A stretch of DNA of 36,473 nt from a virus. Its lineage: Duplodnaviria > Heunggongvirae > Uroviricota > Caudoviricetes. Both the position numbers and the translations under genes were made by a program. This document shows, piece after piece, positions 1 through 36,473 of the stretch (positions are counted from its first letter, which is position 1; the number at the start of each line of letters is the position of its first letter). Under the pieces are notes generated by a model. The model worked only from the letters and a program-made list of their open reading frames with translations. It did not search any database and was not told where the DNA came from. Location of the stretch: IMG/VR virus record IMGVR_UViG_2713896902_000005, positions 1 through 36,473 of that record; one strand, written 5' to 3'.

Positions 1-303
1 TTCTCCCAAACCAAGGTTTTCGAGAGCCGTTTTCACCGTGCCATCCGATTTGATATCGCCAAACGGATTCTTGCGGCTTAACAGCAGCGCACGAAGCGCG
101 GTAAGCAGCTGGTCATGCCGCCCCTTCTCCAGGCTGGCACCGGATGCCTCCACCACGCTGCAGAGTTCTTCCTGCAACATGTCAAAGTAGTCATCATCCA
201 GATCGGTGGCAGGTGTGCCGGTCTGGGGGTTACCACGGGTAAAACCGTTCTTACCCGCGCCGAACTTATCCTTCTGCGCGGTTTTCGTGTCTATACGATG
301 CAT
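1..303 (-). CDS. Tail fibre protein, N-terminal 101 codons only (gene continues past window start)
   Basis: Open frame from ATG at 303-301 to the window edge ([15 protein letters not shown]...[10 protein letters not shown]); GGAG 6 nt upstream; sits directly after the baseplate genes; the LGLG-type N-terminus is typical of side tail fibres. Confidence 0.55.
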
Positions 304-306
304 GGA

Positions 307-891
307 TTACTCCGGATATTTAAAAATTACGTAGGTATGCGAAGGGCAGAGTTTGTTAAGCACACACTCGACAACGGTGTCGCCCCAGATACGCAGTGCG
401 GAATCACAGGGATCACCACATGTCATCCAGGTGGTGTTGGTGGCAGCTGGCATGTTGACCTGCCAGTAATACCGCCATTCCGGCGCATTCACCGCGTCAG
501 TACAGGCCGATGAGCAGGTGAAGGTGCTTTTGTCGTATCGCGTGATGGTGGCATCTGGTCTGCCCAGGGCAGCAAGCTGTGCAAGATAAAAATCCTCGTT
601 GATGCCGCCCGCCAGGTTAACCTTCGCATCCAGCCGCTGCTGACGCTGGCGAAGGGTCTGTGTCCCTGCGGGAATACATTCATCCGGCAGGCCGCACAGA
701 CGCTCCCAGCGGTTTATCAGTTCGGTGGTGGTGCGCGGATCCAACTCCCGCATCAGGGCATCCGCACGCTGATGAACACGGGTTAATGACGGTGCTGCAC
801 CGGCAATCGCCGGATCGCTGGCTGACCACGCCGGACCGGGCGGCAACAGTGCTGACAACAGACGGATGTAATCATCGTTTGTCACGTCCAT
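307..891 (-). CDS. Baseplate/tail protein, Mu gp48-like (DUF2313 family)
   Basis: 194 aa ORF; position after the baseplate J-like gene and before the tail fibre; family assigned from memory of Mu-like tail modules. Confidence 0.55.
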
Positions 892-1940
892 GAAATCGTC
901 CCCAGAACCGCCAGTTCGTTTTTCGCAATGGAGATATTGTCTGCCGGTGCAAGCAACTGATGGCTGTATTCCCCGTTCGCACCGGAAATCGCTTCACTGA
1001 TACGCGACACCTTCAGCTCTCCCTGCGGATAACCATCACGCAGCAGGAACGAACGCAACTCCGCGGTAATGGCAGCCCGTATTTCTGGTGTGTCCGGCGT
1101 CACGCGGATATGAAAATCCACTTTATGCGCCACCGGCCTGAATACATACAAATCAGAGCCTGCCACCGGGGCCAGTGGCTCAATGTGTTGTCTTGCAGCC
1201 GTTTCCGTTGATTCTTCCGGAATGGGATTAATCAGGTCACTGCTGGCAATCATCACACCGACAGTCCCCGTTCCCATCCAGTGGCGGTATGTCCATGCAC
1301 GGGTAATGCCTGGCACTTCTTTAGCCCAGACGACATAGTCCCCGTCAGCCCCGCCCTGAAGCGTCCAGTAATACCGCTCAATGACGCGGGCGCGCCACGT
1401 TTCCAGCTCTTCAGTATCAAATCCGCCTGTAAGGGTGTCAGCCACACCGGAAGACGGCAGACCATTCACCGGCGTGACCAGGATTAATGCCGTACCGTCG
1501 TCAGTGTTACCGACCGCACCTGCACTTGAGCAGGCGATCGGCACGCGCAGGACACCACCGGAGCTGGTTGCATCGTCAGTTGTCGTGTACTGCACCAGGT
1601 CATCGCGCTGAATAACACTCCCGGCGGTCACCTTCAGGCCATCGCTGACACCTTCCCAGCGCATATACCCGCTGGCAGCCGTGGCCCCCTTGCGCGGACA
1701 CCGTTTCATCGCAGCATGTCGCGCCAGCCAGGACTCATCGCACAGGTCAGGCAGCATGTTCATTGCCAGATAATCGATGTAACCGTAAACCGTATGCAGC
1801 GCCGCCGCATACACCTTTGCCCGCACGTCTTCATCCATGCGCCGGAGCGTGTCGCTGACGTCCAGCCTGGCGAATAAATCGTTACGGAGCATACTGATAT
1901 TTTCTGCCAGCGTCGGGCGCTGAAATTCACTGTCCGCCAT
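882..1940 (-). CDS. Baseplate J-like wedge protein (Mu gp47-like)
   Basis: 352 aa; size and position in the Mu-like baseplate block; start overlaps the upstream gene. Confidence 0.65.
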
Positions 1941-2355
1941 GCGTTATCGCACTCCACAGATCATCAAAAGAAATCATTACCGGTCCGTCACGACGCCAGA
2001 GAGTGATACTGTTACCCAGTTCATTAATCCCGGTGCGGCGGATATCCAGATCAATACGGGACACCACGCCGTCATCAATCATCCATTGCAGGCATTCGCG
2101 GATATACCCCCTTACCGTCTGCACCAGCTGATTGGTCAGTTTGCTGCGCTGAAGCAGCCACAGTCGGGAGCCGTAACGGTCATTCTGTACCGCAGGCCAG
2201 GTATCCCCCCACCATCCCATCGGGACATCGGCATTGTCATCAGGCTCCGCCCGCCGCCAGGTAAACAGGGAAATCACCACGGCGCGGGTCAGCGGATCCA
2301 GCGGTGCGCTGGCGCAGGTGCGTTTACCGTTCACCGTCAGCCACAGTTCCATCAT
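1927..2355 (-). CDS. Baseplate protein, Mu gp46-like
   Basis: 142 aa ORF in the conserved position between the spike and wedge genes. Confidence 0.55.
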   Translation of the reverse strand: MMELWLTVNGKRTCASAPLDPLTRAVVISLFTWRRAEPDDNADVPMGWWGDTWPAVQNDRYGSRLWLLQRSKLTNQLVQTVRGYIRECLQWMIDDGVVSRIDLDIRRTGINELGNSITLWRRDGPVMISFDDLWSAITHGGQ

Positions 2356-2900
2356 GCCTCCATCGCTTTATCAGGTTTGTCGGTGTTACTGCCCTGACCG
2401 TTCTCTCTGTGACGATGCCCGTTATAGGCAAGCCGCATCGCTGACATGGTGGTACCGCCGGAGTCGCACAGGTCTTTCACCTGTCCGGTCACTTCAAGGT
2501 CCATTTCAAAACGTGCTTCAGGTGCATTGCGAAACGTGATCGTTTTACCTGCACCGTCCACCACGATCCCCTCCCGGGTCAGCGTCACGGACTGCCCCTG
2601 ATCGTCATAGACAGCCACCTCACCCGTCTGCAGCCCTTTCAGGCGGTAGCGCCGGTCCGACACCGTAACAACCACCGCATGAGAACGGTCGCCATCAGGA
2701 AACAACACCACCGCTTCCGCACCGCTGTTTGCCCTTGCGGTAAAACCGTAGGGTTCAAGATGTTCAACCCCGGCTTTGGGTTCACCGGCAATCAGGGACA
2801 CATCCACGGTCTGACATTTCGTGGCGGCACTGATGCTTTTCACCACTGCCCGCCCAATCAGGCCGAGGAGTTGTCGCTGCATGGCTTCAATCGTACTCAT
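2352..2900 (-). CDS. Baseplate assembly protein V / spike (Mu gp45-like)
   Basis: 182 aa; position and size; 4-bp start/stop overlap with neighbours. Confidence 0.6.
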   Translation of the reverse strand: MSTIEAMQRQLLGLIGRAVVKSISAATKCQTVDVSLIAGEPKAGVEHLEPYGFTARANSGAEAVVLFPDGDRSHAVVVTVSDRRYRLKGLQTGEVAVYDDQGQSVTLTREGIVVDGAGKTITFRNAPEARFEMDLEVTGQVKDLCDSGGTTMSAMRLAYNGHRHRENGQGSNTDKPDKAMEA

Positions 2901-3979
2901 CAGAACGGGTCCTCCTGTACTCTGGCTTTTTTCTTTTTCCGCGCGCCGGGGGCTTCGGGTTCAGGCAGATAAGCATCAGGTGGGCCGACACGGATTTCCG
3001 TCAGGGTGCCGTTCTGGTCCTGAGTAAACGTGACTTCCGAGACAAGCAGTTCGGTATTGTCGAAACCACAGACCGGATCGAAGACAATCACCCGCTGGTT
3101 GGGCTGCCACAGCGTACCGTTACCCTGTCGCCAGCCCTGCACCACATAGGTGGTTTCATCAGTCCGCGCCGCCCGTTGTCGGGCTTCAAAGTCAGCACGG
3201 GCAATACAGCCTGCCCCCGTAGCCTGCCCTGTCTGCCTGATATACATCGGACGGTAACGGGCAATAAATGCGTCCTCTGTGCGGGCCCGCAGCGCGGTTG
3301 TGGTGACCTCACCGAAATCATCGTCGTTTCCGGCACGCTGCCCCGCCACCTGGTAAACAGAAAACCGCTCCCGGATACTCTTCTCCGTATCGCAGGAAAG
3401 GATGTTTTCCCCAAATACCAGCGCGGTATGTGCCCGCGTTGAGCCAATACCGCCAATCACCAGCCTGCCGTGCGGGTCGTCATAAGCCAGCGCCTGCTGC
3501 TGACCGAGTATTTTGTTAATCACCTCGATCACCGTTTCACCGTGATCAGGCTGGACATCAGGAATAACACCCGACGGCGCACCGCTGTTCACCACCTCAA
3601 TGCCGAAGGGCGCAGCAAGCGCCTGCGCAATCTGTACCAGTGATCGTCCGTTAAACTGTGTCGGTTCGGCTGCACAATCAATCAGGTCAGCGGTCAGACT
3701 GCGTCCGGCAATACCGGTGCTGACCGAACGGGCATCGTAACGAACGGGCGTCGCCTCCACCCAGCCGGTGATCACCAGCTCATCACCAATCAGCACCTCC
3801 ACTTTTGAACCGTTTTTAATGCGCGGCTGAAGCGTGGTAATACCCTCATCTCCCGGCCACTGGCGGGTGATCTCCACACTGAAATCCCGCGCCAGTCGTT
3901 CAACACCGGCACCGATGCGCACCGATGTCCAGCCATTCCACTCCCGGCCATTTACCCGTAGCGTGACGTTATCGTTCAT
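2900..3979 (-). CDS. Baseplate hub / tail protein (Mu gp44 or P2 gpD-like)
   Basis: 359 aa ORF directly downstream of the DNA-circularisation-like gene; translationally coupled. Confidence 0.55.
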   Translation of the reverse strand: MNDNVTLRVNGREWNGWTSVRIGAGVERLARDFSVEITRQWPGDEGITTLQPRIKNGSKVEVLIGDELVITGWVEATPVRYDARSVSTGIAGRSLTADLIDCAAEPTQFNGRSLVQIAQALAAPFGIEVVNSGAPSGVIPDVQPDHGETVIEVINKILGQQQALAYDDPHGRLVIGGIGSTRAHTALVFGENILSCDTEKSIRERFSVYQVAGQRAGNDDDFGEVTTTALRARTEDAFIARYRPMYIRQTGQATGAGCIARADFEARQRAARTDETTYVVQGWRQGNGTLWQPNQRVIVFDPVCGFDNTELLVSEVTFTQDQNGTLTEIRVGPPDAYLPEPEAPGARKKKKARVQEDPF

Positions 3980-5346
3980 TGCACTGGCACCTTCAGAGGG
4001 ATCACCGGCACAAAGCCGGGATGCGTAATGGCATTACGCCGGATAATGTCCGCGTCACGCGCCGCGTTATCAAACCAGGTCGCCGCCAGCACCAGCGCGG
4101 GTAAAACCTCATCCGGCGTGCGCTGAATGATCCGTGCAGACTGTTCAAGGCGCGTGTTGATATCCGCATTCAGATCTGCTTTCACCCGGCGCAGCGCCAG
4201 AAACAGCGCATCACTGGTTGTACGGGACAACTCCTTATCAATTGCCGTATTCAGTGTGTCGCGAATGTCAGTCAGTTCTTCCCACGTCGGCAGGTCAACC
4301 GTGCTTTTCACCGCCGGTGCATTGTTCAGTGCCGGATGCGTGACGGAAGGCCAGCCAGTGCTCTGCGCGGGTGTTGTTGCCTGCCCCACTGCGGCATTCT
4401 GCATCACCGCGGAAGTTGTTGGCGCAGGCAATCGGGTGACGGCATACGCCGCTTCGCTGATTGCGGTCGTACGAAGGATGCTGGCAACCACGTTACGCTG
4501 CTGCGTCGCCGTGGCGGTGGTTTTACTGTCCGTTTTCCAGACGCCGCGCGGTTGCAGATCGCTGCCGAGGCTGACACCGGAAAGTGTTTTGATCATGGTG
4601 ACCAGGTCGCTGGCGTTACCATAAAGGCGTTTCCCGGTACGCCACATTTTCTGCACCTGCTCAACGAAATTTTTGCCTGACGATGGCGGCGGCAGAAGTA
4701 CCGAGATATCCCCCTGCAACAGCCTGGCGGCATCCGATACGGCAGAATCCACCACTTTCATCGCATCAGAAACATACCCAAGCATTGTGCTGGCATTACC
4801 GACGACGTCGTTCTGCACAAAATCTGCCACGCCATCGATACTGAAACTACTGAAACTGTCACTGATGCAGTCATCCAGTGCAGAACAGGATGACATCAGC
4901 GTCTGCGCCGTCGCCGCACCTGATGTGGGGTAAGAGAGTTCTCCCGCTTCGACAAACTTCAGGTCAAAGCGGACAATACGCCCTTCACTCTTCGATGTGC
5001 TGACCCGAACCTCTCCGTCAACACAGACTTTCAGCTCACCGTAAGTCGGATGGACAAGCGTGCCGGGACCGGGTTTATTCAGCGCGTCAATCAGGCGATC
5101 GCGCTGGTCAAAGCAGTCATCTCCCACCACATAAGCCGTGATGGACGGGCGGAAAGTGACTTTTCCCAGATCTTCGGTATAGGGTTTGTCGCGGTTCGGG
5201 TATTCGTGCGTTTCCACACGACGACCGGTTCCCGCACTTTCTTCTTCAACCTTAAACGGCACACCGCGAAATGACGCGTCCTGAAGTCTGTCTTTCCACG
5301 TCATATAAACTCCGTACATAAAAAATCCCACCGGAGTGGGACTCAT
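3976..5346 (-). CDS. DNA circularisation protein N-like tail protein (Mu gpN-like)
   Basis: 456 aa; N-terminus MSPTPVGFFMYGVYMTWKDRLQDASFRGVPFKVEEE resembles the Mu N family; lies between tape measure and baseplate genes. Confidence 0.6.
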   Translation of the reverse strand: MSPTPVGFFMYGVYMTWKDRLQDASFRGVPFKVEEESAGTGRRVETHEYPNRDKPYTEDLGKVTFRPSITAYVVGDDCFDQRDRLIDALNKPGPGTLVHPTYGELKVCVDGEVRVSTSKSEGRIVRFDLKFVEAGELSYPTSGAATAQTLMSSCSALDDCISDSFSSFSIDGVADFVQNDVVGNASTMLGYVSDAMKVVDSAVSDAARLLQGDISVLLPPPSSGKNFVEQVQKMWRTGKRLYGNASDLVTMIKTLSGVSLGSDLQPRGVWKTDSKTTATATQQRNVVASILRTTAISEAAYAVTRLPAPTTSAVMQNAAVGQATTPAQSTGWPSVTHPALNNAPAVKSTVDLPTWEELTDIRDTLNTAIDKELSRTTSDALFLALRRVKADLNADINTRLEQSARIIQRTPDEVLPALVLAATWFDNAARDADIIRRNAITHPGFVPVIPLKVPVQ

Positions 5347-5364
5347 TAACAGATTAATTTTTCA

Positions 5365-7200
5365 TTACCTGCCAAAGCGCGTATAGCCAACATCATGGCT
5401 GACATCAAAACCGCTGGATCGCGTTTCCATAACCCGCATACCCGGAGGCGAATTCACAAAAGAGACCTTGATCTCACCATCAACTTTTGGCGCAGAAGCT
5501 TTGTTAATCATGAAGGGATTCGGGCCTGTGGCACCGGAGGCGTTGTTTGACTGAGCCAGATCCACCGCCGGATAAGGTGTGTATCCCCGCGCCGGTATTC
5601 CCGTCCCATAAGCATCATAAGCACCCGCGCCCCACTGCGCAGAGTTAATGGCATCGACCGTGTCACCGGAACTGTCGGTAAACCACTCAATAATTGGCTT
5701 CAGCTTGTCCCACATATCCTGAAACCACTTAACAACCGGCCCCCAGTTATTGATCACCATCCCCAGCGGCGACCAGGCAAAAACTTTCTTAAGGAGTTCC
5801 CGGCCAGCCTCAAAATAAGGACCAATGGTTTCCCAGAGCTTCTTGAAATAAGGTCCGACAACATCCCAGTTAGTGATAATTAATCCCGCAGCCAGGGCTA
5901 TCGCCGTCGCAATCATGCCAATCGGCGTCATCGACATGATCCTGCTGACAATGCTGATGGCACTGCCCACGCCCATCAATCCCAGTTTCAGAATCGCAAG
6001 ACCGGCAGCAAGCCCGACGACGCCGCGAATAACCCGGGGATTTTCATCCGCAAACTTCGTGAATTTCTCCCCCAACTCCCCCAGCCATTGCGTGATATTT
6101 TTAGCGTCACCAGAAAATGCGCCGCCAATAGCCGCAAGGCCGTTGGCTGCGGTCCCCGTCATTGCCTCCCACAGGTTGGACAGCGTACCAAGCTGTGCCT
6201 GAACACGTTTATTCAGGCTGGCCTGTTTATTCATCTTCTGCTGGATCTGATCGTAGCCATCCTTTCCTTTATCGATCAGCGCATTGACCACTTGAAGGGT
6301 TTCGGCATCATCACCAAATATTGCCTTAAGTACACCGGTTCGCTTAACGTCGGTCAGTTTTCGCAGCTTTGCCAGTTGCCTGAACATGTTATCAAGACCG
6401 CCAAAACTCCCTTTGCCATCAGTAAAATCGAGCTGTACCCCGAGTTTCTGGCGGGCCATGATTTTATTGACGTCCCTGATTTTCTTAACGCTTAATCCGG
6501 ACTGGATAACTTTTCGCAGGGCATTACCTGCCGACTCCCCGTTCATCCCCATCTGATCCATCATGACACTGATGGGGGCAAGACTCTGTGCAGCCTGAAG
6601 ACCGTCCTTATTCACCATCTTCAGAACAGAGCTGGTTTTAGTGAAGAAGGACAGCATGTTGGTGTCGTCAACGCCCAGATAAAACGCCTTCTGAATTGTG
6701 TCGAACAGCCCCATCATGTCTTCTGAGGCCGTTCCGGTAGCATCCTGCATCTTTGCGGCAAACTCGGCAGCCGCTTCCGGTGTTTTTTTCAGTTGTACCG
6801 CAAGATAAGCTGTCGCTTTACCCACACCGCCCAGAATGTTTTCTGCCGGGATCCCCTGACGCACCAGCATCTGCATCATGTTCTGGAAATCAGCCGTTGT
6901 ACCGGGTAGCTGGTTACCCAGGCCAATAGCCAGTTTATTGATGTCCTGAAAGCTCTTTCCAACCTCGCCGTTCGCATCCATCATGGCGACTTTCAGCCCG
7001 GTGGCGGCGTTTTCCTGATCGGCATAAGATTTCAGGGAAAGCGTCAACCCCGCTGCCAGTCCGCCACCAAGCGCCAGCCCACCCTGTGACGCTTCTTCCG
7101 CCTGGCGTTTAAATCCCCGGATTTTCTTTTGCATTTTCGACAGCGCGGGAGAAAGCCTGTCGACACCGGTGATCAACGCCTTAAGCTCAAATTCAGCCAT
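5365..7200 (-). CDS. Tail tape measure protein
   Basis: 611 aa, Ala/Gly-rich with hydrophobic segments; follows the frameshifted chaperone pair. Confidence 0.75.
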   Translation of the reverse strand: MAEFELKALITGVDRLSPALSKMQKKIRGFKRQAEEASQGGLALGGGLAAGLTLSLKSYADQENAATGLKVAMMDANGEVGKSFQDINKLAIGLGNQLPGTTADFQNMMQMLVRQGIPAENILGGVGKATAYLAVQLKKTPEAAAEFAAKMQDATGTASEDMMGLFDTIQKAFYLGVDDTNMLSFFTKTSSVLKMVNKDGLQAAQSLAPISVMMDQMGMNGESAGNALRKVIQSGLSVKKIRDVNKIMARQKLGVQLDFTDGKGSFGGLDNMFRQLAKLRKLTDVKRTGVLKAIFGDDAETLQVVNALIDKGKDGYDQIQQKMNKQASLNKRVQAQLGTLSNLWEAMTGTAANGLAAIGGAFSGDAKNITQWLGELGEKFTKFADENPRVIRGVVGLAAGLAILKLGLMGVGSAISIVSRIMSMTPIGMIATAIALAAGLIITNWDVVGPYFKKLWETIGPYFEAGRELLKKVFAWSPLGMVINNWGPVVKWFQDMWDKLKPIIEWFTDSSGDTVDAINSAQWGAGAYDAYGTGIPARGYTPYPAVDLAQSNNASGATGPNPFMINKASAPKVDGEIKVSFVNSPPGMRVMETRSSGFDVSHDVGYTRFGR

Positions 7201-7375
7201 GTGTGCGTTTCTCCTGCTCTATCCTGTTTGCCTGACTGACCAGCAAGGGAATTTCACTGATCGGCATATTCAGCAATTCGAAGGGATTAATGCGCCAGTA
7301 GCTGGCGCAGTCAAAGAAGCGATCAGTAAGGTATTCAGCCGTCAGGCCTGGAGGAAAAAACCAGCCACAAGCCAC
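7193..7375 (-). CDS. Tail assembly chaperone -1 frameshift extension (lambda GT-like)
   Basis: Overlaps the 3' end of the 7342-7611 ORF in the -1 frame; slippery heptamer U_UUU_UUC at the overlap (complement of 7354-7360); no independent ATG. Confidence 0.55.
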   Translation of the reverse strand: MACGWFFPPGLTAEYLTDRFFDCASYWRINPFELLNMPISEIPLLVSQANRIEQEKRTHG

Positions 7376-7611
7376 GCCGCTGCATTCAGGTCTGCCGGAG
7401 ACATCTGGTCGACAGAGTTTTGCGGCACTTTCGCCAACCGCACAATGTATTTCGATACCACATGCGCCAGAAGTCTGACGGACTCATCCTGATTCATCTG
7501 GTAGGGATACCCCAGCTCGCGGACATCTTTCCCGGTGGGCTCATCAAACTCCAGTACGGAGAGTGTCTCGCCATGAGCGGTAATCGGTTTCTTTAACTCA
7601 AGCTCTTTCAT
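7342..7611 (-). CDS. Tail assembly chaperone (lambda G-like)
   Basis: 89 aa ORF between tail tube and tape measure genes. Confidence 0.6.
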   Translation of the reverse strand: MKELELKKPITAHGETLSVLEFDEPTGKDVRELGYPYQMNQDESVRLLAHVVSKYIVRLAKVPQNSVDQMSPADLNAAAWLVAGFFLQA

Positions 7612-7967
7612 TACTGGTAATCCCCTTCTTCACCGTGGAACTCAAGATCGACCGTGCCTTCTTCGGCATTATGGTTCGCTTCGCCGTGCAGCCAGGCAGA
7701 CGACAGTACATAGACCTGACCGTTCGCCAGCTCGGCAGTGATGGTCATCTCATCAGATGAGGTGATTTTGCTCACCGGAAAATTCTTCGGCACCTTGAAG
7801 GTCCCTTTAACATAGGGCGCACGGTGAGTTTCCTTGCGGTCCACTGAACCGTCCAGGCCGATGATGTCATCATTGACCGTCCTGTTCATGGGCACCTCAA
7901 TGCCGCCGGTCAGCGATAGCTGCTGACCGTCAATTTTGAAATAACAGGTTCCCCCGATACGGGCCAT
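7611..7967 (-). CDS. Tail tube protein
   Basis: 118 aa ORF immediately downstream of the sheath gene. Confidence 0.65.
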   Translation of the reverse strand: MARIGGTCYFKIDGQQLSLTGGIEVPMNRTVNDDIIGLDGSVDRKETHRAPYVKGTFKVPKNFPVSKITSSDEMTITAELANGQVYVLSSAWLHGEANHNAEEGTVDLEFHGEEGDYQ

Positions 7968-9463
7968 TATGCAGACTCCTCTGAATACTGAAGACGGAAC
8001 TGGTTAACCACGGCAAAGACACGCAACTGGTTAACATAGTCAGGCGGGAACAGCGTGTTCAGGCGGTTCGGATCGCTGGCATCACGCTCCACAACCAGGT
8101 ACTGCTTAAACAGTTCGTAGTTTTCCACGATCCCCGCACGCTCAAGCTGACGGTAGGTTGCCAGCAGTTCCCCTTTGATCACCGCCGGGGTGACAATCGC
8201 CTGACCGGGACCAAAGCGGGTACCGTCACTGGCAAGCTTGTGACGCCCGTACTTACTGGTAATGACGGATTTCAGTTTGCGCAGTACATACGCGCTGGTA
8301 TGCAGTGTCTCACTGTCGAGGTAGCTGTTATCCGCAACCCCGTAAGCGTTTTTCCTGTACGTGGTGACATCACGCTGAATGCGCAGTACCCCGCTTTCGA
8401 CATACGCCGTTGCCACGCCATGAGACAGCAGGGTCTGTTGCTCGGTCATCGTGAACCGTTTCCCCTTCGGCGCAGGCAGCATACCCACCAGCTCACCGGT
8501 CTGCGTGGGACGTGCCGGATCGTTGCGAATAAACACCGCTGCGCGGGCGGTACGGCTTGCCGCCAGCTCGTCGGCAGGCGTCTGGGTCTCTTTTTCGTAC
8601 CCCGCCAGGGTAATGTGCTGCTGGTTAAACTGGTCACCTGCGGTCACCAGTTCTGACAGCGTGCCGGTCTTTGCCGTATACACATGACCATACAGCTGAC
8701 GCGCATAGCTCCAGCGACCGCTGGTATCGTTCATCTCGGTCACCAGCGTGTTAACGGAGGCCGTGTCGTTGAACGGCAGGCCGATATAATCAAACGGCTC
8801 ATCCGCCATTGCAGCCACCGCGCCGGTGAGAACAGGAGAGCCCGTTCCGGCGGTCCCCGTCGCCACGGCAATCTGTACGCCCGCTGGCAGCACTTCGCCC
8901 CCACCAAAGCCGTAGTAATTGAGGCTGACAGGAATTTCATTCCCGCAAAGCCCCTTATGACGCGCGGTCAGTGTGACCACGCCTGCCGAAGATGAAGCCG
9001 TAAACGGCAGGGCCGGAACGGCATTGATGGCATCTTTGATACTGCTGGCAATCGTCGTGACGTTATCGCCGTTGGTCACCGGAGCCTGCACGCGGGTACG
9101 TCCCACATAGACATTCACCGTGCCGCTTTCGGTTGCTTCCCCGGTCACCGTCAGCGTAACCGTTGCCGCCGCGCCTGTGGCTTCCGGAACGGCAATCACA
9201 TACAGCTCGCCAAACGGGTCGGTCTGGCGATAAGCCTCGACCATACGCGCCAGCTGACTTCCCGCACCACAAATCTGGCGTGCATAGTCTGCCGACGGCA
9301 TCAGTACCAGACTGTTGGCAACAATCTCTGCACCGTTATTGGCATGACCAATCAGCAGCGATGCTCCGCTGTCCTGTGCAGTATTCGCCGCCTGGTTATC
9401 CATTTCCGCATAAAACAGCGGAACCAGCGTATTCGACGGAATGGTGTTAAAGCTTATCGTCAT
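7967..9463 (-). CDS. Contractile tail sheath protein
   Basis: 498 aa; size, composition and position upstream of the tube gene. Confidence 0.8.
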   Translation of the reverse strand: MTISFNTIPSNTLVPLFYAEMDNQAANTAQDSGASLLIGHANNGAEIVANSLVLMPSADYARQICGAGSQLARMVEAYRQTDPFGELYVIAVPEATGAAATVTLTVTGEATESGTVNVYVGRTRVQAPVTNGDNVTTIASSIKDAINAVPALPFTASSSAGVVTLTARHKGLCGNEIPVSLNYYGFGGGEVLPAGVQIAVATGTAGTGSPVLTGAVAAMADEPFDYIGLPFNDTASVNTLVTEMNDTSGRWSYARQLYGHVYTAKTGTLSELVTAGDQFNQQHITLAGYEKETQTPADELAASRTARAAVFIRNDPARPTQTGELVGMLPAPKGKRFTMTEQQTLLSHGVATAYVESGVLRIQRDVTTYRKNAYGVADNSYLDSETLHTSAYVLRKLKSVITSKYGRHKLASDGTRFGPGQAIVTPAVIKGELLATYRQLERAGIVENYELFKQYLVVERDASDPNRLNTLFPPDYVNQLRVFAVVNQFRLQYSEESA

Positions 9464-9617
9464 CGGTGTTCACCTTTTTATTCACGCGCCGGATATCACC
9501 CGCTGCTTCACGGCGCAGCCAGTAGTTGTTCTCGTCAACATTTCGCCCTTCGGCGGGCAAAAGGTCGCCGCGGGCAGGATCAGGAACTGACCGCCCTTTA
9601 ACAGGTTTGACAAACAT
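9447..9617 (-). CDS. Small tail-associated protein (DUF2635-like), not in the ORF track
   Basis: Hand-translated: ATG at 9617 gives MFVKPVKGRSVPDPARGDLLPAEGRNVDENNYWLRREAAGDIRRVNKKVNTDDDKL (55 aa), overlapping the sheath start; a small gene of this type commonly precedes Mu-like sheath genes. Confidence 0.45.
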   Translation of the reverse strand: MFVKPVKGRSVPDPARGDLLPAEGRNVDENNYWLRREAAGDIRRVNKKVNTDDDKL

Positions 9618-9625
9618 GAGGATCC

Positions 9626-10186
9626 TCAGAAAGGAAGGGTTATTTCGGTGTGATGTTCGATATCGCCGTCAGGCCCGTTACCGGGCTCGAGATAATCAAC
9701 ATCAATCGCCAGCGTTTGCAGTTCATCCAGACTGTTCAGATCATCCTGCTGGCGGGTATCGTCTTCAGTCAGCTCGCTGATGACCGAAAAATCGAACTGA
9801 TAAATCAGCTCATGACGATTCAGATCCAGCAGCGTGCCGCCGTCATAGGTAATCGGGTTACCGCACGCTTCCGGGTTCCAGCCCAGCAGGGCCTTAAAGA
9901 GCATCTGCCGGACATCGTCCACCACATCATACGAGGCAAACTGACCGCGCTCATCACGTCCGTTACTCAGTATGACAACCACGGAGAAGCCCTCTTTCAG
10001 CTCCTGCCAGTAGTCGGTCTGGCTTTTGTTTTCTCCCGGAGAATCATCCCCCGGTACCACATACGCCGCCGGGAGTCTCAGCTTTCCGACCTCCGGCAGA
10101 TTTTTGAACTGTGCCGCGCCTGCCACCCGGTTTTCAAAATACGGGCAGCGGGCACGCAGCGCAGCAATAACAGGCGTCAGTTTCAT
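9626..10186 (-). CDS. Neck / tail completion protein (Mu gp37-like)
   Basis: 186 aa ORF between head-completion genes and the sheath; acidic C-terminus. Confidence 0.4.
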   Translation of the reverse strand: MKLTPVIAALRARCPYFENRVAGAAQFKNLPEVGKLRLPAAYVVPGDDSPGENKSQTDYWQELKEGFSVVVILSNGRDERGQFASYDVVDDVRQMLFKALLGWNPEACGNPITYDGGTLLDLNRHELIYQFDFSVISELTEDDTRQQDDLNSLDELQTLAIDVDYLEPGNGPDGDIEHHTEITLPF

Positions 10187-10689
10187 CTGTGTCGTCGCTC
10201 CGGCTTCAGTGATTTACGCAATTCCCGCGCCAGAAAATAGCGTGTCCAGCTGCGGTTCTTTTCAAGCGTTTCCACCATGAAGTTATTACGTGGAGCCAGT
10301 CGCCAGCCGCTGCCACCGGATGCACCACGATGATGGCTGCGACGACGCTTTGCCCCTCGCCTCACGCCATAGAACAAAAAAGCCGGATAAAAATCACCGG
10401 TGATACGGCGGTTTCCCTCTCCATTACGCTGGTTAGGGGCTATACGTGCCATAAAACCAGGGCGATGTTTACTGGCTCTGGGTACCATGTAACCAATCGA
10501 ACGAGCCAGGCGTCCGGTCTGATAACCGGGGTTTTCACCCGGTGCCGACCGCGCACGGCGCATCACCAGCCGACGGGCATCACGCATATGACGCTGCCCA
10601 ATCGTGACAAACGCCCGCCGGACACGGGCGCGGTTAAAGCGCATCTCGGCGGGCTGCTGAACATCAACGTGAAAAAAGGGAGTCGCCAT
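10183..10689 (-). CDS. Virion morphogenesis / head-tail joining protein (HK97 gp10-like)
   Basis: 168 aa, basic; position in the head-completion block. Confidence 0.45.
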   Translation of the reverse strand: MATPFFHVDVQQPAEMRFNRARVRRAFVTIGQRHMRDARRLVMRRARSAPGENPGYQTGRLARSIGYMVPRASKHRPGFMARIAPNQRNGEGNRRITGDFYPAFLFYGVRRGAKRRRSHHRGASGGSGWRLAPRNNFMVETLEKNRSWTRYFLARELRKSLKPERRHR

Positions 10690-11074
10690 TGCTGCCTCCG
10701 TGACTCTGCCTACATTCGCCCAGCTCCGTACACTCCAGCAGCAGAAAGCGCCGCGCCCCGTTCAGATCGCGCTGACGTTTCACCCGGTACACACTGTCAC
10801 CGCAGACCACCTCATAATCAGCGGTGATCCCCCGGCGGTAACGAATGGTGATGTAATGGGTGATGGCGTCCCCGGTCTGCGCGGTTTCCTGCCAGGTGGT
10901 GGCACTGGTCTGGATAACCTTCGCCCATGTCCGGAACGTAACCGGGTATTGAGGCTCCACGCTAAAGTTATCCGCGGGCATATCCACCCGCAGGCGGATC
11001 AGGACGCGTTTATTCAGTTCACCGGGGTCCGGCAGAATGTAGGTTGCGCTGGTCTGCGCCTGACGAATTTTCAT
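10664..11074 (-). CDS. Head closure / head-tail adaptor protein
   Basis: 136 aa ORF in the head-completion block. Confidence 0.4.
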   Translation of the reverse strand: MKIRQAQTSATYILPDPGELNKRVLIRLRVDMPADNFSVEPQYPVTFRTWAKVIQTSATTWQETAQTGDAITHYITIRYRRGITADYEVVCGDSVYRVKRQRDLNGARRFLLLECTELGECRQSHGGSNGDSLFSR

Positions 11075-11394
11075 TGCGGAAAGTACCTGTACGGGCCGAC
11101 AAGCCAGCCAAAACTCTGCGGCATGTCGAGTTTCTCCACTTCCGTAACCGACGAGCGGTTTTCGTAAAAATGGCTGATAAGCATCAGCATCCCCAGACGA
11201 ATATCATCCGGCAGGTGCAGTCCGTCCGGGTCGCTGTCCGGAATGGTTTCATCCGGTGCATAGAGCTTCCGGTTCAGATACGTTTCCGTCCGCTTTTGCG
11301 CCGCACAGGCCAGCAGTTGCAGATGGCGGTCATCAGCATCGAAATCCTCATCCAGCCGGAGTTGGGCTTTAATCTCTTCCATTGTCAGAAGCAT
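11071..11394 (-). CDS. Head-tail connector protein (gp6-like)
   Basis: 107 aa ORF immediately after the capsid gene cluster. Confidence 0.5.
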   Translation of the reverse strand: MLLTMEEIKAQLRLDEDFDADDRHLQLLACAAQKRTETYLNRKLYAPDETIPDSDPDGLHLPDDIRLGMLMLISHFYENRSSVTEVEKLDMPQSFGWLVGPYRYFPQ

Positions 11395-11396
11395 AC

Positions 11397-11597
11397 TCAG
11401 CCCTCTTTACTGGTCGTGGCTTTTTTCTCTTTTGTCGCTTTACTGCTTTTTGCACTGGTTCCGCGCTCTGCTAACCCGGCCTGAAGTGCAATCTCCTGCA
11501 CCCGGGCAGGAAGCGCCCCGTCGTCATACTCACCGGCCCGAATGACCTCAACACGCATACCGTCCGGTGACCATTTCAGATCTTGTTTCAGGATCAT
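11397..11597 (-). CDS. Hypothetical small protein with Lys/Ser-rich tail
   Basis: 66 aa ORF filling the gap downstream of the major capsid gene. Confidence 0.35.
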   Translation of the reverse strand: MILKQDLKWSPDGMRVEVIRAGEYDDGALPARVQEIALQAGLAERGTSAKSSKATKEKKATTSKEG

Positions 11598-11646
11598 GAT
11601 TCTTCACCCGTCAGAACAGGGGGCGCGGTTCCGCGCCCCTGAGTGA

Positions 11647-12852
11647 TTACGCCGCTGCAATCTTCAGCAGTTTGATGGCCTGCGAATCGACCAGCATCCC
11701 GCCGGTGCGCTTGGTGGTATAAAAACCGACAAACGGTTTATTGGTGTACGGGTCACGCAGAATGCGGGTGCCGATACGGTCAACGATGGTGTAACCCCGT
11801 TTGAAGTTACCAAATGCAATGGCTTTCGCATCAGCGGCGATATCCGGCATCTGTTCGTTTTCAGCGATACCGTAACCCGCCAGAGAGGACGGCTGCCCCA
11901 GTTCCAGCCCCGGACGCCACAGATAGTTACCCTCGGTGTCTTTCAGCAGACGGATGGCAAACAGGCTGTTGTTGTTCATCATGAACTTCGCGCCAGTGCG
12001 GTGTGCCTTACGCAGCGTGTAAATCAGTTTGATAATGGCGTCTGCGGTCACCGCGGTCGCTTCGCCGGATACAATATGCTGAAGTTTGCCGAACGCCCGG
12101 ACCTTGTCGGTTTCATCAGTGGATTCATACGCCAGGAACCCTTTCGGCTTCTTGGTGCCATCGCCTGAGGTAAAGGCAATTTCTTCCTGTTCGGCAAATT
12201 CGGTTGCCAGCTCGCTGTTGATCCAGGCCTCCACGTTGAAGAAGGCATCGTCCAGCATTTTCTGGGTAGCCTGCGGGTTGCCGTAGATTTCCCCCATGAG
12301 AGGTTCAATCAGCTCCAGTCTGGAGGTGGCAGTCTGGGATCGCGTATCCGTTTCCCCCACCCATCCGGAAGCCGTACCGCCCAGATTCACCAGTTTTTTG
12401 TAGTCGGAACCGCCAACGGTGATCACCGTGGCTTCCTGACGCATCACCACTTCATCTTTCAGCAGGTTAAGAATGTTGCGATCCAGTGCTTCCGGCACGG
12501 CGTAGCCACCGTCTTCATCGGTACCCACCTGCAATGCCTTACGCTCCAGATCGCGCAGACCGTCTTCACGGCCCTTACGCAGGAAGCCCACAAACGCCTC
12601 TTTATGCTCGGTGGCCAGTTTATTTTGCGCTCCACCTGCCGGACGTTTCAGCTCAAGCAGCTCTTTTTCAAGGTCGCTTTTGAGATTTTCCAGCTCGCTG
12701 AGTTTCCCGTTCAGGGTTTCCACCTGCCCGGCAAGCTTGCCTTTTTCCTGCTCAATCGCATCCACGCGCTTGTCGTTCTTTGCTTTGAAGTCGTCAAACT
12801 TCTGCTGCAGCTCCTGCGCGACCTGTTCGACATCTTTAATATCAACCGCCAT
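11647..12852 (-). CDS. Major capsid protein, HK97 family
   Basis: 401 aa; N-terminal coiled-coil delta-like region (QELQQKFDDFKAKNDKRV...) followed by a capsid-sized domain; downstream of protease and portal. Confidence 0.85.
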   Translation of the reverse strand: MAVDIKDVEQVAQELQQKFDDFKAKNDKRVDAIEQEKGKLAGQVETLNGKLSELENLKSDLEKELLELKRPAGGAQNKLATEHKEAFVGFLRKGREDGLRDLERKALQVGTDEDGGYAVPEALDRNILNLLKDEVVMRQEATVITVGGSDYKKLVNLGGTASGWVGETDTRSQTATSRLELIEPLMGEIYGNPQATQKMLDDAFFNVEAWINSELATEFAEQEEIAFTSGDGTKKPKGFLAYESTDETDKVRAFGKLQHIVSGEATAVTADAIIKLIYTLRKAHRTGAKFMMNNNSLFAIRLLKDTEGNYLWRPGLELGQPSSLAGYGIAENEQMPDIAADAKAIAFGNFKRGYTIVDRIGTRILRDPYTNKPFVGFYTTKRTGGMLVDSQAIKLLKIAAA

Positions 12853-12866
12853 CGTATTTCTCCTGA

Positions 12867-13553
12867 TTAGAAGTTCAGATTTTTCAGTGCATTCAGTGCA
12901 GAGCCCACATCCTCAGCGTCGCGCAGGGACAGTGCGCCATAGCCCCCGGCCATGAATGCTTTGGCCTGGGAACGGGAGAGTCCGACATCACGCAGGACTC
13001 TTTCGATTTTTTTCTGTTCGGGGATTTCCCCGCGGGCCAGTGCGTTCTTGACGTCGCTGATCCGCGCTTCGTCGTTAGACGGGAACGTCACCAGACTGAC
13101 TTCCCAGAGGTCGATTTCTTTCAGCAGAAAGGCTTCTTTGCTCCGGTCATATTCCCAGTCTTTCAGGACGTACCCAATAGAAAGGCCGGTTAACGAACCG
13201 GCCTTCATGTGTGCATGTGCGCGTTTTGCCAGGGGATCATCATCAATGAGCAATCGCCCCCTGACGTAAAGCCCGACATCGTCTTCCTTCATTTCGGTGT
13301 AAACACCGATGGGCTCATCCATGCGGTGCTGCCAGAGCAGCGCAGGTAACGCTTTTCTGTCACTCCACGCCCGCAGGGAAGCAGCAAATGCCCCGGACAT
13401 CACCACATCATCGTGGCTGTCCTTTACACCAAAGACGGAGCCATACCCTTCAAACTCACCGGAGTCACTGACAGATTTCAGACTCAGCGGTACATCAAGA
13501 CGTTGTTTCGTCTGCATTGGCGTTATCCTTCTGCTTACCGGCTTTACTGCCAT
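12867..13553 (-). CDS. Prohead protease (HK97 family)
   Basis: 228 aa ORF between portal and capsid genes. Confidence 0.75.
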   Translation of the reverse strand: MAVKPVSRRITPMQTKQRLDVPLSLKSVSDSGEFEGYGSVFGVKDSHDDVVMSGAFAASLRAWSDRKALPALLWQHRMDEPIGVYTEMKEDDVGLYVRGRLLIDDDPLAKRAHAHMKAGSLTGLSIGYVLKDWEYDRSKEAFLLKEIDLWEVSLVTFPSNDEARISDVKNALARGEIPEQKKIERVLRDVGLSRSQAKAFMAGGYGALSLRDAEDVGSALNALKNLNF

Positions 13554-14736
13554 CGGAGGGTTTCGTGGTCATGTTCATCGGTGTGAGATAGACATCCCCA
13601 CCGGGACGCGGATTCATATCTTCCAGGTCGCGGCAGTCATTGGGAGAGTAAATTCCCCAGTTGATACCGGTGGCGTAGGCTTCAAAACGGGACTTCATAT
13701 CCCCGCGCAGTAACGCCCCGGCGTTAAATTTGGCGTAATAAACGCCCTGCTTACTTTTTCGTACCAGTCCGGTGTTGATCCGCTGCTCAATGCGGGTCAG
13801 ATACGGCACCAGTGAATAGTTGATAAATCCCAGCCCCAGCTCTTCGATATTGTTGAAGGTGGCGCGATCGGTGTTCTGCACCATGTGCAATGGCACCCGG
13901 AACAGACGACAGATTTCTTCAAGCTGAAACTTGCGGGTTTCCAGGAACTGGCTGTCCTCGGCGTTCAGCGCCATCGACTTCCAGTCCAGCCCCATCTCAA
14001 GGATCATCGGGCGGTGAGCATTGCCAAGCCCGGTGTGACGCTCCTCAAAATCTTTCTTCAGGCGCTCATAAGCCTGATCTGACAGCGTCTGCTCTGTACG
14101 CAACACACCCGACGTCACCGCGCCATTGCTGAACAGTCTGGCCCCGTGCTCTTCGGTCGCTGCCGCCAGCGATATTGCCTCGCGGGCATAGGCGATGGGA
14201 TTCAGCCCCACCAGTCCGTCCAGCGTCAGCGTGCGCACATGCCAGATATCCTCCTGGCTCAGTACATCCGTGGAGCCATCCGGGAATGTGACCTGATAGA
14301 CCGGCTCCCAGCTACTGTTAAGCTTCGGTACCACACAGCCGGGATCGACGGGCAGCAGTTCAGCCACTTCGCCAAATGCTTTCACTTTGTAGGCGTAAAA
14401 GTTTCCCCGCAGGCACAGACAGGTGACCACCAGCTCCCAGAACTCCTGCGGCGTCATATAGCCATTGGGATGCGTGGAGATCAGCTTATGCAGACGTTCA
14501 CCAGTGGCTCTCTGCTTCAGGCTGCCGTTCAGGTGATACAGGTTGCAGGGCAACATCCCGACCGACTCCGCCAGCACCCTGACACAGGAAAAAACCGCCG
14601 TCAGTCGCATGGCCCGCTGGCTGCTGATCTGCTTTCCGGTATAGGTGTCGTAGGACAACCCGATAGCATCCGCCAGCTCTGCTGGCGTGGTCACCGGTGC
14701 GTCACTTTTTCGTTGAAATAATCCCGAAAAGAACAC
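13495..14736 (-). CDS. Portal protein (HK97 family)
   Basis: 413 aa ORF immediately downstream of the terminase large subunit. Confidence 0.8.
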   Translation of the reverse strand: MFFSGLFQRKSDAPVTTPAELADAIGLSYDTYTGKQISSQRAMRLTAVFSCVRVLAESVGMLPCNLYHLNGSLKQRATGERLHKLISTHPNGYMTPQEFWELVVTCLCLRGNFYAYKVKAFGEVAELLPVDPGCVVPKLNSSWEPVYQVTFPDGSTDVLSQEDIWHVRTLTLDGLVGLNPIAYAREAISLAAATEEHGARLFSNGAVTSGVLRTEQTLSDQAYERLKKDFEERHTGLGNAHRPMILEMGLDWKSMALNAEDSQFLETRKFQLEEICRLFRVPLHMVQNTDRATFNNIEELGLGFINYSLVPYLTRIEQRINTGLVRKSKQGVYYAKFNAGALLRGDMKSRFEAYATGINWGIYSPNDCRDLEDMNPRPGGDVYLTPMNMTTKPSDGSKAGKQKDNANADETTS

Positions 14737-14918
14737 TATTTACCTCCGCCGACAGACGACTGTGTACGGTCGAGATATCGCGCCACCAGCCACGACCAGA
14801 ACAGGCACAACGCCCCGGCAACAACAAACCCCGCCGGGGGATAAATCAGCCAGGCACCATACGCCAGCAAAAGCGCCCCCAGCACGCCCACCAGAGGCGC
14901 GAGAATCAGCATGATCAT
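14736..14918 (-). CDS. Small membrane protein (two predicted transmembrane segments)
   Basis: 60 aa hydrophobic ORF fitting exactly between terL and portal. Confidence 0.35.
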
Positions 14919-14929
14919 AATTACCTCAG

Positions 14930-16663
14930 TTAAAGCGAGCGGATCCCATAGGACTCAATGTGGTCAGACAGCGTGTCTTCTTTCTCGTACAGCATGGCTC
15001 TGCCAACCGCCATAATCAGCGCAACTGCACCATCGATTTTGTTTTCCGCCTGCTCTTTGACGGGCTTCACCACATCATCGTTACCCGGAATGGTTTTGCC
15101 GACCACGTTACCGATACACCAGGTCATGATGGGATTGCCATCATGATGAAAGCGCCCCGATTCAATTGCCGCTTCCAGCTCTTTCATCGGGTCGGACATG
15201 TTGGTGTAGTTCTGAATGATAGTGATGGGGTTCAGGTCTTCATCAGCAAGGTCATGTGACAACCCGGTCGCCCCGAAGGGGTCGATGGGTGACTCACTGA
15301 CCGGGCTGATTTTGTTCGCCGCTTTGGCCTCCTCGAGGATGTAGCGATAATCCACCTCCGCACCATCGGTAACGGTCAGAACGCCCATTTCCACCCATTT
15401 CTGAAAGCGTTCGGCTGTCCGTCGATCTTCATTTTTCTCGACGCTGTACACCGTGTCATACGGTACCCAGAAACGCGGGGCCACACTGTAGTAATGCGTT
15501 TTACCGTCAATCTCGCGGGTATAAAGTCGCGCCATGCTGTTCATATCCAGCTTACGCGCCAGGTCAAAGGCCAGAATGCACGGCTGCCCCTCGAACTGCT
15601 CAAGGGTCAGTGATTTATCCTCGCAGCTCTGCCAGCTCACCAGGTTGAAATACGCCGAACGCGCCGACACCCAGATATTGAGGTGTTTTGTTTTAAAGAC
15701 GTTTGCCAGACGGGCGTTATTTTTCGCACGCTGTTGCTGACTTAACAAAAACTCACGGTAAACCGACACCCCGATATTCGGGTTGGCTTTTTCCAGCACC
15801 TGTGGGTTGGTCCAGTCGTCACCTTCGTCAACGGTATAGATGATCCCGAACAGTTCATCGTTAGGCACCGAGCCGTTGAGCATCTCGATGACTTCCCGCC
15901 GCTTGTCGTAGCACGGCCCCTCAATGTTGTACCCGGCGGTGGTGATGGCCCACATCAGTGGCTGACGTCGCGCCCCCATCCCGGTAAGCATTGTGGTATA
16001 AAGCGCATCGGTGGCATGCTCGTGATATTCATCAACCACGGCACAGTGGGGTGATGAACCATCACCGGGGTTGCCGATCAGCGGTTCAAACCGCGCGCCA
16101 TCCTCCGGACGGTTCATGTTTGAGGCGTTAACCTCAATCCCGAACGCTTCCGTCAGCATGGGTGTGCGTTTACACATCAGTCGTGCCGGACGAAAGACTT
16201 CCCATGCCTGTTTCTCCGTCGTGGCACCGGAATACACTTCCGCGCCGAACTCGTTATCACAGGCAAAACAATACAGGGCAACACCGGCAGAGATTGCCGA
16301 TTTGCCGTTCTTACGGGGGATTTCGGTATACACCTCCCGGAAGCGGCGCAGCCGGGACCCTTTATTGACCCAGCCAAACGCACAGCAGACCACAAATAGC
16401 TGCCACGGCTCCAGCGTGATGGGCATCCTCTTGAATGCCCACTCACCCTTGGTGTGCGGCAACAGCTGAATAAATTTGGCGGCCCGTTCAGCCAGGTCCT
16501 TGTCGAAGCGGTAACGAAACGACTTACTTTTTTCCGCCATCAGGTCATCAAGATGGCGCTGGCAGGCCTGAATCACAAACTGGCAGGCCACAATCTTTCC
16601 GCGCACGACATCACGGGCATACTGATTGGCAGCATTTACGTTGGGGTAAGATTTCCGGCTCAT
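14930..16663 (-). CDS. terL: Terminase large subunit
   Basis: 577 aa; ATPase and nuclease regions of typical size; downstream of the small subunit with 4-bp overlap. Confidence 0.85.
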
Positions 16664-17163
16664 GACTCGATGATTTTCAGAAACGGGTTAGTGGCTTTCT
16701 TCTGCCCCGCCAGGCCAATCAGACGCTGGCGGCTGCTGGGGTCGAGTCCGAGCATTGCCCCCGTGCTGCTCATCTCGGACTCCTGTTCTTTTTTGGCGGT
16801 CAGCTCCGGATTTTTGACCCTGCCGCCCATTGCACCGGTGATGGTGTTGCCCTGTATGGCAATATTTTTCACGGCACGTCGCCAGAACTCATAGGCCACG
16901 CACCACCGCTCAAGCACCGCGAGGTCAGTCACGCACAACAGGCCCTGACCGCAGAGTTCTTTGGTTGTCAGTTGCCACATGATCGTGGCGAGAGGGAGAT
17001 CTTCTTCAGCGAACCACTCTGGTGGCTCAACACCTTTGATGGGCGTAAAAACAGGTTCATCTTTGTTCAGGGCTCGCTTGCCGGGGTTTCCGGCCAGCGC
17101 CTTGCGCGCCGTTGGCTTGGGGCGACGCCCGGAACGCCCCGCCGTTCCAGCCATATGCGGCAC
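16660..17163 (-). CDS. terS: Terminase small subunit (P27 family)
   Basis: 167 aa, basic N-terminus; immediately upstream of terL. Confidence 0.7.
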
Positions 17164-17279
17164 TCCTGGTTAAATTTCATTTTTCGCGGGTATAAAAAAA
17201 CGATGGGGCGGGCAGTCCGGAAGACGTCAGGTCACAGAGATTTGACCCGCCCCTCCCCTCAGACAGTTGAGAGTTATTA
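17164..17279. other. Candidate cos / packaging recognition region
   Basis: Intergenic between HNH and terS; nested inverted repeats GGGGCGGG (17205-17212) / CCCGCCCC (17246-17253), GGTCA/TGACC and a GACGTC palindrome. Confidence 0.35.
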
Positions 17280-17630
17280 TCACTTAAGCCGTTCACGGGC
17301 CGTCTTCGCCTTATGGCACGGCCAGCACAGACTCTGCAGATTACTGTCGGCATCAGTGCCGCCATGTGCTTTAGGGATGATGTGGTCAACGGTTTTCGCT
17401 TCACGCGCCACACCAGCACGCAGACATAACTGACAAAGGCCTTTGTCACGTTGCAGCACACGCACGCGAATAACATCCCACTTAGAACCATAACCGCGCT
17501 GATGACGGGATTGTCCTGGCTTGTATTGCTTCCAGCCCTCGCTTTTGTGGCTTTCGCAGTAGCCTGACGGGTCTGTGGTGGTATGGCGGCAGCCACGAAC
17601 GCGGCAGGCTTTTGGGGTTCGTGGGGGCAT
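17280..17630 (-). CDS. HNH endonuclease (packaging-associated)
   Basis: 116 aa; motif HIIPKAHGGTDADSNLQSLCWPCH plus N-terminal Cys/His cluster; directly upstream of terS. Confidence 0.8.
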   Translation of the reverse strand: MPPRTPKACRVRGCRHTTTDPSGYCESHKSEGWKQYKPGQSRHQRGYGSKWDVIRVRVLQRDKGLCQLCLRAGVAREAKTVDHIIPKAHGGTDADSNLQSLCWPCHKAKTARERLK

Positions 17631-17654
17631 TGGACACTATCGTTGCTTATGTTT

Positions 17655-17682
17655 ATAAAAAAAGCCCTGCTTACGCAGGGCA
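17655..17682 (-). terminator. Rho-independent terminator
   Basis: Minus-strand RNA GCCCUGC-GUAA-GCAGGGC followed by a 7-U run. Confidence 0.65.
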
Positions 17683-17709
17683 TAAAAACTCAATATTGAT
17701 ACTATGAAT

Positions 17710-17940
17710 CTATTCCAAATCCCAACGTGGAATATTTATTATCTTACCAGGAGTTAAGGAAAATTTGGCTTTCTTCAATATCTCAACATTAGCATCATCA
17801 GGAATCACTAAGAAGTACGAATAGTGCATTTCTCCAGAATTCCCATGATTCTCCTGAATATCATCTTCGCTAACTCCCGACGCTTCAAGCTCATCAACTG
17901 TGAGTCCTAAATAATCAGCTAGCTTTTGTATATCAATCAT
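17710..17940 (-). CDS. Hypothetical small acidic protein (AT-rich moron)
   Basis: 76 aa ORF in a low-GC island between the lysis and packaging modules. Confidence 0.4.
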   Translation of the reverse strand: MIDIQKLADYLGLTVDELEASGVSEDDIQENHGNSGEMHYSYFLVIPDDANVEILKKAKFSLTPGKIINIPRWDLE

Positions 17941-18239
17941 TAATCACCTCACATATCAACGATGAGGCATCATCATCACACACTCTAGCAAAAGCTTCAA
18001 CTTATTGTTATTATTAAAATAATTCTATACAAATTACATCTAATGTATATCCTATGATACGATAGATGCGAATATTAATGACAAACAACCATCGTATTTC
18101 TCTGAAAAATGGCAAGTATCACTCATTATTCCCCATGCATCTATGTACTCTGTTCATGGTCAAGCCATAACTATATTTAATGCAAGAATACGGAAAGTTA
18201 AACAAATAAACGTTGATACACTAACATTCCACAAACTAG

Positions 18240-18533
18240 TTATACTAATGAAGTAGGCAATTCTTCCTCTGAAATTCCCAATACTCTCCTATCGGCCCGC
18301 AATTTTGCTATAGCGCACACTTCACTATAAGATGGTGCGGAGTTCTCAGGATAAAGTACATACTCAAAATGCGGCGGAGGATTGAATATTAAAACTGAAT
18401 ACCCAGCTTCTTGAAGGATATTTTGGACGATTGAATAATAAGGTCTACGCTCATCAAACCAATAACATCCATTCCTTTCTATTGACACGATTGCTTTTTT
18501 TGCGTGCTTCTTATAAACCCATGCCTTATCCAT
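18240..18533 (-). CDS. Hypothetical protein (AT-rich moron)
   Basis: 97 aa ORF in the same low-GC island. Confidence 0.4.
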   Translation of the reverse strand: MDKAWVYKKHAKKAIVSIERNGCYWFDERRPYYSIVQNILQEAGYSVLIFNPPPHFEYVLYPENSAPSYSEVCAIAKLRADRRVLGISEEELPTSLV

Positions 18534-18681
18534 ATCCTGTCAAAAATCTCTCTACGTAATTGAACAATAACACTACGTAGTAGTCATACACCAGAATATC
18601 TAACATATCAATCCAGCAACATTTAATTATTTTAACTTAATATGAAAAAGTCTTCAGTGATTATAATTTCACACCTATATA

Positions 18682-18972
18682 TCAATTCAGTAACTTTTCA
18701 GAGCCTGTGGCCAGTCTTTGGACACGCTGTTGTTGGACAATAGCTCGAATATGAGACTTGTCCGTATTACATTGCCCTAATGCAGATAACAAGCTCGCAT
18801 TTAAGTTGAGACTTGCACCATACGTCAGAGGGTCTGGTATGAGCGGTATAGGTGTTTCAGAAATCAAACTAGTTGGTAGTGGTGTAACCGGAGTGCTCAC
18901 GTAAACTGTCCGCGTACTTCCGCAACCGATCAGCAGCGGCAGCAGGCACAGGACGTGAAGCACAATCATCAT
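18682..18972 (-). CDS. Rz1: o-spanin Rz1-like lipoprotein, from an internal start of the 18682-19140 ORF
   Basis: Internal ATG at 18972 gives MMIVLHVLCLLPLLIGCGS... with lipobox LIGC; begins inside Rz in another frame and extends past the Rz stop. Confidence 0.5.
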   Translation of the reverse strand: MMIVLHVLCLLPLLIGCGSTRTVYVSTPVTPLPTSLISETPIPLIPDPLTYGASLNLNASLLSALGQCNTDKSHIRAIVQQQRVQRLATGSEKLLN

Positions 18973-19249
18973 CCGCAATAGCCATTTTGATATCTTCCTG
19001 GGTTCTCTGTGACTCCAGTGCGATCTGCTGTTTTGCATGCTGGTTAGCCTCCAGAACTGTATTGAAGATTTGTAGTGATTGCAGGACGTTATTGGTAATG
19101 GCTGTTGCTGATTCAGCATTTCGTACAGCCTCATCAGCACGTTTCTTTTCGTGCTGATATTTGCTGTAGTAGTGGTTGGCAGACCAGATGAAAGAACCGA
19201 TGACAGTAAAGATGAATGCAGAGATAGCCAGCTTATAGCTCAACTTCAT
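18869..19249 (-). CDS. Rz: i-spanin Rz-like
   Basis: 126 aa; N-terminal transmembrane helix then charged helical region; directly downstream of the endolysin. Confidence 0.6.
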   Translation of the reverse strand: MKLSYKLAISAFIFTVIGSFIWSANHYYSKYQHEKKRADEAVRNAESATAITNNVLQSLQIFNTVLEANQHAKQQIALESQRTQEDIKMAIADDDCASRPVPAAAADRLRKYADSLREHSGYTTTN

Positions 19250-19709
19250 TTACCACCCCACCAGCCTCTTTAAACCGGGAAATCAGGTCACCGATTTTAT
19301 GTTCATACTGACCGTAACCTGCACCAGGTAACGACGCCCAGATATTGCTGCAACGATCGATAGCCTGACGAATATCGCCGCGATCAATCATCGGTAAAGC
19401 GCCACGCTCTTTAATCTGCTGCAATGCCACAGCATCCTGGTTTTTGGGAGAGAAGTCTTTCAGAGCAAGCTGCTTACGGTAGGCATCCCACCAGCGTGAA
19501 AGAAGCTGATAACGTCCGGCGGCTGTTGATTTGAGTTTGGGGTTTAGCGTGACAAGTTTGCGAGGGTGATCAGAGTAATCAGTAAACAGTTCACCGCCAA
19601 CAATAACATCATAACCGTGATTACGTGTCGGTTGTCGCCCGTTATCCGTTCCTTCTGACCATGCCACCATATCGAGGAAAGCTTTACGCTGGGAATTTAG
19701 TACCTGCAT
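19233..19709 (-). CDS. R: Endolysin, lambda R-like lytic transglycosylase
   Basis: 158 aa; near-identical along its length to lambda R as recalled (QRKAFLDMVAWSEGTDNGRQ...DRGDIRQAIDRCSNIWASLPGAGYGQ). Confidence 0.9.
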   Translation of the reverse strand: MQVLNSQRKAFLDMVAWSEGTDNGRQPTRNHGYDVIVGGELFTDYSDHPRKLVTLNPKLKSTAAGRYQLLSRWWDAYRKQLALKDFSPKNQDAVALQQIKERGALPMIDRGDIRQAIDRCSNIWASLPGAGYGQYEHKIGDLISRFKEAGGVVNEVEL

Positions 19710-19712
19710 AAA

Positions 19713-20048
19713 TTACTCCTTAGAGCCACTAAACTTATTACCGATTACTCGCATTGCAGCTCCACGAATGGCATCAACACCGATCAGCCCAACGCCACCA
19801 CCAATGGCAACAGAAAGCGATTTAGGCCATCCGACATACTCAAGCGCGGATGCAAAAGTCAGCGTCAGAGCACCACAGAGCAAAATCTCGAGCGTTTTTC
19901 GCTTCCAGCCACCACCTCCGCCAAAATAGGCGATACGCAAACCAGCCATAACGATCGACATAATCACTGCCCCCAGCGGGGTGTCTCCACGCCACCAGCT
20001 CTGGAACAACTCCAGCCAGTCCGGCCAAGTATTTGGGTTATGAGGCAT
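19713..20048 (-). CDS. Holin
   Basis: 111 aa with hydrophobic segments and charged C-terminus, immediately upstream of the endolysin. Confidence 0.6.
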   Translation of the reverse strand: MPHNPNTWPDWLELFQSWWRGDTPLGAVIMSIVMAGLRIAYFGGGGGWKRKTLEILLCGALTLTFASALEYVGWPKSLSVAIGGGVGLIGVDAIRGAAMRVIGNKFSGSKE

Positions 20049-20093
20049 TTGTAGTTATCTCTCACCTGCGATTATTTGCGGGTGCTGTGTTGG

Positions 20094-20121
20094 AAATAAA
20101 AAGGCCACCCGAAGGCAGCCT
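20094..20121 (-). terminator. Rho-independent terminator downstream of the NTPase gene
   Basis: Minus-strand RNA AGGCUGCC-UUCG-GGUGGCCU (8 bp including 2 G-U pairs) followed by UUUUAUUU. Confidence 0.5.
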
Positions 20122-20144
20122 GATTTAATTATTCACATTAATCG

Positions 20145-21536
20145 TCACTTAATAGGATTTGGTTTTATGTCGTCAAGCCAGTCGTTATCACCTCTTAGCT
20201 TGGCTACTCGTCCTTCAACATTAGTTAACGGTTTATAAGCAGAGTATTTGCCTATAGCCCTAGCAGAATGCTCTCCAGCAACACGATAATTTTGGAAGTC
20301 CAACTCAAGTCCATGCTGCTCCGCTCTCATTCGAATATAGCCACGAAGCATGTTTTCTCTAAATCGAAACCAAGATGGACGATTCCCTAAAGCAGGGATG
20401 ATGATGCATCCAAATGTCGGTTTCTTCAATGCATTGAACTTTCGCTCAAACGTGGATTTATCTAAAGGTGTTACATCAAGCGATTTGCAAATTTTAACGT
20501 ACGATTCTGATATATGAGTCTTATGTCTGGTCAAATCAGCCATATCGGACATAGCCCAAAGAATATGCTTATATGACTCATCACGTCCCTCTGTTGCATC
20601 CGTGTAACTTTGCCTTAAAGTTTCCGAGACTGAATCAATTGCATCATTTAACCCTTTAATGAAAAGGTTGTAGTCAACAGAGCTGTATTCACGTATTGAG
20701 CTTTGACATGTTAAAAGGATTTTTTCACAAATAAGATGAATGTAGTTCGGGAACCCGTCACTAAGACCCGCAATTTTATAGCGGACAGAATCATCGACAG
20801 TCAGGCCAAACTCATCGAAAGCATTATCAATTATTTGAAAACGACCATTCCATGGTAAACTATCGAGATGTACCTGATGTATTTGTCGCTCACTTGATTT
20901 ATGCCCTCCGATTAAAGTAACGAGAGAATCACCAATCCCCGTAAAAATTAATTTTACTTCACACGCCTGATCACCAAGTTGCTTAATGAGTGATCCAAAC
21001 TTTTGTCGTTCTTCATCAGAGTCAATTTGGTCAAACTCATCGATAACTATATAAGGAATCTTTGAGTGAACTTTAGTTAAAAATTGCAACGCCCGAACGG
21101 CTGCAGAAACTGAGTCAATTTTCAGTTCTGGATAATTATATTTTTGATTTTGACCAGCATTGATACCACCAATTCCAGCCACATTTAAGCCAAAGCTCCA
21201 TCCCTGTGTATCGATTTTCTTATCCTGAGGTGTGCCTCGCAAAATAATGTCATTCATGACACTTGAAAAAGTGGATTCTTTCTCGCAGCCAACCAAAATA
21301 GGTTCAGCATCTTCCTGCAGCTTAAAAGCAACAGTTTGCGCTAAGGATGTCTTTCCTACTCCGCGATCACCATAAATGAAAGCATGCCGACCTGTAGCAT
21401 AAAGCGCCAATTCGAGATCGGTTACATGTTTTTCACGTCCAAATAACAGTTCCATAGAAACAACTGGACCCGTTGGTCGCAAAACTTTATGCAGTTTATG
21501 CATAAAGTCTCGCAAAGAAAGACCTCCACAGAGCAT
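20145..21536 (-). CDS. P-loop NTPase of unknown function (AAA/STAND-like Walker A and B), moron at the Q-S locus
   Basis: 463 aa; Walker A GDRGVGKTS and Walker B hhhhDE (YIVIDEFDQ); clearly lower GC than flanks; bracketed by terminators. Confidence 0.7.
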   Translation of the reverse strand: MLCGGLSLRDFMHKLHKVLRPTGPVVSMELLFGREKHVTDLELALYATGRHAFIYGDRGVGKTSLAQTVAFKLQEDAEPILVGCEKESTFSSVMNDIILRGTPQDKKIDTQGWSFGLNVAGIGGINAGQNQKYNYPELKIDSVSAAVRALQFLTKVHSKIPYIVIDEFDQIDSDEERQKFGSLIKQLGDQACEVKLIFTGIGDSLVTLIGGHKSSERQIHQVHLDSLPWNGRFQIIDNAFDEFGLTVDDSVRYKIAGLSDGFPNYIHLICEKILLTCQSSIREYSSVDYNLFIKGLNDAIDSVSETLRQSYTDATEGRDESYKHILWAMSDMADLTRHKTHISESYVKICKSLDVTPLDKSTFERKFNALKKPTFGCIIIPALGNRPSWFRFRENMLRGYIRMRAEQHGLELDFQNYRVAGEHSARAIGKYSAYKPLTNVEGRVAKLRGDNDWLDDIKPNPIK

Positions 21537-21602
21537 TTTTATTCTCCTGCATTTTTTTCGAAAACTATAACATCATTCTTTTTGGCAAGCCTTTCCTAAA
21601 CG

Positions 21603-21625
21603 CAAAAACCCGCACAATGGCGGGT
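21603..21625 (-). terminator. Candidate tR'-like terminator downstream of Q
   Basis: Minus-strand hairpin ACCCGC-CAUUGU-GCGGGU followed by UUUUU, about 50 nt after the Q stop. Confidence 0.5.
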
Positions 21626-21675
21626 TCTTACTATTATGTTGCTCAGTTCGCTTTTCGTCCCGAGCTTATCACAAT

Positions 21676-22254
21676 TCAAGCACTTTCTTGCTCACTTTGC
21701 AATTTAAATCTGTCGCTATTTGTGCCAAACGCATCACATAGTGGAGCGTACAGGAGCGATTCGGCCAAACTTATCCATGTGTCAACTCGGCGGCGACAGG
21801 TAATGAATGCCCAGTCAGGATGTTTAATATGAAGCTCATTGGCCATTTGCAACTTGCTCTTACGCAGACGATACCGGCCAACAATCACACCGTATAGAGA
21901 ACGGTAATCATTATTCATCAGCACCGAGGCGATCACACCGTCAATCTTCAGGCCTTCATCGTCCGAGCAAAACGCCAGACTACTTTTGTTTTTACTGTTG
22001 AGTATTTCGCGCAAATAAGCTTCGAGCTCTGGTTTCGTAATGCCTGACTTTTTCATACGGCGCAGCGCATCGTTGATTGCAGTTTTGGTAATTTTGCTGG
22101 ATACAAGCAGTTGGTTAAACATGTTACCGCTAGTCCCTCCACTGATATAAGACCAACGCCCCCACATGCGGAGCTTCCCCTGAACCCAGATACTTTCCAG
22201 AGTACGAAGACGAACCATTTCACCCGTTTTGCCAATTTCAGAAGGATTAATCAT
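21676..22254 (-). CDS. Late-gene antitermination protein Q-like
   Basis: 192 aa; position immediately upstream of the tR'-like hairpin and lysis genes; motif resemblance (RMWGRWSY, CSDDEG) to QuuD-type Q proteins as recalled. Confidence 0.55.
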   Translation of the reverse strand: MINPSEIGKTGEMVRLRTLESIWVQGKLRMWGRWSYISGGTSGNMFNQLLVSSKITKTAINDALRRMKKSGITKPELEAYLREILNSKNKSSLAFCSDDEGLKIDGVIASVLMNNDYRSLYGVIVGRYRLRKSKLQMANELHIKHPDWAFITCRRRVDTWISLAESLLYAPLCDAFGTNSDRFKLQSEQESA

Positions 22255-22268
22255 TTAGAGTTCTCCAC

Positions 22269-23264
22269 TTACGCCAGCACGCCAATTGCCAGCGCACGAT
22301 CGATAAAACGAAATATCAGCTCCAGCTGGGAGCCATACATCTCTTCAAATGCCACGGTATCCGCATGCAGCTCGTCGTGATGCTTTCTGCACAAAGGCAA
22401 CACAAAGAGGTCATGCGCTTTTGTACCCATTCCCCCCTGACCGTGGCCTATCAGGTGGTGGGGATCATCAGCAGGCTTTCCACAACATGCACACAGCTGC
22501 GTCTTAACCCAGCGCGTGTACTTTTCATTAACCCAGCGGCGACGTTTTGGGCGTAACATAAAAGACTCCGGCGACTCCGGATCCACTTCCAGCGCCAGCA
22601 CTTTTTTCGCTTTATCCTGGATGATGCTGGTGGCAGGAACCGAAGGCACAAGGTCACTTTCCCGGGTAACAGACGGCACAACAGGCTTCGGTAATCTCAG
22701 TGCCTTACGGGCTGCACTTTCCGGTAAGGCATCCGCCAGGTCATTACGAATCAGCCACCAGCACAGTTCCGGCATTGTCACAACGTGACTGTCATCAAAA
22801 CCGAGATCCCGACGCACAACAGACAACACCCAGCGGGCACAGTTATCCGTTGCCATTGATTCCAGCCGTTCCGTGAACTGATCGCGCAGCTGGTTATCGC
22901 AGTGCCAGCACAGACGGATTGCGCCCGTAGCGTGTCGCATTGTGGTCATGTTCTCGCTGTGCCAGTCGGAATGAGGCCACTGGCAGCCTTTTTCACGAAG
23001 TAACCAGCTTTCAAGACATTCCACGCCACCAGCACGACGGATCACTGCCTCATTGCGGAACACGGCCCGAACGGCAGGATCATCCGCCAGCGGTTGTGAT
23101 GCCGCCGGAACGGCACCACTGGCGAAAGATGAATAACGTTCCGGCTCAGGCTCCAGCAGGACACGCCCCTGCATAAACAGGGGCATCAGCTCTGAACCTG
23201 GCCTGAACAATACGATCCCCATACGCGGGGCAATTTCAGGAGTCAGTAGTGCTCTCACGGTCAC
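22269..23264 (-). CDS. DUF968-like protein with C-terminal HNH-like Cys/His motif
   Basis: 331 aa; C-terminal CACCGKPADDPHHLIGHGQGG...CRKHHDELH; typical Nin-region position. Confidence 0.5.
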   Translation of the reverse strand: MTVRALLTPEIAPRMGIVLFRPGSELMPLFMQGRVLLEPEPERYSSFASGAVPAASQPLADDPAVRAVFRNEAVIRRAGGVECLESWLLREKGCQWPHSDWHSENMTTMRHATGAIRLCWHCDNQLRDQFTERLESMATDNCARWVLSVVRRDLGFDDSHVVTMPELCWWLIRNDLADALPESAARKALRLPKPVVPSVTRESDLVPSVPATSIIQDKAKKVLALEVDPESPESFMLRPKRRRWVNEKYTRWVKTQLCACCGKPADDPHHLIGHGQGGMGTKAHDLFVLPLCRKHHDELHADTVAFEEMYGSQLELIFRFIDRALAIGVLA

Positions 23265-23265
23265 C

Positions 23266-24108
23266 TCAATGAACGGTATCGAGCAGCTTTAACAGCTCAG
23301 GGAATCGGGATTCGAAGAAATGCGGCTGCGTCTCGCGCGGATTTGCGGGACTGGTGATGTTCTTGCCGAACATGCAGCCTTTCGCTGTCAGCGACCAGAA
23401 TTTTTTGATGTTGTTAATCGCGGTACGGCTGTATCGTTCGCGCTGCTCGACGATCCCCAGTTTCACCATCTGGTGATATGCCTGATTAGCCGTCAGGCGT
23501 ATACCATACTGTTTCAGCAGTGCACTCAGTGACAGTGTCGGGCGACTTGAGCCATCGTGTGCATCAGCAGGAGCATCAATGGCATAGCGCGGTGCCAGAT
23601 TCGGTAAGCCAACAGCCTCCTGGAGTTTCTGACAGGCACCAAGCACTGAAGAGTTAGACAGGTTTAACTCCCGGCGCATAAAGTCCAGCAGGATCACGCC
23701 AGCCTGCATCTTGTCAGCAACCTGTCCGGATAATTTTTCCGGTGCGCTGGTTACCATATCGAAAGTACGGATCACCTTCAGATGGAATGACGGGCTGATC
23801 CACATTGCATAGGCATACACCAGTTCCTTGCAGACATACGTTCCCCGTTCATTTCCCCCATGAATCACACTCACCGGGTCAACACCCAAATTCTGGGTGT
23901 TGGTCAATTCATGAACAAGCTCAACAGTTTGTTGGCTGGAAAGAAACTTTCCCGGCTCCTTGGTTCTGGCATTTGCACCAGATGCTACTGCTGCGCGATG
24001 CAGATCGTTCAGGCTGTAACGCCCATAAGCATCACGACGAACTTCAATACCATCAATGACCATCAGATTATTCATACTTCGTTTCTCCTCTTGATCAGGC
24101 GGCTGCAC
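23266..24108 (-). CDS. KilA-N domain protein (antirepressor-like)
   Basis: 280 aa; N-terminal KilA-N-like region (LMVIDGIEVRRDAYGRYSLNDLHRAA). Confidence 0.55.
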   Translation of the reverse strand: MQPPDQEEKRSMNNLMVIDGIEVRRDAYGRYSLNDLHRAAVASGANARTKEPGKFLSSQQTVELVHELTNTQNLGVDPVSVIHGGNERGTYVCKELVYAYAMWISPSFHLKVIRTFDMVTSAPEKLSGQVADKMQAGVILLDFMRRELNLSNSSVLGACQKLQEAVGLPNLAPRYAIDAPADAHDGSSRPTLSLSALLKQYGIRLTANQAYHQMVKLGIVEQRERYSRTAINNIKKFWSLTAKGCMFGKNITSPANPRETQPHFFESRFPELLKLLDTVH

Positions 24109-24484
24109 CCGCCGTTTTCTCGTACTTACTGATAGTGATCTCGACCTTCCCTTCCGGGATAACCGGTCCCCACTCCACCAGCATTCTTTTCACCTGACTG
24201 TCGTCTTCCCACACCCCCGCGTGGGTCAGGGCGTCAAACAGCGCCTTGTTATAGTTGTCCAGATCGCGGATCCGGTTATCCGGAGGAAACAACACGATCT
24301 CCACTGAAGCAGGTGCCGACGTTGGTTTTGGCAGACGACGTAACTGCTCAACTATTGCTGCACACGCCGCGCTCTGGAATTTGCGCCCCGCCGCGCTTAT
24401 CAGGCTCTTACCTGCAAACGCCCCTTTGTTGGGGTGTCGCCAGTACGTGTTCACGCTGGGCGGAAAAGGCAGTATTAGCTTCAT
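24095..24484 (-). CDS. rusA: Holliday junction resolvase RusA
   Basis: 129 aa; RusA-like motifs (PPSVNTYWRH..., RDLDNYNKALFDALT). Confidence 0.8.
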   Translation of the reverse strand: MKLILPFPPSVNTYWRHPNKGAFAGKSLISAAGRKFQSAACAAIVEQLRRLPKPTSAPASVEIVLFPPDNRIRDLDNYNKALFDALTHAGVWEDDSQVKRMLVEWGPVIPEGKVEITISKYEKTAGAAA

Positions 24485-24807
24485 ACTTTCAGCTCCCTCT
24501 CATGTAACCAGTGGGCTACACGCAGCCTGGCGTTTTCCTCACCGGCAAGCAGTGCGCGGATAATCCCGACCGCCTCGCTGTCGTCGTCCTTCACCGCGGT
24601 ATGAAGAGTGATACCCCGGGCCACGCCACGCTTTATCGTGATGACGCCTTTTTTCTCCAGTGCGCGAAGATGCTCCACCGCTGCATTCACTGAACGGTAT
24701 CCCAGCATGGTTGCCACCTCCTGATTGGTTGGCGGGAAGCCACGTTCTTTCTGGTAAGAAATCAGCATATCCAGCACCTGCTGCTGGCATTGAGTTAACG
24801 TCGTCAT
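24481..24807 (-). CDS. LexA N-terminal DNA-binding domain protein lacking the S24 peptidase domain
   Basis: 108 aa; aligns with the LexA winged-helix pattern (LT.CQQQVLD..., GFPPT..E.A..LGYRS.NAA.EHL.AL.KKGVI); too short for a protease domain. Confidence 0.6.
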   Translation of the reverse strand: MTTLTQCQQQVLDMLISYQKERGFPPTNQEVATMLGYRSVNAAVEHLRALEKKGVITIKRGVARGITLHTAVKDDDSEAVGIIRALLAGEENARLRVAHWLHERELKV

Positions 24808-25490
24808 GCCGCCATCTCCCTGACCAGTTTTTCCGCCTGCTGGCGAACCTGCACCAGAAAGGCTTCACCACATGCCTCAAGTTCATCGCGCCCGATGTAG
24901 CTGATTGCCGGTCCCTTCCAGGTCTTGTCGAAAACAGCAATAGCACCAGCGAAGAAAGCGCCTGTCGGCACCTGCTTCTCATCCTTCGGGATAAACCAGG
25001 CAGGCAGTTCAAAACCAATACGCCCGCGAATAAAAGCAATATGGTCCGCATCTTCCGGCCACCACACTTCGCTGGTGGCAGCTTTGATCAGGAAAACATA
25101 GCGCCCGCCCTTATCACGCATGGCACTGGCATGTTTCATGATGTAACGCATGCCGGTGATGTATTGCCCCTCATGCTGACTGGCGCGGCTGTATGGGGGA
25201 TTACCAAAGGCAGCACCTTTAAGCTCCGCAAGACGTTCTGACCAGTCATGCGCCAGCGCGTTATCTTCCGCCGTGTAATACGCGGCACATTTGGCGTTAT
25301 CACCGTCAGTGAACAGATCCAGAACAAACGGGCCAAACAGGGTGTTAATTCCCCAGAAAATGTTGTCCGGCGTGCGCCACTGATCGCCCACTTCCTTCAG
25401 TTCATGGGCTGGTTTGTTCCGCAGTTCCACCAGCGCCTGGCAATATTTATTACTCATTAAGCCCCCACGTAATTCCCTGACAGATACCAC
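24804..25490 (-). CDS. Phage DNA N6-adenine methyltransferase (Dam-like)
   Basis: 228 aa with the NPPY catalytic motif (FGNPPY). Confidence 0.8.
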   Translation of the reverse strand: MVSVRELRGGLMSNKYCQALVELRNKPAHELKEVGDQWRTPDNIFWGINTLFGPFVLDLFTDGDNAKCAAYYTAEDNALAHDWSERLAELKGAAFGNPPYSRASQHEGQYITGMRYIMKHASAMRDKGGRYVFLIKAATSEVWWPEDADHIAFIRGRIGFELPAWFIPKDEKQVPTGAFFAGAIAVFDKTWKGPAISYIGRDELEACGEAFLVQVRQQAEKLVREMAA

Positions 25491-25951
25491 TCTTCACCCG
25501 ATGCAGCGCGCTTGCTGCTTTTCCGTAAGCACCGCTCACGGCGCGCCAGAAAATTGTTTCGTTCTGACTGGGAGTGGCTTTCACGGAATGCCGCCATCCA
25601 CACGGTTGCAGCACGACGGTATAAGCCCCTGGACTCCAGTTCTTCAGCCTGGCGGGTCAGGCACAAAATCACCCGGGGATCGTTAGTGCCGACATAGAAA
25701 TTACGCACAGGTTTGGTTTCACGAACTGGTTGCGGTTCCGGCTCCTGCGCTCTCTCAGTCAGGCGCGGGAAATGTCTGCGTGTATCTCCTTCACAACGGT
25801 GAGCCACACGCCCACTCTGACGTAACTTGCTTGCAGACTGCAGAACGCGCTGCCGTGAGTAACCTGCAAAAGCATCCGCAATGTCTCCGGAAGTACACCC
25901 CGGATGGGCTTCAATGAATTTCTGAACTTCATTCAAAAGACTCATAATCAC
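25457..25951 (-). CDS. Putative transcriptional regulator with PerC-like C-terminal region
   Basis: 164 aa; C-terminal AEELESRGLYRRAATVWM resembles the PerC motif as recalled. Confidence 0.4.
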   Translation of the reverse strand: MIMSLLNEVQKFIEAHPGCTSGDIADAFAGYSRQRVLQSASKLRQSGRVAHRCEGDTRRHFPRLTERAQEPEPQPVRETKPVRNFYVGTNDPRVILCLTRQAEELESRGLYRRAATVWMAAFRESHSQSERNNFLARRERCLRKSSKRAASGEEWYLSGNYVGA

Positions 25952-26889
25952 CCCCTGAATCCTGCCGGGATCTGGCTGTAGTCCACGTTGTCGTAACTGG
26001 ATTTGAAGTACGGGTCTTCGCGTTTTTCGGTGTACGTGCTTACGGACGGCGATAAGCGCAGGGAAAGCTCATCCCATTTTTCCCGCAGCTTCGACGGGCT
26101 GAGCACGTTACGGCACCAGAACGGATCGCGGCTGACGCGGCTGTACATCTCGCAGATTTGTTTATGAGTACGCCCATCCTGTACACACATCAGGCGAATT
26201 TCGTTTGCCCAGGCTGTCCAGTTCGGTTCTTTAGGACGTACCACTTCGCCGTCACATTCGGCGGCCTGCTCGTACAGAGCGATGATTTTTTTCCAGAGCC
26301 ACTGTGCGCAGGTCAAATCATCCTGCGTTCCCCACTGGCGCTTTTTAGGGCTGAATACAACCGCATCAGGATGGCGAGTTAAAAACTCTTGTTCAGCCGT
26401 CTGCGTGTCCGGTTGCGAAGCGTCCGGACGAGAAGTTTTTTTATCTGACGGATCATGTTTTGATTTTACTGACGGATCCCCGCCAGATTCTGACGGGTGA
26501 AAACCCGCTTTTTTGCCAGATTTCGACGCATCAAATTTTGACTGGTCAGATTTTGATGCGTCAGATTTTGACGGGTCAGAATCTGACAGTTGAGAAAATG
26601 CCGCTGCCTGAAGCTTCGCAACGTTAAGCTGATAAACATTCGACGCATTGCGGTTACCCTGGCGACGCGCCTTACGCGTTAACCAGCCTTCTGCTTCCAG
26701 CCGTGCGATAGCCGTTCTGACGGTGCTCATCCCCGCGCCAATCTGGCGGGCAATGGTTTCAATTGATGGCCAGCACACACCTTCGTCATTACTGAAATCA
26801 GCCAGGCGGGCCATAATTGCCACGCTGGATAACTTCATGCCTGACGCAGCGCAACCATCCCATACATAGCCGGTTAATTTAGTGCTCAT
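25948..26889 (-). CDS. Replication initiator (O-like: N-terminal HTH, repetitive linker, C-terminal domain)
   Basis: 313 aa; N-terminal HTH; linker SDSDPSKSDASKSDQSKFDASKSG encoded by the iteron block; position after cro and the CII-like gene. Confidence 0.65.
   Translation of the reverse strand: MSTKLTGYVWDGCAASGMKLSSVAIMARLADFSNDEGVCWPSIETIARQIGAGMSTVRTAIARLEAEGWLTRKARRQGNRNASNVYQLNVAKLQAAAFSQLSDSDPSKSDASKSDQSKFDASKSGKKAGFHPSESGGDPSVKSKHDPSDKKTSRPDASQPDTQTAEQEFLTRHPDAVVFSPKKRQWGTQDDLTCAQWLWKKIIALYEQAAECDGEVVRPKEPNWTAWANEIRLMCVQDGRTHKQICEMYSRVSRDPFWCRNVLSPSKLREKWDELSLRLSPSVSTYTEKREDPYFKSSYDNVDYSQIPAGFRG
26440..26595. repeat. Iteron array inside the initiator gene (candidate replication origin)
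   Basis: Tandem 15-bp units TCAGATTTTGAYGSG (e.g. 26546-26590) with degenerate copies back to about 26440. Confidence 0.6.
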
Positions 26890-26898
26890 GACCGACCT

Positions 26899-27237
26899 CT
26901 ATTTCCCTGAATTTACGACGAAACTGTTCGAGCGGGCTGAAGCACTCATGCTCATAGCCTTCGCGGAGGTAGATAACCCGTTGTGTTTCCGGTTCCCAAC
27001 GAATGACTCTGACGGGCACTCCGTAGTGATCTTTGAACCAGCGGTTAACTTGTCGCAAAGGACTGTCTCCTTTTGCCGGTTGAAATCACCCACAGCCCAC
27101 TCTGCAAAGCTGTGGGTTACAATTTCCCTGTCACCTGGTACATTCACTGCATAGCAATACTCCACCTTCGCTTTTCCACCCGGTACAGGAAGTGCAATCA
27201 GTTGCGAGCGACGGTAGTGTGTTGTTAAACTGTTCAT
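26899..27237 (-). CDS. Hypothetical protein (uncertain ORF)
   Basis: 112 aa ORF filling the gap between the CII-like and initiator genes; a plus-strand ORF (26882-27154) is an alternative. Confidence 0.25.
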
Positions 27238-27803
27238 GCGTTAGTTTCTCCACAACCAGAAGCAATCGACGCCACGACGCCCGGAGCTGCACACTCGCGG
27301 GCGTCATTACTTTCTGAAATGCAAAAAATTTTGTAGACAAGTGCTGCATGCTCCTGCAGCTTCGAAATTGAGAGATACAGCTCGTCGTTAATTGCTGTCT
27401 TCTCATGCGGTTCCACTACACCGTCTTCGATTGCTGAACGAATCTGTTTTGAATAACTGCCGATCTGTTCAATGACTTCCAGCAGACGCTGGTTAATATC
27501 GGCGTTGTCCACATCCTCGACGTCAGGAAGAGACACAAAGACGCCATTTGCAGACTGCGCCACAGCATCAGCAATGAAGTGAGTGCCACCAGCACGCTGT
27601 AAAACCATTGCCCATCCCAGCGGAAAAATCTGATCGCCATCTGCACGAAGGCGGTTGAATAAAGCGTTCTCTGTTACATCCAGCCAGTCAGCCGCTTCAG
27701 CGTAACCACCCGGCAACGCCGCGATAGTTTTTCTGACAGCTTTCACGTACCACTCAGGCTGTTTTTCTATTTTCCAGTGATGCTTACCCACGATTAGCCT
27801 CAT
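27234..27803 (-). CDS. CII-like / YdaT-like early regulatory protein
   Basis: 189 aa; position immediately downstream of cro. Confidence 0.4.
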
Positions 27804-27834
27804 CGTTCTGTGGTTAAAAATTGAAAGTGTTCTG

Positions 27835-28035
27835 CTAATCTTTCGGATAGATATCCGGTCTTAAGTCAGATTTCGTAATTGCACCTGACGTGCATTGCTC
27901 AAGTTTTTTAGCCAGCACAAAACTGGCTTTTTTATAGCCATTGAAAACCAGCCGTAAGTAGCCAGGTGTTGAGCCAACTTTTCCGGCCAACTCGCCCTGC
28001 TGTTCTTTGGTTAAAGAGTCCCAATACGCTTTCAT
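27835..28035 (-). CDS. cro: Cro-like HTH repressor (internal ATG start of the 27835-28338 ORF)
   Basis: 66 aa MKAYWDSLTKEQQGELAGKVGSTPGYLRLVFNGYKK...; GGAGG about 9 nt upstream of ATG at 28035; divergent from cI. Confidence 0.6.
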   Translation of the reverse strand: MKAYWDSLTKEQQGELAGKVGSTPGYLRLVFNGYKKASFVLAKKLEQCTSGAITKSDLRPDIYPKD

Positions 28036-28125
28036 ACAACATGTACCTCCTGTATACATATTACATGATTGAAATGAACCTTCAAGATACTTGTACCTTA
28101 ACGGTACAAGGGTTTTAATTTCGTT
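28036..28125. promoter_or_regulatory. cI-cro intergenic switch region with candidate operators
   Basis: Perfect palindrome CTTGTACC-TTAAC-GGTACAAG at 28090-28110 plus related TGTAC sites (CATGTACC, TGTATACA). Confidence 0.55.
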
Positions 28126-28800
28126 ATGAAAACAATCCATGACATCCGGCGGTCTAACGCCAGAAAACTGAGAGATGGTGTTGGCGGGAATTCTTCCTTT
28201 GCCACTATGATTGATCGCGAGCCAACCCAGACCAGCAGGTTTATGGGAGATGGTGCTACTAAAAATATCGGTGACAGCATGGCACGACACATCGAAAAAT
28301 GTTTCGACCTGCCTGTCGGATGGCTCGATCAAGAACACCAGACAACGAACATCACAAAAAAACCTGATGTTTCAATCACTAATAAACAAATCACATTAGT
28401 CCCTGTCATATCATGGGTACAGGCCGGAGCATGGAAAGAAGTTGGATATTCTGAGGTTGATTTGAGCACAGCAGAAACGTATCCCTGCCCTGTACCCTGT
28501 GGGGAAATGACTTATATCTTGCGGGTGATAGGTGATTCAATGATTGATGAGTACCGCCCGGGAGACATGATTTTTGTCGATCCTGAAGTACCTGCCTGCC
28601 ACGGTGACGACGTTATTGCATTGATGCACGATACAGGTGAAACCACCTTCAAAAGGTTGATAGAAGATGGGACACAGCGTTATCTCAAAGCGTTAAACCC
28701 AAACTGGCCTGAGCCTTACATTAAGATCAACGGTAATTGCTCTATAATTGGAACTGTGATTTTCTCAGGAAAACCAAGAAGATACAAAATCAAAGCCTAA
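28126..28800 (+). CDS. cI: CI-like repressor with LexA-type S24 autopeptidase domain
   Basis: 224 aa; N-terminal HTH; C-terminal GDSM serine motif (RVIGDSMIDEYRPGDMIFVD); divergent from cro. Confidence 0.85.
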   Translation: MKTIHDIRRSNARKLRDGVGGNSSFATMIDREPTQTSRFMGDGATKNIGDSMARHIEKCFDLPVGWLDQEHQTTNITKKPDVSITNKQITLVPVISWVQAGAWKEVGYSEVDLSTAETYPCPVPCGEMTYILRVIGDSMIDEYRPGDMIFVDPEVPACHGDDVIALMHDTGETTFKRLIEDGTQRYLKALNPNWPEPYIKINGNCSIIGTVIFSGKPRRYKIKA

Positions 28801-28812
28801 TCAATGTTTATG

Positions 28813-28837
28813 AACCTGCTTCGGCAGGTTTTTTTAT
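28813..28837 (+). terminator. Rho-independent terminator of cI
   Basis: AACCTGC-TTCG-GCAGGTT followed by a 7-T run, 12 nt after the cI stop. Confidence 0.7.
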
Positions 28838-28839
28838 AC

Positions 28840-28872
28840 TTGACAATGTACCCATGAGATACATATTGTACC
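28840..28872 (+). promoter_or_regulatory. Candidate PL/OL-like promoter-operator region
   Basis: TTGACA at 28840-28845 followed by operator-like half-sites ATGTACCC and ATTGTACC similar to those between cI and cro. Confidence 0.3.
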
Positions 28873-28951
28873 AAAGAGAAACAACAAACAGGCAGGACGC
28901 CCACGAAGTAGCCGCCAGGGGCATATGAAGTCCTGGATGATTCGTTAGTAA

Positions 28952-28976
28952 CAAAAAAAGCGTCGTACAGGACGCT
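28952..28976 (-). terminator. Rho-independent terminator of the DUF1311-like gene
   Basis: Minus-strand RNA AGCGUC-CUGUAC-GACGCU followed by a 7-U run. Confidence 0.55.
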
Positions 28977-29000
28977 TCGCTCTTTAACAATCTGGATGAC

Positions 29001-29516
29001 TTATCGGTCAGATTTAAACTGGGGTTCTGGCAAAACTGGTGGTGTTGAATCTTCAAATCGTAACCAGTGTTCCCAAATATCATGTGTTCGTAATTTCTGT
29101 AGACTAATTTGACGCGATGCAATTGCGGAATTAGTGGTTACTCCACCAGAAGCATCGCTCTCTACTGACGTTGAGGCTTTTTCTACTAATTCTGACCAAG
29201 CTTCACTTTCTGCGTCAAAAGCTTCTGTTAAGTCCCGCAGACGCTGTGGCTCATTTTTATGGTCTTCCTTCAAACGATTCAAAGCGGCAGTTGAATACTT
29301 ATTCCTGACCCATTCGATCTGAGTTAGCTGAATCCGCAGACAATTATCTATATCAATGGTTGTGTTCTGAGGCATGTCAGAACAAGAAATATAAAAGGTC
29401 ACAACTCCACCGTTCAAACTACTGCCCGGTTCGATTAAAACATTAGAGGAATTTGACGTAGTCGGCAATATTAATGCTAACGACAAAACCACATGTTTAA
29501 CAGAAATCGCACCCAT
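29001..29516 (-). CDS. Secreted/periplasmic protein, DUF1311 (LprI-like) candidate; lysogeny-expressed moron
   Basis: 171 aa with N-terminal signal-peptide-like segment (MGAISVKHVVLSLALILPTTS); convergent with cI; own terminator; moderately AT-rich. Confidence 0.45.
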   Translation of the reverse strand: MGAISVKHVVLSLALILPTTSNSSNVLIEPGSSLNGGVVTFYISCSDMPQNTTIDIDNCLRIQLTQIEWVRNKYSTAALNRLKEDHKNEPQRLRDLTEAFDAESEAWSELVEKASTSVESDASGGVTTNSAIASRQISLQKLRTHDIWEHWLRFEDSTPPVLPEPQFKSDR

Positions 29517-29803
29517 TTAAATTGCCCTCTTAAGAACAAGGTCATCCAGATTAACCGAAACCTGGTTATTGGGGAATAACCAAATCCACCTCGCCTGATG
29601 TGGCTAAAAGCAGGCACATAACAGCTAAGTATTTTCAACCAGAGAGAATCCTTAGCGTTGTGGTGAATGCGCAGGCTGATGCGCGAAAGACATTGCAGCT
29701 ATTGCGGAAAAGAGCTGTTCGGCGGGGCAATTAAATGCCTGTGAGAGTCTGAAATAACCGCAAGCCGGAGATCAGCACCGGTCACCACAACAGCCACTGC
29801 TTT

Positions 29804-29840
29804 GGCGGTACCAGTTTGTACACTTACTTCCGGCTGGTAC
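29804..29840 (+). terminator. Terminator-like hairpin in the early-left leader
   Basis: GCGGTACCAG...CTGGTACCGC (10-bp stem, 19-nt loop) followed by TCTTTTT. Confidence 0.4.
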
Positions 29841-29929
29841 CGCTCTTTTTACAAAACAGAGAAGAGCATCACCGGACGACGGGCTCATAACCCAATCCAT
29901 CCGGGCGGCTGCCACCGCAGGTGTTCTTC
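29841..29929. repeat. Perfect 15-bp inverted repeat with 59-bp spacer
   Basis: ACAAAACAGAGAAGA (29841-29855) and TCTTCTCTGTTTTGT (29915-29929). Confidence 0.7.
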
Positions 29930-29987
29930 TCTGTTTTGTGGAGAAACCAACCGGCCTTGCAGGGTCGATATGATGAGGAGCAGCAAA

Positions 29988-30350
29988 ATGGCTAGCGAAC
30001 GCAGTACCAACGTGCAGGAATTTATCGGGGAGCTGGACGGCGGCGTATTTGAAACCAAAATCGGCGCAGTTCTCAGTGAAGTCGCTTCCGGTGTGATGAA
30101 CACGAAAACCAAAGGTAAGGTCTCGCTCAACCTGGAAATCGAACCATTTGATGAGAACCGTGTGAAAATCAAACACAAACTCTCATATGTTCGCCCGACT
30201 AACCGCGGGAAAATTTCTGAAGAAGACACCACCGAAACGCCGATGTATGTCAATCGCGGTGGTCGCCTGACTATTCTGCAGGAAGACCAGGGACAATTAC
30301 TGACTCTTGCCGGTGAACCTGACGGAAAACTACGCGCAGCAGGTCATTAA
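29988..30350 (+). CDS. yfdP: YfdP-like early-left protein (internal ATG of the 29802 ORF)
   Basis: 120 aa from ATG 29988 with GAGGAG 7 nt upstream; length and order match the E. coli CPS-53 yfdP-Q-R-S cluster (recalled, not searched). Confidence 0.45.
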   Translation: MASERSTNVQEFIGELDGGVFETKIGAVLSEVASGVMNTKTKGKVSLNLEIEPFDENRVKIKHKLSYVRPTNRGKISEEDTTETPMYVNRGGRLTILQEDQGQLLTLAGEPDGKLRAAGH

Positions 30351-30415
30351 TATCGTTCTTAATTAACTGATTATTTATCTCATCACTGAATATCTTTATA
30401 TAGTGAGGACTTATT

Positions 30416-31240
30416 ATGTCTCAGAGCTTAGACGCAACCGCAATTAATCAAATCCATGCCCTTATTTCTGCTCAGGGTGTTAATGAAATTATCAGTAAGA
30501 TTGGTGCCGATGCTGTGGCATTGCCTGAGAATTTCCGCATTCATGATCTGGAAAAATTTAATTTAAATCGCTTCCGTTTCCGTGGTGCGCTTTCCACTGC
30601 CTGCATCGATGACTTTACCCGTTATTCTAAAGATCTTGCAGATGAAGGCACCCGCTGCTTTATCGATGCCGATAATATGCGTGCCGTCAGTGTGCTTAAC
30701 CTGGGTACTATTGATGAACCAGGTCACGCAGATAACACCGCCACTCTCAAACTGAAAAAGACAGCACCGTTCTCTGCACTGTTGTCTGTTAACGGCGAGC
30801 GTAACTCCCAGAAGTCTCTGGCAGAATGGATTGAAGACTGGGCCGACTACCTTGTGGGCTTTGATGCTAATGGTGATGCCATTCAGGCAACAAAAGCGGC
30901 TGCGGCGGTCCGTAAAATCACGATTGAAGCAAACCAGACTGCTGATTTTGAAGATAATGACTTCAGCGGCAAACGCTCCCTGATGGAGTCTGTCGAAGCG
31001 AAGACCAAAGACATTATGCCAGTGGCATTTGAGTTTAAATGCGTTCCGTTTGAAGGTCTGAAAGAACGTCCGTTTAAATTACGCCTCAGCATTATCACTG
31101 GCGATCGTCCGGTACTGGTTCTGCGCATTATTCAGCTGGAAGCGGTGCAGGAAGATATGGCTAACGAATTTCGTGATCTGCTTGTTGAGAAATTCAAGGA
31201 CAGCAAAGTAGAAACCTTTATTGGGACTTTCACCGCCTGA
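30416..31240 (+). CDS. yfdQ: YfdQ-like protein (DUF2303)
   Basis: 274 aa; good RBS; length and synteny match CPS-53 yfdQ. Confidence 0.5.
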
Positions 31241-31368
31241 TTTCATTACTGCAAATGCCCCTGCGGGGGCATTTATGGAAACGTAATTGACTCAATAATC
31301 GCCTGAAGGCGAGGGTTTTCTTTAACCAAAATTCAGCGCGGTGCAGCGCATATAACGTGGAGAACAAA

Positions 31369-31905
31369 ATGTCATTTATTAAAACTTTTTCCGGGAAGCA
31401 TTTTTACTATGACAGGATAAATAAAGACAACATCGATATTAACGATATCGCGGTTTCCCTTTCAAATATCTGTCGCTTTGCCGGCCATCTTTCACACTTC
31501 TACAGCGTCGCCCAACATGCGGTGCTTTGCAGCCAGCTGGTACCGCAGGAATTTGCTTTTGAAGCGTTAATGCATGATGCAACAGAAGCGTATTGCCAGG
31601 ACATCCCGGCTCCACTGAAACGCCTTCTTCCTGACTATAAACGGATGGAAGAAAAAATAGACGCCGTAATCCGTGAGAAATACGGGTTACCCCCGGTTAT
31701 GAGTACACCCGTGAAATATGCCGATCTCATCATGCTGGCAACCGAACGCCGCGATCTCGGGCTTGATGATGGCTCTTTCTGGCCTGTGCTGAAAGGTATC
31801 CCGGCAACAGAGATGTTCAACGTGATTCCACTGGCTCCAGGCCATGCCTACGGGATGTTTATGGAACGCTTTAACGAATTATCGGAGTTACGCAAATGCG
31901 CATAA
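31369..31905 (+). CDS. yfdR: HD-domain phosphohydrolase, YfdR-like 5'-deoxynucleotidase
   Basis: 178 aa from ATG 31369 (GGAG upstream; the track start at 31357 is GTG); HD motif in ALMHDATEAY with upstream His. Confidence 0.65.
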   Translation: MSFIKTFSGKHFYYDRINKDNIDINDIAVSLSNICRFAGHLSHFYSVAQHAVLCSQLVPQEFAFEALMHDATEAYCQDIPAPLKRLLPDYKRMEEKIDAVIREKYGLPPVMSTPVKYADLIMLATERRDLGLDDGSFWPVLKGIPATEMFNVIPLAPGHAYGMFMERFNELSELRKCA

Positions 31906-32258
31906 ATGTTTTCGAAATGGAAGGGTTTCTTCGCGGGAAATGTGTACCGCGAGATCTGAAAGTGAACGAAACAAATGCTGAGTACCTGGTACGTAAATTC
32001 GACGCGCTTGAAGCTAAATGTGCGGCACTGGAAAGCAAAATAATACCAGTGTCAGCTGAACTGCCACCAGCAAATGAAAGTGTTCTGTTATTTGATGCTA
32101 ACGGAGAAGGCTGGCTGATTGGCTGGCGTTCTCTCTGGTACACCTGGGGACAAAAAGAAACCGGAGAATGGCAGTGGACATTTCAGGTCGGGGACCTTGA
32201 AAACGTCAATATCACTCACTGGGCAGTAATGCCGAAAGCACCAGAGACTAAGAAATGA
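31896..32258 (+). CDS. yfdS: DUF551-like protein (YfdS-like)
   Basis: 120 aa; Trp-rich C-terminus (WLIGWRSLWYTWGQKETGEWQW...WAVMP); overlaps the preceding stop. Confidence 0.5.
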   Translation: MRINVFEMEGFLRGKCVPRDLKVNETNAEYLVRKFDALEAKCAALESKIIPVSAELPPANESVLLFDANGEGWLIGWRSLWYTWGQKETGEWQWTFQVGDLENVNITHWAVMPKAPETKK

Positions 32259-32470
32259 GCGTGATAAAAACTCATACAGGAATTGTTATCACCCGAGACG
32301 GTGAAAAGCGAATGAAATTACATTCCACTGAAACGTCCTGGGTTGCCGGACGTTGTGAATCCTACGACAAAAAGACTGGTTACCGTTGGGGGGCACCTAA
32401 CATGCGTCGCCGTCTGCTACTGGACAGCATCAGGCCAATAAAACAGGTAGCAACCAGGGAACAAAATTAA
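32255..32470 (+). CDS. Hypothetical small protein
   Basis: 71 aa ORF overlapping the upstream stop. Confidence 0.4.
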   Translation: MSVIKTHTGIVITRDGEKRMKLHSTETSWVAGRCESYDKKTGYRWGAPNMRRRLLLDSIRPIKQVATREQN

Positions 32471-32517
32471 TTATCAGGACTGGAATTTGATATTACTGCC
32501 CGTGTGCAGCGGGCTAA

Positions 32518-32736
32518 GTGGAGAAACATATGCTGAACCTCGATTGTGTTCCAATCTCAACTTATTGCAAAGAAACTGGCGAAACTCCTGAAGCAATAAA
32601 CAAACGTGTACAGCGCGGTGTTTGGCGTGAAGGTGTTCAGGTTTTAAAGGTTGAAGGCGTTAAGGAGAGGTGGATTGATCTTAGTGAGGTTGCAAAATGG
32701 GCCAGACAAAACTGCTCAAACTACCGCGCGGCGTAA
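32518..32736 (+). CDS. Excisionase-like DNA-binding protein
   Basis: 72 aa ORF immediately upstream of and overlapping int; basic winged-helix-like sequence. Confidence 0.5.
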   Translation: MEKHMLNLDCVPISTYCKETGETPEAINKRVQRGVWREGVQVLKVEGVKERWIDLSEVAKWARQNCSNYRAA

Positions 32737-33869
32737 CAATCAGGAAACACCGCCAGGGCGAAACGATCAATATAACTTTCACCTACAAAGGAGTTAAATG
32801 TCGTGAGCCTCTTTCCAATCTGGAAGTAACACCAAAGAACATAAAATACGCCGAGCGCACACTCGGCGAAATTCATAATAAGATCGAAAGGGGAACATTC
32901 ATTTATGCGGAATATTTTCCCCGTTCTGCTCGTTTGAAAATTTTTGGTAATGCTGCTGCAGGCAAAACGGTAAAAATGTACCTGGACGAATACCTTGAAA
33001 TCTGCGAAACGAGAAAACTTTCACCCTCTACGATTGGTGGTTATAAAAAATGCCGTAGTGCGTTAGCCTCACTCCACATTTGCCCTGCAAGTGAATTAAC
33101 ACCAGCAATCCTGAAAGCGTGGATTCAAAGCCAGAAAACGACCTTAAAAACAATTCGCAACCAGTTATCTTTCCTGCGGTCAGCACTTGATGAAGCCGTA
33201 ACCGATGGGGTACTTCAAATTAACCCCGTATCGTTGGTAACTGCTTCGCGCTACCAAAGTGATAAGTCAGAAGCAGAAAGCAGCTACGTGGTTGATCCGC
33301 TATCACCAGCAGAAGTTGATGCATTACTAGCAGCAGCCGGAAACAAACAATGGGAAAATCTGTTCCGGTTCGCTATACATACAGGCCTGCGTAGTTCTGA
33401 ATTATGTGCCCTTCGATGGCGTGATATCGACTTTGTTGGAAAAACTGCCCATGTCCAGAGCGCAAGTGTTGTCGGTGTTATCAAAGGGACAAAGACAAAA
33501 GCCGGTACCCGTAAAGTTGAACTGACTGAAGAAGCAATGTTGGCGCTGATAAATCAGAAGCCATTTACATTCATGAAGGATGCTACTGTCTTTGAAGATC
33601 CAAAGACCAATAAGCCCTGGGCAAGTGCTGATGCAATCAGGAAAAAAGCATGGGTGCCAACATTGCGAAAAGCAGGTATTCGTTACAGAAATCCATATCA
33701 AACTAGGCATACATTCGCCACCCGCCATATCAGCCGGGGAGCAAACCTGTTTTGGCTTGCAGCTCAAATGGGGCATAAAGGGCCGGAAATGTTATTTCGT
33801 CATTATGGTTCATATTTAAAGGAATATGACGGTAATACGACCAGCAATATCACAAAAAAAGCCACTTAA
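32697..33869 (+). CDS. int: Tyrosine integrase
   Basis: 390 aa; catalytic-domain motifs RHTFAT, HKGPEMLFRHYGSY; N-terminal arm-binding region. Confidence 0.85.
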   Translation: MGQTKLLKLPRGVTIRKHRQGETINITFTYKGVKCREPLSNLEVTPKNIKYAERTLGEIHNKIERGTFIYAEYFPRSARLKIFGNAAAGKTVKMYLDEYLEICETRKLSPSTIGGYKKCRSALASLHICPASELTPAILKAWIQSQKTTLKTIRNQLSFLRSALDEAVTDGVLQINPVSLVTASRYQSDKSEAESSYVVDPLSPAEVDALLAAAGNKQWENLFRFAIHTGLRSSELCALRWRDIDFVGKTAHVQSASVVGVIKGTKTKAGTRKVELTEEAMLALINQKPFTFMKDATVFEDPKTNKPWASADAIRKKAWVPTLRKAGIRYRNPYQTRHTFATRHISRGANLFWLAAQMGHKGPEMLFRHYGSYLKEYDGNTTSNITKKAT

Positions 33870-33882
33870 GTGGCTTTATCAA

Positions 33883-34266
33883 TTAGGAGGCTCTCGATTT
33901 AAGCATTTCCGTACACTTAGCAAAGAGCCTCTCAGTTGTTAGAATCGCAACTTCAGACTGTTTAGAAGTGACCGATTGATCAAGTCGATAGTCTGCAACA
34001 ATCCTCTGAGCTTTAAGTTGACTCAGGATAAAACTAATCCCTTTTAGATATCTAGCTTCATATACTTCACTTCCTCTTGAAGCATCGCCCTGCAAATAAT
34101 TGATTAGCCCCTGATGACTGTCTTTCGGCCCGTTTACCATACAAGGCAAGACATGATGGTAAGCGCCATAGTAGGATCTTGCTATAGCATTTCGATAGCC
34201 GATTTCGTCATTACGTTGATGACAGTCTTTTGCAAAACCGAGAAAATCTTGACTATTAACCGGCAT
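33883..34266 (-). CDS. Hypothetical protein, distal gene of int-proximal cassette
   Basis: About 127 aa from ATG 34266 (GGAGG 6 nt upstream; the track start at 34272 is TTG); overlaps the upstream gene stop by 11 nt; AT-rich. Confidence 0.5.
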   Translation of the reverse strand: MPVNSQDFLGFAKDCHQRNDEIGYRNAIARSYYGAYHHVLPCMVNGPKDSHQGLINYLQGDASRGSEVYEARYLKGISFILSQLKAQRIVADYRLDQSVTSKQSEVAILTTERLFAKCTEMLKSRAS

Positions 34267-35071
34267 GTGCAACCCTCCGGGTAATCAGACCTAATTCGGA
34301 GATAGCATTCTGCTCAATATGTGTGTCTTTACATTCAAACCAAACAGCAAAATCTTTACCGACTAAACAATCGTGCTCAGCCATTGAAAAAGCAAGCTCA
34401 ATATTCATATCAGCGATTTGTTCAGCATCAGAAGACTTTGTCATGAATACAATCGCATTCACTTTCTCTTCCGAAATATTATAAAAACGCATTCCCGAAA
34501 GATGAACCTTCTGAGAATCCATGACATTGGCTACATTATTGAAAATAAGTTCATATTCTAAACCAGAAAGATCGGCACGTTGCTTAAAGGATTCGACCTG
34601 GGAAACAACTTCATCAAGATGGTTGTCCATTTTTTCAGGCTCCTTATCTCCGAACAATTTGGAGTATGACTGGAAATACTTCTCCGCCAACGCCATCTTC
34701 CCCATAAAGAGGGAGTTTTCATAAGCTTGAAGATAAATAAACGGGGATATGAAGCTTTCAGCAAGCTTAATGCTTGTTTCAAAGCTTTTCTTCAACGTAC
34801 CGTAATCTGACAAGAAAACAAGAAAATTCTTTGCAACAACCTCATTATGGCATACCTGCAAGGAACGCTCAAAGAAGCCTATCGCCTCATTCACTTGACC
34901 ATGTGCACCATAGACCAACGCTAAAAGATAGTCCTCAGAGACAGGATCTCTAAGTGCTTCAATCTCACGTAACATCCTTCTAAAGCTAAAGTCATCAATC
35001 CTCACTCCATCTTTGAGGTATTTAGTTAGCCGCGCGCTAATAACTGATGCTTTTTTTGCTGGCTGCAACAT
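34256..35071 (-). CDS. Hypothetical protein, proximal gene of int-proximal cassette (helical, possibly repeat-containing)
   Basis: 271 aa ORF with ATG start; AT-rich; no family recognised. Confidence 0.5.
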   Translation of the reverse strand: MLQPAKKASVISARLTKYLKDGVRIDDFSFRRMLREIEALRDPVSEDYLLALVYGAHGQVNEAIGFFERSLQVCHNEVVAKNFLVFLSDYGTLKKSFETSIKLAESFISPFIYLQAYENSLFMGKMALAEKYFQSYSKLFGDKEPEKMDNHLDEVVSQVESFKQRADLSGLEYELIFNNVANVMDSQKVHLSGMRFYNISEEKVNAIVFMTKSSDAEQIADMNIELAFSMAEHDCLVGKDFAVWFECKDTHIEQNAISELGLITRRVAHAG

Positions 35072-35503
35072 TAAAAACCTTATCTTACAAATAGTTGGTA
35101 ATGATGTTGAATTATTTTTTGTTCTTTATGGCTAATAAGATTACATGAAGGGACAACTTCTGGCCACCTTAGAAAACACTCACTTTAGTAACAAGAGTCA
35201 ATAATATTGTTGACAAATCACAAAAAAACAAACTTATCCAAAATAATCTGGTTTATTACAAAGCCTCTGTGTATAAATCTGTGCATAACATCATTTTTAC
35301 ACACATTTTTTATAAAAATATTTTTTAGCAAAAAATGCTATCTATCTCCGAAACTGCAACCACAAACCATTAATTCCAAATGAAACTATTTTAAAATAAA
35401 TAGTAAGACAGTAACAGGACAGAAAAAGTTCCGCAAAAGAGCCGCGTGTAAAATCAACAATATTTGGCTATTTAAATTCAATGAATTACATAACTATGGA
35501 CAC

Positions 35504-35528
35504 GGGTTCAACTCCCGCCAGCCCACCA
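35504..35528 (+). other. tRNA 3'-end-like fragment (putative att core at the prophage-chromosome junction)
   Basis: GGGTTCAACTCCCGCCAGCCCACCA has a T-arm-like GGG-TTCAACT-CCC and ends in ACCA; upstream is AT-rich non-tRNA sequence; a terminator follows. Confidence 0.3.
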
Positions 35529-35562
35529 AACATTGATACACTAACGTTCAGTGAAGTTCACT

Positions 35563-35596
35563 AAGCCCGTACAGCACAAGCTCTGCGGGCTTTTTT
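35563..35596 (+). terminator. Rho-independent terminator
   Basis: AAGCCCG...CGGGCTT stem followed by a 6-T run. Confidence 0.5.
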
Positions 35597-35692
35597 ACGT
35601 CTATTGTCATCCAGTGAGAATTGCTGAGAACCACGACTTATGGCACCCTTTTGGGGCCCCAACGGAAAGGGTCCAAAACTTGAGGGAACCAA

Positions 35693-35795
35693 ATGGCAAA
35701 ACTCGCAAAAAAAACTTACTGATACTGAAATCAAAAATACCAAACCCGGAGATAAGGAAATCAACCTCTTTGACGGAGATGGATTGCGACTATAG
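35693..35795 (+). pseudogene. N-terminal remnant of a P4-type integrase (frameshifted, truncated)
   Basis: ATG GCA AAA CT then a poly-A slip, then LTDTEIKNTKPGDKEINLFDGDGLRL and a stop; matches the conserved arm-binding N-terminus of P4-family integrases. Confidence 0.5.
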
Positions 35796-36325
35796 TCATC
35801 TCACTGAGGTTGTACTTGCTCGCAGCTTCAAAAAATTCTTCTCCCTTTTGCCCTTACATGAGATCACAGATATATCCTGTAATCTTTCCTGACGATATCC
35901 CCTCATAGAGAAGCCCGTTTCTTTTCCCGTACTGCCATATATATTCAATCGGATATGTGTCACGCTGTAATGCTATTATTTCTATATTGTTGCCACTCCC
36001 TGCGGAACCTTACTGCAGAAATTAAACGCATAATGATTATTATTACCACCATCCCCTTGCTCCATAAACTCCCCAAAGATGATTGTTTTGGCTATTTGAT
36101 GGTGTTGGCAAATGATAATTGACAATGTTATAGATGATATCTCCAGCACTCTGATAATTTATGGATTATTCATCTCCTGTTCATGCAAAATTTTAATTTT
36201 TTTTAGCTAATTAAAAATCGCCCATAAATTCTTATGAATCCCAGTAGTGGTAAGTGATGTAACACATCCATTCAAACTTGTGATACATCTCAAAAAATTG
36301 GTTGGCCAAAATCGCTATTTATATA

Positions 36326-36354
36326 AGAGGCGCTCATGAGGCGTGCTCTTTTTT
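36326..36354 (+). terminator. Possible terminator/attenuator hairpin
   Basis: AGAGGCGC-TCATGAG-GCGTGCTCT followed by a 6-T run. Confidence 0.3.
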
Positions 36355-36371
36355 AAAGCGAGGAAATACCA

Positions 36372-36473
36372 ATGAAAGAGAATAAAATACAGAAAATCAG
36401 TAACAAACTGATTAATATCGTTGTTTTCGTTGCAGTTGTTGAATACGCCTATTTATTTCTCCATTTCCATTAA
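36372..36473 (+). CDS. Small hydrophobic peptide ORF (33 aa), uncertain
   Basis: ATG at 36372 with AGGAAA upstream; MKENKIQKISNKLINIVVFVAVVEYAYLFLHFH; stop coincides with the window end. Confidence 0.2.
   Translation: MKENKIQKISNKLINIVVFVAVVEYAYLFLHFH

Follow-up and report, generated by a model that had tools for sequence, protein, structure and literature searches.

The window analysed here, that is, the whole stretch of 36,473 nucleotides of IMG/VR record IMGVR_UViG_2713896902_000005, is an E. coli prophage whose head and packaging module is of the HK97 type and whose tail is contractile. Between its lysis and packaging modules GC content falls to 0.32-0.40 (positions 17600-18800), the packaging genes to its left having values of 0.53-0.60 and the lysis genes to its right values of 0.44-0.51. 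The island itself spans 17631..18681 (1051 bp, strandless as a unit) and has a GC content of 0.344 versus 0.506 for the whole window, in agreement with an original prediction, made from the sequence without database searches, that had placed a low-GC island at this point. Its left edge, defined by alignment with an empty site in a sibling prophage, lies immediately 5' of the ATG of the HNH gene; the start given earlier, 17683, slightly undershoots the island, whose true edge at 17631 takes in the terminator described below. The island fills the slot between Rz1 and the gene for the HNH endonuclease of the packaging module (17280..17630, minus strand), which flanks it on the outside, is conserved in siblings without the island and has a P27-type small terminase and then the large terminase downstream of it. 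The opposite flank, upstream in the sense of transcription, consists of Rz (18869..19249, minus strand; assigned from the ORF list and RefSeq annotation) and the embedded Rz1/LysC with its end at 18682 (Rz and Rz1 together, 18682..19249, minus strand).

All features inside the island are on the minus strand. In the direction of transcription they comprise an AT-rich spacer of 148 nt (18534..18681; GC 0.277), in which a promoter is presumed from the sequence, ORF2 (18240..18533; 97 aa; GC 0.388), a second AT-rich spacer of 299 nt (17941..18239; GC 0.318), only the ORF1-proximal ~100 nt of which are conserved elsewhere, ORF1 (17710..17940; 76 aa; GC 0.368) and a putative terminator hairpin (17664..17681). 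The two small ORFs, of the sizes announced and between Rz/Rz1 and the HNH gene, were thus recovered from the ORF list and the RefSeq flanks, and the long AT-rich spacers expected from the first reading of the sequence are indeed the most AT-rich parts of the island. Both ORFs are annotated in RefSeq as "hypothetical protein" in sibling genomes. An Rfam search of positions 17000-22000, the 299-nt spacer included, returned nothing relevant.

Comparison among siblings identified the Rz1-HNH junction as a site of cargo exchange. Of 5426 complete E. coli genomes, 1265 matched the flanks (HNH or Rz/Rz1) in some part, whereas only 8 contained the island, at 98.8-99.2% identity. One sibling (L029) has an empty slot, with 26 nt from the HNH start to the Rz1 stop. 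Others (L030-L032 and L045-L049) hold different cargo: two genes on the opposite strand in L030, a GrlR-family protein in L031, single uncharacterised genes in L032, L046, L047 and L049, and in L048 (831-2028) a ClpP-like protease together with a 182-aa gene on the opposite strand, which may constitute an undescribed two-gene system. These cargos are also of low GC content (0.33-0.46), and PADLOC gave no match for nine other cargos of the slot, the L048 pair included. The 184-aa cargo of L047 (682-1236) and a gene that adjoins an ORF1 homologue in a lambdoid phage (L008 6586-7137) have their N-terminal 48 residues in common (58% identity, E 1e-17), and on account of this common N-terminal domain both phage backbones can be said to draw on one cargo pool. 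In E. coli PCP06173 (NZ_CM129873.1) the island is split by an inserted element of the IS3 family, which indicates that the island is dispensable, at least in that lysogen.

Elsewhere in the window we observed a second low-GC cargo gene (20145..21536, minus strand; GC 0.36-0.43), flanked by the antiterminator region and the holin. Its product is a P-loop ATPase of 463 aa whose matches are at the P-loop level only (TIGR02928, ORC/Cdc6-type, 4.7e-9; PADLOC mad8, 2e-4) and for which no PDB sequence relative was found. A sibling prophage (L001) carries a DNA methyltransferase at the corresponding position, and the ATPase gene is a candidate defence gene, as far as its sequence goes, in a second swap slot.

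The long spacers in AT-rich DNA, the weak Shine-Dalgarno sequence of ORF2 with its short spacing, and the IS3 insertion in one strain could be taken as signs that the two ORFs are chance frames or decaying remnants. That explanation is contradicted by the evolutionary record of both genes. ORF1 is under purifying selection, with dN/dS of 0.14-0.22 at dS of 0.6-0.77 against homologues 76-80% identical to it, and its exact sequence is present on 487 contigs. ORF2 shows deep conservation, a confidently predicted fold and a match to a crystal structure, and its cluster is present in both E. coli and E. albertii. We consider chance ORFs excluded; ORF1 and ORF2, for which a lack of conservation had been the outcome to be feared in the original prediction, are both conserved and are, as far as sequence comparison can tell, real and selected protein genes.

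The homologues of ORF1 with 76-80% identity come from Citrobacter and Salmonella, where they lie on lambda-like contigs directly after a different Rz/Rz1 and before Nu1/gpA. Alignment at the DNA level with three lambdoid loci (L005, L008 and L009) delimits a mobile unit of 385 bp (17655..18039, minus strand) made up of an upstream block, the gene and the terminator. Within this unit the upstream 99 nt are 81-83% identical and the coding sequence 82%, with 66% at third codon positions; homology stops at 18039 and at 17655, and outside these limits identity falls to 31-40%. The upstream block is more constrained than silent sites, given its 81-83% identity as compared with the 66% of third positions. 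It includes a promoter-like site, TATACA-16-TAGAAT (18022..18049, minus strand), located by a consensus scan together with the cassette alignment, the -10 element of which, TAGAAT, is conserved in all homologous ORF1 cassettes. Since the consensus scan detected promoter-like sites in numbers below, or not above, those in shuffled sequence, support for this site derives from its conservation and not from scan statistics. The same scan returned no promoter-like site 5' of ORF2, and a search of viral contigs with the ORF1 promoter/UTR motif for other genes driven by it retrieved only the four known cassettes.

Downstream, just 3' of ORF1, a scan located a putative intrinsic terminator (17681..17664, minus strand) consisting of the hairpin GCCCTGCGTAAGCAGGGC, with a 7-bp stem containing six G-C pairs, followed by T7. 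The stem is conserved in the lambdoid cassettes and the loop varies. The ORF1 cassette, to judge by the sequence, has its own factor-independent terminator; no separate one follows ORF2. A hairpin was also predicted by RNAalifold in the 5'UTR of ORF1 (17928..17983, minus strand), in which CCUCA would pair with the Shine-Dalgarno sequence UGAGG and the start codon would be covered. Its 19 pairs are kept in four sequences with one compensatory pair only, and the single-sequence z-score of -1.33 is not significant. The model points to possible translational control, but with such a z-score and a single compensatory pair the hairpin was dropped as evidence.

The ORF1 product is strongly acidic, as had been noticed from its translation (pI 4.38, net charge -9). 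It matches phrog_31861, a PHROG family without functional annotation, end to end at the profile level (E 9.6e-36; residues 1-76 on positions 1-76 of 83), and beyond this family searches of Pfam, NCBIfam, PADLOC and PHROGs gave nothing. The PADLOC-DB 2.0 and NCBIfam antiphage models did not match either ORF1 or ORF2 at E <= 1. No match for either protein was obtained by tblastn against 50,697 deposited phage genomes, and phrog_31861, having no member in that collection, is known only from prophages. An in-frame stop codon lies 6 nt 5' of the ORF1 ATG, which rules out an N-terminal extension and makes the phage form of the protein a truly stand-alone one.

Distant relatives of ORF1 were detected by tblastn against plasmids, where they form the C-terminal ~70 residues of proteins of 127-129 aa (for example WP_250670801.1 and WP_132714722.1; loci L037 648-1031 and L038-L042), with 32-41% identity to ORF1 in the tblastn matches and 37-42% in a MAFFT alignment; like ORF1, they are uncharacterised, and their family has no name. 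The N-terminus of these plasmid proteins is a double CxxC zinc ribbon, which ORF1 lacks. They occur on 12 plasmids, 11 from Vibrio/Photobacterium (nine conjugative, two mobilizable) and one from Enterobacter, the latter a mobilizable ColKP3-type plasmid of 5 kb with just two cargo genes, the relative and one other. In the large plasmids the gene is embedded in arrays of small unknown genes that all point the same way, accompanied by orphan methylase, ParA, MqsRA (toxin-antitoxin), DUF2513, and FRG or GNAT genes, a GNAT acetyltransferase following about 120 nt downstream of the relative in two of them; a leading-region location of these arrays was not established from the layout of the tra genes. 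Acidity is kept in the plasmid C-terminal domains (net charge -11 to -14, pI about 4.05). The positions best conserved between phage and plasmid forms are, however, not the acidic residues, and the acidic run E25-D27 is missing in the plasmid forms; they are those of a loop, N-x-G-x-S-x-x-M-x-Y-x-Y, together with hydrophobic residues of the core. A G-N-S-G-E-M-x-Y-x-Y loop is common to ORF1 and its zinc-ribbon relatives.

The suggestion in the original prediction that such genes encode anti-defence factors, with ORF1 inhibiting restriction or defence enzymes, as a DNA mimic or otherwise, and ORF2 as a second counter-defence or host-takeover factor, must be weighed against this background. Small mimics such as Ugi and AcrIIA4 cover a range of charge that includes those of ORF1 (pI 4.38) and its relatives (net charge between -11 and -14 for some 70-80 residues). 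The ORF1 family was found on mobile elements only, and on the 12 plasmids its ribbon-fused form lies in arrays with orphan methylase, ParA and toxin-antitoxin genes. Acidity and mobile-element carriage therefore speak for the suggestion, whereas the structural evidence does not: the structure prediction and search for DNA-mimic folds that had been recommended were run for ORF1, and neither the AF2 model (pLDDT 84.3) nor the sequence showed similarity to any solved structure, nor was the protein related to any known mimic family by sequence or fold. The distribution of conserved residues described above does not favour charge mimicry either, and ORF2 is not acidic at all (pI 6.72, net charge 0). 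Finally, a preprint describes lysogen-expressed cargo as typically serving defence or conversion and anti-defence genes as needed early (bioRxiv 10.1101/2024.10.15.618418), a timing that the late-operon position of the island does not fit. The original interpretation is thus supported in part, and we regard an anti-defence role for the two genes as unlikely.

ORF2 belongs to a sparse family of its own. A word-indexed search recovered near-identical copies only, while exhaustive HMMER searching of 1.84 billion representatives yielded 11 relatives and a profile search 15. These are proteins of 93-106 residues, 27-59% identical, with the motifs G-x-(Y/H)-W, P-P-x-(W/F)-E-x-V, I-A-x-x-R and G-x-x-x-x-L-P. 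The confidently predicted fold of ORF2 matches over its full length the crystal structure PDB 6TCB (PA2723), and a profile of 12 family members also aligned with 6TCB end to end, but weakly (E 0.058). No other structural relative of ORF2 was found than PA2723, which is itself uncharacterised. Searches of Pfam, NCBIfam, PADLOC and PHROGs gave no match for ORF2, and the Pfam, PHROG and NCBIfam models none for any family member or for PA2723; a literature search on PA2723, 6TCB or the RefSeq accessions found nothing on the protein. Likewise, tblastn of ORF2 against plasmids gave no match, and scans of genome, viral and metagenome contig collections returned no further contexts of the family, the full alignment of which is too diverse to serve as a scan profile. 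ORF2 is, on these results, a new member of an uncurated PA2723-like structural family of small alpha/beta proteins, itself uncharacterised.

The sole genomic context obtained for the crystallised protein is that of its P. paraeruginosa orthologue (L028 7567-8273), which overlaps an upstream GFA-family (PF04828) gene by 4 nt, has a DUF6348 gene on the opposite strand and sits in what looks like ordinary chromosome. In the spacer 5' of ORF2 we also observed two TACGTA palindromes (18553..18558 and 18574..18579), 21 nt or two helical turns apart, which from their sequence and spacing could serve as an operator.

All E. coli copies of the island carry ORF1 and ORF2 together, and a joint function within this island is accordingly conceivable; outside it the two genes part company. 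The lambdoid homologues of ORF1 adjoin other cargo genes, ORF2 being absent. Relatives of ORF2 without ORF1 occur in a prophage of Proteus mirabilis, on the opposite strand and with the small terminase and an Rz-type lysis gene on either side; two genes 3' of an XVIPCD-type T4SS effector, on an element with coupling-protein-like, RadC and TIR genes; beside an S-type pyocin on the other strand and an IS; and in three further settings. All-against-all BLAST of the neighbours revealed no conserved neighbour of the ORF2 family. A type II toxin-antitoxin pair was rejected on these grounds, given the 299-nt gap, the occurrence of homologues of each gene without the other and the lack of a conserved neighbour.

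Several observations were made in the neighbourhoods of the ORF2 family. In the lineage with the X-Tfe effector (L017 4317-8114; L026 2868-5950) the family member is preceded by the XVIPCD effector and by a conserved protein of 144 aa, with 82% identity from one contig to the other. The next gene in L017 encodes an 87-aa protein of net charge -16, and in L026 a 250-aa protein has a C-terminal RelE/ParE-like motif, as judged by eye. Nuclease-like neighbours seen by eye elsewhere (a weak HNH in L015, a GIY-YIG-like motif in L024) and a PD-(D/E)xK-like motif seen in the same way in the 144-aa protein were discarded, since no Pfam, NCBIfam or PDB sequence match backed them.

Some of these settings would suit a function in protecting the lysogen, be it by excluding superinfection, through an abortive-infection or toxin-antitoxin pair, or by way of ORF2 as an orphan immunity protein or antitoxin-like neutraliser of a competitor's toxin. 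A moron in a prophage hotspot is in the type of site that holds lysogen-expressed defence cargo, and the Proteus relative of ORF2 is antisense to the late operon, an arrangement like that of lambda bor, which is antisense to the late operon as well. Moreover, an ORF2 relative lies 3' of the X-Tfe type IV effector in two related contigs and another near an S-type pyocin. Against such functions, neither gene nor any of the nine other slot cargos matched the PADLOC or NCBIfam antiphage models; the two genes are not co-conserved and, 299 nt apart, do not form a classic type II pair; and neither protein has, by its sequence, a membrane segment as found in many exclusion proteins. As for immunity, the gene upstream, with a lipoprotein-like signal sequence recognised by eye in L026, is the likelier X-Tfe immunity protein, the X-Tfe contexts come from one lineage only, and ORF2 has no conserved partner, nor does the island contain a toxin. 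Protection of the lysogen is, in consequence, an improbable explanation for the two genes.

We favour, with a probability of about 0.7, the interpretation of the island as two independently acquired moron cassettes stacked in the recombination-permissive Rz1-HNH slot. Comparison demonstrates four of its elements: that siblings have or lack the island, that its composition is foreign, that a discrete mobile unit with a terminator exists, and that the proteins are real and under selection. Under the stacked-cassette interpretation each cassette would have been acquired separately, ORF1 travelling as the 385-bp unit of constrained block, gene and terminator. ORF1 would be transcribed in the lysogen from its own sigma-70 promoter, predicted from the conserved site, and stopped by its own terminator. 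Late read-through of both genes is also to be expected because both lie on the late strand, and antiterminated late transcription would presumably provide it.

As to what the products do, both appear to be small, soluble, cytoplasmic proteins without a catalytic motif, and, being small and devoid of such a motif, each probably acts by binding a partner, a proposal that we make with low confidence. Because the negative charge of the ORF1 domain (net -9 to -14 over some 75 residues) is conserved, the mode of action that we find most plausible, again with low confidence, is that of a stoichiometric inhibitor, or a decoy, directed at a basic partner. This partner could possibly be a protein that binds nucleic acids and belongs either to the host or to a rival element. 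Searches yielded neither a partner nor a fold relative nor an annotated homologue of ORF1, and an inhibitor role of any kind, argued from size, charge and genomic context, is a tentative proposal that we hold to be possible rather than probable. ORF2 would be a PA2723-type alpha/beta protein, and its repeated solitary occurrence, on prophages as well as other mobile islands, points to a gene that likewise functions by itself. A more ambitious reading, which we consider doubtful, combines these elements: ORF1 would be the minimal stand-alone form of an undescribed acidic inhibitor domain with a new fold which, fused to a zinc ribbon on plasmids, neutralises a nucleic-acid-binding protein of the host or a rival, for example a restriction or defence enzyme or H-NS, and ORF2 would provide the orphan PA2723/6TCB family with a first functional context, that of cargo on mobile elements.

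If the stacked-cassette interpretation is correct, the region represents an ordinary case of a known phenomenon, morons in a cargo hotspot, and would not surprise a phage genomicist. It would also mean that the Rz1-HNH junction of a widespread type of E. coli prophage is a swap site, supplied from a pool common to lambdoid phages of Citrobacter and Salmonella; that the orphan structure of PA2723 (6TCB) is tied to a small family whose members reside mostly on mobile elements; and that a compact 385-bp cassette with a conserved acidic domain, present on plasmids as well, is an inexpensive candidate for inhibitor and anti-defence screening. Should ORF1 prove to be an inhibitor domain of phages and plasmids that neutralises a nucleic-acid-binding protein, it would count as a new factor of anti-defence or establishment, and its fold as new. 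According to one preprint (bioRxiv 10.1101/2024.10.15.618418), some 90% of the cargo in hotspots lacks annotation.

Among known systems, the closest are the phage morons as defined for HK97 and HK022 by Juhala, Hendrix and colleagues (cited in bioRxiv 10.1101/2024.10.15.618418). Like them, the island is present or absent among siblings at one junction, has a low GC content and lies between two late-operon modules, and in the ORF1 cassette the gene is preceded by a conserved promoter-like block and followed by a terminator. Unlike typical morons, two unrelated cassettes are stacked here, and expression in the lysogen is predicted from the sequence. The bor gene of lambda likewise occupies the slot after Rz, yet Bor and Lom are envelope proteins, whereas the products of ORF1 and ORF2 are predicted to be soluble and cytoplasmic. 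Ocr, ArdA, Ugi, AcrIIA4 and Arn, small acidic DNA-mimic inhibitors, resemble ORF1 in their small size, strong negative charge and carriage by mobile elements, but differ from it in sequence and fold, in that the acidic residues of ORF1 are not its best conserved ones, and in its late-operon location. The zinc-ribbon proteins of plasmids have a C-terminal domain homologous to ORF1 and equally acidic, and are set apart by the N-terminal ribbon absent from ORF1. PA2723 of P. aeruginosa PAO1, finally, has its fold in common with ORF2, but the context known for this fold is that of a chromosomal orthologue, whereas ORF2 is a lone cargo gene of a prophage.

Follow-up and report, generated by a model that had tools for sequence, protein, structure and literature searches.

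The window, by which we mean the whole stretch of 36,473 nucleotides analysed here (IMG/VR record IMGVR_UViG_2713896902_000005, Caudoviricetes), carries on its minus strand an intact reading frame of 463 aa with an ATG start. This ORF lies between a Q-like antiterminator and a lambda-type holin and, as the preliminary description had stated, contains both a Walker A and a Walker B motif. The features of the locus are:

21676–22254, minus strand: DUF1133/Q-like antiterminator, bounding the slot upstream (Pfam 2.3e-89; PHROG 'anti-termination protein Q-like' 2.5e-66)
21598–21626, minus strand: strong hairpin with T-run, located past the Q stop codon (21676) and ahead of the ATPase start
21564–21572, minus strand: extended −10 promoter-like element TGtTATAGT, read from the sequence, 28 nt upstream of the ATG
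21544–21548, minus strand: Shine-Dalgarno sequence AGGAG, 7 nt before the ATG
20145–21536, minus strand: ATPase ORF, a stand-alone AAA_16/ORC-STAND-like NTPase (PHROG family phrog_6841)
21345–21371, minus strand: Walker A/P-loop, residues 56–64 (GDRGVGKTS) of the ORF translation
21117–21236, minus strand: poorly conserved loop, residues ∼101–140, between helix 90–101 and the helix before the Walker B strand
21027–21053, minus strand: Walker B, residues 162–170 (YIVIDEFDQ) of the ORF translation
20316–20576, minus strand: predicted winged-helix domain, residues ∼321–407, with the secondary-structure order H-E-H-H-E-E-H
20092–20121, minus strand: terminator-like hairpin with T-run, separated by 24 nt from the preceding ORF stop and by 44 nt from the holin ATG that follows
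19713–20048, minus strand: lambda-family holin S, bounding the slot downstream (Pfam 2.6e-27)

The span of 20094–21627 initially given for this unit runs from one predicted terminator to the other; the ORF itself covers the interval listed above. Downstream of the holin are a lysozyme-sized ORF (19233–19709), which had no Pfam match in the window, and an ORF in the Rz position. In strain THO-006, the counterpart of the former bears the annotation GH24 and that of the latter the annotation 'lysis protein'. Searches for Rfam families and tRNAs found none anywhere in the window.

The ATPase gene is compositionally foreign. Its GC content of 0.400 (GC3 0.319) compares with 0.459 for Q, 0.527 for the holin, 0.556 for DUF968 and 0.506 for the whole window, so that the lower GC noted earlier amounts to 40% against about 46–56% in the neighbours.

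The two hairpins that had been noted on either side of the gene are both followed by T-runs, and their stems are conserved in Enterobacter. In the upstream one, the stem (21626–21607, AACCCGC-CATTGTG-CGGGTT) is followed by TTTGCGTTT; its stability of −18.6 kcal/mol (z −4.8) was reached by none of 200 shuffled sequences, and in Enterobacter the stem is conserved and the loop changed. In the downstream one, the stem (20121–20102) is followed by TTTTATTT (−13.1 kcal/mol, z −2.7); in Enterobacter sp. kpr-6 the stem is kept, with the loop changed from TTCG to AAAT and a G-U pair to G-C, and similarity to this genome stops right past the T-run. The kpr-6 copy keeps both stems with different loops, a pattern which exceeds chance expectation. 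The downstream hairpin is the predicted intrinsic terminator of the ATPase gene itself. The upstream one is a candidate for the tR'-like terminator of a short late-promoter leader, its label as Q-dependent deriving from its position.

The promoter-like element is a candidate for the cargo gene's own promoter: TGnTATAGT is kept in Enterobacter amid variable flanking bases, and so is the GGAG core of the Shine-Dalgarno sequence. A consensus scan requiring both a −35 and a −10 box reported no promoter at this element. Separate transcription of the ATPase gene is predicted from these features. Within the end of the Q gene we also considered TTGGCA-16-TAAATT as the late promoter pR', but do not claim it as such because its −10 is not conserved in Enterobacter.

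Related prophages show that the Q-to-holin slot is variable. In those with the gene order DUF968-DUF1133(Q)-holin, it is empty or holds a hypothetical gene of 159 or 111 aa, and the prophage of strain 2017C-4173W12 has a Q-holin gap of 495 nt without an annotated gene. Where a related prophage has another type of Q, the slot contains a 65-aa gene and a DNA methyltransferase, which makes three prophages in all with cargo other than the ATPase. Because the slot is empty or otherwise filled in its relatives, the ATPase gene is a genuine moron, inserted at the Q-S site as initially described. The ATPase-bearing 2.6 kb occur in 56 of 5426 E. coli genomes, while the Q allele (≥99% identity) was found in 57 genomes and at least 80% of the Q query was covered in 59.

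Fold and profile searches

The RefSeq name of a near-identical E. coli protein, WP_021562676.1, is 'ATP-binding protein'. Pfam AAA_16 (PF13191) matches residues 31–185 with 39.8 bits against a cut-off of 32.6, and it does so in all 50 homologues compared; by this profile the protein is an AAA_16 ATPase. Its full length belongs to phrog_6841 (E 6e-103, residues 13–452 on profile positions 13–463 of 470). Across the 50 homologues, G56, R58, G59, G61, K62 and S64 of Walker A and D166, E167 and F168 of Walker B are invariant. The predicted structure (pLDDT 84.5) consists of an AAA+ base, a lid and a winged helix. The lid carries a STAND-type GxP motif (G261-F-P263), and R217 is the probable arginine finger. 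Conserved columns also occur in the wing and the next helix (R386, W389, E394, R398, G399, R402).

The least conserved part of the protein, with column conservation of 0.25–0.26, is the loop at residues ∼101–140. Of the 42 positions at which the E. coli and Enterobacter copies differ, 11 fall in this loop, and residues 107–133 are largely disordered in the model (pLDDT <50). The loop lies at the position of the initiator-specific motif of Orc/Cdc6 and is a candidate specificity element. After the lid, the chain comprises the winged helix and a variable, low-confidence tail of ∼55 residues, and nothing else. With the P-loop beginning at residue 56, neither Pfam, PADLOC nor the structure revealed an effector domain, in agreement with the original impression that none is present in cis.

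In fold comparisons the closest matches were archaeal PF01637-type ATPases and Orc1/Cdc6, followed by TnsC, MuB, BrxC and STAND proteins; profile matches and predicted fold thus agree with the ORC/STAND-like resemblance that had been proposed by eye. Among the closest folds, the PF01637 (ATPase_2, 'Arch_ATPase') proteins PABY2304 (PDB 2qen) and SSO1545 (PDB 2fna) add no mechanism, because the function of the archaeal proteins is likewise unknown; they are ∼350 aa long, as against 463, and the PF01637 match scores 24.7 bits, below the cut-off of 33.2. Archaeal Orc1/Cdc6 (1fnn, 2qby, 2v1u, 1w5s) have the same architecture of AAA+ base, lid and C-terminal winged helix, with Foldseek alignments of ∼410–440 columns including gaps at 13–16% identity. 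Yet the Orc1/Cdc6 profile TIGR02928 reaches 35.6 bits, where its cut-off is 181.3, and covers only the N-terminal 90 residues, NF001625 scores 15.6 against 501, and the lid appears to have GxP where Orc1/Cdc6 has the sensor-2 'GDAR'. Furthermore, Orc1/Cdc6 is a core, origin-linked initiator, whereas the gene studied here is accessory, mobile and AT-rich.

With the antiviral STANDs (Avs families, bNACHT), NLRs, Apaf-1 and CED-4, the ATPase may share the NOD-like P-loop core: it has the GRE and GxP motifs, but also the putative Orc-like arginine finger. Foldseek matched CED-4, Apaf-1, ZAR1 and NRC at ∼1e-8. Pfam matches to nSTAND1, nSTAND3, nSTAND6 and NACHT across the family were sub-threshold to moderate; nSTAND1 reached 22.4 bits in the window protein (cut-off 27.1) and E≤1e-3 in 44 of 50 homologues (best 1.9e-9). 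Unlike antiviral STANDs, the ATPase has neither an N-terminal effector (nuclease, SIR2, protease) nor a C-terminal repeat sensor (TPR, WD40), and its 463 aa are well below the large size typical of defence STANDs; the sensors that Lee et al. (PMC12803255) analysed comprise at least 400 aa by themselves. No Avs or bNACHT model of PADLOC matched it.

The likeness to TnsC, MuB and IstB is limited to the AAA+ core, and TnsC, MuB and BrxC gave no specific sequence-family match, except for a weak one to TniB in 4 of 50 members. A cognate transposase, expected for TnsC, MuB and IstB, is neither found beside the gene in the window nor conserved in 80 homologue loci, and the brx/pgl cluster expected for BrxC is missing, with no BREX partner genes near the ATPase.

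Searches with PADLOC-DB 2.0 and the anti-phage models of NCBIfam 20 gave no match across the protein. The best ones (mad8 2e-4, PDC-S01 2e-3, DS41_1 5e-3, IetA 0.02) all fall on the P-loop (residues ∼46–79), and we therefore assign the ATPase to no known defence family. We also reject a housekeeping role in the phage, of the terminase, clamp-loader, Sak4, DnaA/Hda or DnaX kind: matches were weak and partial, including those to clamp-loader and Sak4 PHROGs, and a fold search of BFVD returned generic clamp loaders with TM-scores of ∼0.4. Confident homology to a replication or packaging ATPase, which would have refuted the preliminary description, was not found, with TIGR02928 scoring far below its cut-off. 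A literature search for WP_021562676 and phrog_6841 found nothing, nor any experiment on the family. The main texts on DefensePredictor, on a domain-centric and a language-model screen, and of a STAND survey contain no such protein. The family may already be listed in the supplementary tables of that survey or in Brenes & Laub 2025, a paper reportedly cited for 'prophage-encoded STANDs'.

Family, genomic contexts and selection

The family is uncharacterised and widespread, carried by phages, plasmids and defence islands. It comprises 989 clusters at 50% identity, with full-length members almost all of about 410–470 aa; among the best 150 of 5262 HMMER matches, a single protein is clearly longer than ∼470 aa (576 aa). 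In 74 of 80 loci, the member gene has a higher AT content than the DNA around it. ORF clustering of these loci, which come from Gamma-, Beta- and Alphaproteobacteria and Acidobacteria and in which ORFs were called crudely, found no conserved partner gene, and the 150 immediate neighbours scanned with Pfam and PADLOC were heterogeneous.

Homologues occupy accessory slots of prophages, the Yersinia pestis plasmid pMT1, sites beside restriction-modification (R-M) and Gabija systems, and an actinophage variable region. The last is the cluster N central variable region, where Kevin1 gp30 is a 25%-identical homologue. The gene was also found in ST131-type clinical E. coli. Some contexts are not defence-like: the Nitrogeniibacter homologue follows rtcB, and that of pMT1 follows parAB.

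The slot itself has known parallels. In Stx phages, stx occupies the Q-S position. Both the lambdoid Q-S morons and the defence genes that cluster N mycobacteriophages express as prophages sit in a variable slot between conserved modules, and the ATPase gene shares with such cargo a foreign composition and a predicted terminator of its own, to which a candidate promoter may be added; unlike stx-type or cluster N cargo, it does not encode a toxin or any defence protein known so far.

Between the E. coli and Enterobacter copies, the one pair compared, pN/pS is 0.07 at a third-position identity of 0.48, so this pair is under strong purifying selection. We give pN/pS rather than a distance-corrected dN/dS because synonymous sites are saturated in this comparison. 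Among the 50 diverse homologues, 36 alignment columns do not vary at all, and every catalytic motif is covered by them. This selection signal effectively refutes the notion of decaying or neutral hitch-hiking DNA without a current function, to which low GC, patchy distribution and an annotation merely as 'ATP-binding protein' might point, and which the intact frame and the conserved regulatory flanks also contradict.

Possible roles of the ATPase

Genomic context, that is, guilt by association, makes a role in defence or exclusion the best reading and a credible candidate: the family shares with defence STANDs a lifestyle in prophages and defence islands. We tentatively favour, with a confidence that falls a little short of even, the view that the product of this moron of a lambdoid E. 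coli prophage is a single-protein exclusion or anti-phage factor acting by ATP-dependent assembly. The self-contained cargo unit, horizontally acquired as first proposed, comprises a single ORF with its Shine-Dalgarno sequence, preceded by a probable promoter of the extended −10 type and followed by a predicted intrinsic terminator. It would be expressed in the lysogen, which is the most likely beneficiary; plasmids and islands carrying relatives would benefit equally. At rest the protein may be a nucleotide-bound monomer. Through its winged helix and variable loop it would sense a ligand supplied by the invader, for which DNA or a DNA-protein intermediate of replication or packaging is the most plausible candidate, and would then form an ATP-dependent oligomer or filament, as do Orc/Cdc6, TnsC and MuB. 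This assembly would block replication or maturation of the invader, directly or via a recruited host factor. Since the protein has no effector domain, its ability to kill or block is an assumption. Of this picture, anatomy, fold class, cargo status, mobility and purifying selection are established here, as is the lack of a partner gene or enzymatic effector, whereas expression in the lysogen, defensive role, ligand and action by assembly are inferred.

The position of the gene directly after Q may instead mean that it is made chiefly in lytic growth, for the benefit of the phage. It would then be a late-expressed counter-defence or host-takeover gene, read through from the Q-modified late transcript, which aids lytic growth or shields progeny DNA. 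To do so it might, for instance, displace a defence or DNA-binding factor of the host, or sequester it. This is consistent with the methyltransferase in the slot of a related prophage, a classic self-protection cargo, with the pMT1 homologue adjoining a methylase/DUF1380/ArdA anti-restriction cluster, and with Mom and ART-PolyVal proteins among the neighbours of homologues. We nevertheless give it a small, if real, probability: some relatives, next to R-M and Gabija, belong to islands of the chromosome, to integrative elements or to small plasmids, none of which has a phage late operon, and the Edwardsiella, Kevin1 and Cashline copies lie near a repressor or integrase, outside the late region. 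In addition, the conserved promoter-like element and the separate terminator argue for Q-independent expression.

A DNA-binding switch of the ORC/TnsC/MuB kind, maintaining a mobile element through replication initiation, partition, choice of recombination site or target immunity, would suit the best-characterised structural relatives, which are Orc/Cdc6, TnsC, MuB and clamp loaders. The copies on pMT1 and in Pantoea and Intestinirhabdus follow parB, serine recombinases are the commonest neighbours of homologues (13 of 80 loci), and the weak TniB matches point in the same direction. Such a role is distinctly unlikely, however. The gene is dispensable, since it is absent from syntenic prophages and from most E. 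coli genomes, and the 80 loci share no transposase, origin-linked gene or other partner. The prophage of THO-006, which carries the ATPase, has its own replication genes, the left arm of the window matches the early-gene order of strain FEX669, and the Orc1/Cdc6 profile score is far below its cut-off.

That the ATPase lacks an effector domain in cis, while STAND and AAA+ switches normally govern an output module and BrxC-like ATPases function only inside multi-gene systems, could also mean that it is just one half of a split system, namely the sensor or switch, with the effector elsewhere in host or prophage and the gene by itself inert in a naive host. We consider this very unlikely given that no neighbour is conserved. 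An effector acting in trans would have to be near-universal, in effect a core host protein, at which point the split system merges with the host-factor-recruitment version of the exclusion factor favoured above.

That exclusion factor may also be conceived in a stricter form, in which a minimal, effector-less ORC/STAND-like AAA+ protein alone is a complete immune or exclusion system that stops the invader purely by ATP-dependent assembly on its target, without a nuclease, NADase or membrane effector. The winged helix and the hypervariable loop would recognise this target, be it the DNA of an invading phage or plasmid or an intermediate of replication or packaging. We regard this stricter form as unlikely.

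Significance

The present evidence is computational, and its practical value lies in a well-defined, easily cloned unit of 1.6 kb for testing. Even if the ATPase is a counter-defence or maintenance factor, the locus marks the Q-to-holin slot of DUF1133-Q prophages as a cargo exchange point, at which the ATPase, a DNA methyltransferase and small ORFs have been seen. If it protects the host, it would represent a widespread single-gene system missed by current defence-finding tools, with carriers that include ST131-type clinical E. coli and Y. pestis pMT1. It would then offer a compact, effector-less model, 463 aa in size, of how an ORC/STAND nucleotide switch halts a virus, and would inform the relationship between STAND immune receptors and DNA-binding initiator ATPases. 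Should the protein prove to be a complete system on its own, single-protein defence would gain a new mechanistic class of ∼1000 sequence clusters, with members in prophages, integrative elements and defence islands as well as on phage-plasmids such as Yersinia pestis pMT1.

The ATPase unit and its Enterobacter counterpart

The preliminary description had placed a 463-aa ORF with both Walker motifs between Q and the holin, lower in GC than its flanks and with a terminator-like hairpin on each side. All of these points were borne out, and the region is arranged as follows.

Features of the ATPase region, in window coordinates
22269-23264, minus strand: DUF968/HNH-like gene, upstream of the ATPase
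21676-22254, minus strand: Q (DUF1133), upstream of the ATPase; also matches Phage_antitermQ
21598-21626: the stronger hairpin, between the Q stop and the ATPase start (-18.6 kcal/mol, z -4.8)
20145-21536, minus strand: ATPase ORF, 463 aa, intact, ATG start; Walker A GDRGVGKTS at residues 56-64, Walker B YIVIDEFDQ at residues 162-170
20092-20121: hairpin with T-run, 24 nt past the ATPase stop codon (-13.1 kcal/mol, z -2.7)
19713-20048: lambda-family holin, downstream of the ATPase
19233-19709: lysozyme-sized ORF, downstream; counterpart in the prophage of E. coli THO-006 annotated GH24
18869-19249: Rz-position ORF, downstream; THO-006 counterpart annotated 'lysis protein'

The GC content of the ATPase ORF is 0.400 (GC3 0.319), compared to 0.459 for Q, 0.527 for the holin, 0.556 for the DUF968 gene and 0.506 for the window. 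Q matches the PHROG 'anti-termination protein Q-like' family at 2.5e-66; the lysozyme-sized ORF had no match in a Pfam search. None of 200 shuffles was as stable as the upstream hairpin, and the span originally described, 20094-21627, runs exactly from terminator to terminator.

The same Q-ATPase arrangement is found in Enterobacter sp. kpr-6, with a protein identity of 91%. Both terminator stems are conserved between the two loci and their loops are changed (CATTGTG to CATCGAG; TTCG to AAAT, together with a G-U to G-C pair), and the similarity stops directly past the T-run of the downstream terminator, beyond which Enterobacter has a different gene. In the spacer 5' of the ATPase ATG, TGnTATAGT (21564-21572) is kept amid variable adjacent bases, as is the GGAG core of the Shine-Dalgarno sequence. 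We predict that TGnTATAGT is an extended -10 element and hence a promoter; a scan for -35/-10 consensus sequences reported none at this site. Three of the four hallmarks of a moron are present in the unit and the fourth, the promoter, is predicted, so that its anatomy, as far as the sequence can tell, is the classic one.

Between the E. coli and Enterobacter genes, third-position identity is 0.48 and pN/pS 0.07, which points to a functional gene under constraint. Replacements cluster in a loop (residues 101-141), a few surface patches and the tail; loop and tail, the most variable parts, are those expected to set specificity. In the nucleotide alignment of window 20145-21700 with positions 9810-11392 of the Enterobacter locus, the coding sequence is more diverged (78% identity) than the non-coding spacer 5' of it (84%), as would be expected if the regulatory spacer is strongly constrained or if the unit has a mosaic history.

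Protein class and predicted fold

In Pfam searches the protein matched AAA_16 and AAA_22 above threshold, and ATPase_2, nSTAND1 and NACHT below it. Among 50 homologues, AAA_16 was matched by all, ATPase_2 by 49, nSTAND1 by 44 (best 1.9e-9), nSTAND6 by 19, nSTAND3 by 15 and NACHT by 10. The protein also has a full-length match to phrog_6841 (6e-103), a family of unknown function, and is thus a member of both AAA_16 and phrog_6841.

An AlphaFold2 model built from the 50-sequence alignment was confident (pLDDT 84.5, pTM 0.78) and comprises an AAA+ alpha/beta base, a helical lid, a winged-helix-like domain (~321-407) and a low-confidence tail. Foldseek searches against PDB had Cdc6/Orc1 as top matches (1e-10), followed by ORC and RFC subunits and then by CED-4, Apaf-1 and plant NLRs; together with nSTAND1, this supports the likeness to STAND/ORC-like NTPases that was noted originally. 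Equally upheld is the lack of a recognisable effector in cis, as nuclease, NADase, protease, TIR, transmembrane and repeat domains are all absent. In appearance the ATPase is part Orc/Cdc6 and part STAND core; that it also works like such a hybrid is proposed by analogy.

A disordered loop (107-133) lies between helix 90-101 and the helix preceding the Walker B strand. Orc/Cdc6-type proteins, of the AAA+ initiator clade, carry their initiator-specific motif between these helices, and on the model we read the loop as occupying the equivalent position. Invariant columns include LFG33R34E, the P-loop, D166/E167, F198/G200, H212/S214/R217, R232, G261-x-P263...H267 and, within the winged helix, R398/G399; of these, we assign R217 as a putative arginine finger and G261-F-P263 as a putative STAND-type GxP motif.

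Membership in several known groups was considered and rejected: in Orc1/Cdc6, as the NCBIfam match is partial, N-terminal and far below cut-off (35.6 against 181.3 bits) and the gene is accessory; in Avs or bNACHT, for want of effector, sensor repeats and model match; and in TnsC/MuB or BrxC, whose partner genes are absent. None of the defence families in PADLOC 2.0 and NCBIfam 20 was matched.

Spread of the family and the Q-to-holin slot

When 1.84 billion representative proteins were searched with a family profile, 989 clusters were found at E<=1e-30, rising to 2752 at E<=1e-10. Nearly all full-length proteins in the top 150 are ~410-470 aa long (one has 576 aa); the shorter entries align to only a portion of the profile and seem to be fragmentary. 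The family thus keeps stably to a single protein that lacks an effector. Relatives are encoded by at least 365 species-representative genomes, patchily distributed over Gamma-, Beta- and Alphaproteobacteria and Acidobacteria, and the ORF is AT-richer than its own 20-kb locus in 74 of 80 cases (median difference -6.5 points). Only two deposited phage genomes have a homologue, at ~25% identity: Cashline gp34 (Gordonia) lies between tail genes and integrase, and Kevin1 gp30 (Mycobacterium) between lysis cassette and integrase, adjoining a HicB-like gene. The latter has been described as an orpham AAA-ATPase of the cluster N central variable region, with a suggested link to prophage-mediated defence (PMC6544188).

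No neighbour was conserved when ORFs were clustered across 80 loci. Most frequent were serine recombinases (13 loci), phage replication-type proteins (10), integrases (10) and cI-like repressors (9). Immediate neighbours include resolvases, ParB, DUF968, Mom and three Q antiterminators from two different families, as well as PADLOC matches to type II and IV restriction enzymes, PtuB, NsnA, SoFic, PD-T4-2_A and AbiJ.

Genomic contexts of homologues
Vibrio parahaemolyticus prophage: directly after DUF968, before lysis genes
Edwardsiella ictaluri prophage: between cI/HipA-like genes and integrase
Providencia element: adjoining AlpA and integrase
Pectobacterium integrative element: with relaxase and integrase
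Pseudomonas island: adjoining Gabija GajA/GajB
Acinetobacter 13-kb plasmid: directly after a BsuBI/PstI R-M pair
Yersinia pestis pMT1 (NC_004835.1, 92597-93994): directly after parA/parB, before a DNA methylase/DUF1380/ArdA cluster
Nitrogeniibacter aestuarii (L014, 6735-9365): 30 nt downstream of rtcB, in an rtcR/Band_7/zinc-finger/rtcB RNA-repair cluster

Prophages, plasmids and islands thus carry the family as optional cargo, in many cases close to defence genes. The pMT1 homologue (WP_002228775.1, 'AAA family ATPase') is full-length, 44% identical and conserved in 63 Y. pestis plasmid records. In Edwardsiella, HipA_2-like kinase and DUF3037 genes between the cI-type repressor and the homologue (L004-L006, 5570-7122) could form a further accessory or toxin-type pair of the prophage. 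The Nitrogeniibacter context is atypical and unlike a mobile element.

The window is itself from a lambdoid E. coli prophage. In 56 of 5426 complete E. coli genomes, a prophage is 99.7-99.8% identical over the 2.6 kb around the ATPase (WP_021562676.1, 'ATP-binding protein'); many are human isolates and at least one is labelled O25b:H4-ST131. We compared the slot among prophages ordered methyltransferase, LexA-like, RusA, KilA/Ant, DUF968, DUF1133-Q, holin.

Contents of the Q-to-holin slot in related E. coli prophages
2017C-4173W12: empty, 495 nt
PCP06238: 159-aa gene, opposite strand
GDSC2BY4G: 111-aa gene
FEX669: 65-aa gene and 350-aa DNA methyltransferase; Q different (ydfT-type)

Since its contents differ among prophages of the same gene order, the Q-to-holin slot is a site of exchange, in which the ATPase is one cargo among several alternatives.

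In E. coli the window's Q allele and the ATPase go together with hardly an exception: the allele occurs at >=99% identity in 57 genomes (59 cover >=80% of the query), against 56 with the ATPase-bearing 2.6 kb, and alleles of 81-87% identity accompany other slot contents. It seems that this Q and its cargo move as a unit.

The stretch from the Rz-position ORF to the HNH/terminase genes contains a second AT-rich block (17690-18700, GC 0.34). Of its two small minus-strand ORFs, 18240-18533 (97 aa) had no match in Pfam, PADLOC and PHROG searches and 17710-17940 (76 aa) belongs to phrog_31861, of unknown function. The otherwise near-identical THO-006 prophage has a DUF2441 gene there, and the block therefore looks like another variable slot with cargo. 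None of the complete E. coli genomes searched holds the whole of window 17000-36473; the best, FEX669, also the closest overall relative of the left arm, covers 74% in 5 pieces. The prophage is thus mosaic: an early region like that of CPS-53/e14 (yfdN-yfdR-type genes, integrase 32697-33869) is joined to the Q-ATPase-lysis block of ST131-type strains.

Proposed role

The gene is mobile and under selection, and it encodes a stand-alone AAA+ switch whose predicted fold includes a winged helix. The preliminary description was right about anatomy and fold class, and the defence role it suggested would be plausible by genomic context. We propose, tentatively and at somewhat short of an even chance, an anti-phage or exclusion factor that the lysogen would express from the gene's own predicted promoter, with read-through late in infection. 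The protein would assemble, ATP-dependently, on a nucleic-acid or nucleoprotein target and block an invader's replication or packaging, or recruit a host factor. This mechanism is borrowed from the structural relatives Orc/Cdc6, TnsC and MuB as the most economical because there is no enzymatic effector.

The position in the late operon, the methyltransferase as alternative cargo in the same slot and the ArdA neighbourhood on pMT1 would also suit a late counter-defence gene benefiting the phage itself, which we regard as possible, though unlikely. A factor for element maintenance or DNA transactions is rather improbable, and a sensor with its effector in trans has only a slim chance; junk DNA, contradicted by the selection signal, is scarcely credible.

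We found no paper on the protein or its family; Brenes & Laub 2025 and the STAND-clade tables of Lee et al. 2026, outside this search, may contain a prior listing. The picture is of an ORC/STAND-like NTPase that lacks both effector and sensor and is carried as autonomous prophage cargo: pending a phenotype, one of many uncharacterised ATPase candidates, yet a clean and widespread one.

Follow-up and report, generated by a model that had tools for sequence, protein, structure and literature searches.

A LexA-like winged helix without a protease domain, encoded by an SfV-like prophage within its delayed-early operon and widespread among phages of Escherichia coli and Shigella

In Escherichia coli, prophage induction, the release of Shiga toxin, mutagenesis and tolerance of antibiotics are under the control of the SOS response. 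The C-terminal Peptidase_S24 domain of LexA carries a Ser119/Lys156 dyad and also forms the dimer. To our knowledge, the truncated LexA homologues of phages have a single characterised example, gp6 of GIL01, a tectivirus of Bacillus thuringiensis. Previous work on this protein has shown that it is 44% identical to the corresponding domain of the host LexA, that it binds GaCACAnnTGTGaC, a palindrome other than the SOS box, and that it acts as an activator of the late promoter P3 (PMC6182141). Dimerisation of LexA resides in residues 85-202; once the protein is cleaved, motifs become exposed through which Lon and ClpXP degrade the fragments (bioRxiv 10.1101/2020.07.07.191791). A secondary listing gives Ser39, Asn41, Ala42, Glu44 and Glu45 as the DNA-binding residues of the E. 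coli protein (PMC13416735).

The stretch of DNA analysed here (the window, 36,473 nucleotides) represents a prophage of E. coli or Shigella that resembles SfV, and it carries a LexA-like gene at the operon position of SfV orf42. On the minus strand the genes run in the order CII-like, DUF4222, O-like, PerC/YfdN, Dam, LexA-like, RusA, KilA-N, DUF968/HNH and Q, followed by the lysis genes. The features on which the analysis draws are the following.

28126..28800, plus strand: cI-type repressor with a Peptidase_S24 domain (PF00717, E 1.5e-26)
21676..26889, minus strand: delayed-early operon holding the LexA-like gene (open reading frame list, Pfam, RefSeq neighbours)
25948-26889, minus strand: O-like replication protein, delayed-early operon
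25457-25951, minus strand: PerC/YfdN, delayed-early operon
24804..25490, minus strand: Dam, phage N6-adenine methyltransferase (PF05869), directly upstream of the LexA-like gene; likely true start MSNKYCQ at 25457
24816..24820, minus strand: Shine-Dalgarno-like GGGAG, 8 nt 5' of the ATG of the LexA-like gene and within the 3' end of dam (read off the sequence)
24804..24807, minus strand: ATGA, overlap of the dam stop and the start of the LexA-like gene (read off the sequence)
24481..24807, minus strand: LexA-like gene, homologue of SfV orf42, 108 aa, ATG to TGA (open reading frame list, Pfam, PHROG)
24604..24807, minus strand: LexA-type winged helix-turn-helix, residues 1-68 (AlphaFold, Foldseek, HMMER alignment to 1lea/1jhh)
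24652..24690, minus strand: recognition helix VNAAVEHLRALEK, residues 40-52, with S39 just before it (alignments, family statistics)
24586..24603, minus strand: flexible linker, residues 69-74 (pLDDT < 50 at 71-74)
24484..24585, minus strand: tail of two amphipathic helices, 75-87 and 93-103, within residues 75-108 (AlphaFold, alignment A3)
24481..24484, minus strand: ATGA, overlap of the stop of the LexA-like gene and the rusA start (read off the sequence)
24095..24484, minus strand: RusA Holliday-junction resolvase (PF05866), directly downstream of the LexA-like gene
23266-24108, minus strand: KilA-N, delayed-early operon
22269-23264, minus strand: DUF968/HNH, delayed-early operon
21676-22254, minus strand: Q antiterminator, delayed-early operon

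The gene for the 108-aa protein is intact and has exactly the minus-strand coordinates assigned to it in the initial annotation, 24481-24807. Its overlap with dam suggests translational coupling. Comparison with a 96%-identical Shigella copy gives a dN/dS of 0.18 overall, with 0.0 for the winged helix and 0.37 for the tail; the gene is under purifying selection and evolves as a coding gene. The dam promoter of the SfV annotation is a weak one, and the window carries an altered version of its -35 hexamer. Since the prophage's own cI repressor has an S24 domain, the RecA-sensitive switch of this element is cI rather than the LexA-like gene.

The locus is common. The 1.6-kb segment comprising dam, the LexA-like gene and rusA is found, at a coverage of at least 80%, in 1,687 of 5,426 complete E. 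coli genomes (~31%), and it is also present in Stx2a, Stx2c and Stx2k phages, in SfII, SfIV and SfV, in mEp460 and in phage cdtI. A dinI-like gene likewise occurs in mEp460, cdtI and mEp390, that is, in three of the four complete relatives examined. Databases already name the protein, a point absent from the initial annotation, as "LexA family transcriptional regulator" (NCBI), as "LexA-like protein" or, in PHROG 362, as "transcriptional repressor"; the match to PHROG 362 spans residues 1-108 and positions 1-106 of the 106 in the profile (E 6.5e-58). The original annotation of SfV listed orf42 as "unknown", and we found no functional or experimental study of the SfV orf42/PHROG 362 family in full-text searches of the literature. 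A possible role as a component of a defence system was rejected, as PADLOC returned only a marginal match at the level of the winged helix-turn-helix (CARF3--CARF, E 3.5e-4, 18 bits).

The relationship of the N-terminal part to LexA is demonstrated by several concordant matches, and the alignment to the LexA winged helix on which the initial annotation rested is borne out by them. Residues 1-65 match the Pfam family PF01726 (LexA_DNA_bind) over its full profile (1-65 of 65; E 2.9e-19, 69 bits against a cutoff of 23.7), BLASTP aligns residues 1-90 with E. coli LexA at 43% identity (E 1e-21), and the top sequence matches in the PDB are E. coli LexA chains (E 6e-16 to 3e-15). An AlphaFold monomer model, built from 13 family sequences and of medium confidence (mean pLDDT 75.5), predicts helices at 6-22, 28-35 and 40-52 in the head, followed by a two-stranded wing (56-59 and 65-68). 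Foldseek places this model on LexA in its complex with DNA (3JSO, chain 3jso_B) with an rmsd of 1.5 Å over 67-68 columns at 50-51% identity. With respect to the secondary list of contact residues cited above (PMC13416735), four of the five are kept (S39, N41, A42 and E45) and E44 is replaced by Val. The R64-G65-I66 of the LexA wing is also present in the phage protein.

The phage protein has no protease domain. No match to Peptidase_S24 (PF00717) was obtained from Pfam for the 108-aa protein, and the C-terminal domain of LexA, used as a tblastn query, matched nothing in the whole window; the NCBIfam LexA equivalog TIGR00498 is matched over positions 1-91 of its 203, with 70.6 bits, below its cutoff of 110.95. 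Both HMMER and BLASTP align Ala88-Gly89-Glu90 with the LexA cleavage site A84-G85-E86, and the protein ends 18 residues past this position. A functional cleavage site of the Ala84-Gly85 type is not present: the Ala-Gly is Ala-Asn or Val-Gly in close relatives and is absent in other clades, and the segment around Ala88-Gly89 is predicted by AlphaFold to be helical rather than a cleavage loop. The absence of an S24 autopeptidase, which the initial annotation had deduced, thus holds for the protein and for the window, and with it the conclusion that RecA-stimulated self-cleavage is impossible. The same annotation had allowed that the gene might be the N-terminal part of a longer, frameshifted one. 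This is ruled out by the lack of any S24 remnant downstream, where RusA begins at the stop codon of the LexA-like gene, by the ATGA coupling and by the purifying selection; moreover, an architecture of 104-135 aa recurs in at least 157 distinct sequences.

In place of the protease domain the protein has a linker, variable in length and sequence among family members, and a conserved C-terminal helical hairpin, which the initial annotation did not describe. Its pattern, (I/L)(I/L)(R/Q)x(L/M)(L/I/V)...A(R)xRAxxxL, holds across the family, and no Pfam domain matches the tail even at E 10. From the predicted structure we infer that the helical hairpin of the last 35 residues may be a module for dimerisation or for binding a partner.

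To describe the family, a profile search was run against 1.84 billion representatives, yielding 11,472 matches at E ≤ 0.001. Among the best 150 of these matches, approximately 120 have fewer than 190 aa, a length that leaves no room for both a head and a protease domain, although many may be fragments; some profile matches contain tandem double LexA heads. The full layout of a winged helix, a variable linker and a two-helix tail in 104-135 aa recurs in relatives at 38-48% identity (alignment A3); among the database copies, some carry a frameshift or a fusion to dam. A profile scan of genome contigs with alignment A2 returned only 5 loci, and P0138 gave no match against viral contigs. Five clades that share the two-helix tail were located on ~190 viral contigs of ~40 kb. 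In four of these clades (~150 loci, 42-48% identity) the order LexA-like gene, RusA, DUF968 and then Q is nearly invariant, and the first three keep this order even where the upstream methyltransferase is missing or is of another family. In the fifth clade, what separates the LexA-like gene from DUF968 is another small open reading frame together with a distant RusA. The LexA-like protein of the Klebsiella clade also matches PHROG 362. It should be noted that the neighbours are themselves homologous across loci, so that the synteny mostly reflects the inheritance of one module.

Residues that would read DNA can be compared across the 157 distinct sequences recovered from related loci, with the following result.

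Positions S39, N41, K53 and R64-G65-I66: invariant in the 157 sequences
Position A42: 97% conserved in the 157 sequences
Position 44: never Glu in the 157 sequences, being Ala, Thr, Val or Phe
Position 45: Glu in 50%, Asp in 27%, Ala or Leu in 21% of the 157 sequences

Position 45 differs between clades and is conserved within them, and some members of the clade with the SOS boxes described below have Leu or Ala there. Judged from these alignments, the reading head is clearly LexA-like, systematically altered at position 44 and clade-dependent at position 45. The constant replacement of Glu44, together with the variation of position 45 by clade, suggests specificities that are particular to each clade and differ from that of LexA.

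The prophage itself offers no obvious operator. The initial annotation had proposed a scan for LexA-box-like sites, and in the whole window CTGT-N8-ACAG occurs zero times; no site lies within three mismatches of the 20-bp SOS consensus either. When spacings of 2-16 are allowed for CTGT-Nx-ACAG, the window holds only two sites (spacings 12 and 16), both within long open reading frames. An apparent enrichment of CTG-N10-CAG (23 sites in the window, with 8.7 expected under a first-order Markov model) was dismissed as background, because spacings of 2 to 21 all give 11-33 sites. Perfect palindromes with 5-nt half-sites were also enumerated, free of any prior, within ±5 kb at ~200 related loci. The palindrome common to most clades is ACTGT-N8-ACAGT, the canonical SOS box. 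No conserved palindrome that could be a private, non-SOS operator was found in the non-coding DNA within ±5 kb in any clade, and no candidate was found near Q or in the late region. The other repeats and palindromes inspected in the window and the ~200 loci are ori iterons, terminators, operators of the cI/Cro type and features of coding sequences.

SOS boxes with AT-rich spacers are abundant in this set, with 64 boxes in 48 of 190 related loci against 2.7 ± 2.0 expected, a count that covers only loci carrying the gene. They fall into the following classes.

Class 1: upstream of dinI-like genes
Class 2: upstream of umuD-like genes (PHROG 3469)
Class 3: upstream of phage recA genes
Class 4: within the linker-coding part of one cI immunity type; box TACTGTATATAAAAACAGTA
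Class 5: spanning the start codon of a DNA methyltransferase gene in the late region

In the Klebsiella-type clade a box lies 0.44-1.9 kb upstream of the LexA-like gene in all 28 of 28 loci, where it heads a co-directional string, [umuD-like][recA][dinI]-orf101-lexA-like, that often includes dinI, umuD-like or recA. For example, locus L158 has the order terminator, promoter-like site, SOS box, orf82 and LexA-like gene; its recognition helix reads SPNAAAEHL where LexA has SPNAAEEHL, position 44 being the sole difference. A unit of SOS box, dinI and orf101 is also found in Salmonella phages that lack the LexA-like gene and have ninB next instead. In view of the occurrence of dinI-orf101 by itself, and of Leu45 in part of the clade, the linkage of the box to the gene may represent a coincidental insertion into the same nin region, or an independent moron under the control of the host LexA.

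Taken together, the protein is best explained as a descendant of proteobacterial LexA and a putative small, sequence-specific DNA binder. For the whole reading, in which it would be a RecA-insensitive dimeric repressor at LexA-type operators, we would put the probability at about 0.4. According to this model, the hairpin would replace the C-terminal domain of LexA and provide dimerisation independent of RecA. The protein would be made only while the early-right operon is on, that is, after infection or after SOS induction, when the host LexA is destroyed, and it would then act as a repressor at CTGT-N8-ACAG, or at a site close to it in sequence, with RecA unable to displace it. As the prophage has no SOS box, its targets would be either host SOS promoters or promoters with an SOS box on co-resident elements, and the SOS regulon would be damped or closed again during lytic growth. 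Several observations count for such a repressor, namely the fold and identity shared with residues 1-68 of E. coli LexA, the contact residues and wing kept in the protein and its family (in contrast to the rewritten helix of gp6), the sharing of ACTGT-N8-ACAGT by most clades with 64 boxes where 2.7 are expected, the box at the head of the gene string in all 28 Klebsiella-type loci, the dinI-like gene (another damper of the SOS response) in three of four relatives, and a layout of winged helix and C-terminal helices resembling that of the dimeric repressor 2g9w. Counted against LexA-type operators are the lack of any CTGT-N8-ACAG in the window, the fact that Glu44 is never kept, a position 45 that is Glu in only half of the family, and the Salmonella phages that have the box with dinI and orf101 but not the LexA-like gene. 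The proposal of the initial annotation that the protein mimics LexA at SOS boxes is plausible, but the absent SOS box and the altered residues 44 and 45 weaken it. A related proposal, which we regard as rather unlikely, is that of a RecA-proof LexA surrogate that re-occupies SOS boxes by means of its own hairpin, shutting down the host SOS response as well as the SOS genes of rival prophages and colicin plasmids. Such a surrogate would act once the phage early operon fires, host LexA being destroyed, and in phages with an SOS box inside cI it might roadblock resynthesis of the repressor and so lock in the lytic decision.

Other explanations have to be set beside the RecA-insensitive repressor. 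The main rival, which we hold to be quite possible, if short of an even chance, is a phage transcription factor that derives from LexA but has drifted in specificity and no longer recognises the SOS box. Such a factor would bind a phage-specific operator, or some other one in the host, would activate or repress one promoter in particular, and would play no direct part in SOS control. GIL01 gp6 is the precedent, in that it binds GaCACAnnTGTGaC and activates a late promoter (PMC6182141). The replacement of Glu44 throughout the family and the clade-specific position 45 form the pattern of module-specific regulators, in every clade the position of the gene is fixed, with the resolvase, DUF968 and Q following just downstream, and the prophage lacks any SOS box. 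However, no conserved non-SOS palindrome with perfect 5-nt half-sites was found in the non-coding DNA within ±5 kb in any clade; furthermore, the recognition helix is still very close to that of LexA, unlike that of gp6. The same fixed gene order could instead point to an accessory DNA-binding partner of RusA and DUF968/HNH that targets or regulates junction resolution and is not a transcription factor. The order LexA-like gene, RusA, DUF968 is found in nearly all ~150 loci of four clades, with a stop/start overlap in the window, and the fifth clade still has a resolvase-type gene and DUF968 after the LexA-like gene. We nevertheless judge this improbable, for the neighbours are homologous and their synteny may be inherited module order, while the invariant base-reading residues S39 and N41 and the 97% conserved A42 argue for sequence-specific recognition. 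In addition, RusA is found in other phage modules that have no LexA-like neighbour, and we know of no precedent for a LexA winged helix as a resolvase cofactor.

The weak alignment of the tail with the cleavage-site region of LexA bears on two further explanations. If the protein were a decoy or a substrate for cleavage in trans, it would interfere with host LexA or RecA by protein contact rather than by binding DNA. LexA contacts RecA mainly via its C-terminal domain. Phage proteins that act directly on LexA or RecA exist, such as DinI and GIL01 gp7 (PMC4551915). However, the dimerisation domain of LexA, residues 85-202 (bioRxiv 10.1101/2020.07.07.191791), is absent here, the Ala-Gly is not conserved, and the strongest conservation lies in the DNA-reading head, so that we give a decoy very little credence. 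Alternatively, the gene could be in decay, left over from a lexA or cI-type gene that was captured and of which only the N-terminal part remains, the protease half having been lost; it would then be non-functional already or about to disappear. The alignment runs through the LexA linker up to the cleavage site A84-G85-E86, consistent with a truncation just after it, and there are database copies with a frameshift or a fusion to dam. Against this stand the dN/dS of 0.18 (0.0 in the winged helix), a length and tail pattern kept in 157 distinct sequences from clades that differ by > 50%, a ribosome-binding site and translational coupling on both sides, the presence of the 1.6-kb segment in 1,687 of 5,426 complete E. 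coli genomes, and an Ala-Gly that is neither conserved nor in a segment predicted to be a loop. Decay is effectively refuted by these conservation data and is the least probable of the explanations considered.

If the RecA-insensitive repressor is the correct reading, a widespread, RecA-proof LexA reading head would constitute a direct viral input to the SOS circuit, encoded by a gene that Stx2a and Stx2c phages and serotype-converting Shigella phages carry. If the head has instead drifted to a private operator, the protein would be an ordinary accessory regulator and represent the second independent reuse of the LexA head by phages, after GIL01 gp6. The main value of the family is that it is very widespread, present in Stx phages and amenable to simple experiments.

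Comparison with known systems places the protein closest to E. coli LexA (1LEA, 3JSO), with which it shares the winged-helix fold at ~50% identity and a similarity that extends to the position of the cleavage site. It differs in lacking the S24 protease and dimerisation domain, in having Val for Glu44 and a private two-helix C-terminal tail, and in being encoded in a phage early operon that has no SOS boxes of its own in the window. The LexA(1-84) fragment and lexA3(Ind-) are also comparable, each being a LexA head that RecA can no longer inactivate, and the persistent occupancy of SOS boxes proposed here would correspond to the action of Ind- LexA; the phage protein differs from the fragment in its C-terminus, which is a conserved tail of its own. 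The BlaI/MecI-like protein Rv1846c (2G9W) likewise has a winged helix followed by C-terminal helices. It is a weak Foldseek match (rank 13), however, with a poor superposition (rmsd 9.5 Å) and no relationship in sequence, and should be read as an architectural analogy only. The phage DinI-like proteins (PF06183) are, like the LexA-like protein if it acts as proposed, small phage accessory proteins that target the SOS circuit. They co-occur with it in mEp460, cdtI and mEp390 and are encoded directly upstream of it in one clade, whereas their fold and mechanism are unrelated, since they bind RecA filaments and not DNA.

GIL01 gp6 resembles the protein in being a phage-encoded LexA head that lacks the protease and is made from early genes, and a profile comparison shows homology between the two winged helices (hhalign probability 96.7%, 32% identity, 63 columns). 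In contrast, gp6 has 66 aa, stopping after the wing and lacking the hairpin, and its recognition helix is rewritten (SHKTAHRYL, with Lys38) compared with the VNAAVEHL of the LexA-like protein. BLASTP gives no alignment between the two, which suggests that the head was probably captured independently, from a Gram-negative LexA. The databases already list the family, and GIL01 gp6 is a published precedent for a temperate phage that encodes a LexA head without the protease.

Several of the related phage loci that carry a LexA-like gene (numbered with the prefix L) also carry a near-perfect 20-bp SOS box (e.g., TACTGTATATAAAAACAGTA) within the open reading frame for one cI-type repressor, at codons of the interdomain linker that joins HTH to S24, where it encodes ...NTVYKNSNN...

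L001, 24348-24367: cI-internal SOS box
L002, 2103-2122: cI-internal SOS box
L203 (mEp460), about 31972: cI-internal SOS box
L004, L019, L021, L029, L035, L066, L067, L098, L103, L111, L120: further loci with the cI-internal SOS box

This site is kept among phages with four different LexA-like clades, and it could serve as a LexA roadblock or as an internal promoter. The cI of the window, in contrast, is of another type than the box-bearing repressor of these relatives and is without an internal SOS box.

Canonical SOS boxes are likewise associated with dinI-like genes. Phages mEp460, cdtI and mEp390 all encode a LexA-like gene together with a dinI-like gene adjoining the integrase, and one to two such boxes lie upstream of each dinI-like gene. 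A dinI homologue was sought across the window and was not found.

L203 (mEp460), 22993-23306: dinI-like gene and SOS box(es)
L204 (cdtI), 26458-26765: dinI-like gene and SOS box(es)
L205 (mEp390), 20396-20727: dinI-like gene and SOS box(es)

The nin region of Klebsiella-type relatives holds a small SOS cassette (L178, 3839-5327; similar in L171, L174, L177, L180-L184 and L191). One box precedes a 109-aa UmuD-like protein (PHROG 3469) that begins MGFPSPAKDY, resembling processed UmuD', and the other precedes DinI (PF06183), orf101 (PHROG 1813) and the LexA-like gene; in three loci (L174, L182 and L183), a phage recA stands behind double boxes instead. Several metagenomic proteins (P0126, P0128, P0136, P0139 and P0142; 140-222 aa) contain two tandem LexA DNA-binding domains per chain, are without a protease domain and could act as single-chain pseudo-dimers.

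Repeats were identified at two places in the window.

26525-26587: three successive inverted-repeat units of the GTCAGATTTTGAC type, inside the O-like replication gene
28090-28110: perfect palindrome CTTGTACCTTAACGGTACAAG, in the cI/cro divergent region

The former are probably phage origin iterons, and the latter is probably a cI/Cro operator. The half-site spacing of CTTGTACCTTAACGGTACAAG misfits an SOS box.

In several related phages, an SOS-box-like site, TACTGTAAAAATAAACAGTG, lies at the 5' end of a DNA methyltransferase gene placed downstream of Q, overlapping its start codon and the codons that follow (MKNTVKINSV).

L202 (SfV), 34172: SOS-box-like site at the methyltransferase start
L203 (mEp460), 41023: same site
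L204 (cdtI), 44085: same site
L160, 8436: same site
L088, 9992: same site
Window, 20145-21536 (-): AAA/STAND-like NTPase (AAA_16, nSTAND1), 463 aa, a moron in the Q-holin interval

The Q-holin position is occupied by the 463-aa NTPase in the window, whereas relatives carry a DNA methyltransferase or an opposite-strand KAP NTPase. The window NTPase, for which PADLOC matches were marginal only, may be an anti-phage defence gene.

The perC/yfdN (25457-25951), dam (24804-25490), lexA-like and rusA genes of the window are linked in series, the stop codon of each gene overlapping the start of the next (TAATG, ATGA and ATGA). Compared with SfV, in which a weak dam promoter is annotated, the -35 hexamer TTGCGC is changed to CTGGCG in the window.

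Follow-up and report, generated by a model that had tools for sequence, protein, structure and literature searches.

A probable replication origin within the initiator gene of SfII/SfIV/CPS-53-type lambdoid prophages

The initiator gene and its neighbourhood

The minus strand of the window (the whole 36.5-kb stretch of viral DNA analysed here) encodes a 313 amino acid protein that matches the PHROG 391 family 'replication initiation O-like' with an E-value of 1e-134 (Table 1). Its gene is 97–98% identical at the nucleotide level to those of the functional phages SfII and SfIV. By these similarities the protein is an initiator of the SfII/SfIV/CPS-53 type, the intact form of the yfdO relic of Escherichia coli K-12.

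The protein comprises two domains joined by a linker. The N-terminal domain is modelled by AlphaFold2 as H-H-H-H-beta-wing-beta (pLDDT 64–88), with amino acids 54–66 forming the recognition helix (STVR58TAI) and amino acids 70–88 the wing (RRQGNRNASN). The best Foldseek matches to this domain are dimeric winged-helix regulators of the MarR/ArsR type, and comparison of the initiator with solved structures returned weak MarR-type winged-helix matches only. BLASTP finds no N-terminal similarity to lambda O, and the initiator does not match Phage_rep_O (PF04492), which lambda O itself matches at 6e-36; nor is a Rep_3-type domain found by Pfam. BLASTP aligns the protein with lambda O across amino acids 70–277 (E 2e-25, 29% identity), the conserved blocks being C-terminal, from around amino acid 167, and with phi80 gp15 across the C-terminal part (amino acids 167–278, E 2e-25). 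These alignments make the C-terminal domain a true homologue of that of lambda O. The source name, 'Replication protein 15', might suggest a protein related to phi80 gp15 throughout; this was rejected, only the C-terminal domain being related.

The initiator gene is followed by a PerC-like gene (yfdN), a gene for a Dam-type methyltransferase and a LexA-like gene. The methyltransferase gene is in the same operon, two genes downstream of the initiator. No helicase-loader or helicase gene (P, gp14, DnaC, DnaB or gp12-like) was found directly downstream of the initiator.

Table 1 Features of the initiator locus (positions in the window)
Feature	Position	Strand	Details
Replication initiator gene, 313 aa	25948-26889	-	ORF; SfII/SfIV 'primosomal protein / O-like'
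N-terminal winged-helix DNA-binding domain, aa 1-101	26587-26889	-	Pfam HTH_36, E 4e-11
Linker, aa 102-159, predicted disordered, houses the DNA element	26413-26586	-	AlphaFold2 pLDDT <50, no secondary structure
C-terminal domain, aa 162-313	25951-26406	-	lambda O / phi80 gp15 C-terminal homology; pLDDT 87-97
Iteron 1	26575-26587		GTCAGAATCTGAC on + strand, perfect 13-bp palindrome
Iteron 2	26560-26572		GTCAGATTTTGAC on + strand
Iteron 3	26545-26557		GTCAGATTTTGAT on + strand
Iteron 4	26530-26542		ATCAAATTTTGAC on + strand
Iteron 5, degenerate	26515-26527		GCCAGATTTCGAC on + strand
Spacer, iteron 5 to iteron 6	26495-26514		5' part differs between homologues in sequence and in length; GGTTTTSACCCG conserved
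Iteron 6, isolated	26482-26494		GCCAGATTCTGAC on + strand; synonymous sites fixed, 55 lineages
GATC box 1	26469-26478		coding strand GATCCGTCAG; GATC in 55/55 lineages
GATC box 2	26445-26454		GATCCGTCAG on coding strand; 24 bp away from box 1; GATC in 47/55 lineages
Candidate DNA-unwinding element	26431-26472		AT maximum of the gene over 40 nt, 72.5% AT vs 47.5% for the whole gene
Prophage Dam-type N6-adenine methyltransferase	24804-25490	-	Pfam Dam, E 1e-45

An in-frame array of palindromic repeats

The array, at 26482–26587, consists of six versions of a 13-bp palindrome (coding strand: RTCARAWTCTGAY); five abut with a period of 15 bp, and the sixth is separate, 33 bp beyond the others. Together they span codons 101–137 of 313, between the parts of the gene that encode the DNA-binding and C-terminal domains. 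The preliminary description had claimed at least three tandem 15-bp units with degenerate neighbours inside the initiator ORF, encoding a linker rich in serine, aspartate and lysine. The units were found where it had placed them: its literal consensus, GTCAGATTTTGAYGS, is exact in two (26545–26559 and 26560–26574), the neighbours being degenerate versions, and the units, read from the minus strand, fall in frame at codons 101–125 of the 313 amino acid ORF, with a peptide (x-S-K-S-D) of the composition it had given.

The description had also proposed that the repeats be counted and aligned computationally. Tandem Repeats Finder reports 26517–26580 with a period of 15, 4.3 copies and 77% matches (85% when the array is read at a period of 30), and a repeat search returns six in-register copies in 26481–26596 at spacings of 33, 15, 15, 15 and 15. 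Matches to the motif TCARAWTCTGAC with at most one mismatch number eight in the window, every one inside 26482–26587; shuffled sequence is expected to hold 0.68, and eight were reached in none of 100 shuffles. Across 305 units the consensus RTCARAWTCTGAY has dyad symmetry at six of seven position pairs. Copy number is polymorphic, ranging from two to nine among homologues.

On its C-terminal side the array adjoins the AT maximum of the initiator gene, a candidate unwinding element that contains a run of seven thymines (26436–26442). An AT-rich unwinding stretch beside the array had been named as a further thing to look for; an AT-rich stretch is present, at only around 73% AT, and is weaker than that of lambda. 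The stretch averages 68.5% AT across 55 lineages, against 47.5% for the gene. No convincing DnaA boxes or IHF sites were found near the array.

Selection on the DNA

Codon statistics were compiled from 305 repeat units in 55 lineages sharing less than 95% nucleotide identity, with the rest of the same genes as background. The preliminary description would have been undermined by homologous initiators that lack the repeats; the array is kept in all 55 of the diverged Enterobacterales homologues that have the HTH_36-type DNA-binding domain of this initiator. Codon choice within the units is highly skewed. The first serine is TCA in 258 of 285 cases (background 17%) and the second TCT in 177 of 229 (background 9%), whilst lysine is always AAA (180/180, background 63%), asparagine always AAT (27/27, background 33%) and aspartate GAC in 163 of 203 cases (background 46%). 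Asp-Pro is encoded by GAC-CCN in the array (43/43) and by GAT-CCR at the two GATC boxes (101/101).

The constraint does not end with the repeats. In the non-repeated 70 bp after the array the commonest codon has a mean share of 0.93, compared with 0.53 across 66 DNA-binding-domain columns (Mann-Whitney p = 2e-9), and third positions carry 1.54 bits of information, compared with 0.63 bits in that domain. Across the 55 homologues, synonymous sites are near-frozen in the array and just after it, and saturated in the adjacent DNA-binding domain. Since invariant and variable positions are interspersed, the post-array constraint is attributed to selection and recent horizontal spread of the segment is ruled out; such spread is also countered by the range of lineages, from Escherichia to Proteus, Providencia, Yersinia and Pantoea. 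The codon data indicate that the array is preserved as DNA beyond the needs of the protein.

Two overlapping ORFs (26466–26648, minus strand; 26460–26627, plus strand) were considered and rejected. Both are stop-free solely through the repeat, the ATG of the minus-strand ORF needs Asn84 to be encoded by AAT but the codon is AAC in 55% of lineages, and the mirror-image base changes described below would be left unexplained.

Repeats and DNA-binding domain

Comparison with other phages links the repeats to one half of the protein. Phage phiNP has the same N-terminal domain and 15-bp repeats with a different C-terminal domain, whereas phage mEp460_4F5 combines the same C-terminal domain with a different N-terminal domain and with 23-bp repeats of another kind. 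The mosaic breakpoints relative to other phages lie at approximately 26411–26444. As read from these mosaics, the repeats are coupled to the N-terminal DNA-binding domain and not to the C-terminal domain. More distant HTH_36 initiators have repeats of their own directly after the part that encodes the DNA-binding domain.

Three subfamilies, each of which occurs in E. coli prophages, differ at aligned position 58 of the recognition helix. In the R58 subfamily, to which the window belongs, the unit is R-TCA-RAW-TCT-GA-Y. The I58 unit is T-YCA-RAW-TCT-GR-A and the unit of the Rac-like K58 subfamily V-TCA-AMN-KTT-GA-Y (array sequences TYCAGAWTCTGRA and TCAACNGTTGA, respectively). With both of these sets dereplicated to distinct sequences only, position 3 is T in 122 of 125 I58 units and position 15 is A in 125 of 125; in K58 units, position 7 is A in 131 of 131 and position 11 is T in 129 of 131. 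Each of the base changes between subfamilies is mirrored in the other half-site, preserving dyad symmetry, and the co-variation of initiator and repeat is underlain by about two evolutionary transitions.

SrsR and the K-12 relic

Binding to these repeats has been demonstrated for one protein only, the host regulator SrsR (YgfI), in K-12 (PMC9181523). The four published SrsR boxes are iterons 1–4 of the K-12 relic copy, in the yfdO/yfdP 'spacer' of the cryptic prophage CPS-53, and the window matches the footprinted 11-bp boxes (TCAGATTTTGC). In K-12 the array is annotated as intergenic, whereas in the window the initiator gene around it is intact. The K-12 initiator has lost its first ~77 codons and it is for this reason that the array there was annotated as intergenic and read as a promoter-proximal regulator site; the SrsR paper makes no mention of iterons or of an origin (PMC9181523). 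SrsR and the DNA-binding domain of the initiator have no similarity, ruling out SrsR as a relative of that domain. SrsR orthologues are named in Escherichia, Citrobacter, Kosakonia, Yersinia, Hafnia and Sodalis.

Alternative explanations

Could the array be primarily a platform for the LysR-type SrsR, a transcriptional control region rather than an origin, tying expression of downstream prophage genes to the stationary-phase or stress state of the host? The K-12 relic array, which differs from the window by one to three bases, gives the strongest SrsR gSELEX peak (1206, compared with 150–290 at the other nine sites) and a 66-bp DNase I footprint over boxes TCAaATTTTGa, TCAGATTTTGa, TCAGATTTTGa and TCAGAgTcTGa, which map between the annotated yfdO and yfdP in MG1655; yfdO mRNA is also lower in an srsR deletion and higher when SrsR is overexpressed (PMC9181523). 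In two complete Proteus mirabilis chromosomes, however, the array is present together with the initiator and the pair of GATC boxes, but no SrsR homologue is found (tblastn, E <= 1e-30), and SrsR therefore cannot account for the conservation of the array. Neither can a single host factor explain three array specificities that, within E. coli prophages, track the DNA-binding domain of the phage protein. The constrained DNA reaches ~90 bp past the footprint, which itself took 10–40 µM protein (PMC9181523), and no sigma-70-like promoter was found in 25900–27300, which also disposes of an internal promoter. A primary role as an SrsR platform is accordingly judged rather unlikely. SrsR binding may instead be a secondary, E. 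coli-specific layer on the array. That the array has a dual use, as cognate phage origin and as high-affinity SrsR platform in those hosts that possess SrsR, is a tentative proposal that we consider possible. Were it true, stationary-phase and stress signalling in the host would be wired into the firing or silencing of the prophage origin, and the published 'SrsR box' would be a fossil phage iteron.

Two further explanations dispense with regulator and origin alike. Slippage could have generated a low-complexity protein linker whose DNA periodicity is a mere by-product, as in-frame units, close alleles that vary by multiples of five amino acids (from 282 to 332) and a disordered, Ser/Asp/Lys-rich peptide would lead one to expect, but this is scarcely credible when the choice of synonymous codon is fixed in genera between which the flanking domain is synonymously saturated and when the non-repeated segment after the array is under the same constraint. 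The third base of the variable 'x' residue is kept purine (just 9 of the 305 units have T), the centre base is limited to A or T, whether K, E, N or D is encoded, and the half-site changes between subfamilies are dyad-symmetric; a protein-only repeat is contradicted by these codon statistics. The palindromes might otherwise serve as RNA or ssDNA structure, or as another cis site for partition, packaging or handcuffing. As ssDNA, 26430–26600 folds far better than shuffled sequence (z = -4.85), and mirror-image changes would preserve hairpin stems too. This is nevertheless quite improbable, given that an A/C mismatch would interrupt the stem of the commonest unit, TCAAAATCTGAC, that a 13-nt palindrome allows at best 5 bp and a triloop, that the changes in the repeats track the recognition helix of the protein and that the position of the array, between the domain-coding parts and by an AT-rich GATC stretch, matches that of the lambda and phi80 origins. 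There is no Rfam match in the whole window, ruling out a known RNA family. A terminator-like antisense hairpin at 26494–26507 is probably due to chance, as it lies in the spacer that varies among homologues.

A probable origin and how it might work

The weight of this evidence points to 26431–26587, inside the linker-coding part of the initiator gene, as the probable replication origin of the SfII/SfIV/CPS-53-type lambdoid prophage. Those computational predictions of the iteron-origin reading that were tested were all borne out and support it. We infer that dimers of the N-terminal winged-helix domain bind the six dyad-symmetric 13-bp iterons (RTCARAWTCTGAY). With iterons abutting at a 15-bp period, neighbours would lie on approximately opposite faces of the helix, every second one being in phase. 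The resulting nucleoprotein complex would destabilise the adjoining 40-bp AT-rich stretch with its two GATC boxes, and the lambda-O-like C-terminal domain would recruit the replicative helicase, presumably through host DnaC–DnaB, as the phage has no P, DnaC or DnaB gene after the initiator. The GATC pair may allow Dam methylation, by host or phage-encoded enzyme, and SeqA to time initiation.

Literature searches revealed no described origin in SfII, SfIV, SfV or CPS-53 and, in the searchable literature, no experimental origin mapping or initiator–DNA binding for this initiator family. The origin and iterons go unmentioned in the SfIV genome paper, and a paper on replication of a 'non-lambdoid Stx phage' contains no iteron analysis. 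A 37.7-kb circular 'plasmid' record that includes the module turned out to be a phage genome lacking any plasmid replicon type, and is compatible with autonomous replication without being proof of it.

The module is widespread. Of 5426 complete E. coli genomes, 2724 have a match to the gene region (with at least 80% coverage in 1576), and the initiator family, which takes in the Shigella serotype-converting phages SfII and SfIV, forms 2370 protein clusters at 90% identity. The likely origin and specificity determinants are located here for one of the commonest replication modules of Enterobacterales prophages. The R58, I58 and K58 subfamilies, with their matching dyad changes, offer a natural specificity-swap series for studying how winged-helix initiators read DNA, and the in-frame iteron losses seen in many alleles are a possible marker of replication-defective prophages. 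Repeats published as the top SrsR site are here read as, most likely, origin repeats. If, as seems most likely from sequence comparison, a relic phage origin underlies the strongest SrsR site of E. coli K-12, both the consensus and the regulon assigned to SrsR merit re-examination, and a testable link between host and prophage is raised.

Comparison with known origins

The array is most likely an origin of the lambda type, lying within the gene of its own initiator, with an HTH_36 domain and 15-bp spacing. The preliminary description had seen a mirror of lambda; this is true of the iterons inside the initiator gene but not of the N-terminal domain, which is HTH_36 rather than Phage_rep_O. In lambda and phi80, checked as positive controls, the annotated iterons likewise fall midway along the initiator gene, within the linker part, and in P22 and phage L repeats have the same kind of placement in gene 18 (PMC8022706). 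As in lambda-type origins, each iteron in the window is dyad-symmetric, the AT-rich stretch is on the C-terminal side of the iterons, and N-terminal domain and iterons form a single exchangeable specificity module in phage mosaics. The dimensions differ, however. Iterons are 18 bp at 20–24 bp in lambda and 15–16 bp at 20–21 bp in phi80, compared with 13 bp at 15 bp in the window; the period in distant relatives is also in the 20–24 bp range. Unlike lambda and phi80, the window has five plus one copies followed by two conserved GATC boxes, and lacks a P, gp14, DnaC or DnaB gene after the initiator. The modest AT content, the divergent period and the missing loader gene weigh against the origin reading. 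The lambda O-some is phased and wraps DNA, whereas the 15-bp palindromes of the window would place successive putative dimers on alternate faces.

Iteron plasmids such as P1 (oriR), F, R6K, pSC101 and RK2, with initiators of the RepA/pi type, also have repeats beside an AT-rich, GATC-bearing unwinding region, and P1 oriR requires Dam methylation. Plasmid iterons are 17–22 bp in length, phased at ~22 bp and located outside the rep gene; the Rep proteins that bind them are WH1-WH2 monomers. The window differs from these replicons in having no Rep_3 domain, a 15-bp period and an array within the ORF.

The Rac-prophage module (YdaS, YdaT, HTH_36 initiator and DnaC-like loader) differs from the window in having K at aligned position 58, the iteron TCAAMNKTTGAY and, directly after the initiator, a DnaC-like (IstB_IS21) gene that the window lacks. 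Its initiator has the same architecture, with 59% identity overall, and shares with that of the window an in-frame array with a 15-bp period, two GATC boxes and a lambda-O-like C-terminal domain.

The repeat array and its gene

By its anatomy, the element at 26.5 kb is a candidate origin of the lambda type lying within the initiator gene. The preliminary description had placed tandem 15-bp units inside an O-like initiator ORF, and this is borne out both by repeat searches and by a motif count. The array detected by Tandem Repeats Finder matches better at period 30 than at period 15 (85% vs 77% matches), and a count with find_repeats gives six in-register copies spanning 26481-26596. Allowing at most one mismatch, the motif TCARAWTCTGAC is found eight times in 36.5 kb, always within 26482-26587, where 0.68 matches are expected by shuffling and none of 100 shuffles reaches eight. 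Read on the coding strand, the in-frame unit is nnG TCA AAA TCT GAC (x-S-K-S-D), occupying codons 101-125, with the sixth copy at codons 132-136. The terminator-like hairpin and T run between iterons 5 and 6, antisense to the initiator, probably arose by chance, as the spacer is variable among homologues. Two other short tandem repeats detected by Tandem Repeats Finder are unrelated to the array.

Features of the candidate origin and other elements of the window
Feature	Position	Strand	Details
Initiator ORF, 313 aa	25948-26889	minus	ORF call
112-aa ORF	26899-27237	minus	PHROG 1170, E 4e-70; first 63 aa alone match PHROG 20047
59-aa DUF4222 ORF	26879-27058	minus	Pfam E 9e-19
Dam-type methyltransferase	24804-25490	minus	prophage's own
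Period-15 array	26517-26580		4.3 copies
Iteron 1 (13-mer)	26575-26587	plus	GTCAGAATCTGAC
Iteron 2 (13-mer)	26560-26572	plus	GTCAGATTTTGAC
Iteron 3 (13-mer)	26545-26557	plus	GTCAGATTTTGAT
Iteron 4 (13-mer)	26530-26542	plus	ATCAAATTTTGAC
Iteron 5 (13-mer)	26515-26527	plus	GCCAGATTTCGAC
Iteron 6 (13-mer)	26482-26494	plus	GCCAGATTCTGAC
Hairpin, then T run	26494-26507	plus	CGGGTGAAAACCCG CTTTTTT
GATC box 1	26469-26478		
GATC box 2	26445-26454		
Mosaic junctions	~26411-26444		just beyond GATC box 2
Short tandem repeat	2492-2538		23-bp unit x 2
Short tandem repeat	35305-35333		15-bp AT-rich unit x 1.9

The initiator matches PHROG 391 ('replication initiation O-like', E 1e-134) and its gene is 97-98% identical to its counterparts in the functional Shigella phages SfII and SfIV; used as a query, the gene is matched in 2724 of 5426 complete E. 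coli genomes, with >=80% coverage in 1576. AlphaFold2 modelling from a 43-sequence alignment gives an N-terminal winged helix (residues 1-101; Pfam HTH_36, E 4e-11), closest in Foldseek searches to MarR/ArsR-type dimeric winged-helix regulators, and a helical C-terminal domain (residues 162-283, pLDDT 87-97). Residues 102-159 between them are predicted to be without structure (pLDDT <50), and it is precisely in their codons that the DNA element lies. From around residue 167, the protein is homologous to the C-terminal domain of lambda O (BLASTP, E 2e-25, alignment aa 70-277) and to that of phi80 gp15 (E 2e-25, aa 167-278). BLASTP detects no relation of the N-terminal domain to either protein, and Phage_rep_O is matched by lambda O and not by the initiator. 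Genes in the operon run cI / cro, cII-like, small ORFs, initiator, PerC-like yfdN, Dam methylase, LexA-like, RusA ... Q. On the minus strand at 26879-27237, two ORFs in different frames, each with family support, overlap by 160 nt; phage records annotate the 112-aa ORF and RefSeq the 59-aa ORF.

Selection on DNA within a coding sequence

A homologue scan with residues 1-98 as query and one genome per species identified 80 loci, ranging from Escherichia to Proteus, Providencia, Yersinia, Rahnella, Pantoea and Erwinia, which dereplication to <95% nucleotide identity reduced to 55 lineages. Absence of the repeats, looked for among these homologues, was found in none: all 55 lineages keep an in-frame 15-bp array, mostly of 5-7 units. 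Synonymous choices are nearly fixed within the 305 units. The first Ser codon is TCA in 258 of 285 units and the second TCT in 177 of 229 (17% and 9%, respectively, elsewhere in the same genes), Lys is AAA in 180/180 (63% elsewhere), Asn is AAT in 27/27 (33%), Asp is GAC in 163/203 (46%) and Glu is GAA in 58/58. The variable 'x' codon has a purine at its third base, with T in only 9 of 305 units, and the unit's centre base is A or T regardless of the amino acid. Immediately beyond the array, in 70 bp of non-repeated sequence, the commonest codon has a mean share of 0.93 compared with 0.53 across 66 DNA-binding-domain columns (Mann-Whitney p = 2e-9), where 4-6 codons are used per column; third-position information is 1.54 and 0.63 bits, respectively. 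Because invariant and variable positions are interleaved, this pattern of sequence argues for selection and against recent transfer.

Co-variation of repeats and DNA-binding domain

Mosaic phages and co-variation tie the repeats to the initiator's own DNA-binding domain. Phage phiNP has the N-terminal domain and 15-bp repeats in common with the window and a different C-terminal domain (Phg_2220_C); mEp460_4F5 has the C-terminal domain in common, with another N-terminal domain and 5 or 6 different 23-bp repeats. Three subfamilies, all present in E. coli prophages and named after the recognition-helix residue at aligned position 58, differ in recognition helix, wing and array, the period being constant at 15 bp: R58 (window; STVRTAI / GNRNASN) has the unit R-TCA-RAW-TCT-GA-Y, I58 (STVI.. 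/ GQRS.SN) T-YCA-RAW-TCT-GR-A and K58 (Rac-like; STVKAAI / GGRNESN) V-TCA-AMN-KTT-GA-Y. Position 3 is T in 122/125 and position 15 A in 125/125 I58 units, and position 7 is A in 131/131 and position 11 T in 129/131 K58 units. These changes are all mirrored across half-sites (3 with 15, 4 with 14, 7 with 11, 8 with 10), as would be expected of a specificity-shifted dimer, and the outer G/C pair disappears together with Arg58; the co-variation represents ~2 evolutionary transitions, the I58 and K58 sets being dereplicated to distinct sequences only. More distant HTH_36 initiators have their own repeats, with 21-23 bp periods, directly after the part encoding the DNA-binding domain.

Several alleles (P0062, P0064, P0072, P0073, P0085, P0086 and P0105; 282-332 aa) display in-frame gain or loss of iterons, and some close alleles are down to 1-2 units, such as P0086, found on 128 Salmonella contigs. 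In-frame ori-minus deletions are known in lambda; the iteron loss resembles these and may mark replication-defective prophages. An I58-like relative (IMG/VR UViG_2791354942_000002) has an expanded linker array in which a ~20-aa (60-bp) super-repeat, GLKTEPSEPQGPKSGLSESE, occurs at least three times.

The GATC boxes

Asp-Pro is encoded by GAC-CCN in 43/43 cases inside the array and by GAT-CCR in 101/101 cases at two fixed positions past it, a codon choice that yields two GATC sites, the first kept in 55/55 and the second in 47/55 lineages. The pair beside the iterons (26445-26478) is thus retained through codon choice in nearly all lineages, and GATC density is 27.7 per kb after the array vs 0.27 per kb within it. 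Since the boxes are the same in all three subfamilies, they form an element separate from the iterons. The AT-rich stretch sought next to the array is found here, the 40 nt around the boxes being the gene's AT maximum (72.5% in the window; across lineages, a mean of 68.5% in the GATC stretch vs 47.5% for the gene), although it is modest.

SrsR and the CPS-53 relic

The cryptic prophage CPS-53 of E. coli K-12 keeps the array and the C-terminal ~235 initiator codons (two-thirds of the protein) and has lost the DNA-binding domain; the deletion, which fused the relic to yfdP, also removed the whole immunity region (L085 2501-3226; L211 1113-1218, both K-12 CPS-53). Owing to the short yfdO annotation in MG1655, the array is placed in the yfdO-yfdP 'spacer', which genomic SELEX with the host LysR-type regulator SrsR (YgfI) ranked far above all other genomic sites (intensity 1206 vs 150-290 for others; PMC9181523). 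The 66-bp DNase I footprint comprises four boxes (TCAaATTTTGa, TCAGATTTTGa, TCAGATTTTGa, TCAGAgTcTGa) and yfdO mRNA level is altered by SrsR dosage; no link to iterons or an origin is made in that study (PMC9181523). The four boxes are iterons 4 to 1. SrsR binds the relic array in K-12 and might be taken as the reason for the array's existence. Several enterobacterial genera have named SrsR orthologues. In Proteus mirabilis, however, no SrsR homologue was detected at E <= 1e-30 on either of two complete chromosomes that have the initiator, 4-5 units and the two GATC boxes, and three array specificities within E. coli are not explicable by a single host factor. For these reasons, SrsR binding is most readily understood as a secondary layer or exaptation, not the array's raison d'être.

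A possible mechanism

We propose that initiator dimers sit on the 5+1 palindromes. At 15-bp spacing, neighbouring sites would lie ~154 degrees apart round the helix and alternate sites would be in phase, which would fit the better 30-bp periodicity. The nucleoprotein complex would then melt the AT-rich GATC stretch next to it, and the helicase would be brought in by the C-terminal domain, which is of the lambda O kind. It probably arrives through host DnaC-DnaB, since neither in the window (24481-26889) nor in SfII (L084 5000-10300) is the initiator followed by a P-like, DnaC-like or DnaB-like gene, while Rac-like relatives have an IstB_IS21/DnaC-like gene directly after it (L090 3455-4201). 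Although the C-terminal domain has its homologue in the P-binding domain of lambda O, the genes that come next in the window and SfII are PerC-like yfdN, Dam and LexA-like. Methylation and SeqA control oriC and P1 oriR, and similar control is suggested here by the conservation of the two GATC sites and by the Dam gene that the phage carries in the initiator operon. The Dam-type gene lies two genes downstream of the initiator; SfIV is without one, according to its genome paper.

A circular 'plasmid' record of 37,667 bp (NZ_CP081716.1) consists of a whole SfII/e14-like phage genome with the initiator module (85% identity) and lacks any plasmid replicon type; this is probably an excised or replicating phage caught by assembly. 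PLSDB also has whole chromosomes filed as plasmids, such as P. mirabilis NZ_OL790811 and NZ_OL790812.

Comparison with known origins

No published description of this candidate origin was found in the SfIV genome paper or in the searchable literature, which covers few subscription-journal papers. Its interest lies mainly in the clean DNA-versus-protein selection signal, the natural specificity series R58/I58/K58 and a new interpretation of the SrsR box. The origins of lambda, phi80, P22 and L likewise place the iterons within the initiator gene, combine dyad symmetry with an AT-rich flank, and have an N-terminal domain that forms an exchangeable module with the iterons (PMC8022706 for P22 and L). 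The likeness to the lambda origin in gene O that had been pointed out beforehand thus holds as shared anatomy, whereas the DNA-binding end of lambda O belongs to another family, the iterons of the window are spaced at 15 bp rather than the 20-24 bp of lambda and phi80, and the window initiator stands alone.

Follow-up and report, generated by a model that had tools for sequence, protein, structure and literature searches.

A conserved three-way-junction RNA carrying a copy of an initiator-tRNA anticodon arm lies between the predicted sRNA-17 terminator and yfdP in an N-less lambdoid prophage

Phage HK022 is a lambdoid phage without N, and structured RNAs at the start of its early operons (put, one copy per operon) allow RNA polymerase to pass the terminators that follow. 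Each put RNA is about 70 nt long and consists of two adjacent stem-loops without a closing helix; putL is said to follow PL closely, and putR to lie at a distance of about 270 nt from the PR start. Read-through needs the zinc-binding domain of the RNA polymerase β' subunit and no phage protein. In lambda, nutL and the N leader occupy the space between PL and the first early-left gene, and the N leader, like the early processing sites of T7, is a precedent for RNase III sites in phage transcripts. RNase III needs roughly two helical turns. N has also been reported to be absent from SfII, SfV and SfIV (PMC3851460). A prophage of E. coli K1 RS218 encodes sRNA-17, an RNA of about 193 nt that was defined by RACE and Northern blotting in the lysogen and described as trans-acting and ArcA-controlled (PMC7719688; Sun et al. 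2020).

We analysed positions 1 to 36,473 of the IMG/VR record IMGVR_UViG_2713896902_000005, a member of the Caudoviricetes; this whole stretch of 36,473 nt is called the window. The features of its early-left region are listed in Table 1. The candidate promoter PL overlaps an operator-like repeat (ATGTACC..ATACAT), and the operator-like 22-mer occurs again between cro and cI, at 28041–28062. The e14 prophage of E. coli K-12 has the same promoter and operators. The first early-left gene, yfdP, has the Shine-Dalgarno sequence GAGGAG at 29975–29980 and is followed in order by yfdQ, yfdR, DUF551 genes, xis and int, with a weak terminator-like hairpin at 31299–31312 between yfdQ and yfdR. The original prediction had placed a structured leader just upstream of this first gene. 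The position was borne out, and the folds and the covariation reported below show RNA with strong structure on the same strand as yfdP. The interval does not, however, form one leader element as had been assumed, since its first hairpin coincides with the mapped 3' end of a separate RNA, sRNA-17.

Table 1. Positions in the window of the promoter, RNA elements and genes of the early-left region.
Feature	Position	Strand	Basis or description
Candidate promoter PL	28840–28869	+	TTGACA, 16 nt, CATATT; 10/12 matches in promoter scan
PL-proximal structured RNA element	28875–28952	+	Conserved, directly downstream of PL
Hairpin, terminator of the minus-strand moron	28957–28978		Terminator scan, call on the minus strand
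rrn-type boxA, GCTCTTTAACAA	28979–28990	+	One exact match in the window, 0.18 expected
Moron gene, 171 aa, LprI-like, interrupting the leader	29001–29516	-	phrog_7681, E = 1.1e-78; weak Pfam LprI match
sRNA-17 homologue	29656–29849	+	Multi-branch body plus T1; primers, probe and sequence of the published RNA map here
Predicted intrinsic terminator T1 (hairpin 1)	29804–29850	+	G+C-rich stem, loop, CUUUUU tail
Module C, three-way-junction RNA	29850–29940 (91 nt)	+	Fold, covariation, model R1
Module C, P1	29850–70/29920–40	+	21-bp closing helix; holds the 15-bp repeat
Module C, P2	29872–76/29900–04	+	Fold and covariation
Module C, tip GGG-CUCAUAA-CCC, GGGCUCAUAACCC	29881–29893	+	Identical to the E. 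coli initiator tRNA anticodon stem-loop
Module C, P3	29905–08/29915–18	+	Fold and covariation
Conserved GGAGAAAC plus small hairpin P4	29941–29967	+	Kept whatever the downstream gene
yfdP, first early-left gene	29988–30350	+	phrog_204; RefSeq annotation of near-identical loci

The terminator-like hairpin predicted from position 29804 onwards (hairpin 1, or T1) is real and lies on the plus strand. Its 13-bp stem (29804–29816 paired with 29832–29844) includes a perfect 10-bp core (29805–14/29834–43), and the tail CUUUUU (29845–29850) stands directly 3' of the hairpin, so that T1 shows the G+C-rich hairpin and following U-tract of an intrinsic terminator on the transcribed strand. The fold energy is -21.2 kcal/mol (z = -5.4 against shuffled sequences). 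T1 was not called by a consensus terminator scan of the window, solely because its 15-nt loop is atypically large.

Several lines of sequence evidence identify this region with sRNA-17. Window positions 29754–29849 are identical to the published sequence at 95 of 96 nt, the 5' full-length primer matches exactly at 29656–29688, and the Northern probe and the RACE primers map to the window in orientations that give plus sense. By identity and strand, 29656–29849 is thus the same RNA as the RACE-defined 193-nt species, in the same mEp460-like type of prophage and at the same position upstream of yfdP. Its body is closed by the helix GUUGUGGUGA/UCACCACAAC at 29657–29666/29782–29791, an inverted repeat (I8). 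In the near-identical RS218 locus, the 3' RACE end corresponds to about 29848–29849, inside the U-tract of T1 (PMC7719688). As judged from this alignment, hairpin 1 is the intrinsic terminator that forms the 3' end of sRNA-17, and is already explained by a published sRNA. At its 5' end, sRNA-17 directly adjoins the helix that closes the module before it, and from this contact we infer that the end may be a processed one. In the K1 lysogen the genes behind T1 were essentially silent (yfdP, 0.49 normalised reads; PMC7719688), which may be due to termination at T1 or to repression of PL. The yfdP level was increased in an sRNA-17 deletion strain (PMC7719688); read from the primer design, this increase may reflect polarity of the cat cassette and not lost termination. 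The paper on sRNA-17 describes neither the modular array, nor the relation of the terminator to yfdP, nor the next module.

This next module, module C, folds into a closed three-way junction. A perfect 15-bp inverted repeat with a 59-nt spacer had been predicted at 29841–29929; the repeat and its spacer exist, but the coordinates were shifted by about 10 nt, the arms being 29851–29865 and 29925–29939. The complementarity extends to 25 nt at 84%, and in the RNA fold it becomes the 21-bp helix P1. The fold energy of module C is -46.5 kcal/mol (z = -7.6), so that RNA folding places both structures of the interval beyond shuffled sequences. The helices are also supported by the covariation analysis in relatives that had been suggested: among 29 distinct homologues, 95% of the cells are paired, and ten pairs change on both sides (six in P1, two in P2 and two in P3). 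The observed values were never reached in 500 shuffles, and in slid controls 36–53% of the cells were paired. At two pairs G·U or U·G occurs in 18/29 and 26/29 homologues, and at two others in 9/29 and 6/29. On the opposite strand these pairs would become A-C mismatches, which points to module C being an RNA of the plus strand. The covariance model R1 agrees with this orientation (106.9 bits on the plus strand, 39.5 on the minus strand), and a search of the window with R1 gave module C as the only match, with none on the PR side.

Module C varies between 91 and 116 nt among the homologues. In the copies from Klebsiella, Yersinia and phage-plasmids, P1 and P3 are entirely different in sequence, but the core that they surround is the same; P1 has only 6–7 bp in the Klebsiella copies and about 11 bp in one phage-plasmid subclass, and the core is unchanged. 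Conservation is strongest in the P2 tip and not in the P1 helix, and most positions between 29 and 50 of the alignment (window 29878–29899) are invariant. Both pattern scans used to collect copies (see below) required the core, so its invariance in those sets is partly by construction; BLAST matches obtained without this requirement also centre on the core. Downstream of P1, GGAGAAAC pairs with the U-tract of T1 and lengthens P1 to about 25 bp, a pairing that the predicted folds of almost all copies of this type share. The adjoining hairpin P4 (29952–57/29962–67, loop UGCA) is, when folded alone, not exceptional compared with shuffles. Rfam 15 at gathering thresholds gave no match anywhere in the window. 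At E ≤ 10, a search of 28800–30100 gave four weak matches, at 28800–28881 and 29447–29588, and none overlapping 29589–30100; no Rfam family covers the homologous modules in eight related loci. A literature search (the core sequence; yfdP or ymfH with sRNA; prophage tRNA-like mimics) found only the sRNA-17 paper. Module C therefore appears to be an RNA family that is abundant, yet absent from Rfam and from the papers searched.

The most conserved part of module C has the features of an anticodon arm, namely a 7-nt loop (CUCAUAA) on three G-C pairs, with U33, the anticodon CAU and the purine A37. Over CGNCGGGCUCAUAACCCNA, 17 of 19 positions are identical to a tRNA that we take to be the initiator species; the reference sequence is 100% identical to a gene annotated as tRNA-Met in 5426/5426 E. 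coli genomes, with a median of four places per genome. The variant loops UUCAUAU and GUCAUAU found among the copies keep U33-CAU-A37. The copy in the defective prophage e14 of E. coli K-12 has lost CAU (loop UUAAUAA), which may be uninformative or may mean that the loop is dispensable. In the Klebsiella copies, the short closing helix is followed by a conserved R-CCA in 10/10 variants despite differing flanks. The anticodon stem-loop, the adjacency to tRNA genes and this R-CCA are shared with the initiator tRNA and with tRNA-like RNAs such as the bacterial Y RNA mimics of the YrlA type. Unlike a tRNA, module C has no D arm, T-loop or cloverleaf, keeps only three base pairs of the anticodon stem, and in the window combines a 21-bp closing helix with no CCA.

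Neither ARAGORN nor the Rfam tRNA model finds a tRNA cloverleaf in module C. ARAGORN reported no tRNA in the window and did not call the CAU arm in any copy of module C in default mode, including its armless/mitochondrial mode; one default-mode call and the calls at lowered threshold were mostly on the opposite strand with other anticodons and represent noise. The Rfam tRNA model gave no match at E ≤ 10 on 28800–30100. We also looked for an antisense target of the loop: its complement TTATGAG occurs seven times in the window against 3.9 expected, which is chance level, and no telling site was among them. A hammerhead, as the bases CUGAUGA in the Klebsiella copies might suggest, was rejected because these bases form P2 pairs and are variable elsewhere. 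T-arm-like GGUUCGAUUCC hairpins occur in neighbouring modules.

Of 5426 complete E. coli genomes, 2894 match a part of 29517–29990. Two scans of IMG/VR with a core pattern yielded at least 120 stretches each. The core is kept in at least seven enterobacterial genera (Escherichia, Salmonella, Klebsiella, Citrobacter, Kosakonia, Mixta and Yersinia). A scan of genome contigs with a loose pattern (about 30 bits) gave mostly chance matches in unrelated phyla, and only its Enterobacterales loci are real. The e14 prophage also contains module C, and there a CDS, 'ymfH', is annotated across it. A hairpin and U-run stand directly 5' of module C in about 120 of the 136 copies examined, tRNA-linked copies being the main exception. 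The first gene behind it varies between yfdP, yfdR, an rdgC-like gene and xis, and in copies of the type found here GGAGAAAC and P4 precede the Shine-Dalgarno sequence of that gene, whichever it is. The Klebsiella phage copies start 5–6 nt after tRNA-Arg, tRNA-Asn or tRNA-Thr and belong to the late operon, where they lie between Q and the lysis genes; like the Yersinia copies, they are followed within about 100 nt by a strong intrinsic terminator. In a second class, 158 of 180 copies have a tRNA on the same strand within 1.5 kb, and many loci have two copies 279 nt apart. The copy of a P1-like plasmid lies between other RNA modules and tRNA-Ser, and the nearest downstream ORF of at least 45 aa starts about 430 nt further on. 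An sRNA-17-like module likewise adjoins tRNA-Ser in a P1-like phage-plasmid. Because these contexts differ so much, both in the first gene and in the adjacency to tRNA genes, the comparison argues for module C being an autonomous RNA module and not a yfdP-specific leader or a put-type antiterminator.

The absence of an N-like gene from the early-left region was confirmed. Between PL and yfdP, the only plus-strand ORFs of at least 30 aa encode 38, 62, 45 and 44 aa, and no arginine-rich N-like protein is found as first PL gene. Searches of the 62- and 44-aa ORFs, two of these four, against Pfam and PHROG gave no match. We considered the 44-aa ORF (29600–29734) as N and rejected it as an artefact that arises from translating the conserved RNA motif GUGGUGAAUGCG. 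A stop-free frame (29802–30350) runs through T1 and module C into yfdP, but a coding function was rejected because the length of P3 varies out of frame and because the module precedes unrelated genes. A boxA followed by a boxB hairpin was not found within 29804–29987, the only boxA being the upstream one listed in Table 1, and the boxA-like 'CGCUCUUUUUACAA' at the junction of T1 and P1 was discarded, as its GCUCUUU is not kept in homologues. Module C resembles lambda nutL in its position between PL and the first early-left gene, and the N leader in its long helix, a possible RNase III site. It differs from nutL in that the phage has no N gene, the boxA lies 870 nt upstream, and this boxA is not followed by a boxB-like hairpin of the GNRA type. 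In this group of prophages, with no N gene found here and N reported absent from SfII, SfV and SfIV, modular structured RNAs are arrayed in the space that N would take, and some of them imitate parts of tRNAs.

We favour, with a probability of about 50%, the reading that T1 ends sRNA-17 and that module C is an autonomous, trans-acting tRNA look-alike. The 184-nt interval would then comprise two neighbouring units of an early-left leader that is modular and does not code for protein, and that is typical of lambdoid prophages of the SfV, ST64B, mEp460 and e14 type. The first unit (29804–29850), a Rho-independent terminator, would make the 3' end of sRNA-17; the second (29850–29940) would be a self-contained RNA with the copied anticodon stem-loop (three G-C pairs, U33, CAU, A37) as its payload arm. 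Module C would be made only by polymerases that pass T1, i.e., after prophage induction, and would then be excised from the transcript. In the window, P1 has the uninterrupted helix of about 20 bp or more that characterizes RNase III sites (21 bp, about 25 bp when extended) and is a plausible substrate of this enzyme, while tRNA-linked copies could be released by tRNA-processing enzymes. Once released, module C might persist as a small stable RNA that resembles a tRNA and works in trans. In the simplest case it would occupy a factor by which the CAU anticodon arm is recognised. Copies of this type are tightly linked to the upstream terminator and to the downstream GGAGAAAC and hairpin, which speaks against autonomy and fits a cis-acting leader as well.

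A more specific proposal, which we regard as rather unlikely, is that module C belongs to a cassette-like family of small RNAs copying tRNA parts in prophages, P1-like phage-plasmids and Klebsiella and Yersinia phages, and serves as an anti-defence decoy of the initiator arm. Made at the onset of lytic growth, such a decoy would sequester a host factor directed at the CAU arm, whether to attack or to inspect it (e.g., a VapC-type toxin cleaving initiator tRNA or another anticodon nuclease of phage defence), and would protect translation initiation. tRNA genes carried by phages are presumed to work in a similar manner, by replacing tRNAs that have been cleaved. If the proposal holds, the 'leader' of about 1 kb would be an anti-defence RNA array and not a regulatory leader, and module C a purely RNA-based counter-measure in the arms race between phages and tRNA nucleases.

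The long closing helix could also make module C a cis-acting element for processing or stability of the early-left mRNA. By cutting P1, RNase III would detach the coding mRNA from the non-coding array in front of it and set the 5' end and the translation efficiency of this mRNA, with the conserved tip being a recognition feature or incidental. This is conceivable, though somewhat unlikely: the length of P1, with its extension through the U-tract/GGAGA pairing, the U-run in front of most copies, and the placement of GGAGAAAC and P4 before the first gene are what such an element would show, but the much shorter P1 helices of the Klebsiella and phage-plasmid copies enclose the same core, tRNA arrays hold no mRNA to process, and conservation peaks in the P2 tip and not in the helix that RNase III reads. 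The original prediction offered a put-like element. Nascent module C would in that case bind RNA polymerase and carry it past later terminators without N, including those in the late operon of the Klebsiella and Yersinia copies. In its favour are the missing N gene, here as reported for SfII, SfV and SfIV, the position of module C, which always stands first in a phage operon turned on during lytic growth, and the terminators further on, strong ones behind the Klebsiella and Yersinia copies and the weak hairpin between yfdQ and yfdR. However, the anatomy does not fit. Whereas put precedes the terminators it suppresses, module C starts 980 nt after PL and right behind T1, and therefore cannot explain the passage of T1; it is present in one copy, its closed junction differs from the two open stem-loops of put, and R1 with filters off gave only a wrong-strand match (E = 0.92) as its best in the HK022 PL/PR region. 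In addition, the tRNA arrays of phage-plasmids contain no operon to antiterminate, and late operons already have Q, so that we consider a put-like role improbable.

The likeness to tRNA might alternatively be that of a relic, a tRNA-Met or tRNA-fMet gene of a phage that hitch-hikes without function in the prophage. Such an origin would account for the anticodon arm, the adjacency to tRNA genes in other phages, the decayed core of e14 and the T-arm-like hairpins of the neighbouring modules. A decaying pseudogene would, however, not keep a fold that is not that of a tRNA, and here compensatory changes maintain all three helices, the core persists across the genera listed above while the surrounding helices are completely replaced, and the region recurs in the E. 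coli genomes at the frequency given above; a functionless relic is thus quite unlikely. Finally, the inverted repeat had been proposed as the binding site of a factor. Read as DNA, it would be a cruciform or a site for a dimeric protein, e.g., a regulator of xis-int, and its 15-bp arms are indeed perfect and the minus-strand RNA fold of the region is stable as well (z = -6.2). Yet the repeat is the closing helix of an RNA: the G·U or U·G pairs that homologues have at several positions would be mismatches in DNA, and the R1 score is strongly strand-specific. Moreover, the arms differ entirely in the Klebsiella and phage-plasmid copies around an invariant unpaired core, the opposite of a protein-binding palindrome, which leaves a DNA-level role highly improbable.

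Our preferred reading of module C as a trans-acting RNA has parallels in other phages. The c4 RNA of phage P1 and the CI RNA of phage P4 are likewise structured, located in operon leaders and part of a longer transcript from which the host presumably processes them. Unlike these, module C has no evident antisense target, and it shows no similarity to them in sequence or model; Rfam C4 matches elsewhere in phage mEp460, not at module C. The species 1 and 2 RNAs of T4, stable small RNAs encoded with phage tRNA genes, are presumably analogues too.

N-independent read-through of T1 more likely depends on the PL-proximal element and boxA (28875–28990) than on the hairpins in front of yfdP, and antitermination based on RNA or on a host factor is plausible for this phage. 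If module C acts in processing or antitermination, early-left expression without N, a long-standing question, would become directly testable, with the PL-proximal element, boxA, T1 and module C as candidates. The PL-proximal element and boxA stand outside the interval addressed by the original prediction, about 1 kb upstream of module C. The former exists in 36 sequence variants, which follow several clearly distinct promoter/operator sequences; changes of both partners affect three of its hairpin pairs and one pair of the closing stem, and 95% of the cells are paired. Its model, R2, scores 96.4 bits on a single copy in the window and has no match in the HK022 PL/PR region, so that by R1 and R2 neither module C nor the PL-proximal element is similar to put. 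The boxA is a perfect match to what we take to be the consensus and recalls rrn-type antitermination. The motif is conserved in 21 related loci; in those listed with the positions of both elements, it follows the PL-proximal element by about 83 nt.

The window carries a lambdoid prophage of the SfV/ST64B/mEp460/CPS-53/e14 type, in which the early-left genes follow each other on the + strand in the order yfdP, yfdQ, yfdR, DUF551 genes, xis and int. The candidate early-left promoter PL and yfdP are separated by 1.1 kb, and the only real gene in this interval is a minus-strand moron encoding an LprI-like protein. Since the moron is transcribed against the early-left direction, transcripts from PL must pass through it in antisense. 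It is an insertion between PL and the RNA array, and its product has a hydrophobic N-terminus that by eye resembles a signal peptide. An arginine-rich ORF and the yfdP frame, which is stop-free upstream to 29802 (29802-29987, +) through T1 and module C, were considered as genes and rejected; conserved RNA sequence that happens to be open in these frames is the best explanation of both. Hypothetical proteins are also annotated over this region in phages, e.g., mEp460_036. As the original prediction had stated, ORF and family searches revealed no gene for an N-like antiterminator between PL and yfdP; according to the SfIV genome paper (PMC3851460), SfII, SfV and SfIV lack N as well. In phage mEp460 (L002 1-163, Rha region), Rfam matches to isrK and C4 antisense RNA lie beside the rha antirepressor gene, and no equivalent was found in the window.

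Features of the early-left region in the window
Feature	Position	Strand	Remarks
cI-like repressor	28126-28800	+	cro-like ORF opposite
PL	28840-28869		promoter-like site with operator repeat
PL-proximal element	28875-28952	+	structured RNA
Hairpin before boxA	28957-28978		doubles as minus-strand moron terminator
boxA	28979-28990		exact rrn type
LprI-like moron	29001-29516	-	171 aa, phrog_7681
Rejected ORF	29600-29734	+	44 aa
sRNA-17 homologue	29656-29849	+
Hairpin 1 (T1)	29804-16/29832-44	+	13-bp stem, CUUUUU tail, z = -5.4
Module C	29850-29940	+	three-way-junction RNA
Inverted repeat (in P1)	29851-65/29925-39		15 bp, perfect, 59-nt spacer
yfdP	29988-30350	+	first early-left gene
xis	32518-32736	+
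int	32697-33869	+

The terminator-like hairpin and the inverted repeat described in the original prediction are real, although the repeat lies about 10 nt from where it had been placed. On the + strand, 211 nt around both structures folded much better than shuffled sequences (z = -6.5). The hairpin half of this finding is already published: working with an mEp460-like prophage in E. coli K1, Sun et al. 2020 (PMC7719688) used 5′ and 3′ RACE and Northern blotting to map a 193-nt RNA, sRNA-17. The full-length primers, Northern probe, RACE primers and aligned sequence of that study place its homologue in the window (95 of 96 nt identical), and the primer orientations give it the same sense as yfdP. 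The published 3′ end lies within the U-tract of hairpin 1, which is thus the intrinsic terminator of sRNA-17. On the 5′ side the RNA begins right at the border of a cassette, suggesting a processing product rather than a primary start. In the K1 lysogen yfdP is essentially silent (0.49 normalised reads), and replacement of the sRNA-17 body by a cat cassette raised its level about 96-fold (PMC7719688). The design of the primers suggests a cassette oriented towards yfdP; we therefore take this rise as likely polarity and not as evidence on function.

Comparative folding shows that the arms of the inverted repeat pair as P1, the helix that closes a conserved RNA, here called module C. All distinct copies folded gave the same three-way junction, formed by P1, an arm P2 with the inner hairpin GGG-CUCAUAA-CCC, and a variable hairpin P3. 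Among 29 distinct sequences, ten pairs change on both sides (six in P1, two each in P2 and P3), and 95% of the cells pair, compared to 36-53% in slid alignment controls; none of 500 shuffles matched the observed covariation. One P2 pair occurs as GC, UA, AU or UG, and another as AU, GC or GU. The covariance model scores 106.9 bits on the + strand vs 39.5 bits on the - strand. The frequent G·U pairs and the strand-biased score show the module to be an RNA of the yfdP strand. They also exclude a DNA palindrome, another rival reading. Module C is a well-supported RNA family that matches no Rfam family and is not described in the literature searched.

BLAST searches revealed the leader intergenic region to be a mosaic: 29783-29990 travels with yfdP, the sRNA-17 body (29650-29792) is found also in a 97-kb plasmid, and the widest-shared piece of module C is its unpaired core. 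Part of 29517-29990 is matched in 2894 of 5426 complete E. coli genomes, and scanning IMG/VR for the core returned at least 120 stretches. Among the matches listed, yfdP lies downstream of 90 copies, while yfdR, an rdgC-like gene, xis or others come next in 25 further copies with enough sequence. A hairpin with a U-run adjoins P1 in about 120 of the 136 copies examined. In the early-left-operon copies, GGAGAAAC is conserved behind P1, together with a small hairpin; base pairing of GGAGA to the U-tract is predicted to be possible and would lengthen the helix to about 25 bp.

Copies in Klebsiella phages (L004 2508-2580, L005, L021, L043, L052, L056, L065, L082) are located between Q upstream and the lysis genes downstream, and begin 5-6 nt past tRNA-Arg, tRNA-Asn or tRNA-Thr. 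They enclose the same core, but their P1 (6-7 bp) is wholly unlike that of the window copy, and P3 differs as well. An R-CCA is conserved after the closing helix in 10/10 variants despite differing flanks, and thus forms a tRNA-like 3′ end directly behind genuine tRNA genes. In Yersinia alsatica, a tR'-like terminator is followed by the module and then a holin gene. A second core class, ACGGGNUCAUAUCCCAAUCUA, is present in at least 120 IMG/VR stretches, mostly phage or phage-plasmid contigs of 50-100 kb (L250-L329; e.g., L250 10090-10450). Among the matches listed, a tRNA lies on the same strand within 1.5 kb of 158 of 180 copies, and many loci contain a pair of copies spaced by 279 nt. Each copy in the variants shown is followed by a GUUGYGG-type cassette, and one subclass has no P3 hairpin. 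A P1-like phage-plasmid among these records carries pacA and an adjacent Tad2 anti-defence gene; in it, other RNA modules and tRNA-Ser flank the module. Across all these contexts the P2 arm is thus what stays constant, and the surrounding helices and neighbouring genes can be exchanged.

Leaders and phage-plasmid arrays are framed by two kinds of closing helix, RAGRGCAUY...RRUGYYCUY (for example module C) and GUUGUGG...CCACAAC (for example the sRNA-17 body). When cassette-array loci were compared (window 29657-29791; L001, L006, L010, L013, L015, L016, L026, L056), their contents varied, some with T-arm-like GGUUCGAUUCC hairpins. The whole arrangement is present in E. coli K-12 e14, where the annotated CDS ymfH (L249 2576-2887) spans exactly the sRNA-17-like module, T1 and module C, and probably represents non-coding RNA wrongly called as an ORF.

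The 13-nt tip of module C is identical to the anticodon stem-loop of E. coli initiator tRNA, as are 17 of 19 positions in an extended stretch. The tRNA sequence is 100% identical to a gene annotated as tRNA-Met in 5426/5426 genomes (median of 4 places per genome), which we take to be the initiator species. The three G-C pairs and U33-CAU are kept in every core variant except the decayed e14 copy (loop UUAAUAA), and A37 in all but this copy and the ST64B-type loop (CUCAUUA). Nevertheless, none of the tRNA detectors used called module C a tRNA, and it matched no Rfam family. Two readings that we consider less likely make it a tRNA relic, or a leader that acts in cis as an RNase III site or for stability. 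We propose instead that module C is an autonomous RNA. Hairpin 1, whose structure is observed, ends sRNA-17 at the 3′ end reported in PMC7719688, and is a candidate contributor to the silence of the early-left genes in the lysogen. Module C, positioned behind it, would be made only by read-through after induction. The window copy may be released by RNase III cutting the long P1, and the tRNA-linked copies by tRNA-processing enzymes. Most tentatively, the released RNA might be stable and imitate the anticodon arm of initiator tRNA.

The remaining rival is the put-like role put forward in the original prediction, with module C acting on downstream terminators like the antiterminator RNA of HK022. 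Module C lies after T1 and therefore cannot explain how polymerase passes it. In addition, it is single-copy in the window, differs in build from put as published, and its covariance model has no similarity to the HK022 put region. The mechanism originally suggested is thus mostly not supported. A better candidate for N-independent read-through lies directly after PL, where an element about 65-78 nt long is conserved. It occurs in 36 variants, preceded by promoter/operator sequences of several clearly distinct kinds; three pairs of a hairpin covary, and covariation is seen in a closing stem as well. Its covariance model gives 96 bits for the window copy and finds no second copy there, nor any match in HK022. 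An exact boxA (GCTCTTTAACAA) directly follows a hairpin in the window and is shared with 21 related loci, about 83 nt past the element where both positions are listed. In the relatives L039, L042, L059, L086 and L091, a small protein absent from the window (M..(Y/F)TCSFCG..EL), with a zinc-ribbon look, is encoded by the first PL gene, directly after the PL-proximal element.

Follow-up and report, generated by a model that had tools for sequence, protein, structure and literature searches.

A phage-borne cassette pairing a predicted HEPN-T protein with a TPR-like partner, a candidate toxin-antitoxin-like or abortive-infection module

Two overlapping, AT-rich genes lodged between the integrase gene and the attachment site of a prophage raise the question of whether they encode a sensor-effector or toxin-antitoxin (TA) pair, as a preliminary description had proposed, and of what kind. 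The question bears on HEPN proteins, since one of the two products proves to be a predicted member of this superfamily. Few effectors of bacterial immunity and TA systems are as common as HEPN nucleases; to our knowledge, their silencing and switching-on are known for only a few cases. The cassette lies in a 36,473-nucleotide viral sequence (IMG/VR record IMGVR_UViG_2713896902_000005), hereafter the window, by which we mean the whole stretch of DNA that was analysed. Both of its proteins are listed as "hypothetical protein" in RefSeq.

Coordinates and sequence agree with the preliminary description, which had reported two co-oriented ORFs (271 aa and about 127 aa) with an 11-nt overlap and GGAGG before the second start, read opposite to the integrase gene int: int is on the plus strand, both cassette genes are on the minus strand, and the two units converge (Table 1). 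The cassette is also AT-rich, as had been noted, with a GC content of 40.5% versus 50.6% for the whole window; the 408 nt upstream of the cassette reach 28.7%. The GGAGG lies 7 nt upstream of the small-gene ATG and, together with the overlap, suggests that the large and small genes are translationally coupled. An alternative TTG start two codons further upstream would give a small protein of 129 aa. In 20 other loci the small gene starts between -15 and +20 nt relative to the large-gene stop, and ORF coordinates revealed 1- or 4-nt junctions as well among viral loci. Since 78 distinct homologous pairs share the gene order and the junction, we conclude that the cassette ORFs are real genes and not chance ORFs. 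At its other end the small gene faces int with a stop-to-stop distance of 13 nt, and a hairpin bordered by an A-run on one side and T-rich sequence on the other lies between the two convergent genes.

Table 1. Features of the cassette and its surroundings (positions in the window).
Feature	Position	Strand	Description or basis
Large gene, 271 aa	34256..35071	-	ATG...TAA ORF; WP_059251285 (E. coli G749); predicted to serve the HEPN protein as a non-enzymatic partner, be it regulator, antitoxin or sensor
Small gene, 127 aa	33883..34266	-	ORF from its ATG; WP_001145022; HEPN domain, AF0298/AbiV-like HEPN-T type; predicted RNase effector
TPR-like helical solenoid, large-protein residues 1-140	34652..35071	-	
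C-terminal alpha/beta domain, large-protein residues 152-247	34331..34618	-	Secondary structure of AF2 model and conservation
Gene junction: 11-nt overlap 34256-34266 and GGAGG Shine-Dalgarno 34274-34278	34256..34278	-	Sequence
Candidate promoter/operator block GGTGG-N14-TTCATGTAATCTTA	35136..35168	-	Alignments of upstream regions
Hairpin AAAGCCACTTAAGTGGCTTT, likely bidirectional terminator	33858..33877	.	Terminator scan and sequence
ssrA (tmRNA) 3' fragment, attR boundary of the prophage	35480..35528	+	Rfam partial tmRNA match, E=0.005
Prophage integrase, context only, outside the cassette	32697..33869	+	Arm-DNA-bind_2 E=5e-23, Phage_integrase E=1e-16

The attachment site next to the cassette is an attR derived from ssrA: E. 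coli ssrA aligns to window positions 35498-35600 with 82-89% identity, and ARAGORN detected no complete tmRNA in the window. The proposed int-att location is borne out by this alignment and by the Rfam match. The idea that the interval is a recurrent site for defence and TA cargo holds as well. In other E. coli the slot between the same integrase and attR may be filled by DarT1/NADAR, by an AAA ATPase next to a Dam methylase, or by three genes forming a STAS-like cassette; the int-attR slot is a defence/TA hotspot, with DarTG among its occupants. On the side of the large gene, a conserved block located 65-97 nt upstream of the ATG, with a -10-like TGTAAT inside it (35140-35145), is kept between loci whose proteins are just 30-58% identical and whose prophage positions differ, as seen in alignments of upstream regions. 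This block may be a promoter or operator that travels with the cassette. A scan for consensus sigma-70 promoters found none on the minus strand upstream of the large gene and missed the conserved block. The presence of a known RNA, for instance a type III antitoxin, beside the cassette was considered and discarded, Rfam having returned only the tmRNA fragment and sub-threshold noise.

What do the two genes encode? The preliminary description had seen no assignable motif in either protein, a view that has to be revised: the small protein is predicted to be a HEPN domain, and the large protein has a TPR-like N-terminal half, in keeping with the helical or repeat-like character already ascribed to it. 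The small protein of the window has no Pfam match at E<=1 and matches the PADLOC model HEPN_IX at E=1.3e-3. Among 27 relatives, 22 match PF05168 (best E=2e-5, as judged by E-value), 17 match HEPN_IX and nine match PDC-M05B. Its AF2 model (pLDDT 93, pTM 0.86) displays four helices, at residues 5-17, 21-42, 71-93 and 101-126, arranged in the up-and-down HEPN fold with an insert at residues 51-64. Top Foldseek matches were 2hsb, sacsin HEPN, TT1696, 2q00, 4nqf, TM0613, HepT and AbiV; the five best PDB matches are all HEPN structures, with probabilities of 0.90-1.00 and weak E-values (1e-2 to 0.2). Weak structural E-values are usual for small helical bundles. The family profile, run against the PDB, likewise retrieved the HEPN proteins 9xbd (E=2e-5), 9xbc (E=1e-4) and 2hsb (E=0.01), and the SRAYY, SH and R..SDY motifs of the family align with 9xbd. 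Polyubiquitin, the top PDB match of this profile, was rejected as an artefact, because nine copies of a weak 23-residue match, each with E near 600, had been summed.

Conservation across 89 distinct relatives, down to ~28% identity, points to the site at which this protein may act. E21, R25, R30, Y32, Y33, R88, D92 and Y93 are invariant, and H37 and H51 are each present in 88 of the 89. The canonical Rx4-6H motif is absent: Arg88, at the end of helix 3, is not followed by a His, and the stretch reads R88-I-V-A-D92-Y93. In the model, H51 starts the insert helix (51-59) and E21 starts helix 2. In AF0298-like HEPN-T proteins and in AbiV, the Arg at the end of helix 3 is retained, the His is missing or replaced by Asp, and an alternative His comes from the insert between helices 2 and 3 (PMC3710099). 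The same layout is found in the small protein, with R88, D92, H51 and E21 in the corresponding roles, and we counted this match in favour of the AF0298-like HEPN-T assignment. Taken together, sequence and model place the small protein, as a predicted HEPN domain, in the AF0298/AbiV-like HEPN-T subgroup, with a site that appears active. RNase activity of such D-for-H variants is a published prediction and not a demonstration (PMC3710099).

The same site also bears on whether the protein is a nuclease at all. The HEPN domain might instead bind a nucleotide or another ligand, like that of sacsin or of kanamycin nucleotidyltransferase, which would make the pair a regulatory or adaptor complex. An Asp in place of the canonical Rx4-6H His would suit such a role, the HEPN-T clade has nucleotide-binding, non-nuclease members (PMC3710099), and phage YP3 tolerates a solo copy. 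However, the invariant Arg/His/Glu/Tyr set falls exactly at the positions of the proposed alternative active site, AbiV has been reported as an rRNA-cleaving RNase (bioRxiv 10.1101/2024.05.05.592566), and the context is mobile and cargo-like. We consider a non-nuclease function very unlikely and retain the RNase prediction.

The large protein belongs to a family of about 90 full-length relatives of 245-290 aa, as retrieved by an exhaustive HMMER search of 1.84 billion representatives; a word-indexed search, profile included, had reached only 10 close relatives. At 271 aa, it is big for an antitoxin. It matches phrog_17809 (E=4e-38), and its Pfam matches are TPR repeats only. Its N-terminal half consists of stacked helix-turn-helix repeats with the TPR pattern of small and large residues, and the AF2 model (pLDDT 84, pTM 0.83) gives the C-terminal domain an a-a-b-b-a-b order. 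This second domain holds the best-conserved motif of the family, D215...(D)M222-N223-x2-L-A...A231...W244-F245; its profile found no real match in the PDB, and no Pfam or PADLOC family was found for it. No polar residue is invariant in 67 relatives, the conserved residues being hydrophobic or small besides N82, D215 and N223. The large protein also lacks a nucleotidyltransferase motif (G[GS], DxD) and a conserved acidic pair, and no PADLOC nucleotidyltransferase model matched it. Devoid of a catalytic signature, it appears non-enzymatic. We excluded, on motifs and topology, that the C-terminal domain is a degenerate MNT nucleotidyltransferase, as it has neither G[GS]/DxD nor the acidic pair, and its a-a-b-b-a-b order does not fit. 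Pfam and NCBIfam revealed no DNA-binding domain (HTH, RHH, AbrB and others) in the protein or its 67 relatives; the sole near-miss was VapB15, at E=0.048 and 13.8 bits against a cutoff of 80. Type II antitoxins use a DNA-binding domain for autoregulation.

The two genes are found together in 79 of 80 IMG/VR viral contigs, in 12 of 12 genome loci, including a decayed one, and in four sequenced phages. In all six loci reached from distant large-family members, which were located by exact-protein look-ups, the HEPN gene lies downstream. The only solo HEPN of the family, without a partner, is that of Yersinia phage YP3; the HEPN protein is therefore not necessarily lethal alone. The pairing of the large protein with the HEPN protein is essentially obligate. 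The two proteins co-diverge, their matrices of pairwise identity being correlated at r=0.91 (Mantel p=0.001), and the large protein diverges faster than the HEPN in 98% of comparisons (mean identity 0.28 versus 0.44). Co-divergence and obligate pairing are compatible with a neutralising protein antitoxin, without proving it. One locus, L120, carries a tandem pair of cassettes.

The pair might instead be a plain addiction module, in which post-segregational killing by a stable HEPN toxin, countered by a labile large antitoxin, stabilises the prophage or its cargo slot with no anti-phage role. The TA-like layout (upstream partner, overlapping downstream HEPN gene, close co-inheritance) agrees with this, the catalogued proteins closest to the small protein are the HEPN subunits (PDC-M05B) of TA modules that pair a nucleotidyltransferase with a HEPN, and in about a third of viral loci the cassette sits beside the integrase, at the prophage edge. 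Yet the partner lacks a domain for DNA binding or autoregulation, and its 140-residue TPR array exceeds the needs of simple neutralisation. Moreover, no plasmid copies were found, though addiction modules are common on plasmids; the cassette's slots are elsewhere occupied by defence systems; and a solo HEPN exists in YP3. Addiction alone thus seems to us an unlikely explanation.

Phages bearing the pair have hosts among Enterobacterales, Aeromonas, Vibrio, Gilliamella and Burkholderia (at least 78 distinct gene pairs). The E. coli copies come from 44 of 5426 complete genomes and are all at least 99% identical. Positions include the int-att interval, with two integrase types, the interval between the Q antiterminator and lysis genes, the tail module, and a P2-like phage. 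The preliminary description had named two observations that would speak against its reading, homology to phage structural or regulatory proteins and occurrence in unrelated non-mobile contexts. No such homology was found, every context found for the pair is a prophage or a phage, and no copy of the large gene was detected on plasmids. This distribution, together with the upstream block that moves with the cassette, indicates that the two genes are self-contained, mobile cargo (a "moron") of temperate phages.

Position within the phage is also informative as to when the pair may act. Over half of the viral loci have the pair at a phage-internal position, either following Q or, within the tail module, ahead of the tape measure gene. 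It there shares the orientation of the late genes, and late transcription would read through it; the pair also occurs in sequenced phage genomes. These facts accord with a role in lytic growth or establishment, with a TPR-targeted HEPN RNase degrading host RNAs or host-defence components for takeover or counter-defence. By contrast, in the window and in about 26 of the 80 viral loci the cassette stands at the edge of the prophage, where it converges on int and is preceded by its own conserved upstream block, a classic lysogen-expressed moron arrangement, and both the presence/absence pattern and the replacement by DarTG in sister prophages fit optional cargo. We regard the lytic role as improbable.

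A sensor-effector or TA pair is the best-supported reading, resting on homology, gene anatomy and context, from which we infer RNase activity, a physical complex, neutralisation, trigger sensing and an anti-phage phenotype. In the form that we favour, with moderate confidence, the cassette would comprise a HEPN RNase effector under the restraint or control of its TPR partner, acting in the lysogen as a TA-like abortive-infection or superinfection-exclusion module. Both genes would be expressed together from the cassette's own upstream region, the large one first and the small one through translational coupling. The small protein would most likely be an RNase that halts translation. In its predicted active site, Arg88, which ends helix 3, would be joined by Glu21 of helix 2 and by the alternative His51 that the helix 2-3 insert supplies, with Asp92-Tyr93 replacing the canonical His. 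The large protein most likely binds the HEPN and keeps it inactive, standing where the MNT antitoxin stands in classical HEPN-MNT modules. Its TPR half would be the likely receptor of the trigger, probably a protein of the infecting phage, and in a lysogen the pair would then confer TA-like abortive infection or superinfection exclusion. Many copies of the cassette lie inside late operons (Q-lysis, tail), and expression during lytic growth is also plausible.

More tentatively, we suggest as a possible scenario a two-component, protein-triggered abortive infection in which a keeper made of TPRs and a novel domain replaces MNT. The TPR array would directly recognise a phage protein and thereby free or activate an R...DY-plus-distal-His HEPN; the system would have spread via temperate phages of Gamma- and Betaproteobacteria, and paralogous cassettes such as the L120 tandem could diversify trigger specificity.

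The pair is an uncharacterised phage-borne module; 44 complete E. coli genomes list both of its products as hypothetical, and our literature search found no paper on it. It joins a HEPN-T domain, normally controlled through AMPylation by an MNT enzyme, to a TPR protein that appears non-enzymatic. If the cassette defends, it would be a compact 1.2 kb system with separable sensor and effector, and it would test whether the HEPN variant described as "D-for-H plus alternative His" is a real nuclease, as predicted since 2013. It would also add to the examples of prophages that arm the host from cargo slots open to exchange, DarTG occupying this slot in sister prophages.

How does the cassette compare with known systems? 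Against PADLOC-DB 2.0.0, the large protein and its 67 relatives gave no consistent match, and the small protein matched generic HEPN models only; an AbiU match in one of the 67 large-family members (E=0.015) is noise. Identity with a DefensePredictor system was discarded, as neither RefSeq accession is among the supplement entries listed. One of these systems, DS-28, pairs a HEPN of 163 aa with a 252-aa protein and was rejected for its reversed gene order, canonical RNSVAH motif and unrelated sequences. DarTG1 (DarT1 with a NADAR antitoxin) of E. coli S1-KEN-03-A resembles the cassette in slot, orientation and size class, its two genes being convergent with a 95%-identical integrase beside an ssrA-derived attR. 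However, its proteins and chemistry (DNA ADP-ribosylation) are unrelated, and the relation is positional only.

In gene order the cassette resembles HEPN-MNT (HepT/MntA, type VII; PADLOC candidate PDC-M05, a nucleotidyltransferase with a HEPN), where a small HEPN gene lies directly downstream of, and overlaps, the partner gene. The cassette's small protein, moreover, falls within the HEPN-T clade that is associated with nucleotidyltransferases. AMPylation of HepT falls in RX4HXY, and a Tyr beside the motif is kept in the small protein (R88-x3-D92-Y93), near the AMPylated position. MntA is described as the enzyme that AMPylates HepT (PMC7641770). The cassette differs in that its partner is a TPR solenoid with an alpha/beta domain and no nucleotidyltransferase, and in that the canonical His is an Asp; since the partner is not a nucleotidyltransferase, AMPylation-based neutralisation is not expected.

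AbiV, a Lactococcus abortive-infection protein of 201 aa, is reported to be an rRNA-cleaving HEPN RNase with an RNA antitoxin, abiV2 (type III; bioRxiv 10.1101/2024.05.05.592566), and has been grouped with AF0298-like HEPN-T proteins because an alternative, conserved His precedes its motif on the N-terminal side (PMC3710099). The small protein shares this HEPN type with an alternative His, AbiV chains are among its structural matches, weakly (Foldseek E about 0.8), and AbiV is itself anti-phage. The antitoxins differ, an RNA for AbiV and a TPR protein for the cassette; the PADLOC AbiV model gave no match, and Rfam found no known RNA beside the cassette genes. Combinations of HEPN with repeat proteins are on record, LA2681 being fused to or in an operon with TPR, AbiU2 in an operon with a Sel1-repeat protein, and C6orf70 fused to TPR (Anantharaman et al. 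2013, PMC3710099). They share with the cassette the association of HEPN with a TPR-type repeat protein, but keep the canonical Rx4-6H motif and form families separate from the cassette HEPN.

Finally, prophages are known to carry HEPN effectors of abortive infection. HepS of Gifsy-1 is an RNase triggered by direct binding of phage tail proteins (PMC13043305), and Tha, from S. aureus prophages, is described as a HEPN RNase likewise triggered by phage tail proteins (PMC11087260). Compared by description, HepS and Tha, which act against incoming phages, and the predicted effector of the cassette are all HEPN proteins borne by temperate phages as accessory genes. HepS works alone, with no conserved gene beside it, has the canonical motif R100-H105 and senses its own trigger (PMC13043305). 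By contrast, the cassette HEPN has an obligate TPR partner and a non-canonical motif, and sensing would fall to the partner.

The window covers the right-hand side of an E. coli lambdoid prophage. E. coli G749 matches its cassette region at 99.9% identity and has both ORFs labelled as hypothetical proteins. The preliminary description had reported two co-oriented, AT-rich ORFs, read opposite to int and lying in the int-att interval, and coordinates and sequence agree: the large and small genes overlap by 11 nt, GGAGG lies 7 nt 5' of the small-gene ATG, and GC content is 40.5% in the cassette and 28.7% in the 408-nt stretch upstream of the large gene, against 50.6% in the window. E. coli ssrA aligns to window 35498-35600 and, because the window holds no complete tmRNA gene, the ssrA 3' fragment is attR. 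Directly 3' of this fragment, a partial match to the Rfam IsrM sRNA (35510-35596, plus strand; E=2e-8, 37.8 bits, where the gathering score is 376) is probably common ssrA-flanking sequence and not an IsrM gene. Just past attR, a short ORF (35640-35795, plus strand) reads ...LTDTEIKNTKPGDKEINLFDGDGLRL, which we take to resemble the N-terminal end of an integrase of the P4/CP4-57 type; an older island integrated at ssrA may have left it behind, and E. coli S1-KEN-03-A has a full integrase-domain gene at this position.

Features of the cassette region in the window, and cargo found in the same slot of sister prophages
Feature	Position	Strand	Description
Large gene	35071 to 34256	minus	ATG...TAA, 271 aa
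Small gene	34266 to 33883	minus	ATG...TAA, 127 aa
Integrase	32697-33869	plus	Arm-DNA-bind_2 and Phage_integrase domains; convergent with small gene
Hairpin	33858-33877		between int and small gene
Non-coding block	35168-35136	minus	GGTGG-N14-TTCATGTAATCTTA; 65-97 nt 5' of large ATG
ssrA (tmRNA) 3' fragment	35480-35528		beyond the 408-nt AT-rich stretch
Slot cargo, locus L028			E. coli CP145698; DarT1 and NADAR antitoxin
Slot cargo, locus L029			E. coli OZ369279; 577-aa AAA ATPase and Dam (DNA adenine) methylase
Slot cargo, locus L030			E. coli CP051714; three-gene set with STAS-like protein

The cassette occurs in 44 of 5426 complete E. coli genomes, always at an identity of at least 99%. At three E. 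coli loci, sister prophages sharing this integrase and attR hold other cargo in the slot, DarT1/NADAR included. Since different cassettes occupy the same slot of sister prophages, the int-attR slot is a genuine site of exchange of TA or defence cargo, as anticipated when this interval was first described as a hotspot. The window prophage has a second cargo gene, encoding a 463-aa AAA_16/STAND-like NTPase (20145-21536, minus strand; AAA_16 E=8e-10, nSTAND1 E=1e-4; in PADLOC, a weak mad8 match only, E=2e-4). Within an AT-rich segment (GC 0.40-0.42), it is flanked by the Q antiterminator (21676-22254) and holin (19713-20048) genes; this is the slot that the TPR-HEPN pair uses in prophages of Serratia and Yersinia, and in E. 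coli G749 it is filled by different genes.

The large and small genes make up a single mobile unit and are obligately paired. When the search began from the small protein, each of the 12 loci in GTDB species genomes (Mixta, Serratia, Pseudocitrobacter, Enterobacter, Xenorhabdus, Aeromonas, Gilliamella, a Thiotrichaceae MAG and a decayed Proteus copy) had a large-family gene immediately upstream; when it began from distant members of the large family, a HEPN of the small family came next in 6/6 testable loci. The pair was present in 79 of 80 IMG/VR viral contigs, the 80th having both genes with a truncated HEPN. Across 20 distinct loci, the small gene starts -15 to +20 nt from the large stop. 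Pairwise-identity matrices of the two proteins are correlated (r=0.91, Mantel p=0.001; 78 distinct pairs), the HEPN being the better conserved partner in 98% of comparisons (0.44 vs 0.28). Yersinia phage YP3 (PV092592), the sole exception seen, has a solo HEPN (L033 3007-3366, 119 aa, E=2e-19 against the profile of the family), located without a large partner between a duplicated small virion gene and a baseplate wedge gene.

In the decayed Proteus hauseri cassette (L020 5136-6108), the large gene is two ORFs and the HEPN is recognisable only at residues 7-42. Metagenome scaffold ERZ23488275 (L120 632-3450) carries two divergent pairs in tandem (266 aa + 129 aa, then 266 aa + 130 aa), whose HEPN proteins are 57% and large partners 42% identical. 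The GenBank record of Klebsiella phage ST405-OXA48phi1.3 (MK416008) gives two short CDS (4804-4935, 4932-5147) in place of a 131-aa HEPN ORF (L031 4752-5147); this split is an annotation error, because the ORF is intact and shares 17 nt with the large-family gene upstream of it.

The small protein is a HEPN domain. Some sources list close relatives as UPF0332 or HEPN, one with PF05168. Among 27 aligned relatives, Pfam HEPN matches 22 (best 2e-5; the window protein itself is unmatched), PADLOC HEPN_IX 17, and PDC-M05B, the HEPN subunit of a nucleotidyltransferase-HEPN candidate system, nine. The family profile retrieved solved HEPN proteins (9xbd, E=2e-5; 9xbc, E=1e-4; AF0298/2hsb, E=0.01); polyubiquitin, which scored above them, was rejected as an artefact of summed repeats. 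The AlphaFold model (pLDDT 93) has helices at residues 5-17, 21-42, 71-93 and 101-126 and an insert helix at 51-64, and its top Foldseek matches are HEPN structures, with modest E-values. The canonical Rx4-6H motif is absent from the small protein, the family having R88-x3-D92-Y93 at the end of helix 3. Anantharaman et al. (PMC3710099) describe a variant, found in AF0298-like HEPN-T proteins and AbiV, that retains the Arg and has either no His or an Asp in its place; the helix 2-3 insert supplies another conserved His instead, and helix 2 has an acidic residue. The small protein's equivalents are R88, D92, H51 and E21. Across 89 distinct members of the family, reaching down to about 28% identity, E21, R25, R30, Y32, Y33, R88, D92 and Y93 are invariant, and H37 and H51 are kept in 88. 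Because these polar residues are so strongly constrained, they point to a predicted active site and not a degenerate binding domain; that the HEPN protein is non-catalytic, as its unusual motif might suggest, seems very unlikely.

The large protein is a TPR solenoid with a further C-terminal domain. Its model (pLDDT 84, pTM 0.83), built from only eight sequences, shows eight helices over residues 4-140, a linker, an a-a-b-b-a-b domain (152-247) and a disordered tail (250-271). Searching 1.84 billion representatives exhaustively with HMMER recovered about 90 full-length relatives, all of 245-290 aa, as well as long TPR proteins aligned at residues 45-85 only. Across 67 relatives, no polar residue is invariant; what is conserved are TPR-type small and hydrophobic residues, N82, and a motif near the C-terminus, D215...M222-N223-x2-L-A...A231...W244-F245. 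Neither a nucleotidyltransferase signature nor a DNA-binding domain was found, nor any PADLOC or PDB sequence match, for the protein or its family. The preliminary description had rightly called this protein helical or repeat-like; its statement that neither protein had an assignable motif no longer holds, the large one being TPR-like in its N-terminal half and the small one a HEPN domain.

The contexts found for the pair were phage or prophage in every case, and no copy of the large gene was found on plasmids; a plain addiction module, with which obligate pairing would also be compatible, is an unlikely reading. About 26 of 80 viral loci are int-att junctions, with two integrase types; other positions lie between the Q antiterminator and lysis genes or in tail modules before the tape measure. 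The pair also occurs in a P2-like Vibrio phage, Klebsiella phage Chronis and Burkholderia phages, and PHROGs 17809 and 5176 match the two proteins. The GGTGG-N14 block is kept among loci with 30-58% protein identity and different prophage positions, and is a candidate promoter or operator of the cassette. In a Serratia fonticola prophage, an ApeA-like HEPN gene (L006-L008 1-1589; weak ApeA_NTD1 and HEPN_Apea matches) lies about 3.6 kb upstream of the pair, giving one phage two different HEPN cargo genes.

In the best-supported model, towards which we lean slightly, the cassette may be a TA-like abortive-infection or superinfection-exclusion module. The HEPN protein would be the effector, a predicted RNase, and the large protein its non-enzymatic keeper, in the place held by the MNT antitoxin in HEPN-MNT modules; the TPR array could plausibly be the receptor for a phage-derived trigger. 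Three precedents speak for this model: HepS of Gifsy-1, a HEPN RNase switched on by a phage tail protein (PMC13043305); Tha of S. aureus prophages, reported to be a HEPN RNase likewise triggered by a phage tail protein (PMC11087260); and AbiV, a HEPN RNase restrained by an antitoxin (bioRxiv 10.1101/2024.05.05.592566). Against it stand the non-canonical catalytic motif, a large partner without an autoregulatory domain, the tolerated solo HEPN of YP3 and the many copies within late operons. A lytic-cycle or counter-defence role, to which such late-operon copies might belong, strikes us as improbable.

No Pfam, NCBIfam or PADLOC model covers the large family, the pair has no counterpart in PADLOC-DB 2.0.0, and neither RefSeq accession turned up in the literature that could be searched or in the accessible portion of the DefensePredictor supplements. 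DS-28, a HEPN plus second protein from the DefensePredictor study, was considered as the same system and is unrelated. The superfamily of the small protein is a known one, and TPR-HEPN associations are known in other HEPN families, namely LA2681, AbiU2 (Sel1 repeats) and C6orf70 (PMC3710099). We rate the pair as a putative new form of HEPN-based TA or abortive-infection module that is well suited to experimental study, not as a categorically new system.

Follow-up and report, generated by a model that had tools for sequence, protein, structure and literature searches.

A temperate phage in the tmRNA gene of Escherichia albertii, in front of the very probable left end of a dead P4-type island

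Introduction

Which elements met at the right-hand end of this prophage, in which gene, and in what order? The window analysed here is a 36,473-nt stretch of viral DNA (Caudoviricetes; IMG/VR record IMGVR_UViG_2713896902_000005, positions 1 to 36,473), and close to its end a fragment resembling the 3′ end of a tRNA gene is followed by a terminator and then by the beginning of a broken integrase gene. The initial annotation of this interval proposed tandem occupation of a single integration site, in which an older integrative element had once sat at the locus and a lambdoid prophage had entered the regenerated site. There is precedent for traffic of this kind: in Williams' account, “Traffic at the tmRNA gene,” successive elements are said to use the regenerated ssrA gene, each shifting the earlier ones downstream. 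We conclude with high confidence that the interval is the right junction of a temperate phage in the 3′ end of E. albertii ssrA, the tmRNA gene, and that next to it stands what remains of an older P4-type ssrA island, its now dead left end. The structure is in itself an ordinary consequence of repeated site-specific integration at ssrA, and the reuse of this site is well known. The one feature that might repay further work is a single missing T in the displaced gene end.

Results

The right boundary of the prophage is a displaced ssrA end

The fragment aligns with the last 32 nucleotides of ssrA at 31/32 positions, with one substitution and one 1-nt deletion (Table 1); full-length ssrA ends in GGACGCGGGTTCAACTCCCGCCAGCTCCACCA, both in E. 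coli K-12 and at the unoccupied E. albertii loci described below. The substitution is the A at 35502, which is phage-derived. The deletion removes a T between 35522 and 35523. That T codes for U357, whose G3·U wobble pair is required for tmRNA to be alanylated. ARAGORN detected neither a whole tRNA gene nor a whole tmRNA gene in the window, and the Rfam tmRNA model gave a sub-threshold match at 35480-35528 (14.3 bits, E 0.0035). The agreement with the ssrA end is nevertheless not a matter of chance, since other lysogens of the same phage, E. coli lysogens included, are near-identical to the window up to ...CCACCA exactly, and identity with unoccupied host loci (E. albertii L004 and L010) begins at the core, so that the one identity stops and the other starts at the same CCACCA point. 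Judged by its sequence, the fragment is a displaced piece of the tmRNA gene, neither part of a tRNA gene nor a whole gene. The tRNA-3′-end-like fragment of the initial annotation is thus a real gene end, though of the tmRNA gene and not of a tRNA gene; the comparison with tRNA and tmRNA 3′ ends that it called for returned the 3′ end of ssrA. The fragment is the attR of the resident prophage and fixes the right boundary of that prophage to the base.

Table 1. Features at and around the prophage–host junction (positions in the window)
Feature	Position	Strand	Details
Tyrosine integrase of the resident prophage, 390 aa	32697..33869	+	Pfam Arm-DNA-bind_2 and Phage_integrase
Two overlapping cargo genes, 129 aa and 271 aa, between int and attR	33883..35071	-	ORF list
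Displaced ssrA 3′ end, attR core of the prophage	35498-35528	+	GGACACGGGTTCAACTCCCGCCAGC-CCACCA
Very probable left end of an older P4-type ssrA island, 264-bp relic (terminator, leader, first 33 integrase codons)	35529..35792	+	264/264 identical to unoccupied locus L004
Intrinsic terminator	35563..35596	+	Hairpin 35563-35592 and T-run 35591-35596
Integrase pseudogene stub, 33 codons	35693..35795	+	Broken off after 35792; +1 frameshift in the A8 run 35707-35714
Spacer on the far side of the integrase break	35793..36254		Found at every E. albertii locus seen
ykgR, 33-aa small membrane protein, first host gene past the relic	36372..36473	+	Pfam PF28062 YkgR; 89% DNA identity to E. coli ykgR

The other end of the element, with attL and the rebuilt ssrA, lies outside the window. 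A search for it through the exact tail proteins (baseplate J and a Mu gp48-like protein) led to other prophages or to contigs that end in the tail-fibre region. A related prophage in E. coli AB56 has a full ssrA at its far end, as expected of attL, and by analogy with it we infer that ssrA would be restored at the far end of the window's prophage as well. The arm of that related phage at attL (L028:8321-8500) is itself about 90% identical over some 190 bp to the native ssrA–glaH spacer (L018:8835-9030), terminator included; hence the phage attP holds far more host-like sequence than the 25-28-bp core.

Beyond attR lies a P4-type integrase broken off after 33 codons

The 264 bp that follow attR have intact counterparts elsewhere. 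The Pluralibacter locus L029 has the same arrangement at the same spacing, with smpB and ssrA, a homologous terminator and then a 409-aa integrase that is intact, and the relic matches this locus at 237/265 positions (89% DNA identity); it is about 79% identical to the corresponding stretches of the E. coli AB56 and WP2 loci, which also carry intact 409-aa integrases. Directly 3′ of its target gene and behind the element's own terminator, the stub is spaced as are the integrases in K-12, L001, L002, L023 and L029. Its ATG (35693-35695) is 165 bp past the CCA end, and with one A of the 8-A run removed it reads MAKLAKKLTDTEIKNTKPGDKEINLFDGDGLRL, followed by a stop; the TAG that closes this frame (35793-35795) falls in unrelated DNA. 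Compared with the N-termini of known integrases, these 33 residues show 82% identity to an intact 409-aa protein of E. coli (with Arm-DNA-bind_3, Phage_int_M and Phage_integrase domains) and 61% to K-12 IntA, and the first 31 of them equal the intact Pluralibacter integrase at 31/31 positions. The Pfam profile Arm-DNA-bind_3 matches the stub over its positions 1-25 of 83 (E 0.0026, 18.3 bits against a cut-off of 27). Phage_int_M and the catalytic Phage_integrase domain are absent from the stub, homology ends after codon 33, and no integrase-like sequence occurs after 35792 in any frame. The stub is a pseudogene derived from the P4-type (IntA/CP4-57-like) family and not a functional member of it. 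The frameshifted, truncated P4-family N-terminus that had been described within about 170 bp of the fragment is borne out in every part, by the distance of its ATG, the 33 codons and the extra A.

The break itself, with GATTGCGACTA joined to TAGTCATCTCACT, is identical in 22/22 E. albertii-type loci, drawn from independent NCBI, ENA and Logan assemblies. At two of these, L022 and L024, the homopolymer has seven A's and the 33-codon frame is open, and the truncation is thus older than the frameshift: the primary lesion is a deletion after codon 33, and the additional A is secondary. When one genome per species was scanned for exact matches, the truncation junction gave none, and a 23-mer of the stub returned only the intact Pluralibacter locus, the E. 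albertii representative being missed, perhaps through a SNP or masking. On the far side of the break, the spacer has no match in E. coli genomes or plasmids (blastn, tblastn), no Pfam match and no convincing reading frame.

Two side observations concern the same few base pairs. In L022 and L024 the stub differs from that of the window at 12/264 positions (4.5%), although divergence stays below 1% both in the prophage and in the host DNA further downstream, which suggests later recombination or a separate history of this short segment. Separately, at least 43 blocks of public assemblies list as a gene a 51-aa ORF at 35640-35795 that is made of leader and out-of-frame stub; this annotation is an artefact, the ORF being P4-type integrase debris.

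The same stub stands at unoccupied E. albertii loci and behind other elements

Over the final 9777 bp, the window and BBVM01000009.1 (L021) are identical (100%). Loci anchored by the exact YkgR protein have smpB and ssrA, then ykgR, ykgM and ykgO about 850 bp later, and then glaH (csiD) and the gab genes, a layout that matches AP014857.1, the genome of E. albertii EC06_170. The host is, on these identities, Escherichia albertii.

At six unoccupied loci (L004, L010, L047, L049, L050 and L056) the order is smpB, ssrA, the identical terminator, the identical stub and ykgR, and at three more (L005, L006 and L007) ssrA likewise runs straight into terminator, leader and broken integrase. Since the identical stub follows ssrA where no prophage is present, it predates the prophage, and the prophage entered an intact ssrA in front of it. 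In E. albertii at least five other element types have also come to lie in front of the stub, which is found behind P2-like prophages (L008, L011), behind a lambdoid prophage carrying DarT-NADAR (L009), behind lambdoid prophages with other arms or cargo (L048/L053, L051, L052, L054) and behind a P4-like satellite with a primase (L055). The relic is common to E. albertii, fixed downstream of ssrA and not peculiar to one strain. As the same stub and the same break point recur at unoccupied loci and behind other element types, it is a species-wide relic and not a sequencing error. The comparison across strains that the initial annotation had suggested thus yields both empty loci with the identical stub and further elements in front of it, and the claim that an older integrative element once sat here holds, with intact ssrA-adjacent relatives in other hosts. 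The site is a busy one in this species, ssrA being the commonest site of Stx2f prophages in E. albertii (PMC10673567).

The satellite in L055 (L055:1-4160) deserves a remark of its own. It carries primase/D5_N, Derepression and DUF5375 genes, it abuts the stub, and its attR is TTCAAACTCCGCCAGCTCCACCA; P4-type elements therefore still use the site next to the relic of an earlier one.

The resident prophage and its cargo

The 390-aa tyrosine integrase, whose gene lies 1.6 kb inside the element from attR, is the enzyme that put the prophage into ssrA. Its int-xis DNA is 84% identical to that of Citrobacter phage ΦNP, whose 25-bp attP, GGTTCAACTCCCGCCAGCTCCACCA, has been shown experimentally to target ssrA, that of K-12 included (PMC6456863). 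The exact 390-aa protein adjoins ssrA fragments in many genomes, and the right flanks beside it are of several kinds: the E. albertii stub, the native ssrA–glaH spacer, or intact P4-type integrases of 413, 409 or 408 aa.

The prophage had been called lambdoid, and this stands for the early region, which has an S24 repressor, a CP76 (CII-like) protein, a YdaS-like protein, an O-like initiator, and int with a xis homologue. It does not extend to the virion genes: the head is of HK97 type, and the tail genes are contractile, of Mu/SfV type, with sheath, tube and Mu gp45-48/baseplate J genes and no lambda-type non-contractile tail among them. The prophage is lambdoid in its early region only.

The two cargo genes between int and attR belong to the prophage and not to the relic. 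Their profile matches with Pfam and PADLOC are weak only, to HEPN_IX for the 129-aa product (E 0.0014) and to TPR for the 271-aa product. In related prophages the same slot holds DarT and NADAR, an AAA_15 ATPase with a D12 methylase, or a 259-aa ORF, and it looks like a variable defence or moron slot.

The terminator, the largely missing native spacer and other explanations

The terminator reported after the fragment is real and strong: the 72-nt stretch that contains it folds at -23.9 kcal/mol (z = -4.5), and 0/200 shuffled sequences fold as well. Where the E. albertii site is empty, no other terminator comes between it and ssrA. A homologous hairpin stands at an equal distance from the CCA in K-12 CP4-57 and in L001, L002, L023 and L029. 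In many E. coli genomes ssrA is followed by about 540 bp and then by glaH, an order that we take as the native arrangement, and loci of this native type have a different terminator about 190 nt downstream. Since the native arrangement has another terminator, the hairpin in the window belongs to the P4-type element and not to the ancestral chromosome. In E. albertii the native spacer is recognisable again only from 145 bp ahead of glaH, and no second ssrA fragment is present; the interior of the old island has therefore been lost, as have its right att site and the greater part of that spacer.

A terminator in this position might be useful, and one could suppose that the stub has been kept by selection, the hairpin ending ssrA transcription at empty loci and perhaps ending prophage read-out in lysogens, with an IsrM-like RNA as the product. 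In favour of this are the intact and strongly stable hairpin, the identity of most E. albertii loci over all 264 bp, the absence of the native terminator from E. albertii, and the 3′ end of the Salmonella sRNA IsrM, whose last ~55 nt (hairpin and flank) are homologous to positions 35542-35596 of the window; IsrM is encoded immediately 5′ of STM2763, on the same strand. However, an obvious use exists for the terminator part alone, and the likeness to IsrM is confined to those last ~55 nt. We consider maintenance by selection rather unlikely; it is in any case compatible with the origin of the stub in a P4-type island and is not an alternative to it.

As an identity for the region, IsrM was tried and rejected. 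Rfam family RF02763 aligns by its 3′ end to the terminator and the ~20 preceding nt at 37.8 bits, far under the gathering score of 376, and the body of IsrM is unmatched. The 3′ end of IsrM may itself derive from a similar island-borne terminator.

A further possibility is that the ancestor of E. albertii imported an ssrA flank that was already rearranged, with stub, spacer and ykgR-ykgMO, by homologous recombination or another rearrangement. Several observations at the locus are in keeping with this. The 5.4 kb between ssrA and glaH are specific to E. albertii; in E. coli ykgR, with ykgM and ykgO, is located elsewhere, and ssrA can abut glaH. No second ssrA fragment occurs between ssrA and glaH in L004, with up to 3 substitutions allowed, and in each of the other E. 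albertii loci the 18-nt core, searched for exactly, occurs once only. The unusual divergence of the L022/L024 stub relative to its flanks points the same way. Against import of the flank as a separate account, the stub must still come from a P4-type island at an ssrA gene, given that intact islands show the same position and the same distance from the terminator; import would alter the place of decay and not the nature of the structure. No remnant of the right end of the old island survives, and decay in place and import of a decayed flank are for that reason not separable. We hold import to be improbable, and our preferred reading is still that the island decayed where its stub now lies.

Besides ykgR-ykgM-ykgO, two further features lie between ssrA and glaH in L004 (L004:9158-14562): at 11581-11656, on the opposite strand, a gene resembling tRNA-Met, and an ORF of 738 aa that no Pfam profile matches.

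Two last explanations can be set aside with near certainty. That the integrase is truly intact, its frameshift and stop being sequencing errors in a poly-A run, might be entertained since an 8-A homopolymer is error-prone and two loci have seven A's; yet the seven-A frame still stops after codon 33, where homology to every intact relative ends, no integrase continues downstream, and the junction is the same in all 22 independently assembled loci. That stub and terminator are cargo of the resident prophage, or a second decayed phage integrase, could be suggested by their lying only ~30-170 bp from the prophage end and by the fact that phages can carry pseudogenes, but it is refuted by the identical stub at unoccupied loci and behind unrelated elements, by the quite different DNA that flanks the same phage and its exact integrase in other hosts, and by the end of lysogen near-identity exactly at CCACCA.

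The T that encodes U357 is missing from attR

The T absent from the fragment is present in functional ssrA (L004 and K-12). Among E. albertii lysogens, attR lacks T in the window and in L021, TC in L019 and TCCA in L051, which holds a different phage; the T is kept in L022, L024 and eight others. Inheritance of the loss from the phage attP is disfavoured, as the same phage arm keeps the T in L022/L024, in 7/7 IMG/VR contigs and in at least 44/47 complete E. coli genomes, and attP copies with a related core are intact in 29/30 deposited phage records. The fragment in the window most likely lost its T after integration.

The lesion as such is already known for two P4-type elements, CP4-57 and CP4So. 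The K-12 CP4-57 attR lacks the same T and reads TTCAGACTCCGCCAGC-CCACCA (L318); excision of CP4-57 deletes T357, inactivates tmRNA and shifts ribosome rescue to ArfA (PMC10107115), and excision of CP4So gives SsrA-ΔU (PMC5148205). A scan of IMG/VR for shortened cores returned 59 contigs, of which 58/59 carry deletions that start directly after CAGC. A second sample was anchored on 80 IMG/VR contigs with a CP4-57-type left end, in which 79 adjacent displaced fragments were classed: 56 were intact, 14 lacked T, 1 lacked TC, 2 lacked TCC, 4 lacked TCCA and 2 were of other kinds. Thus 21/79 have a 1-4-nt deletion that begins after CAGC and removes the U357 T, and these stand behind many unrelated phage and satellite arms. 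Besides the window, displaced fragments with deletions of this kind occur in L019, L051, L057-L115, L236-L279 and L318.

It is conceivable, and we put this forward tentatively, that the missing T is one case of a recurrent, position-locked lesion and not a random mutation. As a hypothesis, a fixed left edge with a variable right edge would fit the scar of an abortive integrase cleavage between the C and the T; selection for lesions that make loss of the element costly may be another source. A limited literature search found no description of a T-less attR in a ΦNP-type phage or in E. albertii, nor of the position-locked spectrum.

Discussion

Proposed history of the locus

What the parts are, where the integrase breaks off, that the stub occurs both at empty sites and behind other elements, and that intact relatives exist elsewhere are all matters of observation; the order of events and the decay in place are what we infer from here on. 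A P4-type island related to CP4-57 would have integrated at the extreme 3′ end of ssrA, bringing its own copy of the gene end, a terminator and, directly downstream, its integrase gene. In an ancestor of E. albertii everything from integrase codon 34 on was presumably lost from the island, its far att site included, along with about 540 bp of the native ssrA–glaH spacer, and the 264-bp stub would have remained fixed downstream of a functional ssrA; the extra A probably joined the A-run later, in most lineages. The present phage would then have recombined its 25-28-bp attP core with ssrA by means of its ΦNP-type tyrosine integrase, so that ssrA was rebuilt at attL and the old 3′ end, stub attached, moved about 40 kb downstream to its present position, where the displaced fragment would have lost the U357 T. 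If the cases of CP4-57 and CP4So are a guide, excision would leave an inactive ssrA (ssrA-ΔU357) when the crossover falls 5′ of the T position; alternatively, the unequal cores may block excision.

For the biology of E. albertii, the more general point is that a fixed island relic supplies the terminator nearest the tmRNA gene of the species, and that many different elements have since used the site. For the prophage, the consequences hang on the T-less attR. If it acts as in K-12 and Shewanella, curing or induction of the prophage would inactivate trans-translation in the survivors; if it does not, the prophage is locked in. Either outcome bears on prophage-curing experiments and on predicting which ssrA prophages are mobile, the Stx2f phages of E. 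albertii included. Moreover, if a position-locked lesion is the true reading, any ssrA prophage, those of ΦNP type included, could become a tmRNA off-switch like CP4-57, or a locked prophage.

Comparison with known systems

Tandem occupation, as originally proposed, describes the locus in part. The prophage did enter ssrA in front of the stub, but the two do not form a formal array. By the Islander criteria each member of an array needs its own integrase and its own tDNA fragment, and the downstream member here has 33 integrase codons only and no fragment of its own; the genome from which the window comes holds a prophage and a relic. True tandem arrays are formed in E. coli by the same phage together with live P4-type islands. 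The tmRNA gene is the most enriched target of island integration, and tandem arrays at such sites have been catalogued (PMC4383910).

The closest parallel in layout is CP4-57, with intA, in E. coli K-12, where the ssrA 3′ end is followed by a terminator about 40 nt past the CCA and by a P4-type integrase about 100 nt beyond, as in the window; the CP4-57 attR fragment is annotated there as the pseudogene psaA. In the window, by contrast, the island is cut down to 264 bp with no catalytic domain, the nearest intact relatives of the stub are the 409-aa integrases and not IntA, and the T-less fragment belongs to a ΦNP-type phage, whereas that of CP4-57 belongs to a P4-type element.

For the resident prophage the parallel is ΦNP of Citrobacter rodentium, likewise a myovirus with a lambdoid-style early region. 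Its 25-bp attP is the window core at 35505-35528, and it lysogenises K-12 at ssrA, that is, beside CP4-57 (PMC6456863). At the megablast level the two match in the int-xis module alone (30% of a 4.5-kb query), the remainder of the window's prophage being a different mosaic.

Lastly, CP4So of Shewanella oneidensis, a P4-like element at ssrA whose attR is also without the wobble T, shares the loss of that T with the window, though it comes from another genus and has an integrase of another type.
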